The notes under the pieces were generated by a model. It made no database searches, was not told the DNA's origin, and worked only from the letters and a program-made list of their open reading frames with translations. Positions 1 to 64,000 of a stretch of 64,000 bases of DNA are shown one piece after another. The DNA comes from Alphaproteobacteria bacterium (GTDB lineage Bacteria; Pseudomonadota; Alphaproteobacteria; UBA7887). The stretch spans positions 1,059,219-1,123,218 of the forward strand of contig CBDEUQ010000003.1 in NCBI GenBank assembly GCA_965243325.1, in the 5' to 3' direction. Made by a program: the position numbers and the translations under genes. Numbering within the stretch: the stretch's first letter is position 1; each line of letters begins with the position of its first letter.

Positions 1-545
1 GTTCCTCAACCGGCTGTACCACCGCGGGCTCACCGGCGAAGGCCTTGAGATGATCTGCGTCGATGGCGGCAAGGGCCTGCTGGCTGCCTTGCCGTTCGTC
101 TATCCCGGCATCCCGGTTCAGAGGTGCTGGGCGCACAAGATGCGCAACATCCTCAACAAGGTCCGCAAGGCCGACCAGGAGGCCGTCAAGGCCGATGTCC
201 ACGCCGTCATGAATGCAAAGAGCCGCCGCAAGGCCCAGAGCGCCGCCCGACGCTTCGCCGACCGCTGGCAAAGCACCTACCCCAAGGCCGTCGCCTGCCT
301 GCGCAGCGATCTCGACGAGCTGCTCACCTGCTTCCGCTACCGGACCCTCGATGAGCGAAAGCGGGTCAGGACCACCAACGCCATCGAACGAAGGTTCCGG
401 GAGGTCCGCAGACGAACCCGGCCCATGGGAACCTTCCAGGACCGGACCTCAATGGACCGCGTCCTCTACGCGGTATTCATCCACGAAAACAAGTCTCAGG
501 GAATCAGCACCCCCGTCTCCCTGACACATAACTCTTGACGTTACC
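1..545 (+). mobile_element. IS256-family element, copy A (3' part; runs off window start)
   Basis: Sequence matches copy B; transposase ORF ends at 538; right IR CCTGACACATAACTCTTGACGTTACC ends at 545. Confidence 0.95.
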
Positions 546-560
546 CGAGCGGCCTCCGGT

Positions 561-590
561 TTGACGCCGGCGGGCAAAGTTTCCTAGACT
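561..590 (+). promoter_or_regulatory. Putative sigma70 promoter of the LysR gene
   Basis: TTGACG-18 bp-TAGACT, 75 bp upstream of ATG 666. Confidence 0.45.
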
Positions 591-665
591 GTCGGCGCCT
601 ACCCCCTGCCGCGAAGCCGCCGACCGCTATCGCCCAGCACCGCGGTCGGCCCGTCATATCCCGCC

Positions 666-1637
666 ATGAAGGTAAGGAGCACTTTCGTGACGTCGGACGA
701 ACACGGCCAGTCCCGGGACCGCTTGCGGCAGCTTCGGGCGTTCTGTCACGCGGCGCAACTGCAGAGCATGTCCAAGGCCGCCGACCGGCTGTCCCTGAGT
801 CAGCCCGCCGTGTCGCGGCAGATCCGGGCGCTGGAGGAGGAGTTCTCGACCGTGCTGTTCGAGCGGCACGGTCCGCGCATCGCGCTGACGCCGGCGGGCA
901 GAAGCCTGCAGCGCATAGCACTGCCGCTGGTGCGGAGCATGGACGGCCTGCCCGTCGCCTTCACCGACGAGGTGAACGACACCGTTTCGGGCAACGTCCA
1001 TATCGCGGCGGGGATGACCGGCTCCCTCTTCATCCTTCCCGACCATGTCCGGCGGTTCCGGTCGCTGTATCCCGACGTGGAGATTCGGGTGACGACGATC
1101 GGCGCCAAGCGGACGCTGAAGCTGGTGCGCGGCCACGAAGCCGATTTTGCGGTGGTCGCGCTGGACTTCGTCCCCAAGGACCTGGACTTCCGCCCGTTCC
1201 TGTCCTCGAACCACGTGCTCATCGTGCCGTTCGGCCATCCGCTGGAGGGGCGCGAGCGGGTCATGGCGGAGGAGATCGCGGCGCATCCGGCGATTCTGCC
1301 GTCCGGCGGCTACGGCAGGACGATGGCGGAGGTCATCGCCCGCTATCTCGACGTCGAATGGACGGTCGCGGTGGAAACCGCGGGATGGAACACGATCAAG
1401 CGCTACGTCGAGGCCGGCCTCGGTCTCGCCGTGGTGCCGGATCTCTGTCTCACCGAGAGCGACCGCGTGAGCGTGGTCGGGTTCGACGACCGGATTTCCC
1501 ACTTCATCCGGCCCCGGATCTACGGCGTCGTCCTGCGCCGCAGCGCGTTTCTGCCGCGGGCGGCGCGGCGGTTCGTGCAGATGATGGACCCCGGGTTCGC
1601 CGACCGGCACGCGGCCGAAACGGCGGAAACGGAGTAG
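666..1637 (+). CDS. LysR-family transcriptional regulator
   Basis: N-terminal HTH RLRQLRAF..SMSKAADRLSLSQPAVSRQIRALEEE..LFER..LTPAG plus substrate-binding domain. Confidence 0.95.
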   Translation: MKVRSTFVTSDEHGQSRDRLRQLRAFCHAAQLQSMSKAADRLSLSQPAVSRQIRALEEEFSTVLFERHGPRIALTPAGRSLQRIALPLVRSMDGLPVAFTDEVNDTVSGNVHIAAGMTGSLFILPDHVRRFRSLYPDVEIRVTTIGAKRTLKLVRGHEADFAVVALDFVPKDLDFRPFLSSNHVLIVPFGHPLEGRERVMAEEIAAHPAILPSGGYGRTMAEVIARYLDVEWTVAVETAGWNTIKRYVEAGLGLAVVPDLCLTESDRVSVVGFDDRISHFIRPRIYGVVLRRSAFLPRAARRFVQMMDPGFADRHAAETAETE

Positions 1638-1664
1638 CGCGCGGGCGCGTTCGCGGGCCGCCTT

Positions 1665-2114
1665 TCAGACCCCCGGGGCGAGCACGCGCGGGAGAAGGAC
1701 GGCGACGGCGGGCGGCGCGATCGCGACGGCGAAGGGCAGGTTCGAGCGCATGCGACGCGCCGCCGCGAAAGGCAGGACGGCGACCAGGCAGAGGACGGCC
1801 GCGGCGAGCGCCATCCCGAACAAAAAGACACCGAGGTCGCGAGGCCCGATCCACAGACCGGCGGCGGCGAGCAGCTTGCCGTCCCCCGCACCGAAACCGC
1901 CGGTGAGGAACAGAGCGAACCCGGCGGCGAGCAGCGCCCCGCCGACGGCGACATGGGTCCACGGCGCGGCCGGACCGGCGCCGGCGAACGCCTGGACGGC
2001 GAACAGCGCCGCGGCGGCGAGGGGGACGGCGTTGGGGATGCGGCGGCGGCGGACATCCCACGCGGCGGCGGCGGCGAACAGCAGGCAGACGATCGCGACG
2101 AGCGGTTCCGACAT
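1665..2114 (-). CDS. A24-family prepilin peptidase (CpaA/TadV-like)
   Basis: WDVRRRRIPN and GAGDGKL aspartate motifs, LPFAVAI C-terminus, hydrophobic 149 aa. Confidence 0.85.
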   Translation of the reverse strand: MSEPLVAIVCLLFAAAAAWDVRRRRIPNAVPLAAAALFAVQAFAGAGPAAPWTHVAVGGALLAAGFALFLTGGFGAGDGKLLAAAGLWIGPRDLGVFLFGMALAAAVLCLVAVLPFAAARRMRSNLPFAVAIAPPAVAVLLPRVLAPGV

Positions 2115-2965
2115 GCGGCGGCACTGTCCCGGATTCGCGCCGGCGCGTCGAGGGGAGCGGCGCCGGCGCGACGCGACCGGCGGCCACGCGCCGTGCCGGC
2201 GGCAATTTCGCCCGATCCTCCGCAAGCGCCCGGGCGCATACGGATACCCGATCGTCCGCGCCACGGCAGGGCGCATTCCGGGCATCGCGCCGCGCGTGCC
2301 GATCCCGACGACCACCTGCCGTTGGACATGGTGGACTCGGCGATGGCGCGCTGCGCTCGGCCGCTGCAAATGACGTCGGCACCGATACGGCATCGCCCGC
2401 ACGCCCTCGTCGGATCGGACATCCACAGCCCAAGGGACCACGAACTCAAGAACCGGCCGGGCCGGGAGCCGTGGAAGGCGAACGAGGCGGTTCGGCTCCG
2501 CCACAAGATGCGGTGGGTATGGCCGCCGTTGACGGGGCGGGCGCGAAACGTCCGGGTCATGTACGAAGCGTGAGCCATGCGGGCCGCCGCGTCTCCCGGC
2601 GCTCCGCCGCGGCCGTTCAGACGACCTTGCGGCCCGGTTCCGGTGCCGGCGCGGCAGGCGCAACAGGGCCGCGAGAAGGTCGCGATCCGCAAGCTCGCCA
2701 CCGCCTGAGGGGTTTGCGGTTTGCCGGGAGCGCGGGTCGCGGCCGCTCTCCGGGCTCGGCCTGCGGTCAGCCCGAACAGGGGATCGGTGCGCGGCGCCGG
2801 CCTCGCGTTGCGGTTGTCATCAGATCTGGAAAGCCGCCCGCGCAAGAAGATCGTCGGCGGTGCGCGCATGGCCGGGCCATCCGGTTATTTTCGTTGCCGG
2901 CGTTTTTCGACAATAGTGACACGCCGTATTCGCGTTTCGTAAACAAGCGATGCGCTACGGCGCTC

Positions 2966-3028
2966 TTATTCCAATTTACGACGTAAATTGGAATAACGGT
3001 TTGGCTTATTGCGTTTCGTCCAATAAGC
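2966..3028. promoter_or_regulatory. Two palindromic operator-like sites upstream of fic
   Basis: Perfect 15-bp IR TTATTCCAATTTACG-A-CGTAAATTGGAATAA (2966-2996) and GCTTATTG-N9-CAATAAGC (3004-3028). Confidence 0.6.
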
Positions 3029-3037
3029 TCCGCCGCC

Positions 3038-4198
3038 ATGAAACGCGGCGAGACCGGCCGATACGATACAACATTCGTCGGCCGCGAGGCTGTGCGTGCG
3101 TTCGTGCCTGCGCCCCTGCCGCCCGCCCCCGCGCTGGACCTCGCGGCGCTGCAAGGCCCGCTGGAGGAAGCGTTGCTGGCGCTGGGCCGCCTCGACAGCG
3201 TCACGGCGCTGCTCCCGGACGCGCGCCTGTTTCTCTACAGCTACATCCGCAAGGAAGCCGTTCTGTCGTCGCAGATCGAAGGCACGCAGTCTTCGTTGTC
3301 CGATTTTCTGCTGTTCGAACACGATGCGTTGCCCGGCGTGCCGCTCGACGACGTCGTCGAAGTCTCGAATTACGTCGCCGCGCTCGAGCACGGGCTGCGC
3401 CGCCTGCGCGAGGGGCTGCCGCTCAGCAACCGCCTCATCCGCGAGGCCCACGCCGAGCTGCTGCGGCGCGGGCGGGGCCGGGACAAGACGCCGGGCGAGT
3501 TTCGGCGGTCGCAGAACTGGATCGGCGGCCGCCGGCCCGGGACGGCGTGTTTCGTGCCGCCGCCCGCCGACGCGGTTGCCGATTGCATGTCGGACCTCGA
3601 ACGTTTTCTCCATGCGCGGGATGCGGGGCTGCCGGCGCTCTTGCGGGCCGGCCTCGCCCACGTGCAGTTCGAGACCGTTCACCCGTTTCTCGACGGCAAC
3701 GGCCGCGTGGGGCGCATGCTGATCGCGCTCCAGTTGTGCCACGACGGTGTGTTGCGCGAGCCGCTGCTGTATCTGAGCCTCTACTTCAAGCAGCGTCGCG
3801 ACGACTACTACGCGCTTCTGCACGACGTGCGAGAGAACGGCGACTGGGAAGCGTGGCTCGCCTTCTTTCTCGACGGCGTGACGCAAACCGCGGAAGGTGC
3901 GGTGTCGACGGCGCAAGGGTTGCTGTCGCTGTTCCGGGACGACGAGGCGCGCGTCCGGCGGACCGGCCGCGGCGCGGGGTCGGCGCTGCGCGTTCACCGC
4001 GTCTTGCGGGAACGCCCGGTCGCGCCGCTCCAGAACATCGCGGACCGCGCGGGGCTGTCTTTCAAGACCGCCGCCGCCGGGATGAACGCGCTCGAACGGC
4101 TGGGCGTAGCGCGCGAGCTGACCGGCCGGAAGCGCAACCGCCTGTTCGGCTACGACCGCTATCTCGCCACCCTCGGAGAGGGAACCGAGCCGCTGTGA
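3038..4198 (+). CDS. Fic-family protein with C-terminal HTH
   Basis: Canonical HPFLDGNGRVGR motif; N-terminal EAVLSSQIEGTQ segment; HTH-like C-terminus. Confidence 0.95.
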   Translation: MKRGETGRYDTTFVGREAVRAFVPAPLPPAPALDLAALQGPLEEALLALGRLDSVTALLPDARLFLYSYIRKEAVLSSQIEGTQSSLSDFLLFEHDALPGVPLDDVVEVSNYVAALEHGLRRLREGLPLSNRLIREAHAELLRRGRGRDKTPGEFRRSQNWIGGRRPGTACFVPPPADAVADCMSDLERFLHARDAGLPALLRAGLAHVQFETVHPFLDGNGRVGRMLIALQLCHDGVLREPLLYLSLYFKQRRDDYYALLHDVRENGDWEAWLAFFLDGVTQTAEGAVSTAQGLLSLFRDDEARVRRTGRGAGSALRVHRVLRERPVAPLQNIADRAGLSFKTAAAGMNALERLGVARELTGRKRNRLFGYDRYLATLGEGTEPL

Positions 4199-4324
4199 GC
4201 GCGGCGGAAGCCGCGCACGAGACTTCATTCCATGCCTGACCGCGACTCATGGGGCGATTTTCTCACCGGCGGCAAACGGCGTTTCGCCGCCGCCTTCCGG
4301 AGTGCGAGGCGCGGATTCCGGACG

Positions 4325-4639
4325 ACGGTCGGCCGGCACCCGCCGCGCCGACGCCCGCCCCAGCCGGCGGTCGTACGGACCCTCGGCCCCTCCGCCCCTC
4401 CGCCTCGTAGCGATCGCGCCAACGCCGAAACGTGCGCTCCGAGACCCCGAGTATCTCCGCCGCCTCCGACCGACCCAGCGCCCCGCGCCGCGTACGACCG
4501 TAAATCTCCTCGAACTTCATCAGCCTAAGCCCCTGTACCCGCTCCGTCCGACGCATCGCCTCCCTCCACACCGTGGAGGCGATCTAAAACCGGACAGATT
4601 ATCTGGTACATGGACCGGACATACCGTGTGTTACCGACA
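4325..4639 (-). pseudogene. Transposase N-terminal HTH remnant (ISNCY/IS481-like), frameshifted and truncated
   Basis: MRRTERVQGLRLMKFEE..AAEILGVSERTFRRWRDRYE from 4556; short GCGGAGG duplication shifts frame before YDRRLGRASARRVP; TGTCGGTAAC end at 4639. Confidence 0.7.
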
Positions 4640-4649
4640 CCGCCGCGAC

Positions 4650-5929
4650 GGTGACGTAAGAATTTATGTGTCAGGTGGGAAGGGGGTACTCCCTGTGGTG
4701 ACGACAACCACAAACAGGAGCACCCCGCATGTCCCAGCAAGCTGCGACGATCATGAGCCTACCCCAGGCCTTTGAGGTGGTGAAGGAGATGCAGGCAGGC
4801 GGACTGGACTGGGGCGAGGGCTACCGCCCGCTCGGCCGCCAGGCGCTGGCCGAGATCATCGAGGGCCGGATGGCCGAGGCGGTGGATCGCTGGCTCGACA
4901 ACCTCGACGCCGGCGCGATGCGCGACCGGCGCAACGGGACCTACCGCCGCTGCCTGCTGAGCGAGCTCGGCGACATCGAGCTCAACGTGCCGCGCACCCG
5001 GCACTTCTGCCCGACCGGGGTTGTGAAGAGCTACGCAAGGCGCGCGCCGGAGATCGACCGTGCCATCCTGGCCGGCTTCGTGCTGGGGCTTTCGACGCGC
5101 AAGGTGGGCGAGGTCCTGCTGGCCCTGCTCGGGCGCCCGGTCTCGGCCGCGACGGTGAGCCGGGTCTCCAAGACGCTCGACATGGCGGTCGAGGCCTTCC
5201 ACCGCAGGCCGCTGAAGAACGCCTACAAGGCGCTGATGCTCGACGGCGTGGTGCTGGCCCGCAAGACCGGCGCCGGCGCGCTCAGGAGGCCGGTCCTGGT
5301 GGCGCTCGGCATCCGCCCCGACGGCAAGAAGGAGATCATCGACTTCCATCTCGCCGTCAGCGAAGGCGCCCGCGAGTGGGAAGTGTTCCTCAACCGGCTG
5401 TACCACCGCGGGCTCACCGGCGAAGGCCTTGAGATGATCTGCGTCGATGGCGGCAAGGGCCTGCTGGCTGCCTTGCCGTTCGTCTATCCCGGCATCCCGG
5501 TTCAGAGGTGCTGGGCGCACAAGATGCGCAACATCCTCAACAAGGTCCGCAAGGCCGACCAGGAGGCCGTCAAGGCCGATGTCCACGCCGTCATGAATGC
5601 AAAGAGCCGCCGCAAGGCCCAGAGCGCCGCCCGACGCTTCGCCGACCGCTGGCAAAGCACCTACCCCAAGGCCGTCGCCTGCCTGCGCAGCGATCTCGAC
5701 GAGCTGCTCACCTGCTTCCGCTACCGGACCCTCGATGAGCGAAAGCGGGTCAGGACCACCAACGCCATCGAACGAAGGTTCCGGGAGGTCCGCAGACGAA
5801 CCCGGCCCATGGGAACCTTCCAGGACCGGACCTCAATGGACCGCGTCCTCTACGCGGTATTCATCCACGAAAACAAGTCTCAGGGAATCAGCACCCCCGT
5901 CTCCCTGACACATAACTCTTGACGTTACC
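4650..5929 (+). mobile_element. IS256-family element, copy B (1280 bp)
   Basis: 26-bp imperfect terminal IRs; 9-bp target duplication CGCCGCGAC at 4641-4649 and 5930-5938. Confidence 0.97.
4729..5922 (+). CDS. IS256 (Mutator-family) DDE transposase
   Basis: 397 aa; LMLDGV, CVDGGKGL, QRCWAHKMRN, RTTNAIERRFREVRRR motifs. Confidence 0.97.
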   Translation: MSQQAATIMSLPQAFEVVKEMQAGGLDWGEGYRPLGRQALAEIIEGRMAEAVDRWLDNLDAGAMRDRRNGTYRRCLLSELGDIELNVPRTRHFCPTGVVKSYARRAPEIDRAILAGFVLGLSTRKVGEVLLALLGRPVSAATVSRVSKTLDMAVEAFHRRPLKNAYKALMLDGVVLARKTGAGALRRPVLVALGIRPDGKKEIIDFHLAVSEGAREWEVFLNRLYHRGLTGEGLEMICVDGGKGLLAALPFVYPGIPVQRCWAHKMRNILNKVRKADQEAVKADVHAVMNAKSRRKAQSAARRFADRWQSTYPKAVACLRSDLDELLTCFRYRTLDERKRVRTTNAIERRFREVRRRTRPMGTFQDRTSMDRVLYAVFIHENKSQGISTPVSLTHNS

Positions 5930-5945
5930 CGCCGCGACCGTCGGC

Positions 5946-5974
5946 TTGCCACGCTTCCGCCGCCGCTGTATCGT
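5946..5974 (+). promoter_or_regulatory. Putative sigma70 promoter of the DUF1302 operon
   Basis: TTGCCA-17 bp-TATCGT, 35 bp upstream of ATG 6010, just outside IS256 copy B. Confidence 0.45.
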
Positions 5975-6009
5975 TTTTTCGTCGCACGAACGGTCCGGGG
6001 GAGTCGTCC

Positions 6010-8121
6010 ATGTCTGCCATGCCGCGCCGTGGCTGCACGCCGCCGCGTTCCAGCCTGACGGTGGCCGCGTTCCTGGTCTGCGCCGCCGGCGCGGCGCCGG
6101 CGGCCGAGTTCGGGAGCGGCGAGTCGTCGGTCCGCATCGACACCACGATCTCGCACGGCCTCATGTTCCGCGTCGCCGATCGCGACGACAGCCTGACGAG
6201 CGTCAATTCCGACGACGGCGCGCGCAACTACAGCCGCGGCCTGGTCAGCAACACCTCGCGCCTCGTCAGCGAGATCGACATCGACCGCGGCGCCTTCGGC
6301 GCCTTCGCCCGGGTCCAGGGCTTCTACGATCTGGAGAACCGGAGCGGCACGCGGGAATACAGGCCGCTGTCGGACGAGGCCCTGGCGCGCGCCGGCAGCG
6401 ACGCCGAGATCCTCGACGCCTACGTTACCGGCACCTTCGACTCGGGGGCCATGGCGATCGACGCGCGCATCGGCAACCAGGTGCTCAACTGGGGCGAGAG
6501 CACGTTCATCCAGAACGGCATCAACGTCATCAACCCGTTCGACGTGGCGCGGCTGCGCAAGCCCGGCGCCGAGCTGCGCGACGGCCTGCTGCCGGTTCCC
6601 CTCGCGGCGGTGTCGGTGGCGGCCACCGACACGCTGACCGCGGAAGCCTTCTACCAGTTCCGCTGGGCCGAGACGCGGATCGACCCGGTGGGCACATACT
6701 TCGCCACCAACGACTACGCCGCGCCGGGCGGGACGCGGGCGTTCCTGTCCGAGATTCCCGGCGTCACCGACCGGGGCGGCAGCATCAACGACGCCATCCC
6801 CGGCATCAGCACCGCCGTCAACGCCGATCTCGCCGCCGTCGGCGCGGACTGCCGACCGGTCTCCGCCGGGCCGCCGCCGGAGTTCGCCGGCGCCGCCTGC
6901 CAGCCGGCGTTCGACGAAGGCTGGCTCGGCGTGTCGCGCGACCCCGACCGCGAGCCGGGCAACGCCGGGCAATGGGGCGTCGCCCTGCGCTGGTACTCGG
7001 AAGCCCTGAACGACACCGAGTTCGGCTTCTATTTCGTCAACCACCACAGCCGCGTGCCGCTGGTCAGCGCGCGGTTCGGCACGCCGGCGGGATTCCAGAG
7101 CGGCCTCGCCGTGGCCGGCGCCGTGTCGAGGCCGGGGTCCGCCACGGCGGGCGCGATCGCCGGCGCCGTGACGCCGGCGGTGACCGCGGCGGTGACCGAC
7201 GCGGTGACGCAGCAGGTGACCCAGGCGGTGACGGCGCAGGTTCCGGCCGGCATACCGAACCGCGACGACGTAATCGCGCAGCAGGTCGCGCAGCAGCTCG
7301 CCAGCCCGCAGGTGCAGGAGACGATCGCCACCGAGATCCGCAACGGGGTCGGAGGCCAGGTGGCGGGAGCTCTCGGCGGCATCGTCCCGCTGATGGCGAT
7401 CGACCGCTACGGGCAGACGGCGGGCTATTTCGTCGAATACCCGGAGGATCTCAAGGTCTTCGGCTTCAGCTTCAACACGCTGCTCGGCACGACCGGATGG
7501 GCGTTGCAGGGCGAATACTCGTTCCGCCCCGATTCGCCGCTGCAGCGGACCGAGGCGTCGGTGATCGAGGAGGGGCTGGGGCCGCTGATCGACACCCTGT
7601 CGACCGGCGCCCCGACGCCGGAGGCGCTCGCCAGCCTGGGGACGCGCCTGCAAGGCTACGTCGAGCGCGACGTGAGCCAGCTTCAGGCCACGGCGACCAG
7701 GCTGTTCGGGCCGACGCTCGGCGCCGACAGCGTGGTGTTCGTCGCCGAGGCGGCGCTGGTCCACGTGCACGACATGCCCGACGCCGCGATCCTGCCGCTG
7801 GACACGCCGGGCAACGAGGATGGCGGCGATGTCGCCGACGCCACCTCGTTCGGCTATCGCGCCGCCACCCGGTTCGACTACAACAACGCCCTCGGCGCGG
7901 CGCGGCTGTCGCCCTATGCGCAGTTCCAGCACGACGTGAACGGCAACAGCCCCGGCGCCGGCGGCACGTTCGCCGAAGGCCGCACGGCGCTGACGCTGGG
8001 CCTCCGCTTGAGCTGGCTCGACCGCGTGCGCGCCGACGTGAGCTATACCCGCTACGACGGCGACACGAACTATCTCAGCGACCGCGACTTCGTTTCGCTG
8101 TCCGCCTCCTACTCGTTCTGA
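6010..8121 (+). CDS. DUF1302-family outer-membrane beta-barrel protein
   Basis: Signal peptide; NSDDGARNY, IGNQVLNWGESTF, EYPEDLKVFGFSF, DRDFVSLSASYSF (C-terminal Phe). Confidence 0.9.
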   Translation: MSAMPRRGCTPPRSSLTVAAFLVCAAGAAPAAEFGSGESSVRIDTTISHGLMFRVADRDDSLTSVNSDDGARNYSRGLVSNTSRLVSEIDIDRGAFGAFARVQGFYDLENRSGTREYRPLSDEALARAGSDAEILDAYVTGTFDSGAMAIDARIGNQVLNWGESTFIQNGINVINPFDVARLRKPGAELRDGLLPVPLAAVSVAATDTLTAEAFYQFRWAETRIDPVGTYFATNDYAAPGGTRAFLSEIPGVTDRGGSINDAIPGISTAVNADLAAVGADCRPVSAGPPPEFAGAACQPAFDEGWLGVSRDPDREPGNAGQWGVALRWYSEALNDTEFGFYFVNHHSRVPLVSARFGTPAGFQSGLAVAGAVSRPGSATAGAIAGAVTPAVTAAVTDAVTQQVTQAVTAQVPAGIPNRDDVIAQQVAQQLASPQVQETIATEIRNGVGGQVAGALGGIVPLMAIDRYGQTAGYFVEYPEDLKVFGFSFNTLLGTTGWALQGEYSFRPDSPLQRTEASVIEEGLGPLIDTLSTGAPTPEALASLGTRLQGYVERDVSQLQATATRLFGPTLGADSVVFVAEAALVHVHDMPDAAILPLDTPGNEDGGDVADATSFGYRAATRFDYNNALGAARLSPYAQFQHDVNGNSPGAGGTFAEGRTALTLGLRLSWLDRVRADVSYTRYDGDTNYLSDRDFVSLSASYSF

Positions 8122-8139
8122 GGTCACTCCGAGGTCACG

Positions 8140-9510
8140 ATGAGCGCCAGACCAGCATCCGCGTTTCGATTCGGCGCCGCGCTCGTCGCCGCGTGCGCAT
8201 TCGCCCTCCCGGCCGCGGCCGATCTCACGGCCGATCAGGTCGCCCGCCTCGGCGCCGATCTGACGCCGCTGGGCGGCGAACGGGCGGGCAACGCCGAGGG
8301 CACCATCCCCGAATGGACCGGCGGCATCGTCGCGCCGCCCGGCGGCTACACGCTGGGCGAGCACCACCGCGACCCCTACGCCGGGGACGAGCCGCTGTTC
8401 GTCATCGACGCCGGCAACCTCGACGCGTACCGCGACCGGCTCTCGGTCGGGCATCAGCGCATGCTCGAGACGTATCCGACGTTCCGCCTGCCGGTCTATC
8501 CGACGCGCCGCAGCGCCTCGGCGCCGGAGCGCATCTACGAGGCGACGCGGCAGTTCGCCGCCGCGGCCCGGCTCGAGGACGGCGGCAACGGCGTTGGCGG
8601 CGCGGTCATCGGCATTCCCTTCCCGATCCCCGCCAACGGCCTGGAGGCGGTCTGGAACCACCTGCTGCGCTACCGCGGCGAGACGGTCGAGTGCGTCGTC
8701 GGTCAGGCGGCGGTGACCCGCGGCGGTGCCTACACGATGGTCAAGTTCGGCCTCCAGATCGAGATCCGCTACTCGCTCCCCGGCATGACCGAGGAGGCGC
8801 TCGGCAACACGATGATCCTGTTCAAGCAGCGGGTCCTCGCGCCGGCCCGGCTCGCCGGCGACATCCTGCTCGTCCACGAGACGATGAACCAGGTCCGCGA
8901 GCCGCGCAACGCGTGGACGTACAACCCGGGCCAGCGGCGCGTGCGGCGGGCGCCGAACGTGGCTTACGACAACCCGGGCACGACCACCGACGGGCTGCGC
9001 ACCGCCGACCAGTTCGACATGTTCAACGGCGCCGTCGACCGCTACGACTGGACGCTCGTCGGCAAGCGCGAGCTCTACGTGCCGTACAACTCCTACGCGC
9101 TGCACAGCGACAGCCTCTCCTTCGACGACATTCTCACGCCGCTGCATGTCGACCCGGCGCACACGCGCTACGAGCTGCACCGCGTGTGGGTGGTCGAGGC
9201 GACGCTCAAGGAGGGCGCGCGCCACATCTACAAGCGGCGCACGTTCTACATCGACGAGGACTCGTGGCAGATCCTGCTCGCCGACGTCTACGACAACCGC
9301 GACGAGCTGTGGCGGGTGCAGGAGGGGCACGTCATCAACTACTACGAGAAGCCGCTCATCTGGCCGACGCTCGAGGTGCACACCGACCTCCAGGCGGGGC
9401 GCTACCTGGCGCTCGGCCTCGACAACGAATACCCGATGTGCACCTACGACGTGGCCGTCACGTCGCGCGACTTCACGCCGGCGGCGCTGCGCCGCGAGGG
9501 CCGGCGCTGA
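8140..9510 (+). CDS. DUF1329-family periplasmic protein
   Basis: LTPLGGERAGNAEGTIPEWTGG, YNPGQRRVRRAPNVAYDNP, YELHRVWVVEATLK, FTPAALRREGRR. Confidence 0.93.
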   Translation: MSARPASAFRFGAALVAACAFALPAAADLTADQVARLGADLTPLGGERAGNAEGTIPEWTGGIVAPPGGYTLGEHHRDPYAGDEPLFVIDAGNLDAYRDRLSVGHQRMLETYPTFRLPVYPTRRSASAPERIYEATRQFAAAARLEDGGNGVGGAVIGIPFPIPANGLEAVWNHLLRYRGETVECVVGQAAVTRGGAYTMVKFGLQIEIRYSLPGMTEEALGNTMILFKQRVLAPARLAGDILLVHETMNQVREPRNAWTYNPGQRRVRRAPNVAYDNPGTTTDGLRTADQFDMFNGAVDRYDWTLVGKRELYVPYNSYALHSDSLSFDDILTPLHVDPAHTRYELHRVWVVEATLKEGARHIYKRRTFYIDEDSWQILLADVYDNRDELWRVQEGHVINYYEKPLIWPTLEVHTDLQAGRYLALGLDNEYPMCTYDVAVTSRDFTPAALRREGRR

Positions 9511-10496
9511 CGCGGCCCGGTTCGGCGCCGCGGCGCGCGCTCGCCGCCGCCGCGCTCGCCGCGGCCACCCTCCTGTCGCAGACGCCCGCGGTCGGGACGG
9601 CGAACGCCGCGCCGGCGCTGCTGACCGACGGGGCGGCGGCGGGCGGGCGCGCCATCGTCGTCGGCGAGCGCGGCCACGTGCTGTTCTCGGACGACGCCGG
9701 CGCGTCGTGGACGCGGGCGCGGGTGCCCGCGCGGGCGCTGCTCACCGCGGTGCACATGCACGACGCGAGGCTCGGCTGGGCGGTCGGCCACGACGCCGCC
9801 GTGCTGCGCACGGACGACGGCGGCGCCACGTGGCGCCTTGTTCACCACGCTCCGGAGATGCACCTGCCGCTGCTCGACGTCTGGTTCCGCGACGCCGACG
9901 CCGGCTTCGCCGTCGGCGCCTTCGGCCTCTTCCTCGCCAGCGCCGACGGCGGCGAGAGCTGGACCTGCCGCAACGGCTGCGACGAGGCGGAGGAGCCGCC
10001 GCTGCTGCTGACGCCCGGCAACGACTGGGCGGACGACTTCCACCTCAACGCCATCGCTCCCGCCAGCGGCGGCCGCGTATACCTCGCCGGCGAGGCGGGC
10101 GCGCTGTACCGCTCCGACGACGACGGCGCGACGTGGCGGGCGCTGTCCTCGCCGTACCACGGCTCGTGGTTCGCCGCCCTGGCGACCGACGCCGACACGG
10201 TGCTCGTCGCCGGGCTGCGCGGCCACCTGTTCCGCTCCGCCGACGCCGGCCTGAGCTGGGCGCAGGTCGCCACCGGCACGACGGCGACGCTGGCCGGCGC
10301 GGCGCGCAGCGAAGCCGGCGCGATCGTCGTCGTCGGCCTCGCCGGAGCCGTCTTCGTCAGCCGCGACGGCGGCCACAGCGTCGAGGCGCGGTCGCTGCCG
10401 ACGCGGCAGGGGCTGTCCGGCGCGCTGGCGGTTCCCGGCGGCGGCGTGGTCCTGCTGGGCGAGTCGGGTATCTCGCCGCTTCCCGGCGTCGAGTAG
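9507..10496 (+). CDS. YCF48/BNR-repeat beta-propeller protein (start uncertain)
   Basis: Repeated S/T-x-D-G-G-x-T/S-W Asp boxes, VGERGHVL, GWAVGHDAAVL; reading frame opens at CTG overlapping upstream TGA. Confidence 0.85.
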   Translation: MTRPGSAPRRALAAAALAAATLLSQTPAVGTANAAPALLTDGAAAGGRAIVVGERGHVLFSDDAGASWTRARVPARALLTAVHMHDARLGWAVGHDAAVLRTDDGGATWRLVHHAPEMHLPLLDVWFRDADAGFAVGAFGLFLASADGGESWTCRNGCDEAEEPPLLLTPGNDWADDFHLNAIAPASGGRVYLAGEAGALYRSDDDGATWRALSSPYHGSWFAALATDADTVLVAGLRGHLFRSADAGLSWAQVATGTTATLAGAARSEAGAIVVVGLAGAVFVSRDGGHSVEARSLPTRQGLSGALAVPGGGVVLLGESGISPLPGVE

Positions 10497-10501
10497 GCGC
10501 G

Positions 10502-12859
10502 GTGGCGGCGGGCGCATTGGGCGTGGCCGGCGCCGTCGACCGGCTGGTGTTCGGCCGCAGACGGCTGACGCTCGCCTTCTTCGCCGCCGTCACCCTGGCG
10601 ATGGGGTGGCTCGCGTCCGATCTCAGGGTCGACGCCGGCTTCACCAAGCTGCTGCCGGTCGAGCACGAGTACATGGAGACCTTTCTCCAGTACCGCGACG
10701 CCTTCGGCGGCGCCGACCGCGTGGCCGTCGCCGTGGTGGCGCGCGACGGCGACATGTTCACGCCCGAGTTCTTCGCGCTGCTGGGCGAGGTGACGGACTC
10801 GGTGTTCTTCCTTCCCGGGGTCGACCGGACGCAGGTCTACTCGGTGCTGACGCCGAACGTGCGCTACATCGAGGTCGTCGAGGACGGGGTGGTCAGCGGC
10901 GACGTGCTGCCGGCCGACTTCGAGCCGACTGCGGAAGGTCTTGCGCGGGTGCGCGAGAACATCGTCAAGGCCGGCATCGTCGGGCGGCTGGTGGCCAACG
11001 ACTTCTCCGGCGCCCTGGTCAGCGCCAAGCTGCAGGAGTTCGACCCCAACACCGGCGAGCGGCTGGACTATCTCGCGGTCGCCGACGAGCTCGAGCGCAT
11101 CCGCGGCGCGGCGGCGGCGCGCGAAGGCATGGACGCCTTCGCCGACATGCACGTCATCGGCTTCGCCAAGGTGGTCGGCGACATTGCCGCGGGCGCCGTG
11201 CGCGTGGTGCTGTTCTTTGCCGTCACCTTCGCCATCACGGCGGCGTTCGTGTGGGCGTTCACGCGCTCGCTGCGCCTGACGGTGATGCCGCTCGCGTGCG
11301 CGCTCGTCGCCATGGTCTGGCAGCTCGGGGCGCTCGCCGGACTCGGCTACGGCATCGACCCGATGTCGATCCTGGTGCCGTTCCTCGTGTTCGCGATCGG
11401 CGTCAGCCACGGCGTGCAGATGGTCAGCGCGGTGCGCGCCGAGGCGCTCGGCGGCGCGACGCCGCTGGCGGCGGCGCGGACGAGCCTGCGCCGCCTGCTG
11501 CTGCCGGGGGCGGTGGCGCTGGCGTCCGACACGGTGGGCTTCGTCACCATCTCGCTCATCGCGGTGCCCGTGATCCAGGAGATCGCGGTCGCCGCCAGCC
11601 TCGGCGTCGCCGCCATCATCCTCACCAACCTCGGCCTGCTGCCGGTGCTGCTGTCGTGGGTGGGGACCGACGACCGCGCCCGCGACGCCGCGCGCGCCCG
11701 CGACCGGCGCCTCGCGCGCCTGTGGGGGCGGCTCGCGGGGGTTGCCCGGCGCGGCCCGGCGCTGGCGGCGATCGTCGCGGCGGCGGCGCTGATCGTCGTC
11801 GGCGCCGTCTACGCGCCGCAGGTGCGTATCGGCGACCAGCACCACGGGGTGCCGGAGCTGCGCCCCGCCTCGGTCTACAATCTCGATACCGCGGCGATCG
11901 CCGAGCGCTTCGAGATCGGCGTCGACGTGTTCACGGTCATCGCCGAGACGAAGCCGGAAGGCTGCATCGACTACGACGTGATGGACACGCTCGACCGCTT
12001 CGAGTGGCACATGCGCAACGTGGACGGCGTGCAGTCGGTGGCCGCGCTGACCGGAGTCGTCCGCGCCATCGCCTCAGGCTTGAAGGAAGGCAGCCTCAAG
12101 TGGCGCACGGTGCCGCGCGACCCGTACGTGCTGGCGCAGACCGGCACCTACGTGCCGACGAGCAGCGGCCTGCTCAACGCCGACTGCAGCGCCATGCCGG
12201 TGATGGTCTATACCGCCGACCACAAGGCCGAGACGATCGAGCGCGTCGTCGACGCGGTCAAGGCGTTCAACGCCGCGAACGACAACCCCGACATCGTCTT
12301 CCGCCTCGCCGCCGGCAACGTCGGAGTCATGGCGGCGACGAACGAGGAGGTGGCGGCGGCGCAGTTCCCGATCCTCGGCTACGTCTACGCCGCCGTCATC
12401 GTCCTGTGCCTCGTCTCGTTCCGCTCGCTGGCGGCGACGGTGTGCATCGTCGTCCCGCTCGCGGCGGTGTCGCTGCTGGCCTACGCGCTGATGGCGGCGC
12501 TGGAGATCGGGCTCAAGGTCTCGACGCTGCCCGTCGTCGCGCTCGGCATCGGCATCGGCGTCGACTACGGCATCTACATATACGGACGCCTGCGGCTGTA
12601 TCTCGAGGAGGGGCTCGACTTCGCCACCGCCTACGTGCGCACCCTCGCCACTGCCGGCGCCGCGGTGGTGCTCACCGGGCTCACCCTCGCCGCCGGGGTG
12701 GCGACGTGGATCGTGGCGCCGCTCCAGCTTCAGGCCGACGTGGGCACGGTGCTGACGTTCATGTTCCTCGTCAACATGGTCGGCGCCATCGTGCTGCTGC
12801 CGGCGCTCGGCGCCTGGCTCATCGCGCCCGGGCGGGGGAAGGCGCGGACCCGGCGGTGA
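10502..12859 (+). CDS. RND/MMPL-family transporter
   Basis: Two TM bundles with FAIGVSHGVQM and LGIGIGVDYGIY motifs; fourth gene of the DUF1302/DUF1329/YCF48/RND operon. Confidence 0.92.
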   Translation: MAAGALGVAGAVDRLVFGRRRLTLAFFAAVTLAMGWLASDLRVDAGFTKLLPVEHEYMETFLQYRDAFGGADRVAVAVVARDGDMFTPEFFALLGEVTDSVFFLPGVDRTQVYSVLTPNVRYIEVVEDGVVSGDVLPADFEPTAEGLARVRENIVKAGIVGRLVANDFSGALVSAKLQEFDPNTGERLDYLAVADELERIRGAAAAREGMDAFADMHVIGFAKVVGDIAAGAVRVVLFFAVTFAITAAFVWAFTRSLRLTVMPLACALVAMVWQLGALAGLGYGIDPMSILVPFLVFAIGVSHGVQMVSAVRAEALGGATPLAAARTSLRRLLLPGAVALASDTVGFVTISLIAVPVIQEIAVAASLGVAAIILTNLGLLPVLLSWVGTDDRARDAARARDRRLARLWGRLAGVARRGPALAAIVAAAALIVVGAVYAPQVRIGDQHHGVPELRPASVYNLDTAAIAERFEIGVDVFTVIAETKPEGCIDYDVMDTLDRFEWHMRNVDGVQSVAALTGVVRAIASGLKEGSLKWRTVPRDPYVLAQTGTYVPTSSGLLNADCSAMPVMVYTADHKAETIERVVDAVKAFNAANDNPDIVFRLAAGNVGVMAATNEEVAAAQFPILGYVYAAVIVLCLVSFRSLAATVCIVVPLAAVSLLAYALMAALEIGLKVSTLPVVALGIGIGVDYGIYIYGRLRLYLEEGLDFATAYVRTLATAGAAVVLTGLTLAAGVATWIVAPLQLQADVGTVLTFMFLVNMVGAIVLLPALGAWLIAPGRGKARTRR

Positions 12860-12882
12860 GCCGCCCGGTGCCGCCGTTGTCA

Positions 12883-12918
12883 TGACCAGTCTGACCAGTC
12901 TGACCAGTCTGACCAGTT
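12883..12918 (+). repeat. 4 x 9-bp tandem repeat TGACCAGTC/T
   Basis: TGACCAGTC x3 plus TGACCAGTT, ending 11 bp before the antitoxin ATG. Confidence 0.9.
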
Positions 12919-12929
12919 AGACCGCGGCC

Positions 12930-13208
12930 ATGGCGCTCGAGTACTCGATCCACGAAGCGAAGGCGCGTTTTTCCGAGGTCATCCGGCACGTACGCGCGGG
13001 CCGGACCGTCACCGTCCGCTACCGGGGGGAGCCGGTGGCGGAGATACGCCCGATCGAACGGCAGCCGGCGCCGACGCTCGACGAGCGGCTCGGCGACCTC
13101 GAACGCGACGGCGTCCTGATCCGCCCGGCGCGTCCCAGACAGGCGCTCGAACCGGTCGCCCGCCGGCGCGGCGCGTTGTCGCGGTTGCTCGCCGAACGCG
13201 GCGAATGA
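12930..13208 (+). CDS. Phd/YefM-family antitoxin
   Basis: YSIHEAKARFSEVIRHVRAGRTVTVRYRGEPVAEIRPI. Confidence 0.9.
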   Translation: MALEYSIHEAKARFSEVIRHVRAGRTVTVRYRGEPVAEIRPIERQPAPTLDERLGDLERDGVLIRPARPRQALEPVARRRGALSRLLAERGE

Positions 13209-13606
13209 GCGTCGCGTAGGTCGACACCTCGGCGCTCGCGGCCATCGCCTTCGACGAACCCGGTGCGGCGGCATACGCGCACCGGCTGGACGGATTCTCC
13301 CGCCTCATCTCTTCCAACCTGCTCGAAGCCGAGTTGCGGGCGGCGTGCGCGCGCGAGGATCTGCTGTTCCGAGAGAGCGCGATCGCCGGGATCGAATGGA
13401 TCCTGCCGGACAGGACGCTCGCTCGCGAATTCGCGGCCGTGCTCGGCGCGGGGGCGCTGCGCGGCGCCGACCTGTGGCATGTCGCGGCGGCCCTCTACGT
13501 CGCCCCGCGGCCGGCCGGCCTCGCGTTCGCCACGCTGGACGCCCGGCAGGCCGCCGTCGCCTCGGCGTTGGGCTTTCCCCTTCCGTGGGAGTCGGGCGAG
13601 GCGTGA
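13205..13606 (+). pseudogene. vapC: PIN-domain VapC toxin with in-frame TAG at codon 5
   Basis: ATGA overlap with antitoxin; MSVA*VDTSAL..EAEL..LRGADLWHVAAALY..FATLDARQ; TAG at 13217-13219. Confidence 0.85.
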
Positions 13607-13747
13607 ACGGCCGTTCGGCCCGCCGTCCCGCTCAGTCTGAGCGCGCTCCCGGGAAGCCGGCCTCGATCCACCGGATGCCGCCCATGCGGGCCGGCGGGTT
13701 GACGCACGCGGCGGGGTAGCGGCGCACCTTTTCGACGACGTTGCGGC
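13603..13747. repeat. Imperfect ~145-bp direct repeat, copy 1 (degenerate 3' end of the SBP gene)
   Basis: Aligns to 15939-16082; minus strand encodes VEKVRRYPAACVNPPARMGGIRWIEAGFPGARSD vs VENVRHYPAECVNPPAHMDGIPWIEAGFPGAVCD. Confidence 0.9.
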
Positions 13748-13819
13748 GGCACTCCACACAGCGGCGCGCGTGAACGACGACGCATCGGTCTCCGCCTGCT
13801 GCCCGAGCGAAGCCTCTCG

Positions 13820-14425
13820 TCATGTCGCCTTCTCTCGCAACGTGTCGATCAGGCGCTCGGCGTGGGGCGACGCAGCGAGAACCTTGGCGGGGTCGGTCCG
13901 CTCCAGGACGGCGAAGGAGTGACGCCCCTTGCCGTATTCGCCCTTCGAGCACCGGCGCGTAGCGTTTCTCAGCCCGCTGTGCACATCGTCCTTCGCAACC
14001 TGCTCGACCTCTTCCCGGCGCGGGAGAGCGTTGCGGTTGAAGCCGCGTCCGAAGTACCCGGCGAGGCCGTCTGCGTCGGCGAGGAACCATGCCTCCATGC
14101 ATTCAACCATCAGGTGGGCGTGTTCGTCCGCCGCCTCGCGGGGCTTTTCCCAGCCGTCGCGCCCCGCCAGATGCCGCCAGGGGCCGGCGCCGTCCGCCAC
14201 GGGAGCTTCGCTGTCGACCAGCAGCACGACGAATTCCCCGGCTTTCCTCGCACCGAACGCGGTCCGGAACTTGTCGAAGGCGGTTTCCCTGCTGCCGCAC
14301 GCGACGATACGCGGCATCCGTCCGGCAAGGCTCGCTTTCTCGAAGAAGGCGCTGAAGCCCTTGCGGCACCTCGTCCGCAAGTCCCGGCCGTCGCCTCCTC
14401 CCTCGACGTAGATCCTGACCTTCAC
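13820..14425 (-). CDS. DUF4276-family (TOPRIM-like) protein
   Basis: RIYVEGGGD, LLVDSEAPV, HLMVECMEAWFLAD, YGKGRHS; GTG start overlaps ATPase TGA. Confidence 0.8.
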   Translation of the reverse strand: MKVRIYVEGGGDGRDLRTRCRKGFSAFFEKASLAGRMPRIVACGSRETAFDKFRTAFGARKAGEFVVLLVDSEAPVADGAGPWRHLAGRDGWEKPREAADEHAHLMVECMEAWFLADADGLAGYFGRGFNRNALPRREEVEQVAKDDVHSGLRNATRRCSKGEYGKGRHSFAVLERTDPAKVLAASPHAERLIDTLREKAT

Positions 14426-15612
14426 CAGCGGGTCCCCCCGATCTCGCCGGAGGTCCACAGCTCGCCGAGCCGGTACTTCTCGAGCCAGTGGGCGAGGTCG
14501 TCTCCGTTCAAACGCCTGAGCGTCGTCTGACCGTTCTCCTTCTCGCAGACGACGATGCTCTCGGGCGTCTCCGTCAGCGCGTCCACGAGCGCGTCCGAAT
14601 GCGTGGTGACGACGATCTGGCACCGTGCGGAGGCGTCCCGAAGCAGGTCGGCGAGGCCCGGAAGAACGTCGGGATGCAGACCGAGCTCCGGTTCCTCGAT
14701 ACAGATCAGCGGCGGCATGGCGGGGTCGCACAAGACGGCGAGCAGGCACAGGTAGCGGAGAGTGCCGTCGGACAGCCGCGTGGCCGGAATCGGGAGGTTG
14801 CCCTCCTTGAGAAACACTTGAACGCTGCCGGCCTGGATCTGCACGTAGTAGTCGTCGATGCCGCGATACAGGTTTCGAAGCGCAGCGAGAAGTTTCTCCT
14901 TCGCCGCCGAATCGCCCTCAATGCGGTTCAGAACTAAGCCGAGGTTCCGACTGTCTTCCGCAAGCGAGCCGTTCGGGAGGTCGGCTTTCTGGGGCAACCG
15001 CGGCGGCGTGTTCCGGCCGAACGACCACTCGCGATAGAAGCGAATACGTTCGAGTCGATGGCCAAGCGACGTGAGTTCGGGATACTGAAACGGATCCTTG
15101 AACTGCGACAGGATCGATCGGTCGGGTCTGATTTCCGCGCCAGGCGGCTCGCGTCGACCTTGCGTTCCATTTTCGTCGCGGTAGGCCAAGACGGTCTTGC
15201 TGTACCGACGCTCCAGGTAACGGTCCGTGCCGTCTTCCTCCTCTCCGGTTCGCGTAACGTCTCCGATTTCCTCAATGATTTCGACCTCTCCGAACAAAGA
15301 CGGGCCGAACGCGAGAGAATAGCGAAGCGGTCGGTCGCCATGGCCGACGAAGGGGTGTCCCACGACCACTTCCACGCGCCCACACGCCATGGGGGGCTCG
15401 CCGCGCCAGATCCAGTTCTCGGCCCCGCCTCCTTCGCGTATCGGCGCCGTGACGTCGTTCGGTGCTGCCCGCAGCAGGCCGATCGCTTCGATGACATTCG
15501 ATTTACCCGACCCGTTGGGACCGATCAGGACGTTGAGAGGCAGGAGCTCGAGCTCCTGGGCGTCGGGCCCGAACGAAAGTATGTTTTCGAGCTTGATGCG
15601 GTGCATGAACAT
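14422..15612 (-). CDS. ABC-type ATPase (AAA_21/AAA_15-like)
   Basis: Walker A GPNGSGKS, signature LSDGTLRYL, Walker B/D-loop IEEPELGLHPD, H-loop TTHS. Confidence 0.93.
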   Translation of the reverse strand: MFMHRIKLENILSFGPDAQELELLPLNVLIGPNGSGKSNVIEAIGLLRAAPNDVTAPIREGGGAENWIWRGEPPMACGRVEVVVGHPFVGHGDRPLRYSLAFGPSLFGEVEIIEEIGDVTRTGEEEDGTDRYLERRYSKTVLAYRDENGTQGRREPPGAEIRPDRSILSQFKDPFQYPELTSLGHRLERIRFYREWSFGRNTPPRLPQKADLPNGSLAEDSRNLGLVLNRIEGDSAAKEKLLAALRNLYRGIDDYYVQIQAGSVQVFLKEGNLPIPATRLSDGTLRYLCLLAVLCDPAMPPLICIEEPELGLHPDVLPGLADLLRDASARCQIVVTTHSDALVDALTETPESIVVCEKENGQTTLRRLNGDDLAHWLEKYRLGELWTSGEIGGTRW

Positions 15613-15938
15613 CGCGTGACTCCTGGCGGACGGCGGCGAGTCCCCGCGCGGGCGGCGGCCCGCAGGCCAAGAGTACCGCGTCTTGCCTCCGTGCCACCAA
15701 CGCCCCGCCGCGCAGCGGCCTGCCTGTTCGAAACCGCGGAGTCCCTGCCGCCGCCGTTCGCGTCCACCCGTCTTCGCCTTTGCGCACCGGCTCTTCGACG
15801 AGCGGGCCGGCTCGGCAAGCCGGCGCCGACGGCGCGGCATATCCCGCCCCGCGTCTCCCCCGCGCGGCGGAGGAAGACCGGGTCGCCATCCGGGGACGGA
15901 CGGCGCCTTACCTCACCGAGCCCCGATCGAGCTTTCCC

Positions 15939-16082
15939 GTGAACGGCCGCGGCGGCGCCGTGCCGCTCAGTCGCACACGGCTCCCGGGAAGCCGGCCTCG
16001 ATCCACGGAATGCCGTCCATGTGGGCCGGCGGGTTGACGCACTCGGCGGGGTAGTGGCGCACGTTCTCGACGGTGATGCGGC
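15939..16082. repeat. Imperfect ~145-bp direct repeat, copy 2 (intact SBP gene 3' end)
   Basis: Partner of 13603-13747. Confidence 0.9.
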
Positions 16083-17277
16083 CGAGGTCCTCGTCCCAGC
16101 GGGTGAGGCCGATGGCGTTGGCCTGAATCCCCTGATGGCCGTCGGCGAGCGCCATCCTGACCGGCCCCGAGGGGCTGTCCCACTCGAGCCCGGCGAAGGC
16201 GGCGATCACCTGCTCCTCGTCCGGGAAGCCGCCGGCAAGGGCGGCCGCGGTGTCGTAGGCCTTCTTGAGGCCGAGGAGCGCCATGGTGAACTTGTAGACC
16301 GGGTGGCTCGCCGGGGCGTCGTAGCGCTCGGCGTAGCCGGCGCGCAGCCAGCGGTTGAGCACGCTGTCGGGCGCGAAGTCGCCGTGCGGCCCGCGGGCGC
16401 CGATCACCGTGCCGTCCGGCAGCCGGTCGCCGATGCGCGGGAGAATATGCTCGCCCGCGCTCAGCACCACCCTGGAACGCTCGAACAGGCCGCGCCCCGC
16501 GCCCTGGTTGATGAGCGCCTCAAGGTCGGCGCCCCAGAAGCTCGTGTGGATGATGTCGGGCCGCCGCGCCAGCAGGGTCGAAATCTCGGCCCCGAACTGG
16601 CCCGCGAAGAGCTTGGGGAACTGCGCGTCGACGATCTCCACCTCGTCGTTGAGCGTCTCCATGGAGGCGACGAAGTCGTTCCACGAATCCTGCCCCCAGG
16701 CGTAGTTCTGGTTGAGCCCGGCGACGGTCCTCAGGTCGGGGAACATCTCGGCCAGGTAGCGGGCGGCGGCGACGTTGTCCATGACCGCGTGCGGGCCGGT
16801 GCGGAAGACGTAGTGGTAGCTCGCCTCCTCGAACACGCGCGGCGTGCCGCAGTCGACAAGAACGGTGAGAACCCTGAGCTCCTCGGCGGTCTGCGGGATG
16901 GCCAGACAGTCGCCGCTCGAGATGTAGCCCATCACCACGTCGACGCCGCGCCGCTGCACGAGGTTGCGCAGCTCCGCCACCTGCTTCACCGCGCCGCCCG
17001 CCTCGTCGACGTAGACGGGAACGATCCGCGCGCCGGCGAGGCCGACGCTGTCGAACGGCGCCGGCACGGCGCCGGCGTTTATGGCGTCGATCGTGTATTC
17101 GGCGCCGTTGCGCGCCGGGATGCCGAAGTGCACCGCCGCCGGCCCCGAGAGGAAGCTGACGATGGCGACGGTCAACTCGCGACCGTCCTCGGCCGCGGCC
17201 GCGCCGGGCAGCGCCGCCGCCAGTATCGCGAACGCCGCCACAGCCGGCGTTCTCCGCACGGTCTTCCAGGCAATCAT
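15967..17277 (-). CDS. ABC transporter substrate-binding protein (LivK-like)
   Basis: Signal peptide; SFLSGPAA, GYISSGDCLAI, YVFRTG, NYAWGQDSW. Confidence 0.9.
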   Translation of the reverse strand: MIAWKTVRRTPAVAAFAILAAALPGAAAAEDGRELTVAIVSFLSGPAAVHFGIPARNGAEYTIDAINAGAVPAPFDSVGLAGARIVPVYVDEAGGAVKQVAELRNLVQRRGVDVVMGYISSGDCLAIPQTAEELRVLTVLVDCGTPRVFEEASYHYVFRTGPHAVMDNVAAARYLAEMFPDLRTVAGLNQNYAWGQDSWNDFVASMETLNDEVEIVDAQFPKLFAGQFGAEISTLLARRPDIIHTSFWGADLEALINQGAGRGLFERSRVVLSAGEHILPRIGDRLPDGTVIGARGPHGDFAPDSVLNRWLRAGYAERYDAPASHPVYKFTMALLGLKKAYDTAAALAGGFPDEEQVIAAFAGLEWDSPSGPVRMALADGHQGIQANAIGLTRWDEDLGRITVENVRHYPAECVNPPAHMDGIPWIEAGFPGAVCD

Positions 17278-17469
17278 TCCTCGTCTCCTTCCATGTCCGG
17301 CGCCGGCCGGTCCGACCAGGCGACACGGCCGGGCAGCACATGCGGCGCGCGCGTCCCGCCGCGAACGATCGGCTCGCCCATCGTGCCGCCCTCTCCGTCG
17401 CGTCCGGCACCATAGCGCCCGCGAGGGCGCGGCGGAACACGGTCCTCGCGGGCGCGGCGAGCATGACGC

Positions 17470-17617
17470 CTGATCACGCGCGCGCAGCCGTCGATATGTC
17501 GTCGTGGGGCTGCATGCGCCCAGCAACCGCCTGACCGCGCGTGCGCAGCCGTGGATATGTCGTCGTGGGGTTGCAGGCGCCCAGGAACCGCTTGACCGCG
17601 CGCGCGCAGCCGTGGAA
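17470..17617 (+). repeat. 61-bp tandem repeat, ~2.4 copies
   Basis: GCGCAGCCGT recurs at 17482, 17543 and 17604; first two units nearly identical. Confidence 0.85.
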
Positions 17618-17695
17618 TATCGGCCGCCGTTCCGCTTCCGGCGGGCGAGCACCGACTCTTCAGTAGAATCAGGAAAAGGGGGCGTGGGTAATACG

Positions 17696-19501
17696 ATGCG
17701 GAACCACGCGAAACGAACAGGGTTCATCGCCGGTCTGGCGGGCGCCGCACTCTTCGCGGCCGCGGCCGCCGGCGACGTGACCCACGAACGTCTCGTCAAC
17801 AGCGAGGCGGAGCCGGAGAACTGGATCAACCACCACGGCAACTACGAGTCGCATCGCTTCTCGAGCCTGGACCAGATCAACCGCGACAACGTGCACGACC
17901 TCAGGGTCGCGTTCACGTGGGCGATGGGCGATACGCAGGGCGGCGGCGACGAGCTGATCGTCTGGCCGTTCTCCGGACTCGAGGGAACGCCGCTCGCCGA
18001 GGACGGCTTCCTCTATCTCACCACCGGCTGGGGCGTCGTCACCAAGCTCGACGTGCGCAGCGGCGGACCGCGGATGGTCTGGAAGTACGATCCGAAGGCC
18101 GACCGCGACTACGCGCCGACGGTGACGTGCTGCGGCATCAACAACCGCGGCGCCGCGCTGTACGGCGACCTCGTGATCTCCCCGGTGATCGACGGCCGGC
18201 TGATCGGGCTCGACAAGCGCGACGGCAGCCTCGTGTGGGAGGCGCAGGTCTCCGATCCCGGCAACGCCGAGGTCATCACCGGCGCGCCGCTGATCGTCAA
18301 GGACACGGTGGTGACCGGCATGGCCGGCGCCGAGTTCGGCGTGCGCGGCTACCTCGAGGCTCGTGACGCGCGCACCGGCGAATTCGTCTGGCGCACGTAC
18401 ATGATCCCCGGCGAGGGCGAACCGGGCAACGAGACGTGGAAGGACGACTACGGCGCCTGGAAGACGGGCGGCGCCACCACCTGGGTGACGGGCGCCTACG
18501 ACCCCGACCTCAACCTCATCATCTGGGGCACCGCCAACCCGGGGCCGGACTGGGACAACGCCTACCGTCCCGGCGACAACCTGTGGTCCGACAGCTCGGT
18601 CGCGCTCGACGCCGACACGGGCGAGTTCAAGTGGGGCTTCCAGCACACGCCGAACGACCCCTACGACTTCGACTCGATCGCCGAGCACACGCTGGTCGAC
18701 GGCATGATCAACGGCCAGTTCGTTCAGGCCGTGCTGCACGCCAACCGCAACGGCTTCGCCTACGCGCTCGACCGCACCAACGGCAAGTTCATCTGGGGCA
18801 CCCAGTTCGTCAAGCGCCTGAACTGGACCGACGGCCTCGACGAGAACGGCCGCCCGGTGTCCTACAACCCGGACGTGGACGTGCAGACGTACAACCCGGG
18901 CACCGCCGCGGCGCGCGGCAACGCCACCGAGGGGCGCGGCGAGATCGAGGGCTTCGTCTGCCCCGCGCACACCGGCGGCAAGAACTGGCCCCCGACGGCG
19001 TACAACCCGCACACCAACCTGTACTACATCCCGGTGATCGAGAGCTGCAACAAGGCGTTCGCCGAAGTGACGATTCCCGGCATGCACAAGCCGCGCGATC
19101 TGTTCCTCGGCGGCGCGCCGTTCTTCGACTTCTCGGGCGAGCACGGCCGCATCACCGGCAGCGTGACGGCGATCAACGTCGCCACCGGCATGGTGGTCGG
19201 CAAGTACGAGACCACCTTCCCGCTGCTCGGCGGCATGCTGACCACGGGCGGCGGCCTCGTCTTCACCGGCCTTGCCGAGGGCGAGGTGATCGCACTCGAC
19301 GCGGTGACGCTGGAGGAGCTGTGGCGCTTCGAGACCGGCTCGGCGATCAACGCGCCGCCGATGACCTTCTCAGTCAACGGCAAGCAGTACATCGCCATCG
19401 AAGTGGGCCTCGGCGGCGCCTGGCCGCAGTGGTTCACCGACTCGACGCCGGAGCTCAAGACCGCGGTGCCGAGCAACGTCCTCTACGTCTTCTCGCTGTA
19501 G
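17696..19501 (+). CDS. PQQ-dependent dehydrogenase (methanol/ethanol family)
   Basis: Signal peptide; vicinal CC (TCCGINNRG); GAEFGVRG; GTANPGP; NDPYDFDSIAE. Confidence 0.93.
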   Translation: MRNHAKRTGFIAGLAGAALFAAAAAGDVTHERLVNSEAEPENWINHHGNYESHRFSSLDQINRDNVHDLRVAFTWAMGDTQGGGDELIVWPFSGLEGTPLAEDGFLYLTTGWGVVTKLDVRSGGPRMVWKYDPKADRDYAPTVTCCGINNRGAALYGDLVISPVIDGRLIGLDKRDGSLVWEAQVSDPGNAEVITGAPLIVKDTVVTGMAGAEFGVRGYLEARDARTGEFVWRTYMIPGEGEPGNETWKDDYGAWKTGGATTWVTGAYDPDLNLIIWGTANPGPDWDNAYRPGDNLWSDSSVALDADTGEFKWGFQHTPNDPYDFDSIAEHTLVDGMINGQFVQAVLHANRNGFAYALDRTNGKFIWGTQFVKRLNWTDGLDENGRPVSYNPDVDVQTYNPGTAAARGNATEGRGEIEGFVCPAHTGGKNWPPTAYNPHTNLYYIPVIESCNKAFAEVTIPGMHKPRDLFLGGAPFFDFSGEHGRITGSVTAINVATGMVVGKYETTFPLLGGMLTTGGGLVFTGLAEGEVIALDAVTLEELWRFETGSAINAPPMTFSVNGKQYIAIEVGLGGAWPQWFTDSTPELKTAVPSNVLYVFSL

Positions 19502-19530
19502 ACTCCGCGGGACCGACAAGGACGGTAACG

Positions 19531-19568
19531 GGGGGGAGCGGACCGGCGGTCCGCTCCCCCTCCTCTTT
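19531..19568 (+). terminator. Hairpin/terminator after first PQQ dehydrogenase
   Basis: 12-bp stem GGGGAGCGGACC/GGTCCGCTCCCC with weak T tail. Confidence 0.55.
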
Positions 19569-19593
19569 ACCCATCCACCCTCCGGCGGACCCC

Positions 19594-19989
19594 ATGACGA
19601 CACGACGCGAAACCTCAAGCCGCGCCGCATTCCTGTTCGGCGCCGTATCGGTGCTGTTGGGCGCGGCCCTCGCCGGCCCGCCGGCGGCGGCCCAGGACGT
19701 GCCGCGGCGCGACGTCGCCGAGACGTTCGGCCTGTGCACGAGCTGCCACAAGGCCGACGGCCGGGGCGGACCCGGCTACGGCGGCTACGCCGCGAACCTC
19801 AGGACCACGCCGCTGACGGCCGAGGAGATTGTCCAGGTCCTGACCGACGGCCGCCAGGATCGCGGGATGCCACCGTTCAGCGAACTCCTCGAGCCGGGGG
19901 AGATGGCCGATCTGGCGACTTACATCCTCGTCGAGCTGCGCGACGAGCCCGAGGCGGAGGGCGAGGCCGCCGCCGACGCCGCCGAGTAG
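19594..19989 (+). CDS. Monoheme cytochrome c
   Basis: Signal peptide, CTSCH, distal GMPPF. Confidence 0.9.
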   Translation: MTTRRETSSRAAFLFGAVSVLLGAALAGPPAAAQDVPRRDVAETFGLCTSCHKADGRGGPGYGGYAANLRTTPLTAEEIVQVLTDGRQDRGMPPFSELLEPGEMADLATYILVELRDEPEAEGEAAADAAE

Positions 19990-20000
19990 GCGCCGGGCGG

Positions 20001-20414
20001 CTACTCCGCCGCCGGCTGCGCCGCGGCGAGCTGGTCGGCGGTCATTTTCTTCTCCAGGCGACGGCGCCACGCCTCCAGATAATCTTCGCCGGCGGCGATG
20101 GCCTCGCTCAGCCAGCGATGCGCCTGGACGTAGTCGCTGTGCGTGCCCTCGCCCATCTGCACGTAGACCATCTTGAGCAGCATTCGGCCGCCGCGGTAGC
20201 CGGCGTCGCGCGCCTTCTGCGCCCAGACGAAGGCCTCGCCGAGGTCGCCGCTCTCGCGCCCGGCGTGGTAGGCCTCGCGGCCGACCATGTACATGGCCAT
20301 GGGGTCGCCGTTCTCGGCCTTGCACAGGTTGCCCTCGGGCCCCTGCGGGCACGCGGCCTCCGCCGCACCCGCGACGACGAACGCAAGAACCCCGAACCAA
20401 ACCGCCTTCATCAT
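20001..20414 (-). CDS. Secreted Sel1-like repeat protein
   Basis: Signal peptide; AENGDPMAMY, DYVQAHRWLSEA, KKMTADQLAAA. Confidence 0.7.
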   Translation of the reverse strand: MMKAVWFGVLAFVVAGAAEAACPQGPEGNLCKAENGDPMAMYMVGREAYHAGRESGDLGEAFVWAQKARDAGYRGGRMLLKMVYVQMGEGTHSDYVQAHRWLSEAIAAGEDYLEAWRRRLEKKMTADQLAAAQPAAE

Positions 20415-20502
20415 TCCCGCCCTCGCTTCCGGTCTTCGTACCGGCGCCATTATCTCCGCCGGCGCGGCGCGGTCAAACGGCCCGGCGAAACACCGCCGCG
20501 CG

Positions 20503-21096
20503 TCACGGCTTGCGGGCGACGACGTGGAACAGGTGCCAGCGCTTCAAGGCGCCGCGCGGGGTGATCGATTCGGTCTCCTCTTCCTCGAGCATCTCGACCT
20601 CGAGCGGCGCCAGCAGCGCCTCGACCTCGGCGCGCGAGTGGAACGTCATCGTCGCGTCCCCGGCCCAGGCGTCACGGCGGCCGAAAAGCTGGCACGCCAC
20701 GCGCCCGCCGGAAACCAGCGAGGCGAGCGCGCGCGGCCAGAGGGCGGCGAAGCGGGCGGGCGGCACCAGCGGCAGCGCGAAGCTCGAGTTGACCAGCGCG
20801 CACGCCGTCCAGCGCGCCGCCTCGAAGCGCGCGACGCGCGTGTCCAGCGCCGCGCCGGCGGGCAGATCGCGGCGGCCGCGAAGCCCGGCAACCGCCTCCG
20901 CCTCGGCGTCGATGGCGAGCACCCGCCAGCCGCGCGCCAGCATGGCGACGGTGTCGCGGCCGGTGCCGCAGCCGAGGTCGACGGCACGGCGCCGCGCCGG
21001 CGGCGCGGCGTCGAAGCGGTCGAGCGCGAAGGCGAGGGTGCGCCGCGGCGGACCGGTGCCGGTCTTTTCGTAGTACTCCCGCCAGGCGCCGCTCAC
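20503..21096 (-). CDS. Class I SAM-dependent methyltransferase
   Basis: AVDLGCGTGRD motif I, VLAIDA; GTG overlaps upstream TGA. Confidence 0.88.
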   Translation of the reverse strand: MSGAWREYYEKTGTGPPRRTLAFALDRFDAAPPARRRAVDLGCGTGRDTVAMLARGWRVLAIDAEAEAVAGLRGRRDLPAGAALDTRVARFEAARWTACALVNSSFALPLVPPARFAALWPRALASLVSGGRVACQLFGRRDAWAGDATMTFHSRAEVEALLAPLEVEMLEEEETESITPRGALKRWHLFHVVARKP

Positions 21097-22010
21097 CCGG
21101 CGGCGGCGCGCCCCCGGTGCTGATAGCGCCACGGCCCGGCATAGCCCTGCGACCAGTCCGGCGGCACTTCGCAGCCGCGCGGGTCGTGGTGCGCCTGGCG
21201 CGCCGGCCGGCCGCGCACGATCGTTCCCGCGTAGGCGCTGGGGATCGGATTGGCCGTGTAGGGGAAGGCGTCGGCCGCCGAATACACGTTGAGCAGCAGC
21301 GGCCGCGCGCGATCCGACCGGTTGCGGCGCGAGCCGTGCACGGTGCGGCAGTTGAGCAGAATCATCGACCCGGCGGGGCCCCCGAGCGTCAGCACGCTGT
21401 CGGCGCCGTAGGCGGCCACGGTCTCTTCCGGGATGCGCAGCACCCAGTTGCGCTCGGCGTCGTACATGCTGTGCAACGGCCCCTCGTGGCTGCCGCGCAC
21501 CGCCAGCAGCGGCCCCATGTCCGGGCCGCAGTCCTCGAGATAGACGCCGACGGTGACGGGGCTGTAGTTGGTGTGCGGCCACGCCTGGATGTCCTGGTGC
21601 CAGTCGAACGAGTCGCCGCCCCGGCCCCACTTGTAGTTGAGCTTGGAGTGGTGGAACTTGACGTCGGGCCCGACGACGTCGGCCGCGGCGTCGGCGGCGG
21701 CGGAATCGCGGGCGAACTCCCAGAACTCGGGATGGTGCGATACCGGACTGGTCAGCCGCTTGAGGCGCGGAGCTACGGTGCTGTGCCCGTCCTCGAGAAT
21801 GCGCGCGCCGTCGCTCTCGACGAGGTCGCGCGCGGCGTCCACGGCGGCGGCGCTCGCCGCGCGCAGGCGCTCGAGCCAAGCGCCGCGGACGGCACCTTCG
21901 ACGAGCACCGCGCCGTCGTCGAAATAGGCCCGGCGCTGGGCCTCCGTCAGCACCCGGCAGGGGTGGGAAAGAACCTCCTCGGTCCGCATCGTCGTCTCCT
22001 CGCCGGTCAC
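21093..22010 (-). CDS. Phytanoyl-CoA dioxygenase-family Fe(II)/2OG oxygenase
   Basis: HSKLNYK, WHQD, VHGSRRNRSDRAR. Confidence 0.9.
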   Translation of the reverse strand: MTGEETTMRTEEVLSHPCRVLTEAQRRAYFDDGAVLVEGAVRGAWLERLRAASAAAVDAARDLVESDGARILEDGHSTVAPRLKRLTSPVSHHPEFWEFARDSAAADAAADVVGPDVKFHHSKLNYKWGRGGDSFDWHQDIQAWPHTNYSPVTVGVYLEDCGPDMGPLLAVRGSHEGPLHSMYDAERNWVLRIPEETVAAYGADSVLTLGGPAGSMILLNCRTVHGSRRNRSDRARPLLLNVYSAADAFPYTANPIPSAYAGTIVRGRPARQAHHDPRGCEVPPDWSQGYAGPWRYQHRGRAAAG

Positions 22011-22060
22011 CGTGCCGGCCCTGCGCAGCGTAGCGGCGAGGCGGCCGCCGGGGCAAGACG

Positions 22061-23340
22061 GGTAACGTCAAGAGTTATGTGTCAGGGAGACGGGGGTGCT
22101 GATTCCCTGAGACTTGTTTTCGTGGATGAATACCGCGTAGAGGACGCGGTCCATTGAGGTCCGGTCCTGGAAGGTTCCCATGGGCCGGGTTCGTCTGCGG
22201 ACCTCCCGGAACCTTCGTTCGATGGCGTTGGTGGTCCTGACCCGCTTTCGCTCATCGAGGGTCCGGTAGCGGAAGCAGGTGAGCAGCTCGTCGAGATCGC
22301 TGCGCAGGCAGGCGACGGCCTTGGGGTAGGTGCTTTGCCAGCGGTCGGCGAAGCGTCGGGCGGCGCTCTGGGCCTTGCGGCGGCTCTTTGCATTCATGAC
22401 GGCGTGGACATCGGCCTTGACGGCCTCCTGGTCGGCCTTGCGGACCTTGTTGAGGATGTTGCGCATCTTGTGCGCCCAGCACCTCTGAACCGGGATGCCG
22501 GGATAGACGAACGGCAAGGCAGCCAGCAGGCCCTTGCCGCCATCGACGCAGATCATCTCAAGGCCTTCGCCGGTGAGCCCGCGGTGGTACAGCCGGTTGA
22601 GGAACACTTCCCACTCGCGGGCGCCTTCGCTGACGGCGAGATGGAAGTCGATGATCTCCTTCTTGCCGTCGGGGCGGATGCCGAGCGCCACCAGGACCGG
22701 CCTCCTGAGCGCGCCGGCGCCGGTCTTGCGGGCCAGCACCACGCCGTCGAGCATCAGCGCCTTGTAGGCGTTCTTCAGCGGCCTGCGGTGGAAGGCCTCG
22801 ACCGCCATGTCGAGCGTCTTGGAGACCCGGCTCACCGTCGCGGCCGAGACCGGGCGCCCGAGCAGGGCCAGCAGGACCTCGCCCACCTTGCGCGTCGAAA
22901 GCCCCAGCACGAAGCCGGCCAGGATGGCACGGTCGATCTCCGGCGCGCGCCTTGCGTAGCTCTTCACAACCCCGGTCGGGCAGAAGTGCCGGGTGCGCGG
23001 CACGTTGAGCTCGATGTCGCCGAGCTCGCTCAGCAGGCAGCGGCGGTAGGTCCCGTTGCGCCGGTCGCGCATCGCGCCGGCGTCGAGGTTGTCGAGCCAG
23101 CGATCCACCGCCTCGGCCATCCGGCCCTCGATGATCTCGGCCAGCGCCTGGCGGCCGAGCGGGCGGTAGCCCTCGCCCCAGTCCAGTCCGCCTGCCTGCA
23201 TCTCCTTCACCACCTCAAAGGCCTGGGGTAGGCTCATGATCGTCGCAGCTTGCTGGGACATGCGGGGTGCTCCTGTTTGTGGTTGTCGTCACCACAGGGA
23301 GTACCCCCTTCCCACCTGACACATAAATTCTTACGTCACC
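22061..23340 (-). mobile_element. IS256-family element, copy C (1280 bp)
   Basis: Same IRs as copy B; 8-bp target duplication GCAAGACG at 22053-22060 and 23341-23348. Confidence 0.97.
22068..23261 (-). CDS. IS256 DDE transposase
   Basis: Same 397-aa protein as 4729..5922. Confidence 0.97.
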   Translation of the reverse strand: MSQQAATIMSLPQAFEVVKEMQAGGLDWGEGYRPLGRQALAEIIEGRMAEAVDRWLDNLDAGAMRDRRNGTYRRCLLSELGDIELNVPRTRHFCPTGVVKSYARRAPEIDRAILAGFVLGLSTRKVGEVLLALLGRPVSAATVSRVSKTLDMAVEAFHRRPLKNAYKALMLDGVVLARKTGAGALRRPVLVALGIRPDGKKEIIDFHLAVSEGAREWEVFLNRLYHRGLTGEGLEMICVDGGKGLLAALPFVYPGIPVQRCWAHKMRNILNKVRKADQEAVKADVHAVMNAKSRRKAQSAARRFADRWQSTYPKAVACLRSDLDELLTCFRYRTLDERKRVRTTNAIERRFREVRRRTRPMGTFQDRTSMDRVLYAVFIHENKSQGISTPVSLTHNS

Positions 23341-23417
23341 GCAAGACGCCGCCGCTGGCCGCGGGCGGCCGAGGCGCGTATGATGACCGCGGCATCCATG
23401 CGCGGAGACTTGACGCG

Positions 23418-23906
23418 ATGATACGCACCTTCCTCGTTGCGGCGGCGGTCGGCGCGGCGCTGGTCGCGACGGCGGCGACGGCGAACCGCCCCCCCAACCT
23501 CCTGCTCGCGCCGGCGGAGGAGGCGGAGCCGGCATCGCAGGGCCCGGACCTGCAGGCCGGATACGATGCGATCGACGCCGGCGACTACGAAACCGCCATC
23601 GTCGTGTTCGAGGCGGCGCTGGCGGCGCGGCCCGACGACGCCGAGGCGCATAACCAGCTCGGTTACGTGCACCGGCGGCTGCAGGACTTCGACCGCGCCT
23701 TCGAGCACTACCGCACGGCGCTCGCCATCGACCCGACGCACACCGGCGCCCACCACTACATCGGCGAGGCCTATCTCGAGACGGGCGATCTCGCGCGCGC
23801 CGAGGAGCACCTGGACGAACTCGACCTCATCTGCCTGTTCGGCTGCGACGACTATTACGAGCTCGAGCAGGCGGTTGCCCTTTACAAGGCGAACAACACG
23901 AGCTGA
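23418..23906 (+). CDS. Secreted TPR protein
   Basis: Signal peptide; AEAHNQLGY, ALAIDPTHTGAHHYIGEAYL, C-terminal CLFGCDDY. Confidence 0.85.
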   Translation: MIRTFLVAAAVGAALVATAATANRPPNLLLAPAEEAEPASQGPDLQAGYDAIDAGDYETAIVVFEAALAARPDDAEAHNQLGYVHRRLQDFDRAFEHYRTALAIDPTHTGAHHYIGEAYLETGDLARAEEHLDELDLICLFGCDDYYELEQAVALYKANNTS

Positions 23907-23960
23907 AGGGCGGCCGCCGGCGGCGGGAAGCGCGCCGGACCCGCATGCCCGCCGCCGTTC

Positions 23961-24863
23961 ATGGACCTCTGGATTCCGATCTCGGTCGGCGCCGCGTTCT
24001 TCCAGAACCTGCGCTCGGCGCTGCAGAAGCATCTCAAGACGAGCCTCGGGACGTCCGGCTCGACGTTCTCGCGCTTTCTGTTCGCGCTGCCGTTCGCGGC
24101 GCTCTACGTGCTCGTCCTGCACGCCGCGTTCGATCGCCCGATGCCGGCGCCGAACGCGGCGTTCCTCGCCTTCATCGTCGTCGGCGGCCTGTCGCAGATC
24201 GCCGCCACGGCGCTGCTGATCCACCTGTTCTCGCTGCGCAACTTCGCCGTCGGCACCGCCTACTCGAAGACCGAGCCGGTGCAGACGGCGATCTTCGGCC
24301 TCGTCGTGCTCGGCGACGCCGTGAGCCTCGCCGGCGCCGTCGCGATCCTGGTCAGCCTGTGCGGCGTGGTGATGATCTCGACGGCGCGGACAGAGGTCAC
24401 GCTGTGGTCGGTGTTCCGCCGCCTCGCCGACCGGCCGGCGCTGATCGGGATGGCGTCCGGCGCCGGCTTCGGCCTGTCGGCGGTGAGCTATCGCGCCGCC
24501 TCGCTGTCGCTCGGCGCCGACGGCTTTCTCATGCCGGCGGCGTTCACGCTGATGTCGGTCCTGCTGTTCCAGTCGCTGGCGATGGCGCTCTACCTGCGCT
24601 TACGCGAACCCGGGCAGGTCGGCGCCGTGCTCGCCGCGTGGCGGGTGACGGGTCTCGTCGGCCTGAGCGGCGCCATCACCTCCGTCGGCTGGTTCACCGC
24701 CATGACGCTGCAGAACGCGGCCTACGTCCGCGCCGTCGGCCAGATCGAGCTGGTGTTCACCTTCGTCGCCTCGACCCTGTTCTTCGGCGAGCGGTCCACG
24801 CGCACGGAGATCGCCGGAATCGTGCTGATCGTCGCGGGAATCCTGCTCCTGCTGCTGGCCTGA
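23961..24863 (+). CDS. DMT/EamA-family transporter
   Basis: About 10 TM helices; NFAVGTAYSKTE, NAAYVRAVGQIEL. Confidence 0.88.
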   Translation: MDLWIPISVGAAFFQNLRSALQKHLKTSLGTSGSTFSRFLFALPFAALYVLVLHAAFDRPMPAPNAAFLAFIVVGGLSQIAATALLIHLFSLRNFAVGTAYSKTEPVQTAIFGLVVLGDAVSLAGAVAILVSLCGVVMISTARTEVTLWSVFRRLADRPALIGMASGAGFGLSAVSYRAASLSLGADGFLMPAAFTLMSVLLFQSLAMALYLRLREPGQVGAVLAAWRVTGLVGLSGAITSVGWFTAMTLQNAAYVRAVGQIELVFTFVASTLFFGERSTRTEIAGIVLIVAGILLLLLA

Positions 24864-25117
24864 TCGCCGGCGGCGCCCCGCACGGTCCGACCCGGCGGCG
24901 ACGGAGCGAAACACTCTGTTGACGCCGCCGATTTGAACCGGGTACAAGCGCCCACAAGGTGTATTTCGACCCAAAGCTTGGTTGCGGCGGCCCGGACGGG
25001 AGCGCTATGCGAACGTTCGGCCACGCGGGTATGGACGGTCAGCTTGGGCGGTCGAAAGGCTCCGCCTCGCCGTGTGGGCGGGGCAGACTTGCAACGCATA
25101 TGGGAGGGTCATCCAGC

Positions 25118-26899
25118 ATGGACTCCGGATACCGACTGCCGATCGTCCGATCGGTTCAAACGGCGGCGGTCGCCGCAGCCGTGGCGGCGTTCGCCTATAC
25201 GCCGGCATCGGCGGATTCGAACGCGTCTCGGATCGTCAACTGCCCCGACAGCGACTGGTGCCACTATCATCGCACGGTCGACAAGGGATGGCGCCACAGC
25301 CCGCTCGCCCAGATCAACACCAGCAACGTCGCGGACCTGCGGCCGGCGTGGATCTTCCAGCCGGGCGAGGTGCGCATGGGCTATCACTCGACTCCGCTCG
25401 TGGTCGACGGCGAGATGTACGTCGCGCACAACCCGTCGTCCGTGTGGAAGCTCGACGCGGCGACCGGCGAGCGCCTGTGGTCCTTCGTTCCCGAGCAGGA
25501 CCAGGCGGTGATCGCGCGCTCGTTCTTCTCGCACACGCGCGGCCTTTCGGTCGGCGACGGGCGTGTCTACATGGGCACGGCCGACGGCCGCCAGATCGCC
25601 ATCGACGAGAACACGGGCGAAGTGATCTGGGACGTTCAGATCGTCGATTCGACGAAGGAGACGGCGGGCTTCTCGGGCGCGGCGACCTTCGTCAGCTCCG
25701 ACCTCTACATCGTCGGCCAGAACGGCGGCGAGTATCCGGTCGAGGGCAAGATCTTCGGCATCGACCCGAAGAACGGCGACATCAAGTGGACCTTCTACAC
25801 CACGGGCCGCGGCGACGAAGCGGCGCTGGCCACGTGGGGCGGCGATTCGTGGAAGTACGGCGGCGGCGGTTCCTGGCAGCCGGGCACGATCGACTTCGTC
25901 AACAACCAGATCCTCATGGGCACCGGCAACCCGAACCCCGACTACGACTATTGCGGGGACACCTGCCGCGACCCGAACACCGACGCGCATCGTCCGGGCG
26001 ACAACCTCTACACCTCGGCCACGATCGCGCTCGATCTCGATACGGGTGCGCTCAACTGGTACTTCATGGAAGCGCCGTCCGACCCGTACGACTACGACGC
26101 GGCGCCTGGCGAATACGTCATCATCGACACCGACGACGGCCGCCGGGTCGTCCTGCATCCGGGCAAGAACGGCTTCAACCACGTCCACGACGCGAAGACG
26201 GGCCAGCCGATCAACGTCTATCCCGACATGAAGAACCAGAACTGGACCACCGGTTTCAACCTCGAGACCGGCCAGTGGGAGAACATGTTGTGGCCGAAGG
26301 CCGACGAGAAGACCCTCGTCTGTCCGGCCATCGATGGCGGCCACAGCTGGAATGCCGGCTCCTACAGCCCGCAGACCGGCCTGTTCTACCGCGTGACCCA
26401 GGAGTGGTGCATGTGGCTGACCGTGGCGCCCAAGGGCGGTGCGGACTACATCACCGCGGGCGCGTCGGAGCGCATCACCGAGCCGTTCGCGCAGGCCTTC
26501 ATGGCCGCCGAGTGGATCGGCACGAACCCTCCGGGCGACACCACGCATGGCTTCATCACCGCGCGCGATCCGGTCTCCGGCGACCTCGCGTGGGAGAAGC
26601 GCTACGACATCATCCCGCACTCGGCGCTGATGTCGACGGGCGGCGGCCTGCTGTTCAACGCCACCACCGACGGCTGGGCCGAGGCGCTCGACGCCGAGAC
26701 CGGCGGCCTCTTGTGGCGGTTCAACAACGGCTCCGGCCATAACGGCGGCATCGTCTCCTACGAGGTGGGCGGCACGCAGTACGTCGCCATGGCCTCCGGT
26801 CACGGCTCGTACGTCGGCCGCGCGGTCGATAGCCTCAACAAGGACAAGCTGATCAACTATCAGGAGAGCGCGGCCATCATCGCGTTCTCGCTGCGCTAG
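25118..26899 (+). CDS. PQQ-dependent dehydrogenase, atypical (no vicinal CC)
   Basis: RBS GGAGG; signal peptide; STPLVVDGEMY, GGEYPVEG, GTGNPNP, SDPYDYDAAPGE. Confidence 0.9.
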   Translation: MDSGYRLPIVRSVQTAAVAAAVAAFAYTPASADSNASRIVNCPDSDWCHYHRTVDKGWRHSPLAQINTSNVADLRPAWIFQPGEVRMGYHSTPLVVDGEMYVAHNPSSVWKLDAATGERLWSFVPEQDQAVIARSFFSHTRGLSVGDGRVYMGTADGRQIAIDENTGEVIWDVQIVDSTKETAGFSGAATFVSSDLYIVGQNGGEYPVEGKIFGIDPKNGDIKWTFYTTGRGDEAALATWGGDSWKYGGGGSWQPGTIDFVNNQILMGTGNPNPDYDYCGDTCRDPNTDAHRPGDNLYTSATIALDLDTGALNWYFMEAPSDPYDYDAAPGEYVIIDTDDGRRVVLHPGKNGFNHVHDAKTGQPINVYPDMKNQNWTTGFNLETGQWENMLWPKADEKTLVCPAIDGGHSWNAGSYSPQTGLFYRVTQEWCMWLTVAPKGGADYITAGASERITEPFAQAFMAAEWIGTNPPGDTTHGFITARDPVSGDLAWEKRYDIIPHSALMSTGGGLLFNATTDGWAEALDAETGGLLWRFNNGSGHNGGIVSYEVGGTQYVAMASGHGSYVGRAVDSLNKDKLINYQESAAIIAFSLR

Positions 26900-26922
26900 A
26901 GCGAGACCTGCGGGTTCGTTCG

Positions 26923-26954
26923 GGGCGGGGAGCGCTTGCTCCCCGCCTTTTTTT
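26923..26954 (+). terminator. Intrinsic terminator
   Basis: GGCGGGGAGC/GCTCCCCGCC stem followed by T7. Confidence 0.85.
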
Positions 26955-27034
26955 CCTGTTTATCGACACCTCGACGACCGGCGCGGGGCGCGGCCGCGAC
27001 GGCTCGATATCGCCTACAGGAGTGCACGAGAAGA

Positions 27035-27454
27035 ATGACCATCCTGTCGAACGCCCGAACGCTCGCCGCCGCGGCGGCTTTCGCCCTCGCCTCGACCGCC
27101 GCCGCGCCCGCCACGGCGCAGGACGACGACCCGGCGAGCTGGTTCCCGAAGGCGAACCCCCTGTCGGGCGACGAGGAGGCGATCGCCGCCGGCAAGCCCC
27201 TGTTCGTCAACTGGTGCTCGCAATGCCACGGCCGCAAGGCCAACGGCAATGCGCGCTTCGAGAACCAGGCGGCGGACCTGACCAAGTACAAGCGCGGCTA
27301 CCCGCAGTTCGTCGTCACCATTCTCAACGGCCAGGAAGGGTTGATCGGCCTCATGCCGCCGCTCGGCGGCTATCTCGACGAAGACCAGATCGCGCAGATC
27401 GGCGCCTATCTCGAGACGCTGGCGATCGAAGGCGCCGACTGGGTGGCCGACTGA
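27035..27454 (+). CDS. Cytochrome c (c550/c551i-like)
   Basis: Signal peptide, NPLSGDEEAIAAGK, CSQCHG, LMPP. Confidence 0.9.
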   Translation: MTILSNARTLAAAAAFALASTAAAPATAQDDDPASWFPKANPLSGDEEAIAAGKPLFVNWCSQCHGRKANGNARFENQAADLTKYKRGYPQFVVTILNGQEGLIGLMPPLGGYLDEDQIAQIGAYLETLAIEGADWVAD

Positions 27455-27499
27455 CCGCCGCCCGCGGCGCGGCAACAGGCAAGCAAGGAGGTCTCGCAG

Positions 27500-27955
27500 A
27501 TGGTTCGATACGCGATAGGGCTGCTCGCGGCGCTGGCGGCCGCGGCACCGGCGCTGGCGGCGGCGGAGGACGGCGGCATGGCGCCGGGCGGCGTGCACGA
27601 CGAGAGGATCACGCTGCACGACAAGAGCTGGCTCTGCGCCACGCCCGAGGACTACGCCCACGCACTCGACCGCGTCGCGGAGGGGAGCTCCAGCTTCGGG
27701 GCGATCCAGAAGGAGCTGCTCGACAGCAAGAAGTGCATGCTCGTCGTCGAGGACGACATCGAGGACATGATGGCGCCGTTCGTCGAGGTCATGGAGCGGC
27801 AGGGCCAGACCGTCAGGGTCCGCTTCACGGTGGAGTTCTACAAACGCATCGAGTTCCTGCACCGGAACATCACCCGCATCACCTTCGCCGGCTGGACCGG
27901 CGAGGACAACTTGCGCAACTACTATCAGTGGCTGACCGGAAAGCCGCAAAGCTGA
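27500..27955 (+). CDS. Exported hypothetical protein
   Basis: RBS AAGGAGG, signal peptide, two Cys, strong GC3 bias. Confidence 0.75.
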   Translation: MVRYAIGLLAALAAAAPALAAAEDGGMAPGGVHDERITLHDKSWLCATPEDYAHALDRVAEGSSSFGAIQKELLDSKKCMLVVEDDIEDMMAPFVEVMERQGQTVRVRFTVEFYKRIEFLHRNITRITFAGWTGEDNLRNYYQWLTGKPQS

Positions 27956-28365
27956 CGGCGGCCGTACTGGCCGCGGCGCTGCCCGCGGCGCTGCCCGCGG
28001 CGGCGGCCGAAGACGGCGGCGACATGTTCATCCGCGGCACCGTCTCGGCGGTGCCGGAACACGCGGCGCGGGTCGCCGCGGGCGACCGTCTGGTCATCAA
28101 GATCTACCACCCCGGCGACGGCGTCGAACACGATCCGAAGTACAAGTACGTGCGCGACTTCTCGCTGCCCGCGGACTTCGCGATTTCGCCCCCCATCGAC
28201 ATGAACGGCAACGCCCGCTGGCCCGTCTGGCGCGTCGAGATCTTCACCGACCGCGACGGCGACGTGCTGTCGGTCGTGGACGGCGAGCTGTTCGCGGCGA
28301 CGCCCGAGCCGCTGCCGCTCGGCCGCCGCGGAGTCGTCCTGGAACTCGCGCCGCGCAAACCCTAG
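27952..28365 (+). CDS. Exported protein resembling the CcmI/CycH C-terminal domain (start uncertain)
   Basis: IRGTVSAVPEHAARVAAGDRLVI..FSLPADFAI; frame opens at CTG overlapping upstream TGA. Confidence 0.55.
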   Translation: MTAAVLAAALPAALPAAAAEDGGDMFIRGTVSAVPEHAARVAAGDRLVIKIYHPGDGVEHDPKYKYVRDFSLPADFAISPPIDMNGNARWPVWRVEIFTDRDGDVLSVVDGELFAATPEPLPLGRRGVVLELAPRKP

Positions 28366-28458
28366 CGGCGGCCGCCGCGGCGGACCATGGTCCGCTGTGC
28401 GCGCCCGCCGCCGCCGTGCTCCCATGACGCCGGACGCAACGAACGGCGGGAGCACCCC

Positions 28459-28671
28459 ATGCCCACGAAGAGACCGACGCCGCCGCGGCGGCGCGAACCC
28501 GACGCGGCTGCGCTCGCGGCCGCGCTCGGCACCGAGCCGAGCGAAACCGAACGCGCGGCGGGATACCGGACGCCGGCGGAGCGGATCCTCGCGGTCGCCG
28601 ACCGCGGCGGCCACTGGAGCGTGGTCACGATAGACGGCGGCAAGCACCGCGTCGCCAAGGGGGAGGCGTAG
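28459..28671 (+). CDS. Small hypothetical protein (phage-associated)
   Basis: RBS GGGAG; ends 2 bp before the capsid-fusion gene. Confidence 0.5.
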   Translation: MPTKRPTPPRRREPDAAALAAALGTEPSETERAAGYRTPAERILAVADRGGHWSVVTIDGGKHRVAKGEA

Positions 28672-28673
28672 CC

Positions 28674-30602
28674 GTGGCCGGCACGCCCGCGCCCGCGGCG
28701 GCGGCGGCGTTCGAGCGCCGTCACGACGCGGTGCGGCGCGCCCTCGATGCGATGCCGGCGGACGGCGAAAGCCCGCCGGCGCACGTCGTCGCGCTGTTCG
28801 ACGGCGGTGCCGTGATCGAGAGAGGCGGCGCGCTCACGCAATACGACTGCGCCGAGAGCGCCGGCGGCGCCGCGCTCTTTGACCCGGAGCCGTTCGAGAG
28901 CACGTTCCGCACGGTTGCAGGAACCGTGCGCGAGAGGGCGTCGCTCGTCGCCGGGGAGGCGGAGAGCCGCCGCGGGCGCTGGCTGATCCGCGCCATCCGC
29001 GCCGGCCTGAGCGCCAACGGCAACTTCTATCCCGAAGCGGTGCTGCGCGATGCGGAGCCGCTGTTCGACGGGGTCCGCGTTCTGGTGCGTGCCGACGAGG
29101 ATCATCTCGCCGGCCGCGCCAAGGACGTGCGCAACCTGATCGGCCGACTCGTCGCGCCGGCGTTCGTCGACGGCCGCGACGGGGCGCCCGGCGAGGTGCG
29201 CGCCGAGCTCGAACTGATCGAACCCGAAGGCGCGGTCGCCGCCAAGCTGCGCGGGGCATGGGAACGCGGCATGGCGGACCTGATGGGATTCTCGATCGTC
29301 GCCCGGGCGCGCGCCCGCATCGGGCGCGTCGGCGACCGCGCGGTGCGCATCGCCGAGCGCATCGAACGCATCGACTCGGTGGATCTGGTGGTCGAACCGG
29401 GAGCCGGCGGCGCGCTGCTCGACCTGATCGAGGCGGCGCCCGCCTCCGCACACGAGGAAAGGACGGAAGACATGAGCCAACCGCACGAAACGCCGCCGGC
29501 GGCGGCAACGCCGGAGTCCCCGAGCGCGGCGGCGGTCGACGCACGCATCGCCGAGGCGGTGCGCCGCGCCGAGGCCCGCGCCGCGGCGCGGGCCGAGATC
29601 GCCGCGAGCGGCCTGCCCGAGGTGGCGCGCGAACGCCTCGCGGCGCGCTTCGCCGACGCGGCGGAGGTGGAAGAGGGCGCGGCGGCGCGCGCCATCGCCG
29701 ACGAGCGCGCCTATCTCGCGCGCGCCGCCGACGCCGGCGCCGTCACCGGCCTCGGCGCCAGCGGCCGCACCGCGGTCGCCGAGGGGCGCGACGAGAAGGT
29801 CGCGAAGATGTTCGACGCGCTGCTCGATCCGGCGGACCGGTCGATGACCAGCCTCAAGGAGGCCTACGTGCAGACGACGGGCGACGTCCGCGTCAGCGGC
29901 CGGCTGCGCGCGTGCGACCCGGCGCTGATGCGCGAGGCGCTGGCGTCGAATTCGCTCGGCGAGGTGTTGGGCGACGCGATCGCCCGGCGGATGATCGCCG
30001 ACTACCGGCGGGCGAACGTCTACGACGTTTGGCGGCGGGTGGCCTCGACCGTGCCGCTCGCCGATTTCCGCACCCAGCACCGCACGCGCTGGGGCGGCTA
30101 CGGCGACCTGCCGGCGGTCGCCGAGGGCGCCGCCTACGCGGCGCTCGCCAGTCCGACCGACGAGGAGGTGACCTACGCGCCGTCGAAGCGCGGCGGCACC
30201 GAGGACGTGACGCTGGAGACCGTCAAGAACGACGACGCCGGGGCGCTCATGCGCATTCCGGTCAAGCTGTCGCGCGCGGCGCAGCGCACGCTGGCCAGGT
30301 TCGTGCTCGACCTGATCGTGGGCAATCCGGCGATGGACTACGACGGCGTCACGCTGTTCCACGCCGGCCACGGCAATCTCGGGACGGCGGCGCTGGCGCG
30401 GGACTCGCTCGCCGCGGCGCGCGTCGCCATGCTCAAGCAGACCGAGAAGGACTCGGGCGACCGCCTGGGCATCGGTCCGCGGTCGATCCTGGTGCCGCCG
30501 GACCTCGAGGCCGCGGCGGCGGACCTCTTTCGCCGCGGCACCGAGAACGACCCCGGCTTCGTGCAGTCGCTGTCGCTCGACGTGCTGCCCGTGTGGCACT
30601 AA
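28674..30602 (+). pseudogene. Phage head protease-scaffold-major capsid fusion (Mu-like head type), apparently C-terminally truncated
   Basis: GLSANGNFYP..GFSI..SVDLVVEPGAGG protease part; DFRT..GGYGDLPAV, KRGGTEDVTLE..NDD, LFHAGHGNL, ILVPPDLE capsid part; stops at VWH* exactly where GC drops. Confidence 0.8.
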
Positions 30603-30987
30603 ACAACCGAACACACGGGGTAAACTATGCAGACGTGATGAGCGATATTTCTCCGCTTTCTCTGTGTTGATACAGGATGATAGACTACATGCCAAACATG
30701 TAATCAATGGCACATTGACCATTGTATCAGTGCGAACATGCGGGGAAACTGTTGCACCCGGGTGTAAATGCCGGTGCGCGAGACGAGCACCGGGAGCCGC
30801 CCGAGTCGGATGAGCTTGACCCGCTGTATAGCCTGTCGCATCGGACGGATTATGTGGCATAGTGCATAGCATGCGGTGGCGGCTTGATGTGCCCACGCTT
30901 TATATAGGTGAAACTCGCCATTGATGCTGCCGTCTGGTGCTGGTTATATGGATACCGGCGACCGTCGCGACCGCACGGGAGGCGAGA

Positions 30988-31167
30988 ATGGCGATCAGGC
31001 CCCGGGGAGAGAAGCGCCGCCGGCGCTGCGTGCTGGCGACCGACGCCGAGTGGGCGCTGATCCGCGAGGACGCCGAGGCGGAGCGGCTGTCGGTCTCCGA
31101 CTACGTCGTGCGGGCGCTGCTCGACTGGCGCGAGCTTAAGGGCTCGATAGACGCCGGGAGCGGGTGA
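30988..31167 (+). CDS. Ribbon-helix-helix (MobC/NikA-like) protein 1
   Basis: RBS GGAGG; RRCVLATDAEWALIREDAEAERLSVSDYVV. Confidence 0.7.
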   Translation: MAIRPRGEKRRRRCVLATDAEWALIREDAEAERLSVSDYVVRALLDWRELKGSIDAGSG

Positions 31168-31180
31168 GGGGGCGGCGGGG

Positions 31181-31513
31181 GTGAAGCTCTCGAAGCCGCG
31201 CTGCGTCTACTGTTCGCCGGAGACCTGGGAGCGGATTCGCAGGCGGGCCCGGAAAGCCCGGATGCCGCTCTCGCGCTTCGGCTGGCTGTGCTGCCGGCGC
31301 GCGGCGGACGACAGCGTGGGCGAGGCCCCGGAACCGACCGGGCATGCGCTGGTGCTGGCGGCGGCCGCCCAGCGCCGCCTGTGCGAGGACGCGCTGTCCG
31401 TGGCCCGGTCCGGCCGCTTCGTCGTCCGCGCCCCGGGAGGGGCGGAGGCGGCGGTGTCGGTCGGGGAGGCGGCGGCGATGCTGCGCCTTGCCGAAGGCGG
31501 CCGTCCGCCGTGA
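31181..31513 (+). CDS. Ribbon-helix-helix-like protein 2
   Basis: RCVYCSPETWERIRRRARKARMPLSRFGW. Confidence 0.65.
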   Translation: MKLSKPRCVYCSPETWERIRRRARKARMPLSRFGWLCCRRAADDSVGEAPEPTGHALVLAAAAQRRLCEDALSVARSGRFVVRAPGGAEAAVSVGEAAAMLRLAEGGRPP

Positions 31514-32028
31514 CGAAGCCGCGCGACCGCAGGTCCGGCATGAACCACACGGTGTCGCTCACCGACGGCGAGTGGGAGCGTATCCGCGCCTGGGCGCGCG
31601 AGCGGGGCAAGTCGGCCTCGGCCTGGTTCTGCGAGTGCGCGCTGTCCGTGGACCCGTTCCCGGATACCGAGCCCGCCCGGCCGCTGGTCCTGGATGCGGA
31701 GGAACAGCGCGGCCTCGCCCGCAGCGCGGCGGCGGCCGCGCGCGACATGCGTTCCGGCGGCGAGGCGTCGTCGACTCTCGCCGACGACATGCGCGCCCTG
31801 CTGGAGCTGCGGCTCGGGGCGATGGCTCGCGACGGCCGGCGCGGGCGGGCGGTCGACCTGCTTCGCCGGGTGCTCGGCGAGGAACGCGCGTCGATCGTCG
31901 CAGCGGCGGTCCTGCCGGATGCGGAGGAAGCATCGAAGTCGCCGAAGCCGTCGAAAGCGCCGGCGGGGTCCGCCGAAGGTCCCGACCTGTTCACGGTGGG
32001 CGCGGGCGACCCGGCCGGCGGCGCTTGA
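31510..32028 (+). CDS. Ribbon-helix-helix-like protein 3
   Basis: GTGA overlap; HTVSLTDGEWERIRAWARERGKSASAWF. Confidence 0.65.
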   Translation: MTKPRDRRSGMNHTVSLTDGEWERIRAWARERGKSASAWFCECALSVDPFPDTEPARPLVLDAEEQRGLARSAAAAARDMRSGGEASSTLADDMRALLELRLGAMARDGRRGRAVDLLRRVLGEERASIVAAAVLPDAEEASKSPKPSKAPAGSAEGPDLFTVGAGDPAGGA

Positions 32029-32049
32029 CGTCGCCGGCGGGGCCGGCAA

Positions 32050-33501
32050 TCAGGATCGGGGTTCGGCCGCCGGGTTCAGGCGCCGGACGAGGTCGTTGGC
32101 GATGTCGCGCGCGATCCGCTCGCCCTGGCGCTCGACATCGTTGAAGCGCGAGTCGAACTGGTTCGCCTCCATGCGGAACACGCGGCCGATCTCGCGCATG
32201 CGGCCGTGGGTGTCGGCTTTCTGTCGTTCGTATTCGGGATCGTCCGACCCCATGACCTCGATGACGTAGCGCGCCCTGGCGCCGGGCGCGGAGGCGCGGC
32301 GCCCCAGGGCGTCGTCGTCCGGACGGCCGGGGTCCGCGTCGGCGTCTGCCTCCCGGAGGGTGACGGTGACCACGAAATCCGGCAGGCAGGGGCCGCGCCC
32401 GGTCTCGAACGGGGTCAGCGGCTTCTCCAGCTGCACCCGCACGCCCGCTCCGGCCGCGCGCCGCAGCGCCGTGTCGTCCTCCAGGCGGGGCATCAGGCGA
32501 CGAAGGGTTTCGAAGGCGCGCCGCTCGTGCCCGGAGTCGACCGGAAGCGGGCAGTCCGGCGCGGCGATCGGCTGCGCCCAGGCGAAGAGGCATTGCCACG
32601 GACCGCCGCCGCCGGGGCGGGCCACGATCCCGAGGAACAGCCAGGGGCCCGGCACCCGGTTGCGGAACACCCTGGGGGCGGCGACCTCGGACGAGACCGC
32701 GACGCGGCCGTCCCGCGGGTTCGCCGGGTTGATCTCCCGGTCGCCGAGGTCGCGGGCGAGCCAGCAGAGCATGGCGTACGGCTTCCCGCCCTTCGGCCAG
32801 TCCGGCTCGGCCTCCTCCAGCCGTCTTGCGACGCTGCCGTCCGTCCACTGCGCCGGGTCGGTGAACAGGAACTCCGGCGCGCGCACGCCGTCGGCGACGA
32901 AGAACTGCTCCGCCGCGCGCACGATCTCCGGCAGCCAGCCGCCGGGCGAGGAGAAGCGCGTTGCGCCGTCGAGCGTGTTCAGCAGCGCCGTCTGCATCAG
33001 CGTGCGCAGCATGTTCGCGGCGGTCCGGTGCCGCGACCCCGCCGGCAGTCCCGAGAACGACCGCGGCGCGGCCGGCCCCAGGGGTCCGTCCCCGGCGGAC
33101 TTCTTCTCCGCCGGCGCGAACGGGTCGAACCTGTCGTCGTGGGCGGCCTGCGGCGCCCGGCGGCGCGGCGCCGGCCTCTCGTCCCCGGCCAGGGCGAAGA
33201 CGCAGTGCCCGGCATGCGGCAGCGGCGCGCCTGGGCGGTTGACGAGATGAATCCGCTCCGGCGCGACCTGGCGCGGAACGATCACGGGCCCCCTGCCGTC
33301 CTCGGAACGGCAGTCGCACATGAACCAGCAACCGTCGTCGCGGGCGGAGCCGACGGTGCGCAGATAGAGGGCCCGCATCTCCTCGTCGACCTCGCCGCCG
33401 CGCTTCACCGTGCGGAGCGCGGCTTCCTCGGCCGGCTCCAGCATCCGGATCCAGTCGTAGGCGTCCTCCGCGTCCAGATTCCTGACCAGGTCGAGAGTCA
33501 T
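32050..33501 (-). CDS. Putative Zn-binding PD-(D/E)xK nuclease-like protein
   Basis: N-terminal CDC..HAGHC; C-terminal LPDF..VIEVMG..EYERQK. Confidence 0.55.
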   Translation of the reverse strand: MTLDLVRNLDAEDAYDWIRMLEPAEEAALRTVKRGGEVDEEMRALYLRTVGSARDDGCWFMCDCRSEDGRGPVIVPRQVAPERIHLVNRPGAPLPHAGHCVFALAGDERPAPRRRAPQAAHDDRFDPFAPAEKKSAGDGPLGPAAPRSFSGLPAGSRHRTAANMLRTLMQTALLNTLDGATRFSSPGGWLPEIVRAAEQFFVADGVRAPEFLFTDPAQWTDGSVARRLEEAEPDWPKGGKPYAMLCWLARDLGDREINPANPRDGRVAVSSEVAAPRVFRNRVPGPWLFLGIVARPGGGGPWQCLFAWAQPIAAPDCPLPVDSGHERRAFETLRRLMPRLEDDTALRRAAGAGVRVQLEKPLTPFETGRGPCLPDFVVTVTLREADADADPGRPDDDALGRRASAPGARARYVIEVMGSDDPEYERQKADTHGRMREIGRVFRMEANQFDSRFNDVERQGERIARDIANDLVRRLNPAAEPRS

Positions 33502-33766
33502 GGCCCCGCCGTCACCGGGTGTGAAGCTGCCGGACGGGGAAAGGCGCCACCGTGCGGACTGGACGAGCGGCGAGGACCCGCAGCGCGGCAGCTCCCTCGA
33601 AATGCGCCGGCGGCGCGCCGACAAGCCTGCCTGTCCAGCCGATCGCCATCGGTTCCCCTTCAAGCGCCCCGCAGTGCGCGGCTCTCACCCAGATTATCGC
33701 GCTATAGCCGGGTCAATCGCATCGTACCGTCTGCGGTCGGGCGACAACACCCGAGGCAGCGCACCA

Positions 33767-35242
33767 TCATGCGGGATCGTCGCTCTTCGACAGCGCTTCT
33801 CGCCCGAACCGCTCGACCGCCTCCAGCGTCTCGCGTACGTCGTCCCAGGTCGTGGTGTGGTTGACGATGCACATCCTGAGCGCGAACGTCCCGTGCAGCA
33901 GCGTCGACGACATGAACGCGGGGTCGTCCCAGAACATGCGCGCGAGCACGATCCTGTTGACCTTGTCCAGCTCCGCCTCGTCGAGGTCGCTGTCCGCCGG
34001 ATTGACCCGGAAGCACACGATCCCCAGCGTCGCCGTGTTCATGGCTTCCAGGACCGCACTCGCACGAACATAGGCTTCCGCACTGGCGGCCAGCTCCATG
34101 CCCTTCGCGACCGCGCGCCGAAAGGCCGCCATCCCGAAGGTCTGGATCGACATCCAGACCTTGAGCGCGCGAACCGAGCGGCTCAGTTGCAATCCAAGGT
34201 TCGAGAAGTTGGGATGGTTCGCTCCCCAGACCGTGTCCTGAAGGATGTCGGGTCGGACCGCGAAGGCGTCCGTGAGCGTCTTCTCGTCCTTCACCAGCAG
34301 GCAGCCTGCCTCGTAGGGCTGGAAGAGCCACTTGTGCGCATCCAGACCGATCGAGTCCGCGCGTTCGATCCCGCTCAACAGCCTCTTGCCCTGCTCGGTC
34401 ACGACCGCGAAGCCGCCGTAGGCGGCATCGACATGAAGCCACAGGCCTTCTGACGCGCAGAAGTCGGACAACTCATCGAGCGGGTCGATGGCGCCCGTGC
34501 CTACGGTGCCGGCGTTGGCGGCGACCGCGATGGGATTGAGGCCGGCGTCGCGGTCGGCGGCCACGGCCCGGGCGAGCGCATCCGTGTCCATGCGGAAGTC
34601 GGCGTTGCTCGGGACCATGCGGATGCGCTCGCGCCGAACGCCCACGATCATCGCTGCCCGGGAAAGCGCGCTGTGGCTCTGGTCGCTCATGTAGACGCTG
34701 GCGCGTTCGGGGTGCCCCGCCGCTTCGCGGGCCGCGACGAAGGCGTCGAGGCTGGCGGCCGAGCCGCCGCTGGTGAAGAGCCCGCCCGCGCCCTCGGGAT
34801 AGCCGAGCCAACGCCGGAACCAGTCGATGACGACCAGCTCGATGTAGCTCGGACCGCTCGCGACCAGCCAGGTGCATTCGTTGATGTGATAGCCGGCGGC
34901 CACGAAGTCGGCCACCACGCTGGGCCAGGTGGGCGACGAAGGGACGAAGCCGAAGCAGCGTGGATGATCCAGACGCGTCGAGTACGGAAGAATCTGACGC
35001 GCCGCTCTCTCGATGACCTCCGCGGCAGCCCGCCCGTCCTCCGGCGGGTCCTCCGACAGTCGGTCCTCGAGAACCTGGCGGAATTCGCCGTCCCAGGCGT
35101 TTTCCCCGGGCAGGCTCTGGATCCTCTCCACCACGAGCTCGAGCGCCTTCTGCCCGAGGTCGAGCATCTGTTCGCGCGACATCCCGAGATCGCCGGAGAC
35201 CCGAGCGTCCGGACTCGCTTCGGGCCTGCATTCATCGGGCAT
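33767..35242 (-). CDS. PLP-dependent aromatic-L-amino-acid decarboxylase family
   Basis: LFTSGGS, GTVGTGAIDPL, WLHVDAAYGG, DSIGLDAHKWL. Confidence 0.93.
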   Translation of the reverse strand: MPDECRPEASPDARVSGDLGMSREQMLDLGQKALELVVERIQSLPGENAWDGEFRQVLEDRLSEDPPEDGRAAAEVIERAARQILPYSTRLDHPRCFGFVPSSPTWPSVVADFVAAGYHINECTWLVASGPSYIELVVIDWFRRWLGYPEGAGGLFTSGGSAASLDAFVAAREAAGHPERASVYMSDQSHSALSRAAMIVGVRRERIRMVPSNADFRMDTDALARAVAADRDAGLNPIAVAANAGTVGTGAIDPLDELSDFCASEGLWLHVDAAYGGFAVVTEQGKRLLSGIERADSIGLDAHKWLFQPYEAGCLLVKDEKTLTDAFAVRPDILQDTVWGANHPNFSNLGLQLSRSVRALKVWMSIQTFGMAAFRRAVAKGMELAASAEAYVRASAVLEAMNTATLGIVCFRVNPADSDLDEAELDKVNRIVLARMFWDDPAFMSSTLLHGTFALRMCIVNHTTTWDDVRETLEAVERFGREALSKSDDPA

Positions 35243-35383
35243 GAAGGGACGTCTCCTTTAGCCGGTCGATTCCCGACCGCCACCGGCTTCATCCGTCGAT
35301 TACATCACCTCGGCCACGGGAGGCAAACCCTTGCCGGGACGACCATGCACAGTGGGGAGCGCACGCCGGCGCCGCCCGGCTCA

Positions 35384-38300
35384 TCAGGGGCGCAAGCTTA
35401 TGCGGATGCTCAGTTCCGGCGTCTGTTCCAGCAGCAACTGCCGCGCCACCGCGATCTCCCGGGTCTCGACGCGCGCCCGCGCCCGGCGCAGCTCCTCCTC
35501 TCCGGGGTCCCCGAGAGGCCGCCAGCAGCCGCGCCCGGTCAGCGCGCCGAGGGACAGCCGCCGCTCGCCGGCCGGGCCGCCGTCCGAACGCCATGCGACC
35601 TCGACCGTGCAGGGGTCGTCCATCCGCGCAGACGCCACCCCCCTGTCCACGAGCCGTCCCTCGAAATGCACGACTTCGGGCAGGACGTCGCGCCGCCGGC
35701 GCCGCGCCTGCCGCTCCCAGTATTCCTGATGAAGGAGTTCCGTCCAGCGCAGCAGGTCGTCCCGGAAGACCTCGCCCCTGCAGTCGAGCGGGAAGCCCGC
35801 CGTGGGCGCGCCGCGTTGCCGGTCGAGCTCCGCCTCCCTGAGACGGTCGTCGTCCCAGTCCGCGAGGCGCACCCCGCAGCCCGCGAGCGCCCGCGCGGGG
35901 ATGTCCTCCTCCATGCGTTCGGGCTCGTGGCCCGGCACCGAGGCGAGCCAGCGCAGCGTCACCCTGTCCTGCCCCAGCCGCCCGCCGCTCCACCCCGCGC
36001 GGACCACCAGCGCCTCGTTCTCCGGCCCGTCCCGGAAGCGCCGGAGACGGAGGCGGTCGCCCTCGACCAGCGGCTGGCCGCCCCGCCAGCGGCGCCCGAA
36101 GCGGTGTTCGGCGCCCGGATCGCGCAGCCGCGCCGCCGCCGCGCGCGTCATGTCGGCGATCCGCGCGCGGTCCGCCTCGGGAACGCGCCGGTCCCGCTCC
36201 GCGGCCGCGACCGCCTCCGCGATGCGTTCGAGGTCCGCCGGACGGCTCCGCCAGTGGCCCTCGTCGCGGAGGTCGCGGTCGTCGAGCGCAGAAAGCCCGT
36301 CCTCGACGAAGCGGCCGTTGGCGGCGCGCCAGTCGGCGGCGCCGGCCAGCAGCGTCAGCGGAACCTTCTCCTTCCTCGCCCTCGCTTCCAGCCGGCGCCG
36401 CCGGCTGGCGAGCATCGCCATGTCGCGCAGCAGCGCCTCGGCCCGCGCCCATTCCGCGGCGCGGGCGGCGTGCTCGTCGAGCGCCTCGCCGAGCCGGCGC
36501 CGGGCCGCCGCCTCCAGCGCGCGTTCCTTCGCCAGCCGCTCGGCCTCGGCGACCGCCTCGCCATGGCCGGGGTCGTGGAACGGCAGGATACCGAGCGCCG
36601 CGGCGGCGGCGCGCGTCTTCGTCAGCCTGGCGCTCACCGCGACGAAGCGGTCCAGCGGCCCGTGCGCCTCCAGCCGCTTCAGACCCGCCGCGATCCGCGC
36701 CCGCGCGTCCGGCGTCCGGTCGAGATGGATGCCGTACGTCTCCCCGTCGGCGAGGATCGCCTCGCCGGTGGTCCGCAGCGCGGCCGCCCGCTCCGACAGC
36801 GGGCCGTAGCCGGGAAGCTCGGCCATCGAGAGGTTCGGGTCGTCCTCCTCCCGCCGCCGGAGGTCCGCCTCGCGTTCCAGCGTCCGCCAGTCGCGCCGGT
36901 GCCGCCGCTCGTCGGCGAGAAAGCCGTCGACCGCGGCGCGCGCCTCGCGGCAGGCGCGGTCGTACTTCACGATACCCTCCGCCAGCGCGGCCGCGGCGGC
37001 GGGCAGCTCCGTCCGTTCGCCGAACGCCGCGGCTTTTGCGACGAACCCGGCCCAGCCCACGACATAGAACCACGCAACGCCCGCGGCCTTGGCCCGCTTC
37101 ACGATCTTCAGCCGCTCCGCCGCCAGGGCCGCCCACGCTTCGTCCCGGTCCCTGTAGTCGGCGAGCCGCCCGACGGCGGCCGATATGGCGGCATGCTCCG
37201 TCGCCAGCCGGTCGAGATGGGGTCGCCAGACGTCGGCCCCGTCGAGCATGGCCTGCCAGCGCCCGGCGGCCACTTCCGAGCGATCCGCCCAGTCCTGCCA
37301 CTCCTCCAGCGCGGTCGGCGGCCCGTCGCCGGCGCGCGCCTCGAGCCCGCCGTGTTCCGCGACCAGCCCGGCCGTCGCCTCGTGCAAGGCCGCGATGTCG
37401 TTCCGCCGCCGCTCGCAGGCCGCGGCCGCGGCGATGACCTCGTCGGCGGCCGCGCGCATGCCGGCCGGCAGCAGCCGGCATTGCAACAGCGCCCGGGCGG
37501 CGTCGACGAGTTCGCCGTGGCCGTCGGCGTAGAACGGGATCGTGCCGGCCTCCGCCGCCCTGCGGTCCACCGCCGCGCGGAGCGTCTCGAAGCGCAGGAC
37601 CGCATCGTCGAGGACGCCCAGGGCATCGAGGTCGTCGAGACGCCCGGCGAGCCGCGTCCCCGCCTCGCCGGCGCGCTCGCCCGCGTCCTCCAGCACGGCC
37701 CGGCCGTTCGCCGCGAGGCGTTCGGACATCTGGCGCCACGCGGGATAGTCCTCGAGCCCGGCAAGCGGCCCGTCCGGCGCCGCGCGGCGCTCCAGTTCCG
37801 CCCGCCGGCCGAAGTGGAGGTCGAGGAGGCCCAGGAACTCGGCCGCGCCGCCATCGCCTTCCCGGACATTGCGGTCGTAGGCCAGCAGTCCGTCCGCCAC
37901 TTCCCGGACCGCGGGGGCAAGGTCCGGATACCCGGCAACCAGCGCCCGCGTGCGCGCGATCAGCTCCGGGTACCCCTCCACCCGGAACAGGATCGTGCCC
38001 AGGGTCCGCGCCTTCTCCTCCAGCGCCGTCCAGTCGTCGCGAGGCGACCACGCGGGCGGCTGCGGCAAGATCGCCGCGACCTCCGCGTCCGGGCCGATGT
38101 CCTCGCCCGCCGCCTCCAGCGCCGTCGCCCGCTCGCCGGTATGCGCCTCCAGAACCTCCACCAGCTGCTCGCAGTTGTCGGTCAGCACCACCGCGCTGTC
38201 CCGCGCCCGGCTGATCTCGACATAGAACGTCGAGCGGTCGGTAAGCGCGCCCATGCTCGAATCCAGCACCGCGATCACGCCGTCCGCCGTGCTGCCCTGC

Positions 38301-40843
38301 GCGCCGTGCACCGTCGAGCTCCAGGCGTGGTCGAGGTGCCGGAGCTGCGGATCGTCGTGCGCGAGCGAGAGCTCCCGCCCGTCGTCCAGCAGGAGCCGCA
38401 CGCGGGTTCCGGTGATCGCCGTCACCTCCGCCCGCTCGCCGTTCACGAGGTCCCGCGTCCGGTCGTTGCGCGTCCAGCGGATGCGGTCGCCCGCGCGTAT
38501 CTCCATGGGCCGCGTCTCGTAGACCTCGATACGGTAGCGGGTGCGGCCCCGTTCCGGCGCGACATGGCGCGGCTTGCCGTCGGGGTGGCGCAGCAGCAGC
38601 CGGTCGCCCTCGATGCCGGCGATGGTCAGCGCGTCGTCTCTCTTTACCCGGTAGTTCACCATGTCCTGGTTGAACACCACCGTGTCGCCCTCGCGGTAGT
38701 TGCCGACGTCCGCCATCTCGGCGCGCGTCATGCCGAGCCCGACAAGGCGCCCGATGCGGAGCGTGCGGCCCCGCAGCGCGCCTTCCGCCGCCAGCGCCTC
38801 GCGCACCGCCGCGTTGATCTCCGCCCTCAGATCGTGCGTCTGCGCCACCAGCAGGGTCCGCGCGCGCGTGCCGGCGTCGAGCGCGAGCCAGGCCTCCGCC
38901 GCCTTCCGCCCCAGCTCGTCCCAGGGTACCTCGTGCACGCTGCTGCCGAGCAGCTCCACCGCCTCGCCCGGCTCGCCTTCCAGCACCGCCGCCACCGCCC
39001 CTCGCAGCTTCGGCTCGCGCTGGCGGAGGATCTCGTTCATCTCCGCCGTCGCCATGCCCGCCCGCTGGAGCAGCCGGAACGGTTGGCCCGCCTCCACGGC
39101 GCGCAGCTGGCCGCGGTCGCCGACCAGCACCAGGCGCGCCACCTCGAGCTCGTCGGCGATCCGCATCAGGCGCTTCATCTGGTCGGTCGAGACCATCGAC
39201 GCCTCGTCGAGTACCAGCACCGCGCCCCGGTAGCGCTCCCTCAGACGACCGATCGCGGGCCCGCCGCCTGCCCCGGACTCCGATCCGGGGTCCACCGACC
39301 GGCAGCGGGCGAGGAACCGTTGCAGGGTCTCGGCCGCCATGCCCGTCTCGCGCGCCAGCACCCGCGCCGCCGCGGTCGAGGGCGCGAGGCCGATGACGGC
39401 GCGATCCCCCGCGAGCCCGCGCACGTGGCGCAGCATCGTCGTCTTGCCGGTCCCGGCCCGGCCCTGCACGCCGACGACCCGGTCCGGCGTCAGCAGGATC
39501 GCACGCACCGCCTCCTCCTGACCCGCGGTGAGGCCGGCGTCCGCCAGACGCGCCGCGACCGCGTTCCCGGCGGCAAGCGCCACGCCGTTCCCGACGCCGG
39601 CCTTCATCGCGGCGATCACCGCGCGCTCCGCCTTCAGCGCCCGGTCGGTCACGAACGCTCGGGTCGCGCGTCCGGGCTTCGCCTCGACCAGATGCGCGTC
39701 CCGCACCAGGCACGAGATCGCGTCGCGTATCTCCCCGAGCGTGTGCCGCCCCGGAGAGTGGCCGAGCGCCAGGGCTTCCAGCTGGCCGGCCGCGAACACC
39801 GACTGCCGCTCCTCGAGATGCCGCATCGCCTGCCACGCGATCTTCAGCGCCGAGGGAACCGCCGGCGCCGGAGCCGGCCGACGTGCGCGGCGGACCGCCG
39901 GAACCTCTCCAAGCTCCCCGGCCCGGGCGGCCCAGATCGTCCGCAGCATCGCGTGCAGCGGCTCCGCCTTGCGCTTGCGCGTCGCCAGCGCCGCGATCTG
40001 CGCCGCCGCCTGCCCATGGTCCCAGCCCCGCTCGTCCATGTACGCTTCCATCTGCTTCCTGCGGGTCGAGAAGGCGTCCCGGATCCGCCGGTCGTAGCCC
40101 GCGATCTCGAAGCTCCGCAGGCGCCCCGCCATCTCCGGCACGATAGAATAGCCCCTGCCGATCAGGCGCCGCGCCAGCTGGTCCCGGTAGTACGCCCCGA
40201 TCAGCGTTGCGTTCCGGTGCAGGCCGGTCGGCTCGATGCTCTTCCAGCGGCCCCCGCCGTCGCGCGTCATGTTCGCGACCACCGCGTGCGTGTGCAGCTG
40301 CGGGTCGAGATTGCGGCTCGCGATGTGCCGGAACAGCGCCGCCGCCATGCCGTGCGCCCTGACGCGCGGGCGCCGGCCCGTCGCAGGGTCGTAGCCCCGC
40401 GTCTGCAGAAGCGTCTCCTCGATCCAGTCGAGCGTCGCCTTCACCGCCTCGTCGTGGCAGTGCAATACGCCCCGGTCGCCGCGGGGATGCTTCCCAGTCG
40501 GCAGGAGCGCCGCCAGCGATACGGACTTCGGGGCCGAGAACGTGATGTCGAAACCGGGCCGGTGCTCGTGCTTCCCGTCGCGCCGGCGCCCCAGCCGGAT
40601 GTCCGTCCCCGGCACGTGGCCCTGAAGGATCGCCTCGAACGTCGCTGCCGAAACCTTAGCCCCCGCCTCCAGTCCGAGTGCCGCCGCGCCCCGGCCGTGC
40701 CAGGCGCTCGCCTGACGGTGCTCCGCCGCCTTCGCGCGCGCCGCCTCGCGGTCGCCCCCGGCCGCAACGTAGTAGCCGCCCTCATGCCGGAAATACTCCG
40801 CCGTCGAAGACGACGACGTCAGATTGCGAACCTTCGCCACCAT
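35384..40843 (-). CDS. MOBF (TrwC/TraI-like) relaxase-helicase with long repeated C-terminal extension
   Basis: YFRHEGGYY, DITFSAPKSVS, DPQLHTHAVVAN (HUH), GRAGTGKT, LVLDEASM, TVHGAQGST. Confidence 0.95.
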   Translation of the reverse strand: MVAKVRNLTSSSSTAEYFRHEGGYYVAAGGDREAARAKAAEHRQASAWHGRGAAALGLEAGAKVSAATFEAILQGHVPGTDIRLGRRRDGKHEHRPGFDITFSAPKSVSLAALLPTGKHPRGDRGVLHCHDEAVKATLDWIEETLLQTRGYDPATGRRPRVRAHGMAAALFRHIASRNLDPQLHTHAVVANMTRDGGGRWKSIEPTGLHRNATLIGAYYRDQLARRLIGRGYSIVPEMAGRLRSFEIAGYDRRIRDAFSTRRKQMEAYMDERGWDHGQAAAQIAALATRKRKAEPLHAMLRTIWAARAGELGEVPAVRRARRPAPAPAVPSALKIAWQAMRHLEERQSVFAAGQLEALALGHSPGRHTLGEIRDAISCLVRDAHLVEAKPGRATRAFVTDRALKAERAVIAAMKAGVGNGVALAAGNAVAARLADAGLTAGQEEAVRAILLTPDRVVGVQGRAGTGKTTMLRHVRGLAGDRAVIGLAPSTAAARVLARETGMAAETLQRFLARCRSVDPGSESGAGGGPAIGRLRERYRGAVLVLDEASMVSTDQMKRLMRIADELEVARLVLVGDRGQLRAVEAGQPFRLLQRAGMATAEMNEILRQREPKLRGAVAAVLEGEPGEAVELLGSSVHEVPWDELGRKAAEAWLALDAGTRARTLLVAQTHDLRAEINAAVREALAAEGALRGRTLRIGRLVGLGMTRAEMADVGNYREGDTVVFNQDMVNYRVKRDDALTIAGIEGDRLLLRHPDGKPRHVAPERGRTRYRIEVYETRPMEIRAGDRIRWTRNDRTRDLVNGERAEVTAITGTRVRLLLDDGRELSLAHDDPQLRHLDHAWSSTVHGAQGSTADGVIAVLDSSMGALTDRSTFYVEISRARDSAVVLTDNCEQLVEVLEAHTGERATALEAAGEDIGPDAEVAAILPQPPAWSPRDDWTALEEKARTLGTILFRVEGYPELIARTRALVAGYPDLAPAVREVADGLLAYDRNVREGDGGAAEFLGLLDLHFGRRAELERRAAPDGPLAGLEDYPAWRQMSERLAANGRAVLEDAGERAGEAGTRLAGRLDDLDALGVLDDAVLRFETLRAAVDRRAAEAGTIPFYADGHGELVDAARALLQCRLLPAGMRAAADEVIAAAAACERRRNDIAALHEATAGLVAEHGGLEARAGDGPPTALEEWQDWADRSEVAAGRWQAMLDGADVWRPHLDRLATEHAAISAAVGRLADYRDRDEAWAALAAERLKIVKRAKAAGVAWFYVVGWAGFVAKAAAFGERTELPAAAAALAEGIVKYDRACREARAAVDGFLADERRHRRDWRTLEREADLRRREEDDPNLSMAELPGYGPLSERAAALRTTGEAILADGETYGIHLDRTPDARARIAAGLKRLEAHGPLDRFVAVSARLTKTRAAAAALGILPFHDPGHGEAVAEAERLAKERALEAAARRRLGEALDEHAARAAEWARAEALLRDMAMLASRRRRLEARARKEKVPLTLLAGAADWRAANGRFVEDGLSALDDRDLRDEGHWRSRPADLERIAEAVAAAERDRRVPEADRARIADMTRAAAARLRDPGAEHRFGRRWRGGQPLVEGDRLRLRRFRDGPENEALVVRAGWSGGRLGQDRVTLRWLASVPGHEPERMEEDIPARALAGCGVRLADWDDDRLREAELDRQRGAPTAGFPLDCRGEVFRDDLLRWTELLHQEYWERQARRRRRDVLPEVVHFEGRLVDRGVASARMDDPCTVEVAWRSDGGPAGERRLSLGALTGRGCWRPLGDPGEEELRRARARVETREIAVARQLLLEQTPELSIRISLRP

Positions 40844-41622
40844 CGCCAGACACCATAGGCCACGCCGGGCGGCCGTCGACGTCGACGGCGGCGAAACGGC
40901 CTCGATCCGTCGGGCCGTTCTCCCGGCGTGACCGGGCTGCGGACGGTGGGCGTCCCGCCGGCATGGCGCCGGCGGGACGCCCGAAAGAGCGGCCTGTCAG
41001 CCCCTCTGGCGGCGGTCGTGAAAGATGCCCGTCGCGATGTCGCCCCAGATCTGTCTGCCGCTCCGGGTGCGCCGCCCCGTGCCGCCCAGGCCCGTGCAGA
41101 CGATGATCTCCGTGCGCGCCGGGCGCAGCGCCTCGACCTCCGCGCGCGAGGCAACCGTGCGATCCTTCTTGCACTGACTTCGTGTCTTCTGTCCCTCGGG
41201 AGGGACGGGGCGGATGTCGCCGCAGATCGAGGCCTTGAAGCGCTCGACCACGAAGCGGTCTTCGCCGTCGAGGCCGTTGCCGAAATTGTGAACGAGGTAC
41301 GTCGGGGTGCCGCCCCGCAACGCTACGATGCTCCGCATGATGATGTCTCCGTCGTGCCGGTGGTCAGGAACGGCGGCAGCGCGTCTCCCCCGCGCCCGCC
41401 GCCGCCCGGACCCCAGCCGGCCTCCGACTCCTTCGCCGGCGCATCGCGCGGCGGCGAACGACCGGGCGGCGGCGAGAGTGCGACTGACCCGTTGGACGGG
41501 TAGGATCAGGGATCGGGCGCGGGTTCGATCGGCGATTCCGGTATGGCGGTCACGGTGGAAAGGGGCGGCGGGGACTTGCGGGTCACGCCCGGCGTCGTCA
41601 GCGGGAACAGGGGAGCGAGCGA

Positions 41623-41904
41623 GTGAAGAAGGCAGAGATCGTCGAGTGCGTGGCGGACGAGGCGGGTATCGCGAAACAGGCGGCCCGGGACGCCGTGGGC
41701 ACCGTGGGCGCCGTCTTCGACGCCATCGCGGAGGCGCTGGCGCGGGGCGAGGACATTTCCGTCATCGGGTTCGGCGGATTCTCGAGGACCGACCGGCCGG
41801 CCCGCGAGGGGCGTAACCCGCGTGCCGGCGAACGCATCGCTATCGGCCCGTCGTCCAGGGTATCGTTCAAGGTGGGCAAGCCGCTGAAGGACGCGCTGAG
41901 CTGA
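41623..41904 (+). CDS. HU-family DNA-binding protein
   Basis: MKKAEIV..GFGGFS..REGRNPRAGERIAI..SFKVGKPLKDAL. Confidence 0.9.
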   Translation: MKKAEIVECVADEAGIAKQAARDAVGTVGAVFDAIAEALARGEDISVIGFGGFSRTDRPAREGRNPRAGERIAIGPSSRVSFKVGKPLKDALS

Positions 41905-42235
41905 TGAAGGCCGGCGGGCCGTTGACGGCCCAAGCACTCTGACGCCCCCGTTACCGCGTTGATGTTCGTGTCCAACGTAACGGACAGGTAGCCCGTCACA
42001 GACCACGACCTCTGCCGACGGATCCGCACCAGGAAGCCGAGCGCGTTCTCCCGCACCTCGGGCAGCAGGTCGTCCACCGCGAGAGCCTCGCGGACCCGCG
42101 GCCTGCCAGAAATCCGCGACAGACGACGACACTGATAGCTGGAGTGTTGCTATAGCCAGCTACGGTACCATGATGGCAATTCCTCGCGTCAACTCTGAGC
42201 AGTCGAATATTTCTCGCCGGGAGGGAGTTGACGCA

Positions 42236-44782
42236 GTGCGACAGGCTTGGGGCAAGTTCGACGGAAAGAGCGGCGAGACGCACCCGCTCGCCCATCACTG
42301 CATGGACGTGGCGGCCGTGTTCGCGGCGATGCTTCGACTCCCGGTGGTCCGCAACCGGCTGGAAACGGCCGCCGAGGCGCGCCTCGGGGATACTCTGTGC
42401 CAGAGGCTTGCCGCACTCGTTTTCCTGCACGATGTCGGGAAACTCCACCCGGCGTTTCAGGCCAAAGGCTGGTCGCGCGAATTGTCGCGCCGGCCGGTGG
42501 GCGGACATTTGCGAGAGAGCTGGGAGTTTCTGTTACTGGCAGCCAAGCAGTCCGATCATCCTTTTCATGAGACGATGCAACAGATAATGACGTGGGGAGA
42601 GGCGGTCGGACCGCTCTTCTCGGCGGCCATAGCGCACCACGGCCGCCCTGTGGAGGCGGTGTCGAATCCGACGATGGGCGTATGGGATTCGCCCGAGACC
42701 CCGCACTACGACTGGCGGGCCGAAGCGCGGACGATGAGCGATGTCATGCGCCGCTGGTTCGCCCCCGCGTTCGAACTGGAAAGAACGCCGTTGCCGAACA
42801 GCCCCTTGTTCCACCACGCGGTAACCGGGTTGGCCGCATTGGCAGACTGGATCGGTTCGGATACGAGGTTCTTTCCGTACAGCGCTCCCTTCGATTTGGA
42901 ATACGAGGTCAAGTCGCGCCGCGCCGCCGAACCGGCGCTGAAAGCGATCGGCTTCGACAGCCGACACATCGCCGCGCGACCGGCACCGCATTTCGGGGAG
43001 TTGACGGATTTTCCGAAGCCAAGGCCGACGCAAGCCGCGGTCGGGGCTTGCGAACCGGATGCCCGCTTGGTGATTCTCGAAGCGGAGACGGGCTCCGGAA
43101 AGACGGAAGCAGCGCTGTGGCGTTTCACCCGGCTCTTCGCTGCGAGCAGGGTGTCCAGCCTCTATTTCGCGGTGCCGACGCGTGCCGCCGCCAAACAGCT
43201 TCACGGCCGCGTCGACCGCGCTCTGCGCCGGGCGTTGGGAGCGGACGCGCCCGAAGCCGTCTTGGCGATTCCCGGCGTCCTGCGCGCGGGAGAGTTCGAG
43301 GGACAGCGCCTGCCGGACTGGCGGGTGAGGTGGGACGACGATGCGCAATCCGCCCCCAAGCGGTGGGCAGCCGAGCACGCGACGCGCTTTCTCGCCGCGA
43401 CCGTGGCCGTCGGCACGGTCGATCAGGCGATGCTTGCGGGACTTCAGGTGAAGCACGCGCACCTTCGGGGCAGCGCGCTCGGCCGAAGCCTGCTGGTGAT
43501 CGACGAGGTTCATGCATCCGACGCGTACATGACGGAGGTTCTTCGACGTCTTCTAGATCAGCACCTGAAGATCGGGGGGTATGCGATGCTGATGTCGGCG
43601 ACGCTGGGCGCGAGGGCGCGCGTTCGGTGGACCGGGGAGGCATTGCCCGAATTCGAGACCGCGCGCGCCGCGCCCTATCCGGCGGTGTGGGTGGCAGATG
43701 CAAACGAGCCGCGGGCTCCGGGCGAGGCCGGGCGGCCGAAGGAGGTGCACATCGGCGCCGAGTCGACGATGGACCCGGCCAGCGCGGCTCGTCGCGCCAT
43801 CGTGGCGGCGGAGCGGGGCGCGCGGGTGCTGGTGATTCGCAACACCGTGACCAAGGCCGTCGAGACGTGGCGCGCGGTCGAGGAATTCGGCGCCGAACGT
43901 CTGCTTATGCAGGTGGCCGCGGGACCGGCGCTGCACCACGGCCGTTTCGCGGTGGAGGACCGCGTCCTGCTCGAAAACGCAGTTGAAGACGCGCTCGCGG
44001 CCGACCGCACGCGGGAGGCGGGTGGTTGCATCGTCGTCGGCACACAGACGCTGGAGCAATCTCTCGATATCGACGCCGATTTCCTGATCTCCGATCTTTG
44101 CCCGGTGGACGTGCTGTTGCAGCGCATCGGACGCCTCCACCGGCACCGCCTCCCTCGTCCCGAAGGCTTCGAGACCGCCCGCGTATCGGTGATGCTGCCG
44201 GAAGACGGGCTGGACCGCCTTGCCGCTCCGGCGTTCGAGAATGGGCTGGGCGGATGGGACTCGAAGGACGGCTTCAACGGGATCTATCGCGACCTGGCCG
44301 GCCTGGAACTGACTCGACGACTGATCGACGAACGCTCCATCTGGCGAATACCGGAGATGAACCGTGAGCTGGTGGAAGGCGCCACGCATCCCGAACGAAT
44401 CGCCGACGTGCTCAAGGCCAAAGGGCCGAGGTGGCAGGAGTACGACCGACGTCACGGCGGCACGGAGGCGGCCGCCCGGATGGTTGCCGGGCTCATAGTC
44501 CTGGATCGCACCCATCGACTCGAAACGCTGAGGTTCCCGAACTCCGACGAGAGAATCATGACGCGGCTCGGCGAAGAGGGCGCTATTCTGTCGCTTGCAT
44601 CTCGACCCGCCGGCCCGTTCGGCTCTCCGGTAACTCGCATCGCGTTGCCCGCGCGCTGGAGTCGGGGTATCGACGACCGGACGGAACCGGCGGTCGAACG
44701 TGAGGACAGCGGCTTCCGCCTGTCGGTCGGGGACTGGCGATTTCGGTACTCGCGCGAAGGGCTTGCCCGGTTGCCGCGTTGA
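42236..44782 (+). CDS. cas3: Type I-E helicase-nuclease Cas3
   Basis: HPLAHH..LHDVGK HD domain, AETGSGKT, DEVH, GTQTLEQSLDID, QRIGRLHRH; GTG after GGAGGGAG. Confidence 0.96.
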   Translation: MRQAWGKFDGKSGETHPLAHHCMDVAAVFAAMLRLPVVRNRLETAAEARLGDTLCQRLAALVFLHDVGKLHPAFQAKGWSRELSRRPVGGHLRESWEFLLLAAKQSDHPFHETMQQIMTWGEAVGPLFSAAIAHHGRPVEAVSNPTMGVWDSPETPHYDWRAEARTMSDVMRRWFAPAFELERTPLPNSPLFHHAVTGLAALADWIGSDTRFFPYSAPFDLEYEVKSRRAAEPALKAIGFDSRHIAARPAPHFGELTDFPKPRPTQAAVGACEPDARLVILEAETGSGKTEAALWRFTRLFAASRVSSLYFAVPTRAAAKQLHGRVDRALRRALGADAPEAVLAIPGVLRAGEFEGQRLPDWRVRWDDDAQSAPKRWAAEHATRFLAATVAVGTVDQAMLAGLQVKHAHLRGSALGRSLLVIDEVHASDAYMTEVLRRLLDQHLKIGGYAMLMSATLGARARVRWTGEALPEFETARAAPYPAVWVADANEPRAPGEAGRPKEVHIGAESTMDPASAARRAIVAAERGARVLVIRNTVTKAVETWRAVEEFGAERLLMQVAAGPALHHGRFAVEDRVLLENAVEDALAADRTREAGGCIVVGTQTLEQSLDIDADFLISDLCPVDVLLQRIGRLHRHRLPRPEGFETARVSVMLPEDGLDRLAAPAFENGLGGWDSKDGFNGIYRDLAGLELTRRLIDERSIWRIPEMNRELVEGATHPERIADVLKAKGPRWQEYDRRHGGTEAAARMVAGLIVLDRTHRLETLRFPNSDERIMTRLGEEGAILSLASRPAGPFGSPVTRIALPARWSRGIDDRTEPAVEREDSGFRLSVGDWRFRYSREGLARLPR

Positions 44783-44789
44783 TTCGGTA

Positions 44790-44817
44790 TTGACGGCCCC
44801 GTCCGGAAGAATATTAA
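44790..44817 (+). promoter_or_regulatory. Predicted promoter of the cse1-cas2 operon
   Basis: TTGACG-16 bp-TATTAA just after cas3 stop in a low-GC intergenic region. Confidence 0.6.
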
Positions 44818-44980
44818 ACGGTGTAATTAGTGCGGGTGAGTGCGCTATTTCTTTTGCGATGCGGGTGAATGCCATGCGGTTCGGATTGAGTTGCGACCTT
44901 CAGTTCGTCAAGCGTTTGGGCGGATGGATCGGTGGCAGCCGCCTGACCTGTGCGGTGACTTTGTCTGTGGACTCCGCTCA

Positions 44981-45074
44981 CGATTCCCGAAAACGGCTTC
45001 GGGATAGACCAGGCGTGATTAGTGCGATGCGGGCATGTCCAACGGATTCCCCATACCACCATGGGGTTGTTGAG
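44981..45074 (+). ncRNA. Degenerate one-spacer mini-CRISPR array (putative Cas-regulating crRNA-like RNA)
   Basis: psi-repeat 1 CGATT-CCCGAA-N6-TTCGGG-ATAGACCA; 32-nt spacer 45012-45043; psi-repeat 2 GGATT-CCCCAT-N6-ATGGGG; spacer matches 44820-44834. Confidence 0.8.
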
Positions 45075-45088
45075 AAGGGAAATTGTCG

Positions 45089-46630
45089 ATGAATCTTATC
45101 GCCGAGCCGATTTTGACGGTCGCCGGCGGCGACAAAGTTTCGCTTCCGGGTCTGTTCGCGGCGATGTCCCGAAACGAAGTGCGCGGATTCCCGGCGTTAC
45201 GCCCGCACCAGAGGCCCGCGTGGCACATGTTCTGTGCGCAACTCGGTGCGCTGGCGCTGAATGCCGCGAACCGCCTCGAGTTCCCGGATAGCGAAGCCGA
45301 ATGGGCGGCGTGTCTGCGAAACCTCACGCCCGATCATGCGGACGATGCGCCGTGGCGCCTTGTCGTGGAGGATCGTCGGAAACCGGCCTTCATGCAGTCA
45401 CCGGACCCCGGCGGTCTCAAGTGGTCTCCCGTCGAGACCCCGGACCGATTGGACATGCTCATCACCTCGCGAAACCACGAGCTCAAGCAACGGGTCGCGG
45501 TAGGGGCTGGAGCGGAACACTGGGTGTTGGCGCTGGTTTCGCTACAGACCTCGGAAGGTTATGGCGGCGTCGGCAATCACGGCATAGCACGTATGAATGG
45601 CGGTGCGTCCAGCCGTCCGTTACTCGGGCTTACGCCGGCCCGAAACGGTGAAATAGCGGTCGATCCGTCACGATGGTGGACTCGGGACGTTCGCCGGTTA
45701 ATCGAGGATCGTGCGCGTGGGCGTCGCAATACGATAGGGACCGGTGGCGGACCGGCGCTGCTATGGTGCCTCGATTGGGAAGAGGGCCGGCAACTCGACG
45801 TCCGGACTCTCGATCCGTGGTTCATTGAGGTTTGCCGGCGCGTGCGCTTGACCGTCGGGGGCGGTGCGTTGTCGGCAATCCGGGCGAACTCAAAGAGGCC
45901 TCGGACGGCTGCGCGCGCATTCCGTGGCGTTGTCGGCGATCCGTGGGCGCCGGTCCACAGGGCGGAAGGCAAGAGTTTTACGATCGGACCAGGCGACATG
46001 GACTACACGCAGCTTTGCAAGCTGTTGTTCTCCGGCGACTGGGAGAGGCCGTTTCTGGCGCAAGCCGGCGATGCCGAACCGGGCGATACGGTGCTGGTCG
46101 CCGAGGCTCTTTCGCGTGGCAACAGCAAGACGGAGGGTTTCAAGTCCCGCGTGGTGCCAGTTCCGGAGGCGGTCGTGCCGTTCTTCTCTTCAGAGACCGC
46201 AGCAACGTGCGCGAAGGCGCAGATGGACGAGATCAAGGGTTTCGACGCCGCGCTCCGCAACGCCCTGGCCTTGGTCGCCGCGGGCGGGCACCGGGACAAA
46301 ATCGAGAGGAAACACTACTCCGGCGCCGGGCCTGCGCGGAAGCGGTTCGATCACGCGGCGGACCGCATGTTCTTCCGCCATTTGTGGCGGCGCGTTGCAG
46401 TCGCTTCCAGCAGCGACGACAAGGTTTTCCACGTCAAACGAGCATTCCTTGACGAGTTGATGGAGGCGGCGAAGGCGGAATTGAACGCGGCGCTGCCGGC
46501 CGTGCCCTGTCCGGCGATGTTCCGGCCCAGGGCCGAGGCGCGCGCACGCCGAGCGTTCGTCGGCAAGCTTCGACGGACCGCGGTATGTCGGGAATTGTTT
46601 GTAGGGGAGCGAAGCGATGTCGCTGCGTGA
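45089..46630 (+). CDS. cse1: Cascade large subunit Cas8e/Cse1
   Basis: LRPHQRPAWHMF, LVSLQTSEGYGG, IARMNGG, WFIEVCRRVRL; operon position. Confidence 0.9.
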   Translation: MNLIAEPILTVAGGDKVSLPGLFAAMSRNEVRGFPALRPHQRPAWHMFCAQLGALALNAANRLEFPDSEAEWAACLRNLTPDHADDAPWRLVVEDRRKPAFMQSPDPGGLKWSPVETPDRLDMLITSRNHELKQRVAVGAGAEHWVLALVSLQTSEGYGGVGNHGIARMNGGASSRPLLGLTPARNGEIAVDPSRWWTRDVRRLIEDRARGRRNTIGTGGGPALLWCLDWEEGRQLDVRTLDPWFIEVCRRVRLTVGGGALSAIRANSKRPRTAARAFRGVVGDPWAPVHRAEGKSFTIGPGDMDYTQLCKLLFSGDWERPFLAQAGDAEPGDTVLVAEALSRGNSKTEGFKSRVVPVPEAVVPFFSSETAATCAKAQMDEIKGFDAALRNALALVAAGGHRDKIERKHYSGAGPARKRFDHAADRMFFRHLWRRVAVASSSDDKVFHVKRAFLDELMEAAKAELNAALPAVPCPAMFRPRAEARARRAFVGKLRRTAVCRELFVGERSDVAA

Positions 46631-47192
46631 CGAAACGCCAGCGAGGGCCGCACTTGCGGTTGCGGCGGAAATCGGGCGACTGGCGCCCGGTCCGCTGTCG
46701 GACTTGCGGCGAATGGAGCGCAGCACGGCGGCGCCCGCGTTCTGGAGGCTGGCGGCCCGACACCCGGCAACCGTGGGGCGGCCCGACAGGCATGAACATT
46801 GGATGGCCATCGTTCGCATCCTCGCGATTTTGACGCCGAAGGAAGACCCCGCGGACAGGGCCGAATTGCACGATGGCAAACGCCCCTTGGGCAAGGTCTT
46901 GTGCGACGGCGGCGATCCCGCTTGGCCTTCGAAGGAAGGCTTGGCACCGGTGCCAGTGTACAGCGAACGCCGCCTTGCACAGCTTATTGCGGCGCGCGGT
47001 ACGCAGCGCGCGGTCTTGTTGCAGCGGGCGGCCCGCGCGATCGCCCGGAGCAAGGCGAAGGACTCGGGGATCGACGTGGTGGATATCGCTTTCACGGTGC
47101 TGGCGCCCGACGACGGACGGCGGCTGGCCGAACCGTATTATCGGCGGTTGGACCGCGCCGTTCAACGATCCCAAGAAGGAACGACCGAATGA
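46617..47192 (+). CDS. cse2: Cascade small subunit Cas11/Cse2
   Basis: LSDLRRM, PAFWRL, SERRLAQL; operon position. Confidence 0.88.
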   Translation: MSLRDETPARAALAVAAEIGRLAPGPLSDLRRMERSTAAPAFWRLAARHPATVGRPDRHEHWMAIVRILAILTPKEDPADRAELHDGKRPLGKVLCDGGDPAWPSKEGLAPVPVYSERRLAQLIAARGTQRAVLLQRAARAIARSKAKDSGIDVVDIAFTVLAPDDGRRLAEPYYRRLDRAVQRSQEGTTE

Positions 47193-48313
47193 CGACGCAT
47201 CGTTTTCTGCAAATCCACACGCTTACGCCCTACACCGCCGCGCTTCTCAACCGGGACGACAGCGGCTTGGCGAAACGGCTGCCCTACGGCGGCGCGTTAC
47301 GCACGCGCGTGTCGTCGCAGTGCCTCAAACGGCATTGGCGGTTTGCCGACGATCCGCACGCATTGAGTGAGATCGACGGCGCGAAAGCCGCATATCGGTC
47401 GCGCGAGCTGGTGACGAGAAAGGTAATCGAGCCGCTCCGCAGCCGCTTCCCCGAGGATGTCGTCGATGCCTTGGAACCCGAGGTCCAGATGGCGGTCTAC
47501 GGCGACAAGGGCACGGAGAAGAAAACGAGGCAAACGCTGATTTTCGGGGAGCCCGAGCTCGAGTGGCTGAGGACTCAGGCGGAAGACTTGGCAACGACGG
47601 CGGCGGGGGACGCGAAGGCCGCTTCCGAGGGCGCGAAGGCTTGGAGAAAGGATTTTCGGCCGAACATCAGAGCATTGCGTGAAAGCGCGGCCTTGCCTGC
47701 CGGTTTGGTATCCGCCCTGTTCGGCCGCATGGTGACGTCGGATACGGATGCGAACATCGCCGCGCCCGTGCACGTCGCGCACGCATTCACGGTTCACGAG
47801 GAGGAATCGGAGAGCGATTACTTCACGGCCGTCGACGACCTCGCCGACGACGAGCCCGGGGCCGATACCATTCAGGAGACGGAACTCACGTCGGGCCTGT
47901 TCTACGGATATGTCGTGGTCGATCTGCCCGGCCTCGTCGAAAATCTGAGCGGCAACGCCGCGTTGGCCGGGCAGGTGCTGCACAACGTCGTCTATTTGAT
48001 CGCGGAGGTATCGCCGGGAGCGAAACTAGGGTCTACCGCGCCGTACGGTCGAGCGAGCTTCATGTTGCTCGAGGCCGGCGACCGTCAGCCCCGCAGCTTG
48101 GCCGAAGCGTACCGCGATCCCAGCGAGCCTCGCGTCGATGCGGCGGTGGGCGCGCTCTCGGTGCATCTCGTCAAGCTGGACGATGCCTATGCCACCGGCG
48201 AGGAGCGATATGTGATGTCCCTGGTGAATGCGGACGTCCCGGGAGCCACGCGCGGGTCGCTGGCGGACCTCGCGACCTGGGTGAAGATGTTGCCGAAGGC
48301 TGCGGAATCGTGA
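47189..48313 (+). CDS. cas7: Cas7 (Cse4)
   Basis: FLQIHTL..LNRDDSGLAK..RVSSQCLKRHWR, ALFGRM, VAHAFT, DYFTAVDDL. Confidence 0.96.
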   Translation: MTTHRFLQIHTLTPYTAALLNRDDSGLAKRLPYGGALRTRVSSQCLKRHWRFADDPHALSEIDGAKAAYRSRELVTRKVIEPLRSRFPEDVVDALEPEVQMAVYGDKGTEKKTRQTLIFGEPELEWLRTQAEDLATTAAGDAKAASEGAKAWRKDFRPNIRALRESAALPAGLVSALFGRMVTSDTDANIAAPVHVAHAFTVHEEESESDYFTAVDDLADDEPGADTIQETELTSGLFYGYVVVDLPGLVENLSGNAALAGQVLHNVVYLIAEVSPGAKLGSTAPYGRASFMLLEAGDRQPRSLAEAYRDPSEPRVDAAVGALSVHLVKLDDAYATGEERYVMSLVNADVPGATRGSLADLATWVKMLPKAAES

Positions 48314-49035
48314 GCCGCCGCTGGCTCGTTCTGCGGTTCGACGCGCCGTTGATGGCTTTCGGCGACGTCGCGGTGGATCAGGTCGGTCCGGTGCGCGATT
48401 TTCCCGCGGCCTCGATGTTGACGGGGTTGATCGGCAATGCGCTCGGCTGGCGCTGGTCTCACCGCGCCGAGCATCAGGCGGTACAGGATCGGCTCGTTTT
48501 CGCCGCGCGCCGCGATCGGGAGGGCGCGCTTCTCACGGACGTGCAGAACGCGCAGCTTGCGAAAAGCGACAAGGGATGGACGACTCGCGGCGCCCCCGAA
48601 GGGCGGGACGGGGCCAGCTACGACGCGCCGCACCGGCGTTCGCGGGACTATCACGCCGATGTCTCGGTAAGCGTCGTATTGCGGCTTGAGCCGGCGGAGG
48701 ACACGCCGACGCTCGATGACGTAGCGGAGGCCTTTAAACGGCCGGCGCGGCCGCTGTTCCTCGGTCGAAAGCCGTGTCTTCCTGCGGCACCGGTCGTCCC
48801 GAACGAACCCGAGCGTTGGGTGACGGGCGAGAACGCTCACGACGCCCTGTGTACGATCCCTCGGCGCGGCGAGGGTTCGGTCCGGGCGATGTGGCCGTCG
48901 AGAAGCGGGCCCGCAAGCGGCGGCGGCGTGGAGCGGGTTGTCGATCTGGCCGATTTGCGGAACTGGCACACCGGCTTGCACGGCGGTTCGCGCCGCGTGG
49001 TCGAGGGCCGGGTCGCCCCGGCGGTCCCGGGATGA
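48310..49035 (+). CDS. cas5: Cas5e
   Basis: LRFDAPLMAFG, SMLTGLIGNALG, RDYHAD, LFLGRKPC. Confidence 0.95.
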   Translation: MSRRWLVLRFDAPLMAFGDVAVDQVGPVRDFPAASMLTGLIGNALGWRWSHRAEHQAVQDRLVFAARRDREGALLTDVQNAQLAKSDKGWTTRGAPEGRDGASYDAPHRRSRDYHADVSVSVVLRLEPAEDTPTLDDVAEAFKRPARPLFLGRKPCLPAAPVVPNEPERWVTGENAHDALCTIPRRGEGSVRAMWPSRSGPASGGGVERVVDLADLRNWHTGLHGGSRRVVEGRVAPAVPG

Positions 49036-49811
49036 CGGCGCTCCATCTGGTCCGGGTCCCGGTCGCCACCGACAAGCTGGCGCGGTGGGCGCGCGAGCGC
49101 TTTTGGACCGGCGGCGGCCGGGGGCGCGTTGAGTTCGACGAGGGACGCGCGCTGCATCACCTCGTCGCCGAGGCCTTGGGGCCCGGCGCGCTTCGTCCGT
49201 TCCGGCTGCTTGTCCCGCCGCGGCGCACCCGCGGCAATTTGTACGCTTATTCGGCTCTGGAAGCCGACACACTGCGCACCGCCGCCCAAACGTACGCGCT
49301 ACCGGATCATCTCGGCGTGTTGTCCGTGGAGCGGCTCGAGAGCAAGCGCATGCCCGGCGTCTGGCGCGTTGGGCAGCGGCTCGGATTCGACGTGCGCGCG
49401 CGCCCCGTTCGGCGTCTGTTACGTGCGCTGAGGACGTCGTCCGGCATCGAGATCGGCGCCGGGGCCGAGGTCGACGCGTTCCTGCGGGAAGCGCTGAACG
49501 TGCAGGCGGGCGGAATGGCGGCTGGACATCGCACCCGCCAGGACGTTTACGTCGACTGGTTGGCCGAAAGGCTCGCCCCCGCCGCCGCGCTGGACCGCTC
49601 GACGAGTCGGCTCGCCCGGTTTCACCGCGTCCGCGTCGACCGCGGCCAGCGCGGTGTCGAAGGTCCGGACGCGACCATCCAGGGAGTGCTGACGGTGAGC
49701 GACCCCGCGGCGTTCGCGGAAACGCTCTCGCGCGGCGTCGGGCGACACCGGGCCTATGGGTACGGCATGCTGCTCTTGCGGCCGCCGAATCGCCCGGCGC
49801 CGGCCGGCTGA
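49032..49811 (+). CDS. cas6e: Cas6e (Cse3)
   Basis: LGFDVRARPV; G-rich loop GVGRHRAYGYGMLLL. Confidence 0.93.
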   Translation: MTALHLVRVPVATDKLARWARERFWTGGGRGRVEFDEGRALHHLVAEALGPGALRPFRLLVPPRRTRGNLYAYSALEADTLRTAAQTYALPDHLGVLSVERLESKRMPGVWRVGQRLGFDVRARPVRRLLRALRTSSGIEIGAGAEVDAFLREALNVQAGGMAAGHRTRQDVYVDWLAERLAPAAALDRSTSRLARFHRVRVDRGQRGVEGPDATIQGVLTVSDPAAFAETLSRGVGRHRAYGYGMLLLRPPNRPAPAG

Positions 49812-50696
49812 ATGCTGAAGGGACGGCTCGGTCTCGACAGCGCGAGGGTCCCCTACAAGGACAGGGCCGGGCTGCTCTACCTTGCGCGCGGCGCATTGAC
49901 GGCGCGGGACGGAACGCTTGCCTTCGCCCAGCGCCGGGAGGCGTCGGCGGACGCGTTGGGGCCGGGCGACTACGCCATCCCGCTGCAAGGCGTTTCGATG
50001 ATCCTGCTCGGGCCGGGATCAACGGTCAGCCACGACGCGCTAAGGCTGCTCGCGCATGCGCGCACGGCGTTGGCGGCTGTGGGCGAAGACGGAGTCCGCC
50101 TCTATACGGCGCCGCCCCTTATCCCCGACCGATCGGGTCTGGCGCGGGCGCAGGCGCGGCTGTGGGCCGACGGCGAACGCCGAGTCGCGGTCGCGCGGCG
50201 CATGTACGCATGGAGGTTGGGCGAGGTTCTGCCGCATCGCTCCCTCGATGTGCTGCGCGGCATCGAGGGAGCGCGCATGAAGGAGGGCTACCGCCTGCTG
50301 GCACGGCAGATCGGGGTAGAGTGGCGCGGGCGGCGCTACGATCGCGCCCGCCCGCAGGCTGCGGACCTTCCCAACCAGGCGCTCAATCACGCTTCCAGTG
50401 CGACGGAGGCTGCGGCCGCTATTGCCGTTGCCGCCACCGCGACGATCCCGCAATTGGGCTTCGTTCACGAAGACCCCGGACAATCCTTCGTGCTCGATAT
50501 CGCCGACCTCTACCGCGACTCGGTAACCGTGCCGTGCGCTTTCCGTGCCGCCCGGCGTGTCACGGAACGCCCTGAGGAAAATATTGAGCGTGTCACGCGT
50601 CGTCTGGTCGGCCACACGCTCGCCGGCGAGCAGGTCATTCCGGCGATGATCGGTCGACTCAAGTCCCTGTTTGCCGAACCGCCGGACAAGGACTGA
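49812..50696 (+). CDS. cas1: Type I-E Cas1
   Basis: LLGPGSTVSHDA, RGIEGARMK, QLGFVH, SFVLDIADLY. Confidence 0.96.
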   Translation: MLKGRLGLDSARVPYKDRAGLLYLARGALTARDGTLAFAQRREASADALGPGDYAIPLQGVSMILLGPGSTVSHDALRLLAHARTALAAVGEDGVRLYTAPPLIPDRSGLARAQARLWADGERRVAVARRMYAWRLGEVLPHRSLDVLRGIEGARMKEGYRLLARQIGVEWRGRRYDRARPQAADLPNQALNHASSATEAAAAIAVAATATIPQLGFVHEDPGQSFVLDIADLYRDSVTVPCAFRAARRVTERPEENIERVTRRLVGHTLAGEQVIPAMIGRLKSLFAEPPDKD

Positions 50697-50703
50697 ACGA
50701 ACG

Positions 50704-51003
50704 ATGCCGATGGCCGTGGTCGTCACCCGCAACGTCGAGGCCCGCTATCGCGGATTCCTGACTTCCATCATGCTGGAAGTCGCGCCCGGCGTTTACGCTG
50801 CGCCCGATCTCTCGACGGGGGTGCGAAGACGGGTCTGGAACGTGCTTTCGGATTGGTGGGGGGTGCTCGGTACCGGATCGATTGTGATGCTCTGGCGCGA
50901 CACGGATGCCGTCGGAAATCTTCGTATCGAGACTCTCGGCGAGCCCCCGAAGGAGATCGTGGACGCCGACGGCATTTTGCTCGTAAAACGCAAGCCTGCG
51001 TAA
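50704..51003 (+). CDS. cas2: Type I-E Cas2
   Basis: RYRGFL..MLEVAPGVY, IVDADGILLV. Confidence 0.95.
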   Translation: MPMAVVVTRNVEARYRGFLTSIMLEVAPGVYAAPDLSTGVRRRVWNVLSDWWGVLGTGSIVMLWRDTDAVGNLRIETLGEPPKEIVDADGILLVKRKPA

Positions 51004-51060
51004 CCCGTTTCGCGCCCGGTTGTTTGACATCGTAGAGATATCAAGCTCTTAATGGCGAGA

Positions 51061-54000
51061 GGTTCCCCCGCACGCGCGGGGATAGACCCGGTTCGGCCAG
51101 GTCTGGCTCGAATTCGCGAGCGGTTCCCCCGCACGCGCGGGGATAGACCCTTCATGAGCTGACGCCGACCATGCGGGCGAAAGGTTCCCCCGCACGCGCG
51201 GGGATAGACCCTACGACCGCCACCGCGCCGCTCTCCAGATCGTGGTTCCCCCGCACGCGCGGGGATAGACCCCTTGCGATCAAGAAGATTGAAGTGTGCG
51301 TTGTGGTTCCCCCGCACGCGCGGGGATAGACCCGGCCCGAACGTGCCGCCGCCTTCCGCCTTGGTGGTTCCCCCGCACGCGCGGGGATAGACCCGGAGCA
51401 CAGTATTCCTTCGAGGGTGGGTCTTCGGTTCCCCCGCACGCGCGGGGATAGACCCCCTATGATCTTGGTACCATCGCGCGGCGCCGAGGTTCCCCCGCAC
51501 GCGCGGGGATAGACCCACTAGATGCGGCTTTCGGATAGCACAGCCCCAGGTTCCCCCGCACGCGCGGGGATAGACCCGGAAGACGCCGCCCAGCTGCACG
51601 CCGAAAAGTGGTTCCCCCGCACGCGCGGGGATAGACCCGACAGCCCGATCCGTCCTAGTGAGGGGGACTAGGTTCCCCCGCACGCGCGGGGATAGACCCC
51701 ACACTATGAGCCGGATCAGCGCATAGCGGTCGGTTCCCCCGCACGCGCGGGGATAGACCCGGGGCGGATATTGTGCTGCCGTTCGTGGCGAAGGTTCCCC
51801 CGCACGCGCGGGGATAGACCCTGAATGCGCGTGACATTTACGCGGACGGTTCGGGTTCCCCCGCACGCGCGGGGATAGACCCCTTGAGCACGCCAGTCGC
51901 CGCAACAGCCGGATGGTTCCCCCGCACGCGCGGGGATAGACCCTTGACGTCAGCAGATCGGACGGTTGCGACGACGGTTCCCCCGCACGCGCGGGGATAG
52001 ACCCCTTGTCGAAGATGCTCATGGACGCCCCCCCTAGGTTCCCCCGCACGCGCGGGGATAGACCCGCTTGCCGGCCTCTTCACCTTCACGGTCGAGAGGT
52101 TCCCCCGCACGCGCGGGGATAGACCCTTGTCGTGCGGGTGTATGGCAACGGCGAAAACGGTTCCCCCGCACGCGCGGGGATAAACCCGCGGACCAGTTCT
52201 CGATCCCCGACACCCGGGCGGTTCCCCCGCACGCGCGGGGATAGACCCGCCCGCCCGAGTCCCGGTCCGCACTTTTATCCGGTTCCCCCGCACGCGCGGG
52301 GATAGACCCTGCCAGGCGTGCCTCATCGCGCATCAGCCTCCGGTTCCCCCGCACGCGCGGGGATAGACCCCGGTCGCGGAACACCCGCATCGTCTCGCTC
52401 GAGGTTCCCCCGCACGCGCGGGGATAGACCATACCGATCAAATTGCCCAGCAGCACCGTACTTGGTTCCCCCGCACGCGCGGGGATAGACCTTGTTCACA
52501 CCCACGCCGATAATCCACGACGCAGGTTCCCCCGCACGCGCGGGGATAGACCCCGGTCGACGGCGTCCTGTGTCGGCCTGCGTGTGGTTCCCCCGCACGC
52601 GCGGGGATAGACCCGAGGCGGTCCTGCTCTCGCCCGGGCCCGATGGGGTTCCCCCGCACGCGCGGGGATAGACCCACCAGACATCAACGACGAACGCGGA
52701 CCCGGGAGGTTCCCCCGCACGCGCGGGGATAGACCCCGTTGGACCTCGGCGTCCGTAGCATCCTCGACGGTTCCCCCGCACGCGCGGGGATAGACCGAGT
52801 ACGGCTACGAGCTCGCCATCGCCCAGGCCGGTTCCCCCGCACGCGCGGGGATAGACCCCCTTCCGCCTCGCGCAGCGTGGCGGCAAGCTCGGTTCCCCCG
52901 CACGCGCGGGGATAGACCCCGACCCGGGGCGCCTGTTGGCCTTAATAAAGAGGTTCCCCCGCACGCGCGGGGATAGACCCCGACCCGGGGCGCCTGTTGG
53001 CCTTAATAAAGAGGTTCCCCCGCACGCGCGGGTATAGACCCGTCAACTGATCGTCAGGGAAACGTCCGAAAGTGGTTCCCCCGCACGCGCGGGTATAGAC
53101 CCCCAATAGCTCGTATAGCTGTACACCTATACCCGGTTCCCCCGCACGCGCGGGGATAGACCCCATGCAGTGGAGGGACATTGCATCCGCGCCGAGGTTC
53201 CCCCGCACGCGCGGGGATAGACCCGAGAAGGGCAACCGTGCCAAGTGTCCGCACTCGGTTCCCCCGCACGCGCGGGGATAGACCCGCCATCGCGATCGCC
53301 TCGCTTCAATCCGGCGAGGTTCCCCCGCACGCGCGGGGATAGACCCACAGAAGCCGTCGTCCTGGAGGGCTACGGCAAAGTTCCCCCGCACGCGCGGGGA
53401 TAGACCCCGCGACGGCGACGGCAACCGCGAGACCGACAAGGTTCCCCCGCACGCGCGGGGATAGACCCGCGGACGTGCGGTTCTGGTCCGCCCGGGTGAC
53501 GGTTCCCCCGCACGCGCGGGGATAGACCCCTGGCCGCCGATGCGCACCCCGCGCGCGTACCGGTTCCCCCGCACGCGCGGGGATAGACCCCGCCGTTCGC
53601 CGTCCACATCGCGTCCGAGAGCGGTTCCCCCGCACGCGCGGGGATAGACCCAGGGTGCGAGATGTCGATCCGTAAGACCATATGGTTCCCCCGCACGCGC
53701 GGGGATAGACCCCGGGCTGGGCGGCTGTCCGTTTCAAGGACGTGGGTTCCCCCGCACGCGCGGGGATAGACCCCGGTCGGCGCCGGCCGGCGCGCCCGTT
53801 ACGCTGGTTCCCCCGCACGCGCGGGGATAGACCCGCTTAGGAGGCTAAAATGCGCACGCGCTCATCTCGGTTCCCCCGCACGCGCGGGGATAGACCCGAT
53901 ATCGGCCGGCGCCGGCACCTGTGGTGCGCGGTTCCCCCGCACGCGCGGGGATAGACCCCCAGCTCGATCCGAATGCGTTCCGCTCCCTGGGGTTCCCCCG

Positions 54001-54507
54001 CACGCGCGGGGATAGACCCGCGTTGATGTTCTCCGACGCCGCTGTCGCGAGGGTTCCCCCGCACGCGCGGGGATAGACCCGTCCCCGAGCAAGCCGCCCG
54101 ACTGCAGACTAAGGTTCCCCCGCACGCGCGGGGATAGACCCTGATGGGGGACCGCATGAAGCGCTTCGTCTACGGTTCCCCCGCACGCGCGGGGATAGAC
54201 CCGGCCCGGGATCATTCTTCGTCGCCATCTGCAAGGTTCCCCCGCACGCGCGGGGATAGACCCCGCGCCGCGTGGCTCGATGACGACGCCCGGCCGGTTC
54301 CCCCGCACGCGCGGGGATAGACCCGCGGCAGGATCAACCTTGCCAGTACGAGTAAGGGTTCCCCCGCACGCGCGGGGATAGACCCCAGCCTGCGTAGCTT
54401 CCGCACCTGCAACAGCAGGTTCCCCCGCACGCGCGGGGATAGACCCTCGAGACTGTCACCGGCAATCACCGGCCAAATGGTTCCCCCGCACGCGCGGGGA
54501 TAGACCC
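51061..54507 (+). CRISPR. Type I-E CRISPR array: 57 repeats, 56 spacers
   Basis: Repeat GGTTCCCCCGCACGCGCGGGGATAGACCC (29 nt), 61-bp period, 32-nt spacers (one 34 nt); 57-bp leader after cas2. Confidence 0.99.
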
Positions 54508-54566
54508 CTCGAGTGTTCCGTTCTAGAAGTTCGTATGGTAAAAGATCGTGCGGCGAATGAGGGAAC

Positions 54567-55724
54567 ATGGCGATGCGGCCTTCAGTGGTGATCGAACTGA
54601 GTGAGGACGAGTGCAGCGAGCTGGAACGGTTGGCGCGAGGGCGCAAGGTTTGGCGGGCGCTTTCGGATCGTGCTCACATCGTGCTTCTGGCGGCCGAGGA
54701 GCTGACCAATATTCAGATCGGTAAGGCGCTGGGCGTGACCGATCAGACCGCCAGGAAGCGGCGCAACCGGTTTGCGGAGCAACGTCTGGATGGCCTTGAT
54801 GACGAGCCTCGCTGCGGTCGTCCACGACGCATTGAGGACGACAAGGTGGCCGAAGTGATCCGCAAGACGCTGGAGGAGACACCGCGCGATGCGACCCACT
54901 GGAGCACGCGCTCAATGGCGCGGGCGACGGGGTATGCGCCGTCGACCATCCACCGGATGTGGCAGGCCTTTTCGCTGCAACCCCACCGCTCGCAGGCCTT
55001 CAAGTTGTCGGCGGACCCGTATTTCGTGGACAAGGTGCGCGACATCGCTGGGCCTTATGTCGACCCGCCGCAGCATGCCCTGGTTCTCTGTGTGGACGAG
55101 AAGTCCCAGGTTCAGGCCCTCGATCGCACCCAGCCCCTGCTGCCGCTGCGACCCGGCCAAGTCGAACGGCGCACCCATGATTACAAGCGCTATGGCACGA
55201 CCTCGCTGTTCGCCGCCCTTGACGTCGCCACAGGCAGCGTTATCGGACAGTGCTACCGGCGCCACCGTAGCGCGGAGTTCCGCAAATTCCTGAATCATGT
55301 CGAGGCCAACGTTCCGCCCAATCTCGAGTTCCACATGGTCATGGACAACTATTCGACCCACAAGACCAAGACGGTCCGTGACTGGTTCGCCCGGCGTCCG
55401 CGCTGGCATGTCCATTTCACGCCAACATCCGCCTCATGGCTCAACCAGGTCGAACGCTTCTTCGCCGATCTGACGGACAAGCAGATCCTGCGCGGCGTTC
55501 ACCGCTCCACCGTCGAACTGGAACGAACCATCACCGAATACATCGAGACCGTCAACGAAGCCCCAAAACCGTTTCGGTGGCACAAGTCCGCCGACGACAT
55601 CCTCGCCGCCATCAAGCGCTTCTGCCTCAGGACCCTCGAAACCAATGCCGCAATCGCATCATTAATGTGCGAGCTTATGAAGCCGGACATTACACAGCAT
55701 CATTTCTACCAGCAGACAGCCTGA
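54567..55724 (+). CDS. IS630-family transposase
   Basis: [62 protein letters not shown]. Confidence 0.96.
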
Positions 55725-55749
55725 ATTCGTGCTACGAGGATTCGAAACG

Positions 55750-56451
55750 ATGCCACTGACTTTTATCCGAGAGCAGCTTAAAACTATGAAGGAGATTGTA
55801 GAAATTCTTGCCTCTCTCCTGTCATTGGTGAAGAATCGACCAAGTCTGTTTGTAATTGCACTCACTATTTATTTGTTATATTTAGGAATAGGCTGGTGGG
55901 CATATAAACACCCGGGACACGTAGTTTCAGGCTTTACGGAAGCTGTTAGCAAAGGGAACCATGAAGTAGCATGGAGCTTTTTGACCAAGAATTACCGAGA
56001 AAGGCGCTTTGAGAATTTAGAAAAATTCAAGCGATTATACTCAATAAAATTCTCCACAAAAGGATTATCTACAGAAATTTACAATCACGAAAGATCACGA
56101 CTAATGGCCATTTTCGATAATACGAAGAAATATACAATCAAATACGAAGCGACGGAAAGGTTTACAAGGAAAGACTTGCAGAATCCCGAGCAGAAAATCA
56201 ATGCACTCTGGTTACAAATTCATCACACACGCGACTTTCCAGCACTGATGGACGGGACACTTCAAGGCCAAGATCTTGGCTCTAACCCATCACTGGCGAT
56301 CCGTCGGCGCTTCGAACAGGTGTTTGAAATAACTCGGCAACGAAGGCAGGGTTATTTTGAGGGGTTTCTTGACTTGTTTGTTTCCCAATGGGAGATTTCA
56401 TCGATTAATATTGTCGAACAATGCCTGCTTCCTCTTCAAGACAAGAAGTAG
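55750..56451 (+). CDS. Low-GC membrane-anchored hypothetical protein (start 55750 or 55786)
   Basis: Long ORF in AT-rich segment with one TM segment (LFVIALTIYLLYLGIGWWAY). Confidence 0.75.
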   Translation: MPLTFIREQLKTMKEIVEILASLLSLVKNRPSLFVIALTIYLLYLGIGWWAYKHPGHVVSGFTEAVSKGNHEVAWSFLTKNYRERRFENLEKFKRLYSIKFSTKGLSTEIYNHERSRLMAIFDNTKKYTIKYEATERFTRKDLQNPEQKINALWLQIHHTRDFPALMDGTLQGQDLGSNPSLAIRRRFEQVFEITRQRRQGYFEGFLDLFVSQWEISSINIVEQCLLPLQDKK

Positions 56452-56556
56452 TTGGATTTTACCAAGTGAGAAGGGCCATCAGGCGCTTCTGCCTTAGGAC
56501 CCTCGAAACCAATGCCGCAAACGTTCCGCAACGATGCGAACTTCGCGAACAGGACA

Positions 56557-58026
56557 CTAGCGGGTCGCGCCGAACGCTGCGGTAAGGTCCGAACGCTCGA
56601 CCGATCCAACGACGCCCTGATGCTTTGTACCGACAAAGTGGCCGTTCACGGCCCCGGCATCGCCGCCCGTGCTGCGCAGGTAGTTGCCGGCAACCGTGAT
56701 TGCGTAGTGCAGATCGCCGTCGCCCCATCTCGCGTCAGCCCCGTTTTCGGCTGGAGGCACGCCGACCCACCATGACCGGAGATCGGTGAACCCGGCTTCG
56801 CCGTTCATGGAGGCAAGGTTGACGCTGATTTCTGCATTACCCCGAACGGACCGGAGAGACGGGGTGAAGCCCAGCAGGTCTCCGTACCATGTCACGGTGC
56901 CGGCCAGGTCTCGATTGGTGGCAAGAACGTTGTCGGTCACGGTGCCGGGATGTCCGCTTCCGAGCCCGCCGCTTATGGCCCAAGGCACGGTCACGCCGTT
57001 GCGTTGCGTGACGCCGAACTCAATCCAAATCGACTCTCCGAATACAGGAGATGGTGTTTCCAGCCATCCGACCAGCGAATGACCGTCGGTTTCCCACACT
57101 CCCAGGCTGGCCATAGACAGGTCGCCAAGCTCCGTCGATGCGTCCAACCTCGTGTAAAGCGCTTGAAGTGCAGCTATGTCCAGCGGCGGCAGGAAGGGCC
57201 CATCGCAACAGCTTGTAAATCCCGGCGGCGGATCACGGAGGACCGAAAAATTGTAGTTCAGAACGGATTCCGGGGTTTCGGACCGGCCGTCGCCGACATG
57301 GCCGCCAAATCCGACGGCGTGCATGAGTTCATGAACGAGAGTCGAGATGTAGTAGATTCCCAGTTGCCAGTCTGACTGGGGTGGGATGGTGGAACGGCTG
57401 ATTTGCACGCGCGCGGAACCCAAGCCATGACCATCAGCGTCAGGCGCTACGTAAGCTGCTCCACTCGCCTCGAATTGCCCGATTGCCGGATCGAAATACT
57501 CAACAACGATTTGACCGTCTGGGATATTGGACAATTCTCCGTCGCGAGGCGCATCCGGTCCGATGATCAAGTGCTTGTCGTAGGGCAGAGCGCGGTTCAG
57601 TAGCGCGACCGCGTGGTGAACGTACGCCCGTTCGTGGTCGCTCGCGCCAGAGGTGATCCGGACGGTGGGCGGCGACGCAAACCGTGCAAGACGTCGTTCG
57701 CCGGAATAGTCACCGAATGCCCCATACCACGGCCCGCCGCTCGCATGGACGCGGAGAATGTCGAATGTCTCGCTGGCGGTAGAGCCGCCCGCGTCCCTCC
57801 GCAATCCGACGGGAACGCGCTTCGCCGACTGTTCAGTTGTTGCACCGCCGACACTCCCGTTTCCGCCCGTGTAAGCGACGGGCTGGTTGTAGGCCGGTGC
57901 AACCATCGATGCGGGCTTGTAGTCGGTCCGGTCGCCGTTGGCATCGACGATAACCGCGGGGGCACATGCCCCCAGCATCATGCTGCCAGCCACGGCGCCG
58001 ATCACGCTCTTGATCAAGTGGTTCAT
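56557..58026 (-). CDS. Lipoprotein with HExxH zincin domain and C-terminal transferrin-binding-like barrel
   Basis: Lipobox LGAC; HELMHAVGFGGH; C-terminal GHFVGTKHQGVVGSVERSDLTAAFGATR. Confidence 0.8.
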   Translation of the reverse strand: MNHLIKSVIGAVAGSMMLGACAPAVIVDANGDRTDYKPASMVAPAYNQPVAYTGGNGSVGGATTEQSAKRVPVGLRRDAGGSTASETFDILRVHASGGPWYGAFGDYSGERRLARFASPPTVRITSGASDHERAYVHHAVALLNRALPYDKHLIIGPDAPRDGELSNIPDGQIVVEYFDPAIGQFEASGAAYVAPDADGHGLGSARVQISRSTIPPQSDWQLGIYYISTLVHELMHAVGFGGHVGDGRSETPESVLNYNFSVLRDPPPGFTSCCDGPFLPPLDIAALQALYTRLDASTELGDLSMASLGVWETDGHSLVGWLETPSPVFGESIWIEFGVTQRNGVTVPWAISGGLGSGHPGTVTDNVLATNRDLAGTVTWYGDLLGFTPSLRSVRGNAEISVNLASMNGEAGFTDLRSWWVGVPPAENGADARWGDGDLHYAITVAGNYLRSTGGDAGAVNGHFVGTKHQGVVGSVERSDLTAAFGATR

Positions 58027-58156
58027 GCGTCAAGGGCCTCCCTTCCCGATCCGCATTGCCTGCCGCGGCATTGAAGCGGACCGGTGCCCTACCCGCAAGG
58101 ACCCCGCTCTACCCCTCCTCGGGCGTCATGTAGGTGCCGGATTTCACCAATGTAGC

Positions 58157-58615
58157 GTGCGCTGTGGAAAGGCGTCCTTCCCCAGCGGGTGCGAATCCCG
58201 CCCGGCAACTTTCGCTCCCGCCGGTAGCTATCGGAGCGGATTATGGAGGTAACGACATAGTCCGAAGCACTCTGACAGACGGACCGCGCGAGGCGGTTCA
58301 GCGACCATGCGGGCCGCAACGCGAGTGAACGCTGAGCAGGCCTCGAAACGTGAAGACGCGGAAGCCGACCCGATCGCTACTTCGGGGAAGGCTGCCACCG
58401 ACCGGGAAGCGAGCGAAACGAGCACCGGCCGGTTCCGCCGGGGTAGTGGCGGCGGCACGCATGGAAGAGGGGAAGGGTGGCAACACGGGAAGCCCTGTCG
58501 GTGGCGTGCACGCGCCAACCGGACCCCCGCGAGGGGCAGGCCGGGCCGGCAGGGTGGCGGACAGGCCCGTACGACCGAAGACGCCGGGTAATGCCGGTCG
58601 AGGAAAGGGGCCTAC
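58157..58615 (+). ncRNA. Group II intron 5' fragment (domains I-III; no RT ORF or DV/DVI seen)
   Basis: GTGCG start; GGGTGCGAATCCC, GGAAGCCGACCC, GGCAACACGGGAAGCCC, GGGTAATGCCGGTCGAGGAAAGGGG typical intron motifs. Confidence 0.75.
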
Positions 58616-58716
58616 GGACGAGATTGAGGCACCGGTATCGCGCGAAAGCCGCCGGACAACCGCTACTCCCTCAACCTAAGGCAGGGGAATTATAGCGAAT
58701 AGTCACAATCCTGCCG

Positions 58717-58902
58717 TCATTCGACAGGTCGCCGCTTGACGTTGAATGGTCGGAAGAACGCACGCCGGATCGTTTCAGTGCTCGCGCCCGGCATGTCGTG
58801 TTCCCGCTCCTGTTCGGCCTTCGGCGGCTGGTAGCTCTGATCGGGAATGGTAATCGTCCGGCGCTTCGGTAGAGCCTTTTGGGATATCGTCTTAGCGCCC
58901 AT
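58717..58902 (-). CDS. Small hypothetical protein
   Basis: YQPPKAEQEREHDMPG..IRRAFFRPF; resembles short ORFs I associate with IS1595-type elements. Confidence 0.45.
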   Translation of the reverse strand: MGAKTISQKALPKRRTITIPDQSYQPPKAEQEREHDMPGASTETIRRAFFRPFNVKRRPVE

Positions 58903-59193
58903 CTTTCGCTCCTCTTCGCAAGCTGACTTGAGCCCCTGACAGTATACCAGAGCCGTTTTCACGACCAAAGCCTTAAACCACCGGAGGAATGTGCGTTGTG
59001 GCGTTTTTCGACAGCGTGACGCTGATCTTTAGCGGCCGGATATCGACTGCCTGATCCCCGCCGGGCGAGCAGAATGCAGCGATTAGACGCGAGATCGGAA
59101 CTCTACGGGAACATCACGACACGGATGGCCACGGCTTGTCCTCGGCCGGGAAGCGGCTGGGTTGAGCGGCGATGTCGGAGGTCAGGCAAGCGC

Positions 59194-60684
59194 TCAGCCG
59201 GTGTCGATATACGCCACCGCACCGACCAGCGAGCGCATCCGCTCCGCGTGGCCGGCCCGCACCTGCCCAAGGGCCAGCGCCATCATCACCGCCAGAGCCA
59301 GCCCGACACGGGTCTTCATCTTGGCGAGCCCGCGGATGTAGTGGGTCTCGAAGTTGAAGCTGTTGTCGAGGCGGCTATTGATCCGTTCTATCGCAGAGCG
59401 CCGGTTGTAGCCGCGCCGCCAGGACGGGCTGCCCCACGGTGTAGGGGTGAAGATGCGCCGGTCATGCTTGTGGAGATCGATGCGCACGATGCGGCCGTAC
59501 TCGCCGGGCTCCACTCCGCCCGCCCGGTGGCACGCCTTGCTGCCGACGCAGTCGAAGCCGAAGGCCGCCGCGGGGCAGCGGTATTTCAGCGTGCCGCAGA
59601 GGCCGCGGTCGGCCTCGAAGCCCTGGAAGGCCATGGCGCGAACCTCGCCGGTCTGGGGGCAGGCGCAGGACACCCGGCCGCGCTCGTCGTGAACCATGAC
59701 GTCGGCGCGGTTGGGGAACAGCGCCCGCGTGATCGTCTTCTTCGGGTCGTAGTCCGGCTCCTCCTTCTCGGCCTTCCACATCAAGCGCGTGTCGATCAGC
59801 GGCCGGATGGCCCACTTATCCCAGAGCTCCTTCTTCTGGGGAGCGTTGTCGAGACTGCGGTCGGCACTGAAGTCGTCGCAGCGCTCGACCATCTCCGGCA
59901 CCTTTGCGAACAGATTCTCCAGCATCTTGGGGAGCACCTTGATCTCCGAGTCCGACGCGCGCGTCACCTCGAACGCCACCGGGACCTCGTAGTGGGTGTC
60001 GGCGATCAGGTGGAGGCCGAAGCCGAACCATGACTTCACCTTCTTCCAGATCTTGCCGGTCTTGCTGTGCACCCCGCTCGTCTCGTGCTTGCCCCAGTCG
60101 GCGTCGGGGTCGGAGGTCTCCCCCTTGTTCTCGGCAACCCGGCCCGTCGAGTGGCTCTTGATCGCCTTGCCGTCGTAGCCGAGATGGAGGCCGAGGTCGG
60201 GCAACTCTTCGATAAGCGACGCGCGCAGGCTCTCGACCATTGCGGATACCAGTCCCCGCTGCTTCTCAAGCCGCACCACGCACTTCAGGAACCGCGAGAA
60301 GTTCCAGTGGCTGGGCACCGTTGAGCGTACCTGGGCCGGATGCATCACCGCGCTCGTTCCCTCGCTGCCCTCCCGCAGCTCCGTCACGGGCGCGCTCTGG
60401 TAAGGCAGCGGGTCGAAGCCGCAGAGTTCCAGGAGCGCCGGGTTGCGGCCCATCTCCCGCAGCAGCGACTGGATCGAGGCGTGCTGGAACACGACGCCTG
60501 CGATCAGCGCGCGCCACATCGCTCGCACCGGATAATCGTTGCGTCCGCGGCCCCGCCCGGCGTCAAGCGCAGCCACGATCTCTTCGTCGGGAAGGGTGTC
60601 GAGCACCAGCCGCAGGCGCTCAAGGTCCGGCAGGCTTTCGACAGCCCGCCAGGAAAAGGGTAGCTTCTCCGTTGTCGCCATCAT
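59194..60684 (-). CDS. DDE transposase (IS1182/IS5-like)
   Basis: GRNDYPVRAMWRAL, GYDGKAI, WFGFGLHLIAD, FSADRSLD, YNRRSAIERINSRL. Confidence 0.9.
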   Translation of the reverse strand: MMATTEKLPFSWRAVESLPDLERLRLVLDTLPDEEIVAALDAGRGRGRNDYPVRAMWRALIAGVVFQHASIQSLLREMGRNPALLELCGFDPLPYQSAPVTELREGSEGTSAVMHPAQVRSTVPSHWNFSRFLKCVVRLEKQRGLVSAMVESLRASLIEELPDLGLHLGYDGKAIKSHSTGRVAENKGETSDPDADWGKHETSGVHSKTGKIWKKVKSWFGFGLHLIADTHYEVPVAFEVTRASDSEIKVLPKMLENLFAKVPEMVERCDDFSADRSLDNAPQKKELWDKWAIRPLIDTRLMWKAEKEEPDYDPKKTITRALFPNRADVMVHDERGRVSCACPQTGEVRAMAFQGFEADRGLCGTLKYRCPAAAFGFDCVGSKACHRAGGVEPGEYGRIVRIDLHKHDRRIFTPTPWGSPSWRRGYNRRSAIERINSRLDNSFNFETHYIRGLAKMKTRVGLALAVMMALALGQVRAGHAERMRSLVGAVAYIDTG

Positions 60685-60825
60685 ATTCTCCCAACCGCGA
60701 TGTGGTGGAACGGGGGCCGCAGTCCCGATGGCGACACCTTTTATCCGATTCGGGCGCGACTGCGGTGTGATAAGAGAAGCCGTTCAGCCGCCGGGTGACG
60801 GCGGTGCAGAAGTTGGAGGATAAAC

Positions 60826-61443
60826 ATGCCAGAAGCCATTCATCCTGACATTCAGAGTGCGATGCATGCCATCGAACTCTCGACGGTCCAGAACACAATC
60901 CATCGTCTTGGCGGGTACGGCTTGGGAGTAGGCGTACCGTACATGCGGAACAAAGACGGGGCGATCACTCCCATTCCCAAAGAAATGATTATCTTCGAAG
61001 ACGAACTGCAACTTAGCTACCTTCAATCAGAAGATCCGGCCGCTCAAGGTGGACCAGTAGGTTGGCGGTGGGATGTATCGAGTGGTAAGCCAAAGCTCAA
61101 TAGCGGCTGCGGTCATTGGAAATGCGGAGTCAAAACCCATTGTGGCCCTGTGCCGACGCAAATTCAGCGTGCGAAGAATTCCATTGAACTGCCCGAGGTT
61201 CAGAAAATTCTTGGGATTCTTGACAAGTACGGACTTGGGATAATCTTGCCGCACATGCACGATGAAGATGGCTTCATGATTCCGCTTCCAAAGGGAGTAA
61301 TCGGTTTTGAAGATAGCTTGCAGGTCGCATTCCGATCCGCAGATGATCCAGAAGTTCTTGCCGGAGAAGCTGTGGGATGGCGATGGGATCCAGATAGTGG
61401 ACGAACTTCTGCTGTAGCGTCCACCCGATTGTCGCAGGCATAG
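60826..61443 (+). CDS. Hypothetical protein built from two homologous ~100-aa domains
   Basis: RBS GGAGG; IELSTVQ..YGLGVGVPYM..FEDELQL..VGWRWD repeated as IELPEVQ..YGLGIILPHMHD..FEDSLQV..VGWRWD. Confidence 0.8.
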   Translation: MPEAIHPDIQSAMHAIELSTVQNTIHRLGGYGLGVGVPYMRNKDGAITPIPKEMIIFEDELQLSYLQSEDPAAQGGPVGWRWDVSSGKPKLNSGCGHWKCGVKTHCGPVPTQIQRAKNSIELPEVQKILGILDKYGLGIILPHMHDEDGFMIPLPKGVIGFEDSLQVAFRSADDPEVLAGEAVGWRWDPDSGRTSAVASTRLSQA

Positions 61444-61810
61444 ACGTGACGTCGTGACCAGTGTTATCTCTTGGTTTCCGTTACGCCTGAAGTGAGGTCC
61501 TGCATGATGGCATGATCGGATAATCACCGTGGCGGTGAAAGAATGGGTTGCATTGTCGCGCACAATTCTGCTTACATCTCGCGCGATGCGCAGTAACTCA
61601 ATGTCCGCAGCTCTGTGTGCCGCAATCACCCAGTAGCCGAACGGTTCCGAAGCACCGCCGAGCGTGGGGTGAAAATAGCCGGATCATCCTCTTCGCCAAA
61701 CCGAAGTCCGCAGAAATTCGCGACTCCGCTGGGGTGAGAAAAAAATCTCGGATCGGCTGGAGCCCCTGCTCAGCAAGGGATTCCCGACAGCGCACACGCC
61801 TCCACCGCGT

Positions 61811-62173
61811 CTACTGCTGTTCTATAAGGTCTCTTATGTCCGCTTTGATCTCCTCCAGGTGACTCTTCAATATTGCTGCTATGGTATGTGTTGCCCAGGC
61901 ACTCTTTTGCATAGTGTACCCTATGGAGTTGAGTTGCGAAGGGCTTCTGCACCAATGGACATCTCGTTTAAAATCTTCGCCCTTGAGCTTTTTGATTTGC
62001 CTTTTGATCTGTTCCACATCTTCTAATGCTGCCCCGACGATGTTATGTGCTTCCCATATACTTCTTTGCGCGGTGTACCCTAAGGAAGCTTTGGCGCAGA
62101 GAGGGGGATCAGCGAAAGCCCCCGTTACAGAAACCGCCATAAGAACTATCGATAAGACGAACAAGTATTTCAT
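61811..62173 (-). CDS. Secreted helical protein with internal repeat
   Basis: Signal peptide; SLGYTAQRSIWEAH.. and SIGYTMQKSAWATH.. Confidence 0.7.
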   Translation of the reverse strand: MKYLFVLSIVLMAVSVTGAFADPPLCAKASLGYTAQRSIWEAHNIVGAALEDVEQIKRQIKKLKGEDFKRDVHWCRSPSQLNSIGYTMQKSAWATHTIAAILKSHLEEIKADIRDLIEQQ

Positions 62174-62232
62174 GAATTTTTCCTTCGCTAGTTTACTTGC
62201 CCGCAGCGTTTTCCTTGAGAGAATACATGCTC

Positions 62233-62415
62233 TCAATACGCCGGCGGTATGAACTTCACGCCGGCGACGATCAACGCGGCGATCCCGACGAGTCGCGACG
62301 TCAACCGCGCTTCGAGCTCGGCGGCCCGCCGGTCAACGTAGTCTTCCGTCGCCAGCCGGGCGGGCGGCGGCGTCGGCTGGCCCGTCGCTTCAGTCGCTAC
62401 AGCTGAGTCCGCCAT
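62233..62415 (-). CDS. Small coiled-coil protein with C-terminal membrane anchor
   Basis: RBS GGAAGG; LATEDYVDRRAAELEARL then hydrophobic tail. Confidence 0.55.
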   Translation of the reverse strand: MADSAVATEATGQPTPPPARLATEDYVDRRAAELEARLTSRLVGIAALIVAGVKFIPPAY

Positions 62416-62520
62416 GCCTCGCCCTTCCGTTCGGTGCGGTATCGGACGTCGGCGAGGTCAAAGTGCCCGTCGCGCCCGGGCGAGGAGCCTGGGCGCGCCC
62501 CGCCTCCGCCCGTGAATCAG

Positions 62521-62709
62521 TCACGCATAGCAGCGAACTACAGTCCACGTTCCGTCGGCGTTTCGTTCGTAATGGCAGCCGCCGACCCAAAGGCCAGCCG
62601 CGATTCCTGCGGGCGGTTCTTTGCCCTTCAAGCCGGATATCTGGTCGAGGACCTTCCCCGCTTCAGGCGTAAGTTGTTCGCGCGCTTCTACGGTGAGTTG
62701 TTCTGCCAT
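62521..62709 (-). CDS. Small hypothetical protein
   Basis: RBS GGAGAGG; 62 aa ending GCHYERNADGTWTVVRCYA. Confidence 0.5.
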   Translation of the reverse strand: MAEQLTVEAREQLTPEAGKVLDQISGLKGKEPPAGIAAGLWVGGCHYERNADGTWTVVRCYA

Positions 62710-62744
62710 CGTCCTCTCCCTTGTCGTCAAGGCGCCGAGCGTTG

Positions 62745-62912
62745 TCAGCTATGGCCCGATGGGACCTCGCGCTTGGTGAAGCCATCGAGCAGACCTTCGA
62801 GACGCGCCATTCGCTCGCGGAGGTCGGCGATTTCACGGTGAAAATCGCGTTGCATGTTCCACAGAAAGGCTAGGACGGCGACGAAACCGCCGACCGTGAT
62901 CCACGTCTCCAT
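62745..62912 (-). CDS. Small TM + coiled-coil protein
   Basis: WITVGGFVAVLAFLW then REIADLRERMARLEG. Confidence 0.55.
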   Translation of the reverse strand: METWITVGGFVAVLAFLWNMQRDFHREIADLRERMARLEGLLDGFTKREVPSGHS

Positions 62913-63181
62913 CGCCGTCTCCCGCTCCAACAAGCGCGAGCAGTATACACGCGGGATTTTCGCGTCAAAACCCTTTGACCTGCCGCCGAATGGGCGTCAG
63001 GCTTTCTCTCGCAACCTTTGCTGGACCCGCTTGGTCGGGTCGCCCGTCGAATAGAACAGCCGCATCCCGGCACGGGGTAGCTCCCCACGCCATGGCGAAT
63101 AGGCGGGGCTCTCACGATTCCAGTGAAGGTTGCAACGGCCCGGCACCCGCCGGGCCCGAGGGCAACGGGAGGGATCGCGGG

Positions 63182-64000
63182 ATGATCGACAGACAAGCGA
63201 TTTTGGCGGCCGCCCTGGCGGCTTCCTCGTTGATCGGCTGCGCCGGCGAAGGTGATCGCGGCATGGCCTTCGTCCAGGACGGCGCACAAGCGGGGGAGGG
63301 CACGTCTGCGGTTGTTTCGAGTGGACAGGGTTCGTCGACCGCGCCCGACGATCTTCTGCCGCTGCTCCGAACCGGCGGCGGAGACTTCCAGATCGTCGGC
63401 CTGGCTGCGCCGCGTGCCGAAGATGCCGAACACATGCCGATCTACCACGACGGCAAGCACCTATTCGTCGGCGTCGACCAGGGCACCGCGCAAATCGGGT
63501 TCCTGAGGCAGCGGTATCGGGAGGACGGCATCTAGTGGCTCTACGGCGGCCTCTTTGACGGCGTTGGCGGCGAGACCGTGGGCGCGTACCTGAGCGAGGC
63601 GGTGCGCACGCAGGTGCCATGGCGGACGCCGCCGACGGTGCGCGTAATCGGACACGCCAGCGCCGAGGATGTCGCGCGAACGATACGGGCCGTTCAACTC
63701 GTCAACGCCGCGCTGCCAGAGGGAGCAAAGCTCGAGGTCGGCGCGCCGTTGCCAAGCGTGAGCTTGAGCGCGAACGTCAGTGTGAGCACCTACAGCGCCT
63801 CCGGCCAGGAACTGGCGAACACCATTCACGTCGAGTGGATCCCAGAGGCCGTCTACTCAGCCATCCGTGGCCCGACGAAGAAGTACAAGGCGGCTTTCGG
63901 CGTCACTCTCGGGAACGGCAAGGGCTATATCGGCTTCAACAGGGGGGCGAACTCCTACCCGCGGGACAACGAGGCGACCATTCTGCTGGCGCACGAGCTG
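63182..64000 (+). pseudogene. Second HExxH-type lipoprotein, interrupted by in-frame TAG (runs off window end)
   Basis: Lipobox LIGC; TAG at 63533-63535; same frame continues PPTVRVIG..LVNAALP..LAHEL, paralogous to 56557..58026. Confidence 0.75.

Follow-up and report, generated by a model that had tools for sequence, protein, structure and literature searches.

A probable CreR-type regulatory mini-CRISPR in the leader of a type I-E cas operon, overlapped by a conserved small reading frame

Introduction

CreR elements have been known as a class since 2023 (Liu et al. 2023, 10.1101/2023.03.10.532045; Shmakov et al. 2023, 10.1101/2023.03.03.530964), and the initial annotation of the locus described here rightly called the class known; they have been validated for types I-B, I-E and V-A (Liu et al., 10.1101/2023.03.10.532045). 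The type I-E CreR of Salmonella enterica, validated in E. coli, represses PcasA about 8.6-fold via a 15-nt match beside AAG (10.1101/2023.03.10.532045). According to the main text of Shmakov et al., about 19% of bacterial I-E loci have mini-arrays, which mostly lie between cas3 and cas8 and show PAM-flanked partial matches to the cas8 promoter, for which sixth-position mismatches were noted (10.1101/2023.03.03.530964; PMC10120712); the enterobacterial I-E mini-arrays in the main texts of Shmakov et al. 2023 and Basta et al. 2025 are transcribed opposite to cas3 and lie at a distance from the promoter they target. In Citrobacter rodentium, the cas3-casA spacer of a type I-E system encodes a Cascade-repressed peptide toxin (Basta et al. 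2025, PMC12055562). The long-form tracrRNA autorepresses cas9 (Workman et al. 2021, as cited in Liu et al., 10.1101/2023.03.10.532045), and a 2024/2026 preprint describes phage mimics of regulatory mini-array RNAs. Circuits of the CreR type explain how Cas levels can be low and still respond to crRNA load and anti-CRISPRs.

The element analyzed here lies in a 64-kb window, by which we mean the whole stretch of DNA under study (64,000 nucleotides). Like the S. enterica CreR, it is a single-spacer degenerate mini-CRISPR between cas3 and casA/cse1; its first repeat (psiR1) keeps the 5' handle and its second repeat (psiR2) the hairpin; over about 15 nt its spacer (psiS) is complementary to a PAM-flanked site in the casA promoter region, the promoter being a predicted one here; and autorepression sensing crRNA load and anti-CRISPRs is predicted for it. 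Unlike in S. enterica, the putative PAM is AAC or AAT rather than AAG, a translated-looking frame overlaps the guide, and the guide is sense, downstream of its target and inside the mRNA that it controls, so that guide and Cas proteins would be co-repressed.

With the mini-arrays catalogued in the main text of Shmakov et al. the element shares the long cas3-cas8 spacer of an I-E locus, the degraded distal repeat and the partial, PAM-flanked match to the cas8 promoter (promoter and PAM being predicted here) with sixth-position mismatches, whereas the cases in that main text are antisense to cas3 and have the target downstream of the mini-array. As in C. rodentium CreTA, there is a small frame between a Cascade-repressed promoter (predicted here) and casA/cse1, together with a mini-CRISPR guide; in C. 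rodentium, however, the guide is on the opposite strand and apart from the 31-aa toxin frame, while here the frame contains the guide and has no sequence similarity to that toxin. The resemblance to long-form tracrRNA and cas9, in the account given by Liu et al., is that a natural, partially complementary guide makes the effector repress its own promoter, as presumed here, but that system is of type II and differs in both the RNA and the protein. The core finding thus belongs to a known class, and compared with the I-E cases described in these main texts the sense, in-leader layout and the overlapping frame make it a variant, with a control logic unlike that of a separately transcribed guide.

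Results and Discussion

The cas locus and anatomy of the mini-CRISPR

The source genome has 4 Mb and 70% G+C; as assembled, it shows the cas operon in two identical copies (C3:1-11003 and C3:1099306-1110308). The window contains a type I-E system on the plus strand with a complete set of cas genes:

42170-44782, plus strand: cas3 (HD nuclease and helicase); NCBIfam Cas3 models, E 1.5e-90 and 5e-51
45089-46630, plus strand: cse1/cas8e; TIGR02547, E 5e-15; 1590 homologues
46617-51003, plus strand: cse2, cas7, cas5, cas6e, cas1 and cas2; NCBIfam matches, cse2 excepted
51061-54506, plus strand: CRISPR array of about 55 repeats GGTTCCCCCGCACGCGCGGGGATAGACC with a 61-nt period

No NCBIfam match was obtained for cse2, unlike for the other cas genes from cas7 to cas2. 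Between cas3 and cse1 there is a gap of 306 nt, which holds the mini-CRISPR:

44981-45011, plus strand: psiR1, a degenerate repeat with a hairpin (44986-45003) and an 8-nt 5' handle ATAGACCA (45004-45011)
45012-45043, plus strand: psiS, a 32-nt spacer-like guide, GGCGTGATTAGTGCGATGCGGGCATGTCCAAC
45044-45074, plus strand: psiR2, a second degenerate repeat with a hairpin (45049-45066)

The stem of psiR1 consists of CCCGAA (44986-44991) and TTCGGG (44998-45003), and its 3' end, GGGATAGACC, is identical in 10 bases to the array repeat. psiR2 starts with GGATTCCCC, compared with GGTTCCCCC in the array repeat; its stem is formed by CCCCAT (45049-45054) and ATGGGG (45061-45066), and 15 nt lead from psiR2 to the start of cse1. 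Both hairpins are present in the minimum-energy fold of the whole leader. Re-reading of the sequence bore out the initial annotation in all of this, namely the coordinates of psiR1 and psiS, the start of psiR2, the stems, the 10-nt repeat identity and the handle.

Positions 44981-45074 therefore comprise two repeat-like sequences around one spacer-like sequence within a cas locus, the first with the 5' handle and the second with the hairpin that would provide the 3' handle, as in CreR elements. The region is not a canonical CRISPR array, since its repeats are degenerate and its conserved spacer co-evolves with a site in the host's own locus. Such elements escape array finders as well as gene callers, and Rfam contains no family matching the mini-array region.

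Conservation of the mini-CRISPR in homologous loci

A scan for homologous loci seeded on Cse1, with one genome per species, yielded 80 loci. The same element was found about 85 nt before the start of cse1 in 24 of them (25 loci with the window), and in a few further loci at other offsets from cse1. The record labels of the carriers include Bryobacterales, Terriglobia, Latescibacterota, Trueperaceae, Spirochaetia, Binatia, Alphaproteobacteria and Gammaproteobacteria, and the clade represents 25 natural replicates over several phyla. The window's own genus lacks the element, which suggests that the locus was probably acquired by horizontal transfer; the locus probably travels horizontally together with its mini-array.

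In the alignment of the 25 copies the handle is nearly invariant, whereas the spacer segment varies in sequence and has a fixed length: the length of exactly 32 nt claimed earlier for the window's psiS recurs, with zero gaps, in all 25 loci. The psiR2 hairpin is conserved and the sequence 3' of its stem is not. Such a pattern, with handle, spacer length and psiR2 hairpin kept and the post-stem sequence free, is expected if only the parts of a mature crRNA matter. Over the 25 loci 93% of the hairpin cells of the alignment can pair (98.7% in the psiR2 stem), with compensatory changes at five pairs. The observed hairpin covariation score was matched by one of 500 shuffles, and shifting the partner by one column reduced pairing to 54-59%. 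A covariance model of the mini-arrays gives the window copy 72 bits and also matches canonical repeat-spacer-repeat units of arrays, on the same strand, with 24-40 bits.

[quoted passage not shown]

The initial annotation had pointed to a partial match between psiS and a site upstream of it, next to AAC, and had the positions, the match count and the mismatches right:

44817-44819, plus strand: PAM-like AAC, overlapping the last base of the -10 element
44820-44834, plus strand: target of psiS (protospacer-like), GGTGTAATTAGTGCG, identical to psiS nt 1-15 at 13 of 15 positions, with mismatches at positions 3 and 6

The window thus has the partial, seed-proximal complementarity beside a PAM that characterizes CreR, 13 of 15 positions next to AAC, with AAC as the presumed PAM. 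Judged on the window alone, a chance match is only moderately unlikely, as shuffled spacers equal the target score in 1.3% of trials. The idea that the target is unique in the genome by match count was rejected: 76 sites genome-wide reach 12 of 15 scored positions, which is the score of the promoter site, and a site in a coding region (C3:2826769) combines an AAC flank with 13 of 15 matches. No other AAN-flanked site in the 64-kb window reaches 8 or more of 10 seed matches. The support that decides the matter comes from comparison with the 24 other loci.

We searched 500 nt upstream of psiR1 on both strands in each locus with the psiS of that locus. The best site was on the plus strand, 240-480 nt before cse1, in 23 of the 25 loci, which are not independent, several being from related lineages, so that this and the following counts exceed the number of separate evolutionary events, although the loci have at least 19 different seed sequences. 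The target is flanked by AAC or AAT in 22 of the 23 loci and by TAC in one, and with shuffled spacers the best site had the same properties (plus strand, such a flank) in 16 of 1000 trials. In L003 and L007 the mini-array is present, and no target could be detected in the searched region. Along the spacer, matches are distributed among the 23 loci as follows:

Spacer positions 1-5: match in 18-23 of 23 loci
Spacer position 6: match in 1 of 23 loci
Spacer positions 7-11: match in 20-23 of 23 loci
Spacer position 12: match in 3 of 23 loci
Spacer positions 13-15: match in 15-20 of 23 loci
Spacer positions 16-17: match in 8-10 of 23 loci
Spacer positions beyond 17: background matching in the 23 loci

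Pairing between psiS and its target stops at 11-17 nt across the loci, well short of the full spacer. In type I systems, every sixth base of the crRNA-DNA pairing is flipped out by Cascade, and the mismatch pattern at positions 6 and 12, as read from these alignments, is this known geometry. The loci thereby display the binding rule of Cascade by evolution: after every five paired bases one stays free, and pairing ends before it is complete.

Covariation of spacer and target in homologous I-E loci, which had been named beforehand as a check, was found. The average score of psiS is 12.4 of 15 with its own target and 7.5 with those of other loci. Relative to the pair in the window, spacer and target have both changed but still match at 113 positions; 25 positions have changed in the spacer only and 15 in the target only. 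The nearest relative is L083, with 86% identity in Cse1 and 92% in the spacer region; its target departs from that of the window at spacer positions 6 and 12 only, and the mismatch at position 3 is kept.

PAM and promoter context

Neither in a phage collection nor in the own genome was a protospacer found for the array spacers, so the PAM was deduced indirectly. In E. coli, the last repeat base derives from the PAM. For 80 of 85 array spacers the 28-nt repeat core is followed by C, which fits AAC or another PAM ending in C.

The AAC triplet adjoins a candidate promoter of the Cascade operon, recognized by reading the sequence:

44790-44817, plus strand: predicted promoter with -35 TTGACG (44790-44795), a 16-nt spacer and -10 TATTAA (44812-44817)

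Both hexamers of the TTGACG-N16-TATTAA promoter proposed in the initial annotation are present, but a consensus promoter scan made no call at 44790-44817 because the -10 element is without the final T. In most of the 23 homologous loci with a target, inspection by eye revealed TTGAC[AG], about 16-18 nt and a -10-like hexamer upstream of the target, and in most loci these predicted hexamers end 0-16 nt upstream of the PAM. The promoter scan found no other promoter-like site before psiR1 or between the target promoter and cse1. With 15 nt from psiR2 to cse1 and no promoter-like site between them, the cse1 mRNA must contain the mini-array, and the idea put forward earlier, that the cas mRNA leader would itself serve as the pre-crRNA, follows from this anatomy.

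A hairpin at 44828-44856 was considered as an attenuator or a terminator of cas3 and dropped; it is weak and partly deleted in the nearest relative L083.

A conserved reading frame running through the guide

A conserved reading frame through the element had been missed in the initial annotation:

44874-45092, plus strand: small reading frame of 72 codons, with ATG at 44874 and a stop codon (TGA) that overlaps the cse1 ATG

It spans psiR1, psiS and psiR2. The frame is open in 21 of the 25 loci, where the ATG lies 191-230 nt before cse1, the stop codon overlaps or abuts the cse1 start and the length is 64-77 codons; in L003, L004 and L015 the N-terminal part of the frame is lost and the mini-array kept. 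Because Cse1 has a conserved Met-Asn start, a TGA at +4 is inevitable, and this terminal stop is uninformative by itself. Most of the small frames are preceded by a GGAGG-like ribosome-binding site (RBS), whose median binding energy of -7.4 kcal/mol is stronger than that before cse1 (-5.2 kcal/mol). In the 200 nt before cse1, the 25 loci together have eight stop codons in this frame, four of which are its own terminal ones, whereas the other two frames have 71 and 80; counting the variable parts only gives 8, 49 and 40, respectively. No minus-strand frame is depleted of stops (30/76/30), as an antisense gene would be. Among related pairs, the 35 codons before psiR1 differ at 158/120/197 sites in codon positions 1/2/3, and in an alignment with L083 read by eye four of seven changes in the frame are synonymous. 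Taken together, these sequence features suggest that the small frame is probably translated.

The product has 12 called homologues among 5.8 billion proteins. It has no Pfam match, and AlphaFold2 gives no confident fold (pLDDT 59, pTM 0.21). A coupling device, a sensor of Cas6e activity and a CreT-like peptide are candidates for the role of the frame. The notion that coupling is forced by a weak RBS of cse1 was unsupported, since loci with and without the mini-array are alike in this respect (Mann-Whitney p = 0.55).

Proposed mechanism and alternative explanations

We consider it highly probable, from the sequences compared, that the element is a CreR-type regulatory mini-CRISPR closing a negative feedback loop on the Cascade operon. 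The autorepressor of the CreR/CreA type that had been proposed is supported by the conserved 32-nt psiS, by the covariation of the hairpins and of spacer and target and by the AAY flank, and it also agrees with the mismatches at positions 6 and 12, the end of pairing at 11-17 nt and the -35 and -10 hexamers at the site. The seed mismatch of the window at position 3 and the imperfect -10 element count against it, as do the equally well matched sites elsewhere in the genome, the indirectly deduced PAM and the target-free loci L003 and L007. Promoter, start site, processing, binding and repression are all features that we infer from the DNA.

The loop might work as follows. An mRNA with psiR1, psiS and psiR2 in its leader would arise from the promoter at 44790-44817 or by read-through from cas3, so that the guide, lying within the leader, would be made from the very transcript it represses or from cas3 read-through. 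Cas6e would cut at the bases of both hairpins and release a crRNA-like RNA of about 63 nt with the handle ATAGACCA, psiS and the psiR2 hairpin; on the basis of what is known of Cas6e, the second cut is expected after 45066, giving a 63-nt RNA (45004-45066). Cascade loaded with this RNA would recognize AAC at 44817-44819 and pair with the template strand over spacer positions 1-15. Partial pairing in type I-E systems permits Cascade binding without cleavage by Cas3, and the pairing predicted here would be too short to license Cas3 and would cover the end of the -10 element and the likely start site, blocking initiation. The guide would compete for Cas proteins with ordinary crRNAs, so that an abundance of these, or inhibition of Cascade, should ease repression, a step modelled on the experiments of Liu et al. 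2023 with the Salmonella I-E CreR.

The conserved frame of 64-77 codons lies under the predicted promoter and bears on whether the element is to be seen as a CreR or as the CreA of a CreTA pair. We suggest only tentatively that a guide within a translated frame of about 70 codons would constitute either a two-tier feedback through Cas6e and the promoter or a CreT-like toxin safeguarding the enzyme that destroys its mRNA. In the two-tier variant, the cut by Cas6e would sever the leader frame from cse1 and free the guide, which would then shut the promoter. Neither two-tier feedback through a leader frame nor a self-destroyed toxin mRNA is described in the main texts of the papers cited above. 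If the guide does sit in a translated leader frame, Cas6e cleavage and ribosome traffic share one RNA, and translation, RNA processing and transcription would be linked within 220 nt. It is the frame crossing the guide that deserves experiment.

A CreTA-like safeguard, instead of or besides CreR, would require the 72-codon frame to encode a harmful peptide, made only when Cascade or Cas6e fails, that is, when repression lapses and the mRNA stays uncut within the frame. The frame is conserved and has an RBS, its four internal stops compare with 71 and 80 in the other frames, the codon-position differences (158/120/197) are coding-like, and its position matches that of the 31-aa CreT of the C. 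rodentium type I-E system (PMC12055562). But the mini-CRISPR dictates what the C-terminal half of the product is, conservation is weak in the N-terminal half, which is not hydrophobic, neither a predicted fold (pLDDT 59) nor a Pfam match nor similarity to known CreT points to a toxin, and L003, L004 and L015 retain the mini-array without the N-terminal part of the frame; we thus regard such a safeguard as unlikely. The same open frame, RBS and coding-like substitution pattern would be explained by an ordinary small protein gene before cse1 with an incidental likeness to CRISPR. This is scarcely credible, as it leaves unexplained the 10-nt repeat identity, the compensated hairpins, the invariant 32-nt spacing and the AAY-flanked upstream match with mismatches at positions 6 and 12, and the covariation of spacer and target argues strongly against it.

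The element might also be a relic, conserved in the family and without function in this genome, if 13 of 15 matches with a seed mismatch are too weak for Cascade. In line with such a loss, position 3 is mismatched and the window scores 12 of 15, among the lower values in the family; L007 also shows that there are copies without a target. Yet L083 keeps the same mismatch while positions 6 and 12 drift, eight other, otherwise well matched loci have seed mismatches at position 1 or 2, and the window retains both hairpins, the handle and the 32-nt length, which makes a relic quite improbable.

A second block matching the spacer

Besides the target, the cas3-cse1 gap contains another stretch that resembles psiS:

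44855-44865, plus strand: second block TGCGATGCGGG, an 11-nt exact match to psiS nt 12-22

A match of 11 nt was attained by none of 1000 shuffles. L083 has C for T at psiS position 17 and also at the corresponding base of the second block.

Matches of the guide to its target and to other sites

Across the 23 homologous loci in which a target was found, spacer positions 6 and 12 of psiS (the 32-nt guide of the mini-CRISPR between cas3 and cse1), the bases flipped out in Cascade-type pairing, match the target in 4 of 46 cases, whereas about 11 would be expected if these bases were free. This scarcity hints at selection against pairing there, or it may be due to shared ancestry. The positions concerned in the window, and a second block matching psiS, are as follows.

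44825 and 44831, target bases at spacer positions 6 and 12
44855-44865, exact repeat of psiS nt 12-22 (TGCGATGCGGG; 45023-45033 in psiS), in the leader's 5' portion

The second block follows the main target match at a distance of 24 nt, and none of 1000 shuffles reached such an exact 11-nt recurrence. In L083, the nearest relative, T at psiS position 17 is replaced by C in both copies, that is, in psiS and in the leader block, and beyond these two loci no such block was found among the others. The block could be the trace of a formerly longer protospacer split by an insertion, the product of gene conversion, or a sequence with a second function.

Outside the window, an AAC-flanked site at C3:2826769 (GGCGTGATCAGCGCGGT; C3 is a contig of the genome) is a candidate second target: 13 of the 15 scored positions agree with psiS, and the seed matches perfectly over positions 1-8. 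Its surroundings are open in several reading frames and apparently coding, and with a genome of 70% G+C the match is probably due to chance.

Variation among the homologous mini-arrays

psiS shows complementarity between its seed and 3' parts in about 11 of the 25 loci (L009, L016, L018, L019, L021, L023, L025, L026, L027, L038 and L047; for example, GTGGCT...AGCCAC and GTCCGA...TCGGAC), and these copies have self-folding z-scores between -1.3 and -2.7; the window psiS has no such self-complementarity (z = +0.4). In L003 and L007 the mini-arrays are well formed and no PAM-flanked target was found across the whole fetched locus, which for L003 includes 411 nt of upstream sequence only; these two may be orphaned or decaying copies.

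The mini-CRISPR is also spanned by a conserved reading frame.

44874-45092, about 70 codons, covering psiR1, psiS and psiR2 (the guide and its two flanking repeats) and ending on the cse1 start codon

This frame has a ribosome-binding site of its own and is intact in 21 of the 25 loci. Its product has no Pfam match and its predicted fold is not confident.

Possible duplication and surroundings of the locus

In the assembly the cas operon occurs twice, in identical copies of 11,003 bp that each include the mini-CRISPR and the target.

40088-51090 (C3:1099306-1110308), cas operon copy 1
C3:1-11003, cas operon copy 2, at the very start of the contig
34673-40858, very large reading frame (2061 aa), ending about 1.3 kb ahead of cas3
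51003-51061, array leader, only about 58 nt long

The arrays behind the two copies differ (33 and 54 repeats, no common spacers), and the second copy could be genuine or could have arisen through misassembly at the array. The duplicated block starts within the 3' end of the 2061-aa frame, and the CRISPR locus may lie on or beside a mobile element. The array leader holds TTGACA-17 nt-TCTTAA, possibly the array's own promoter.
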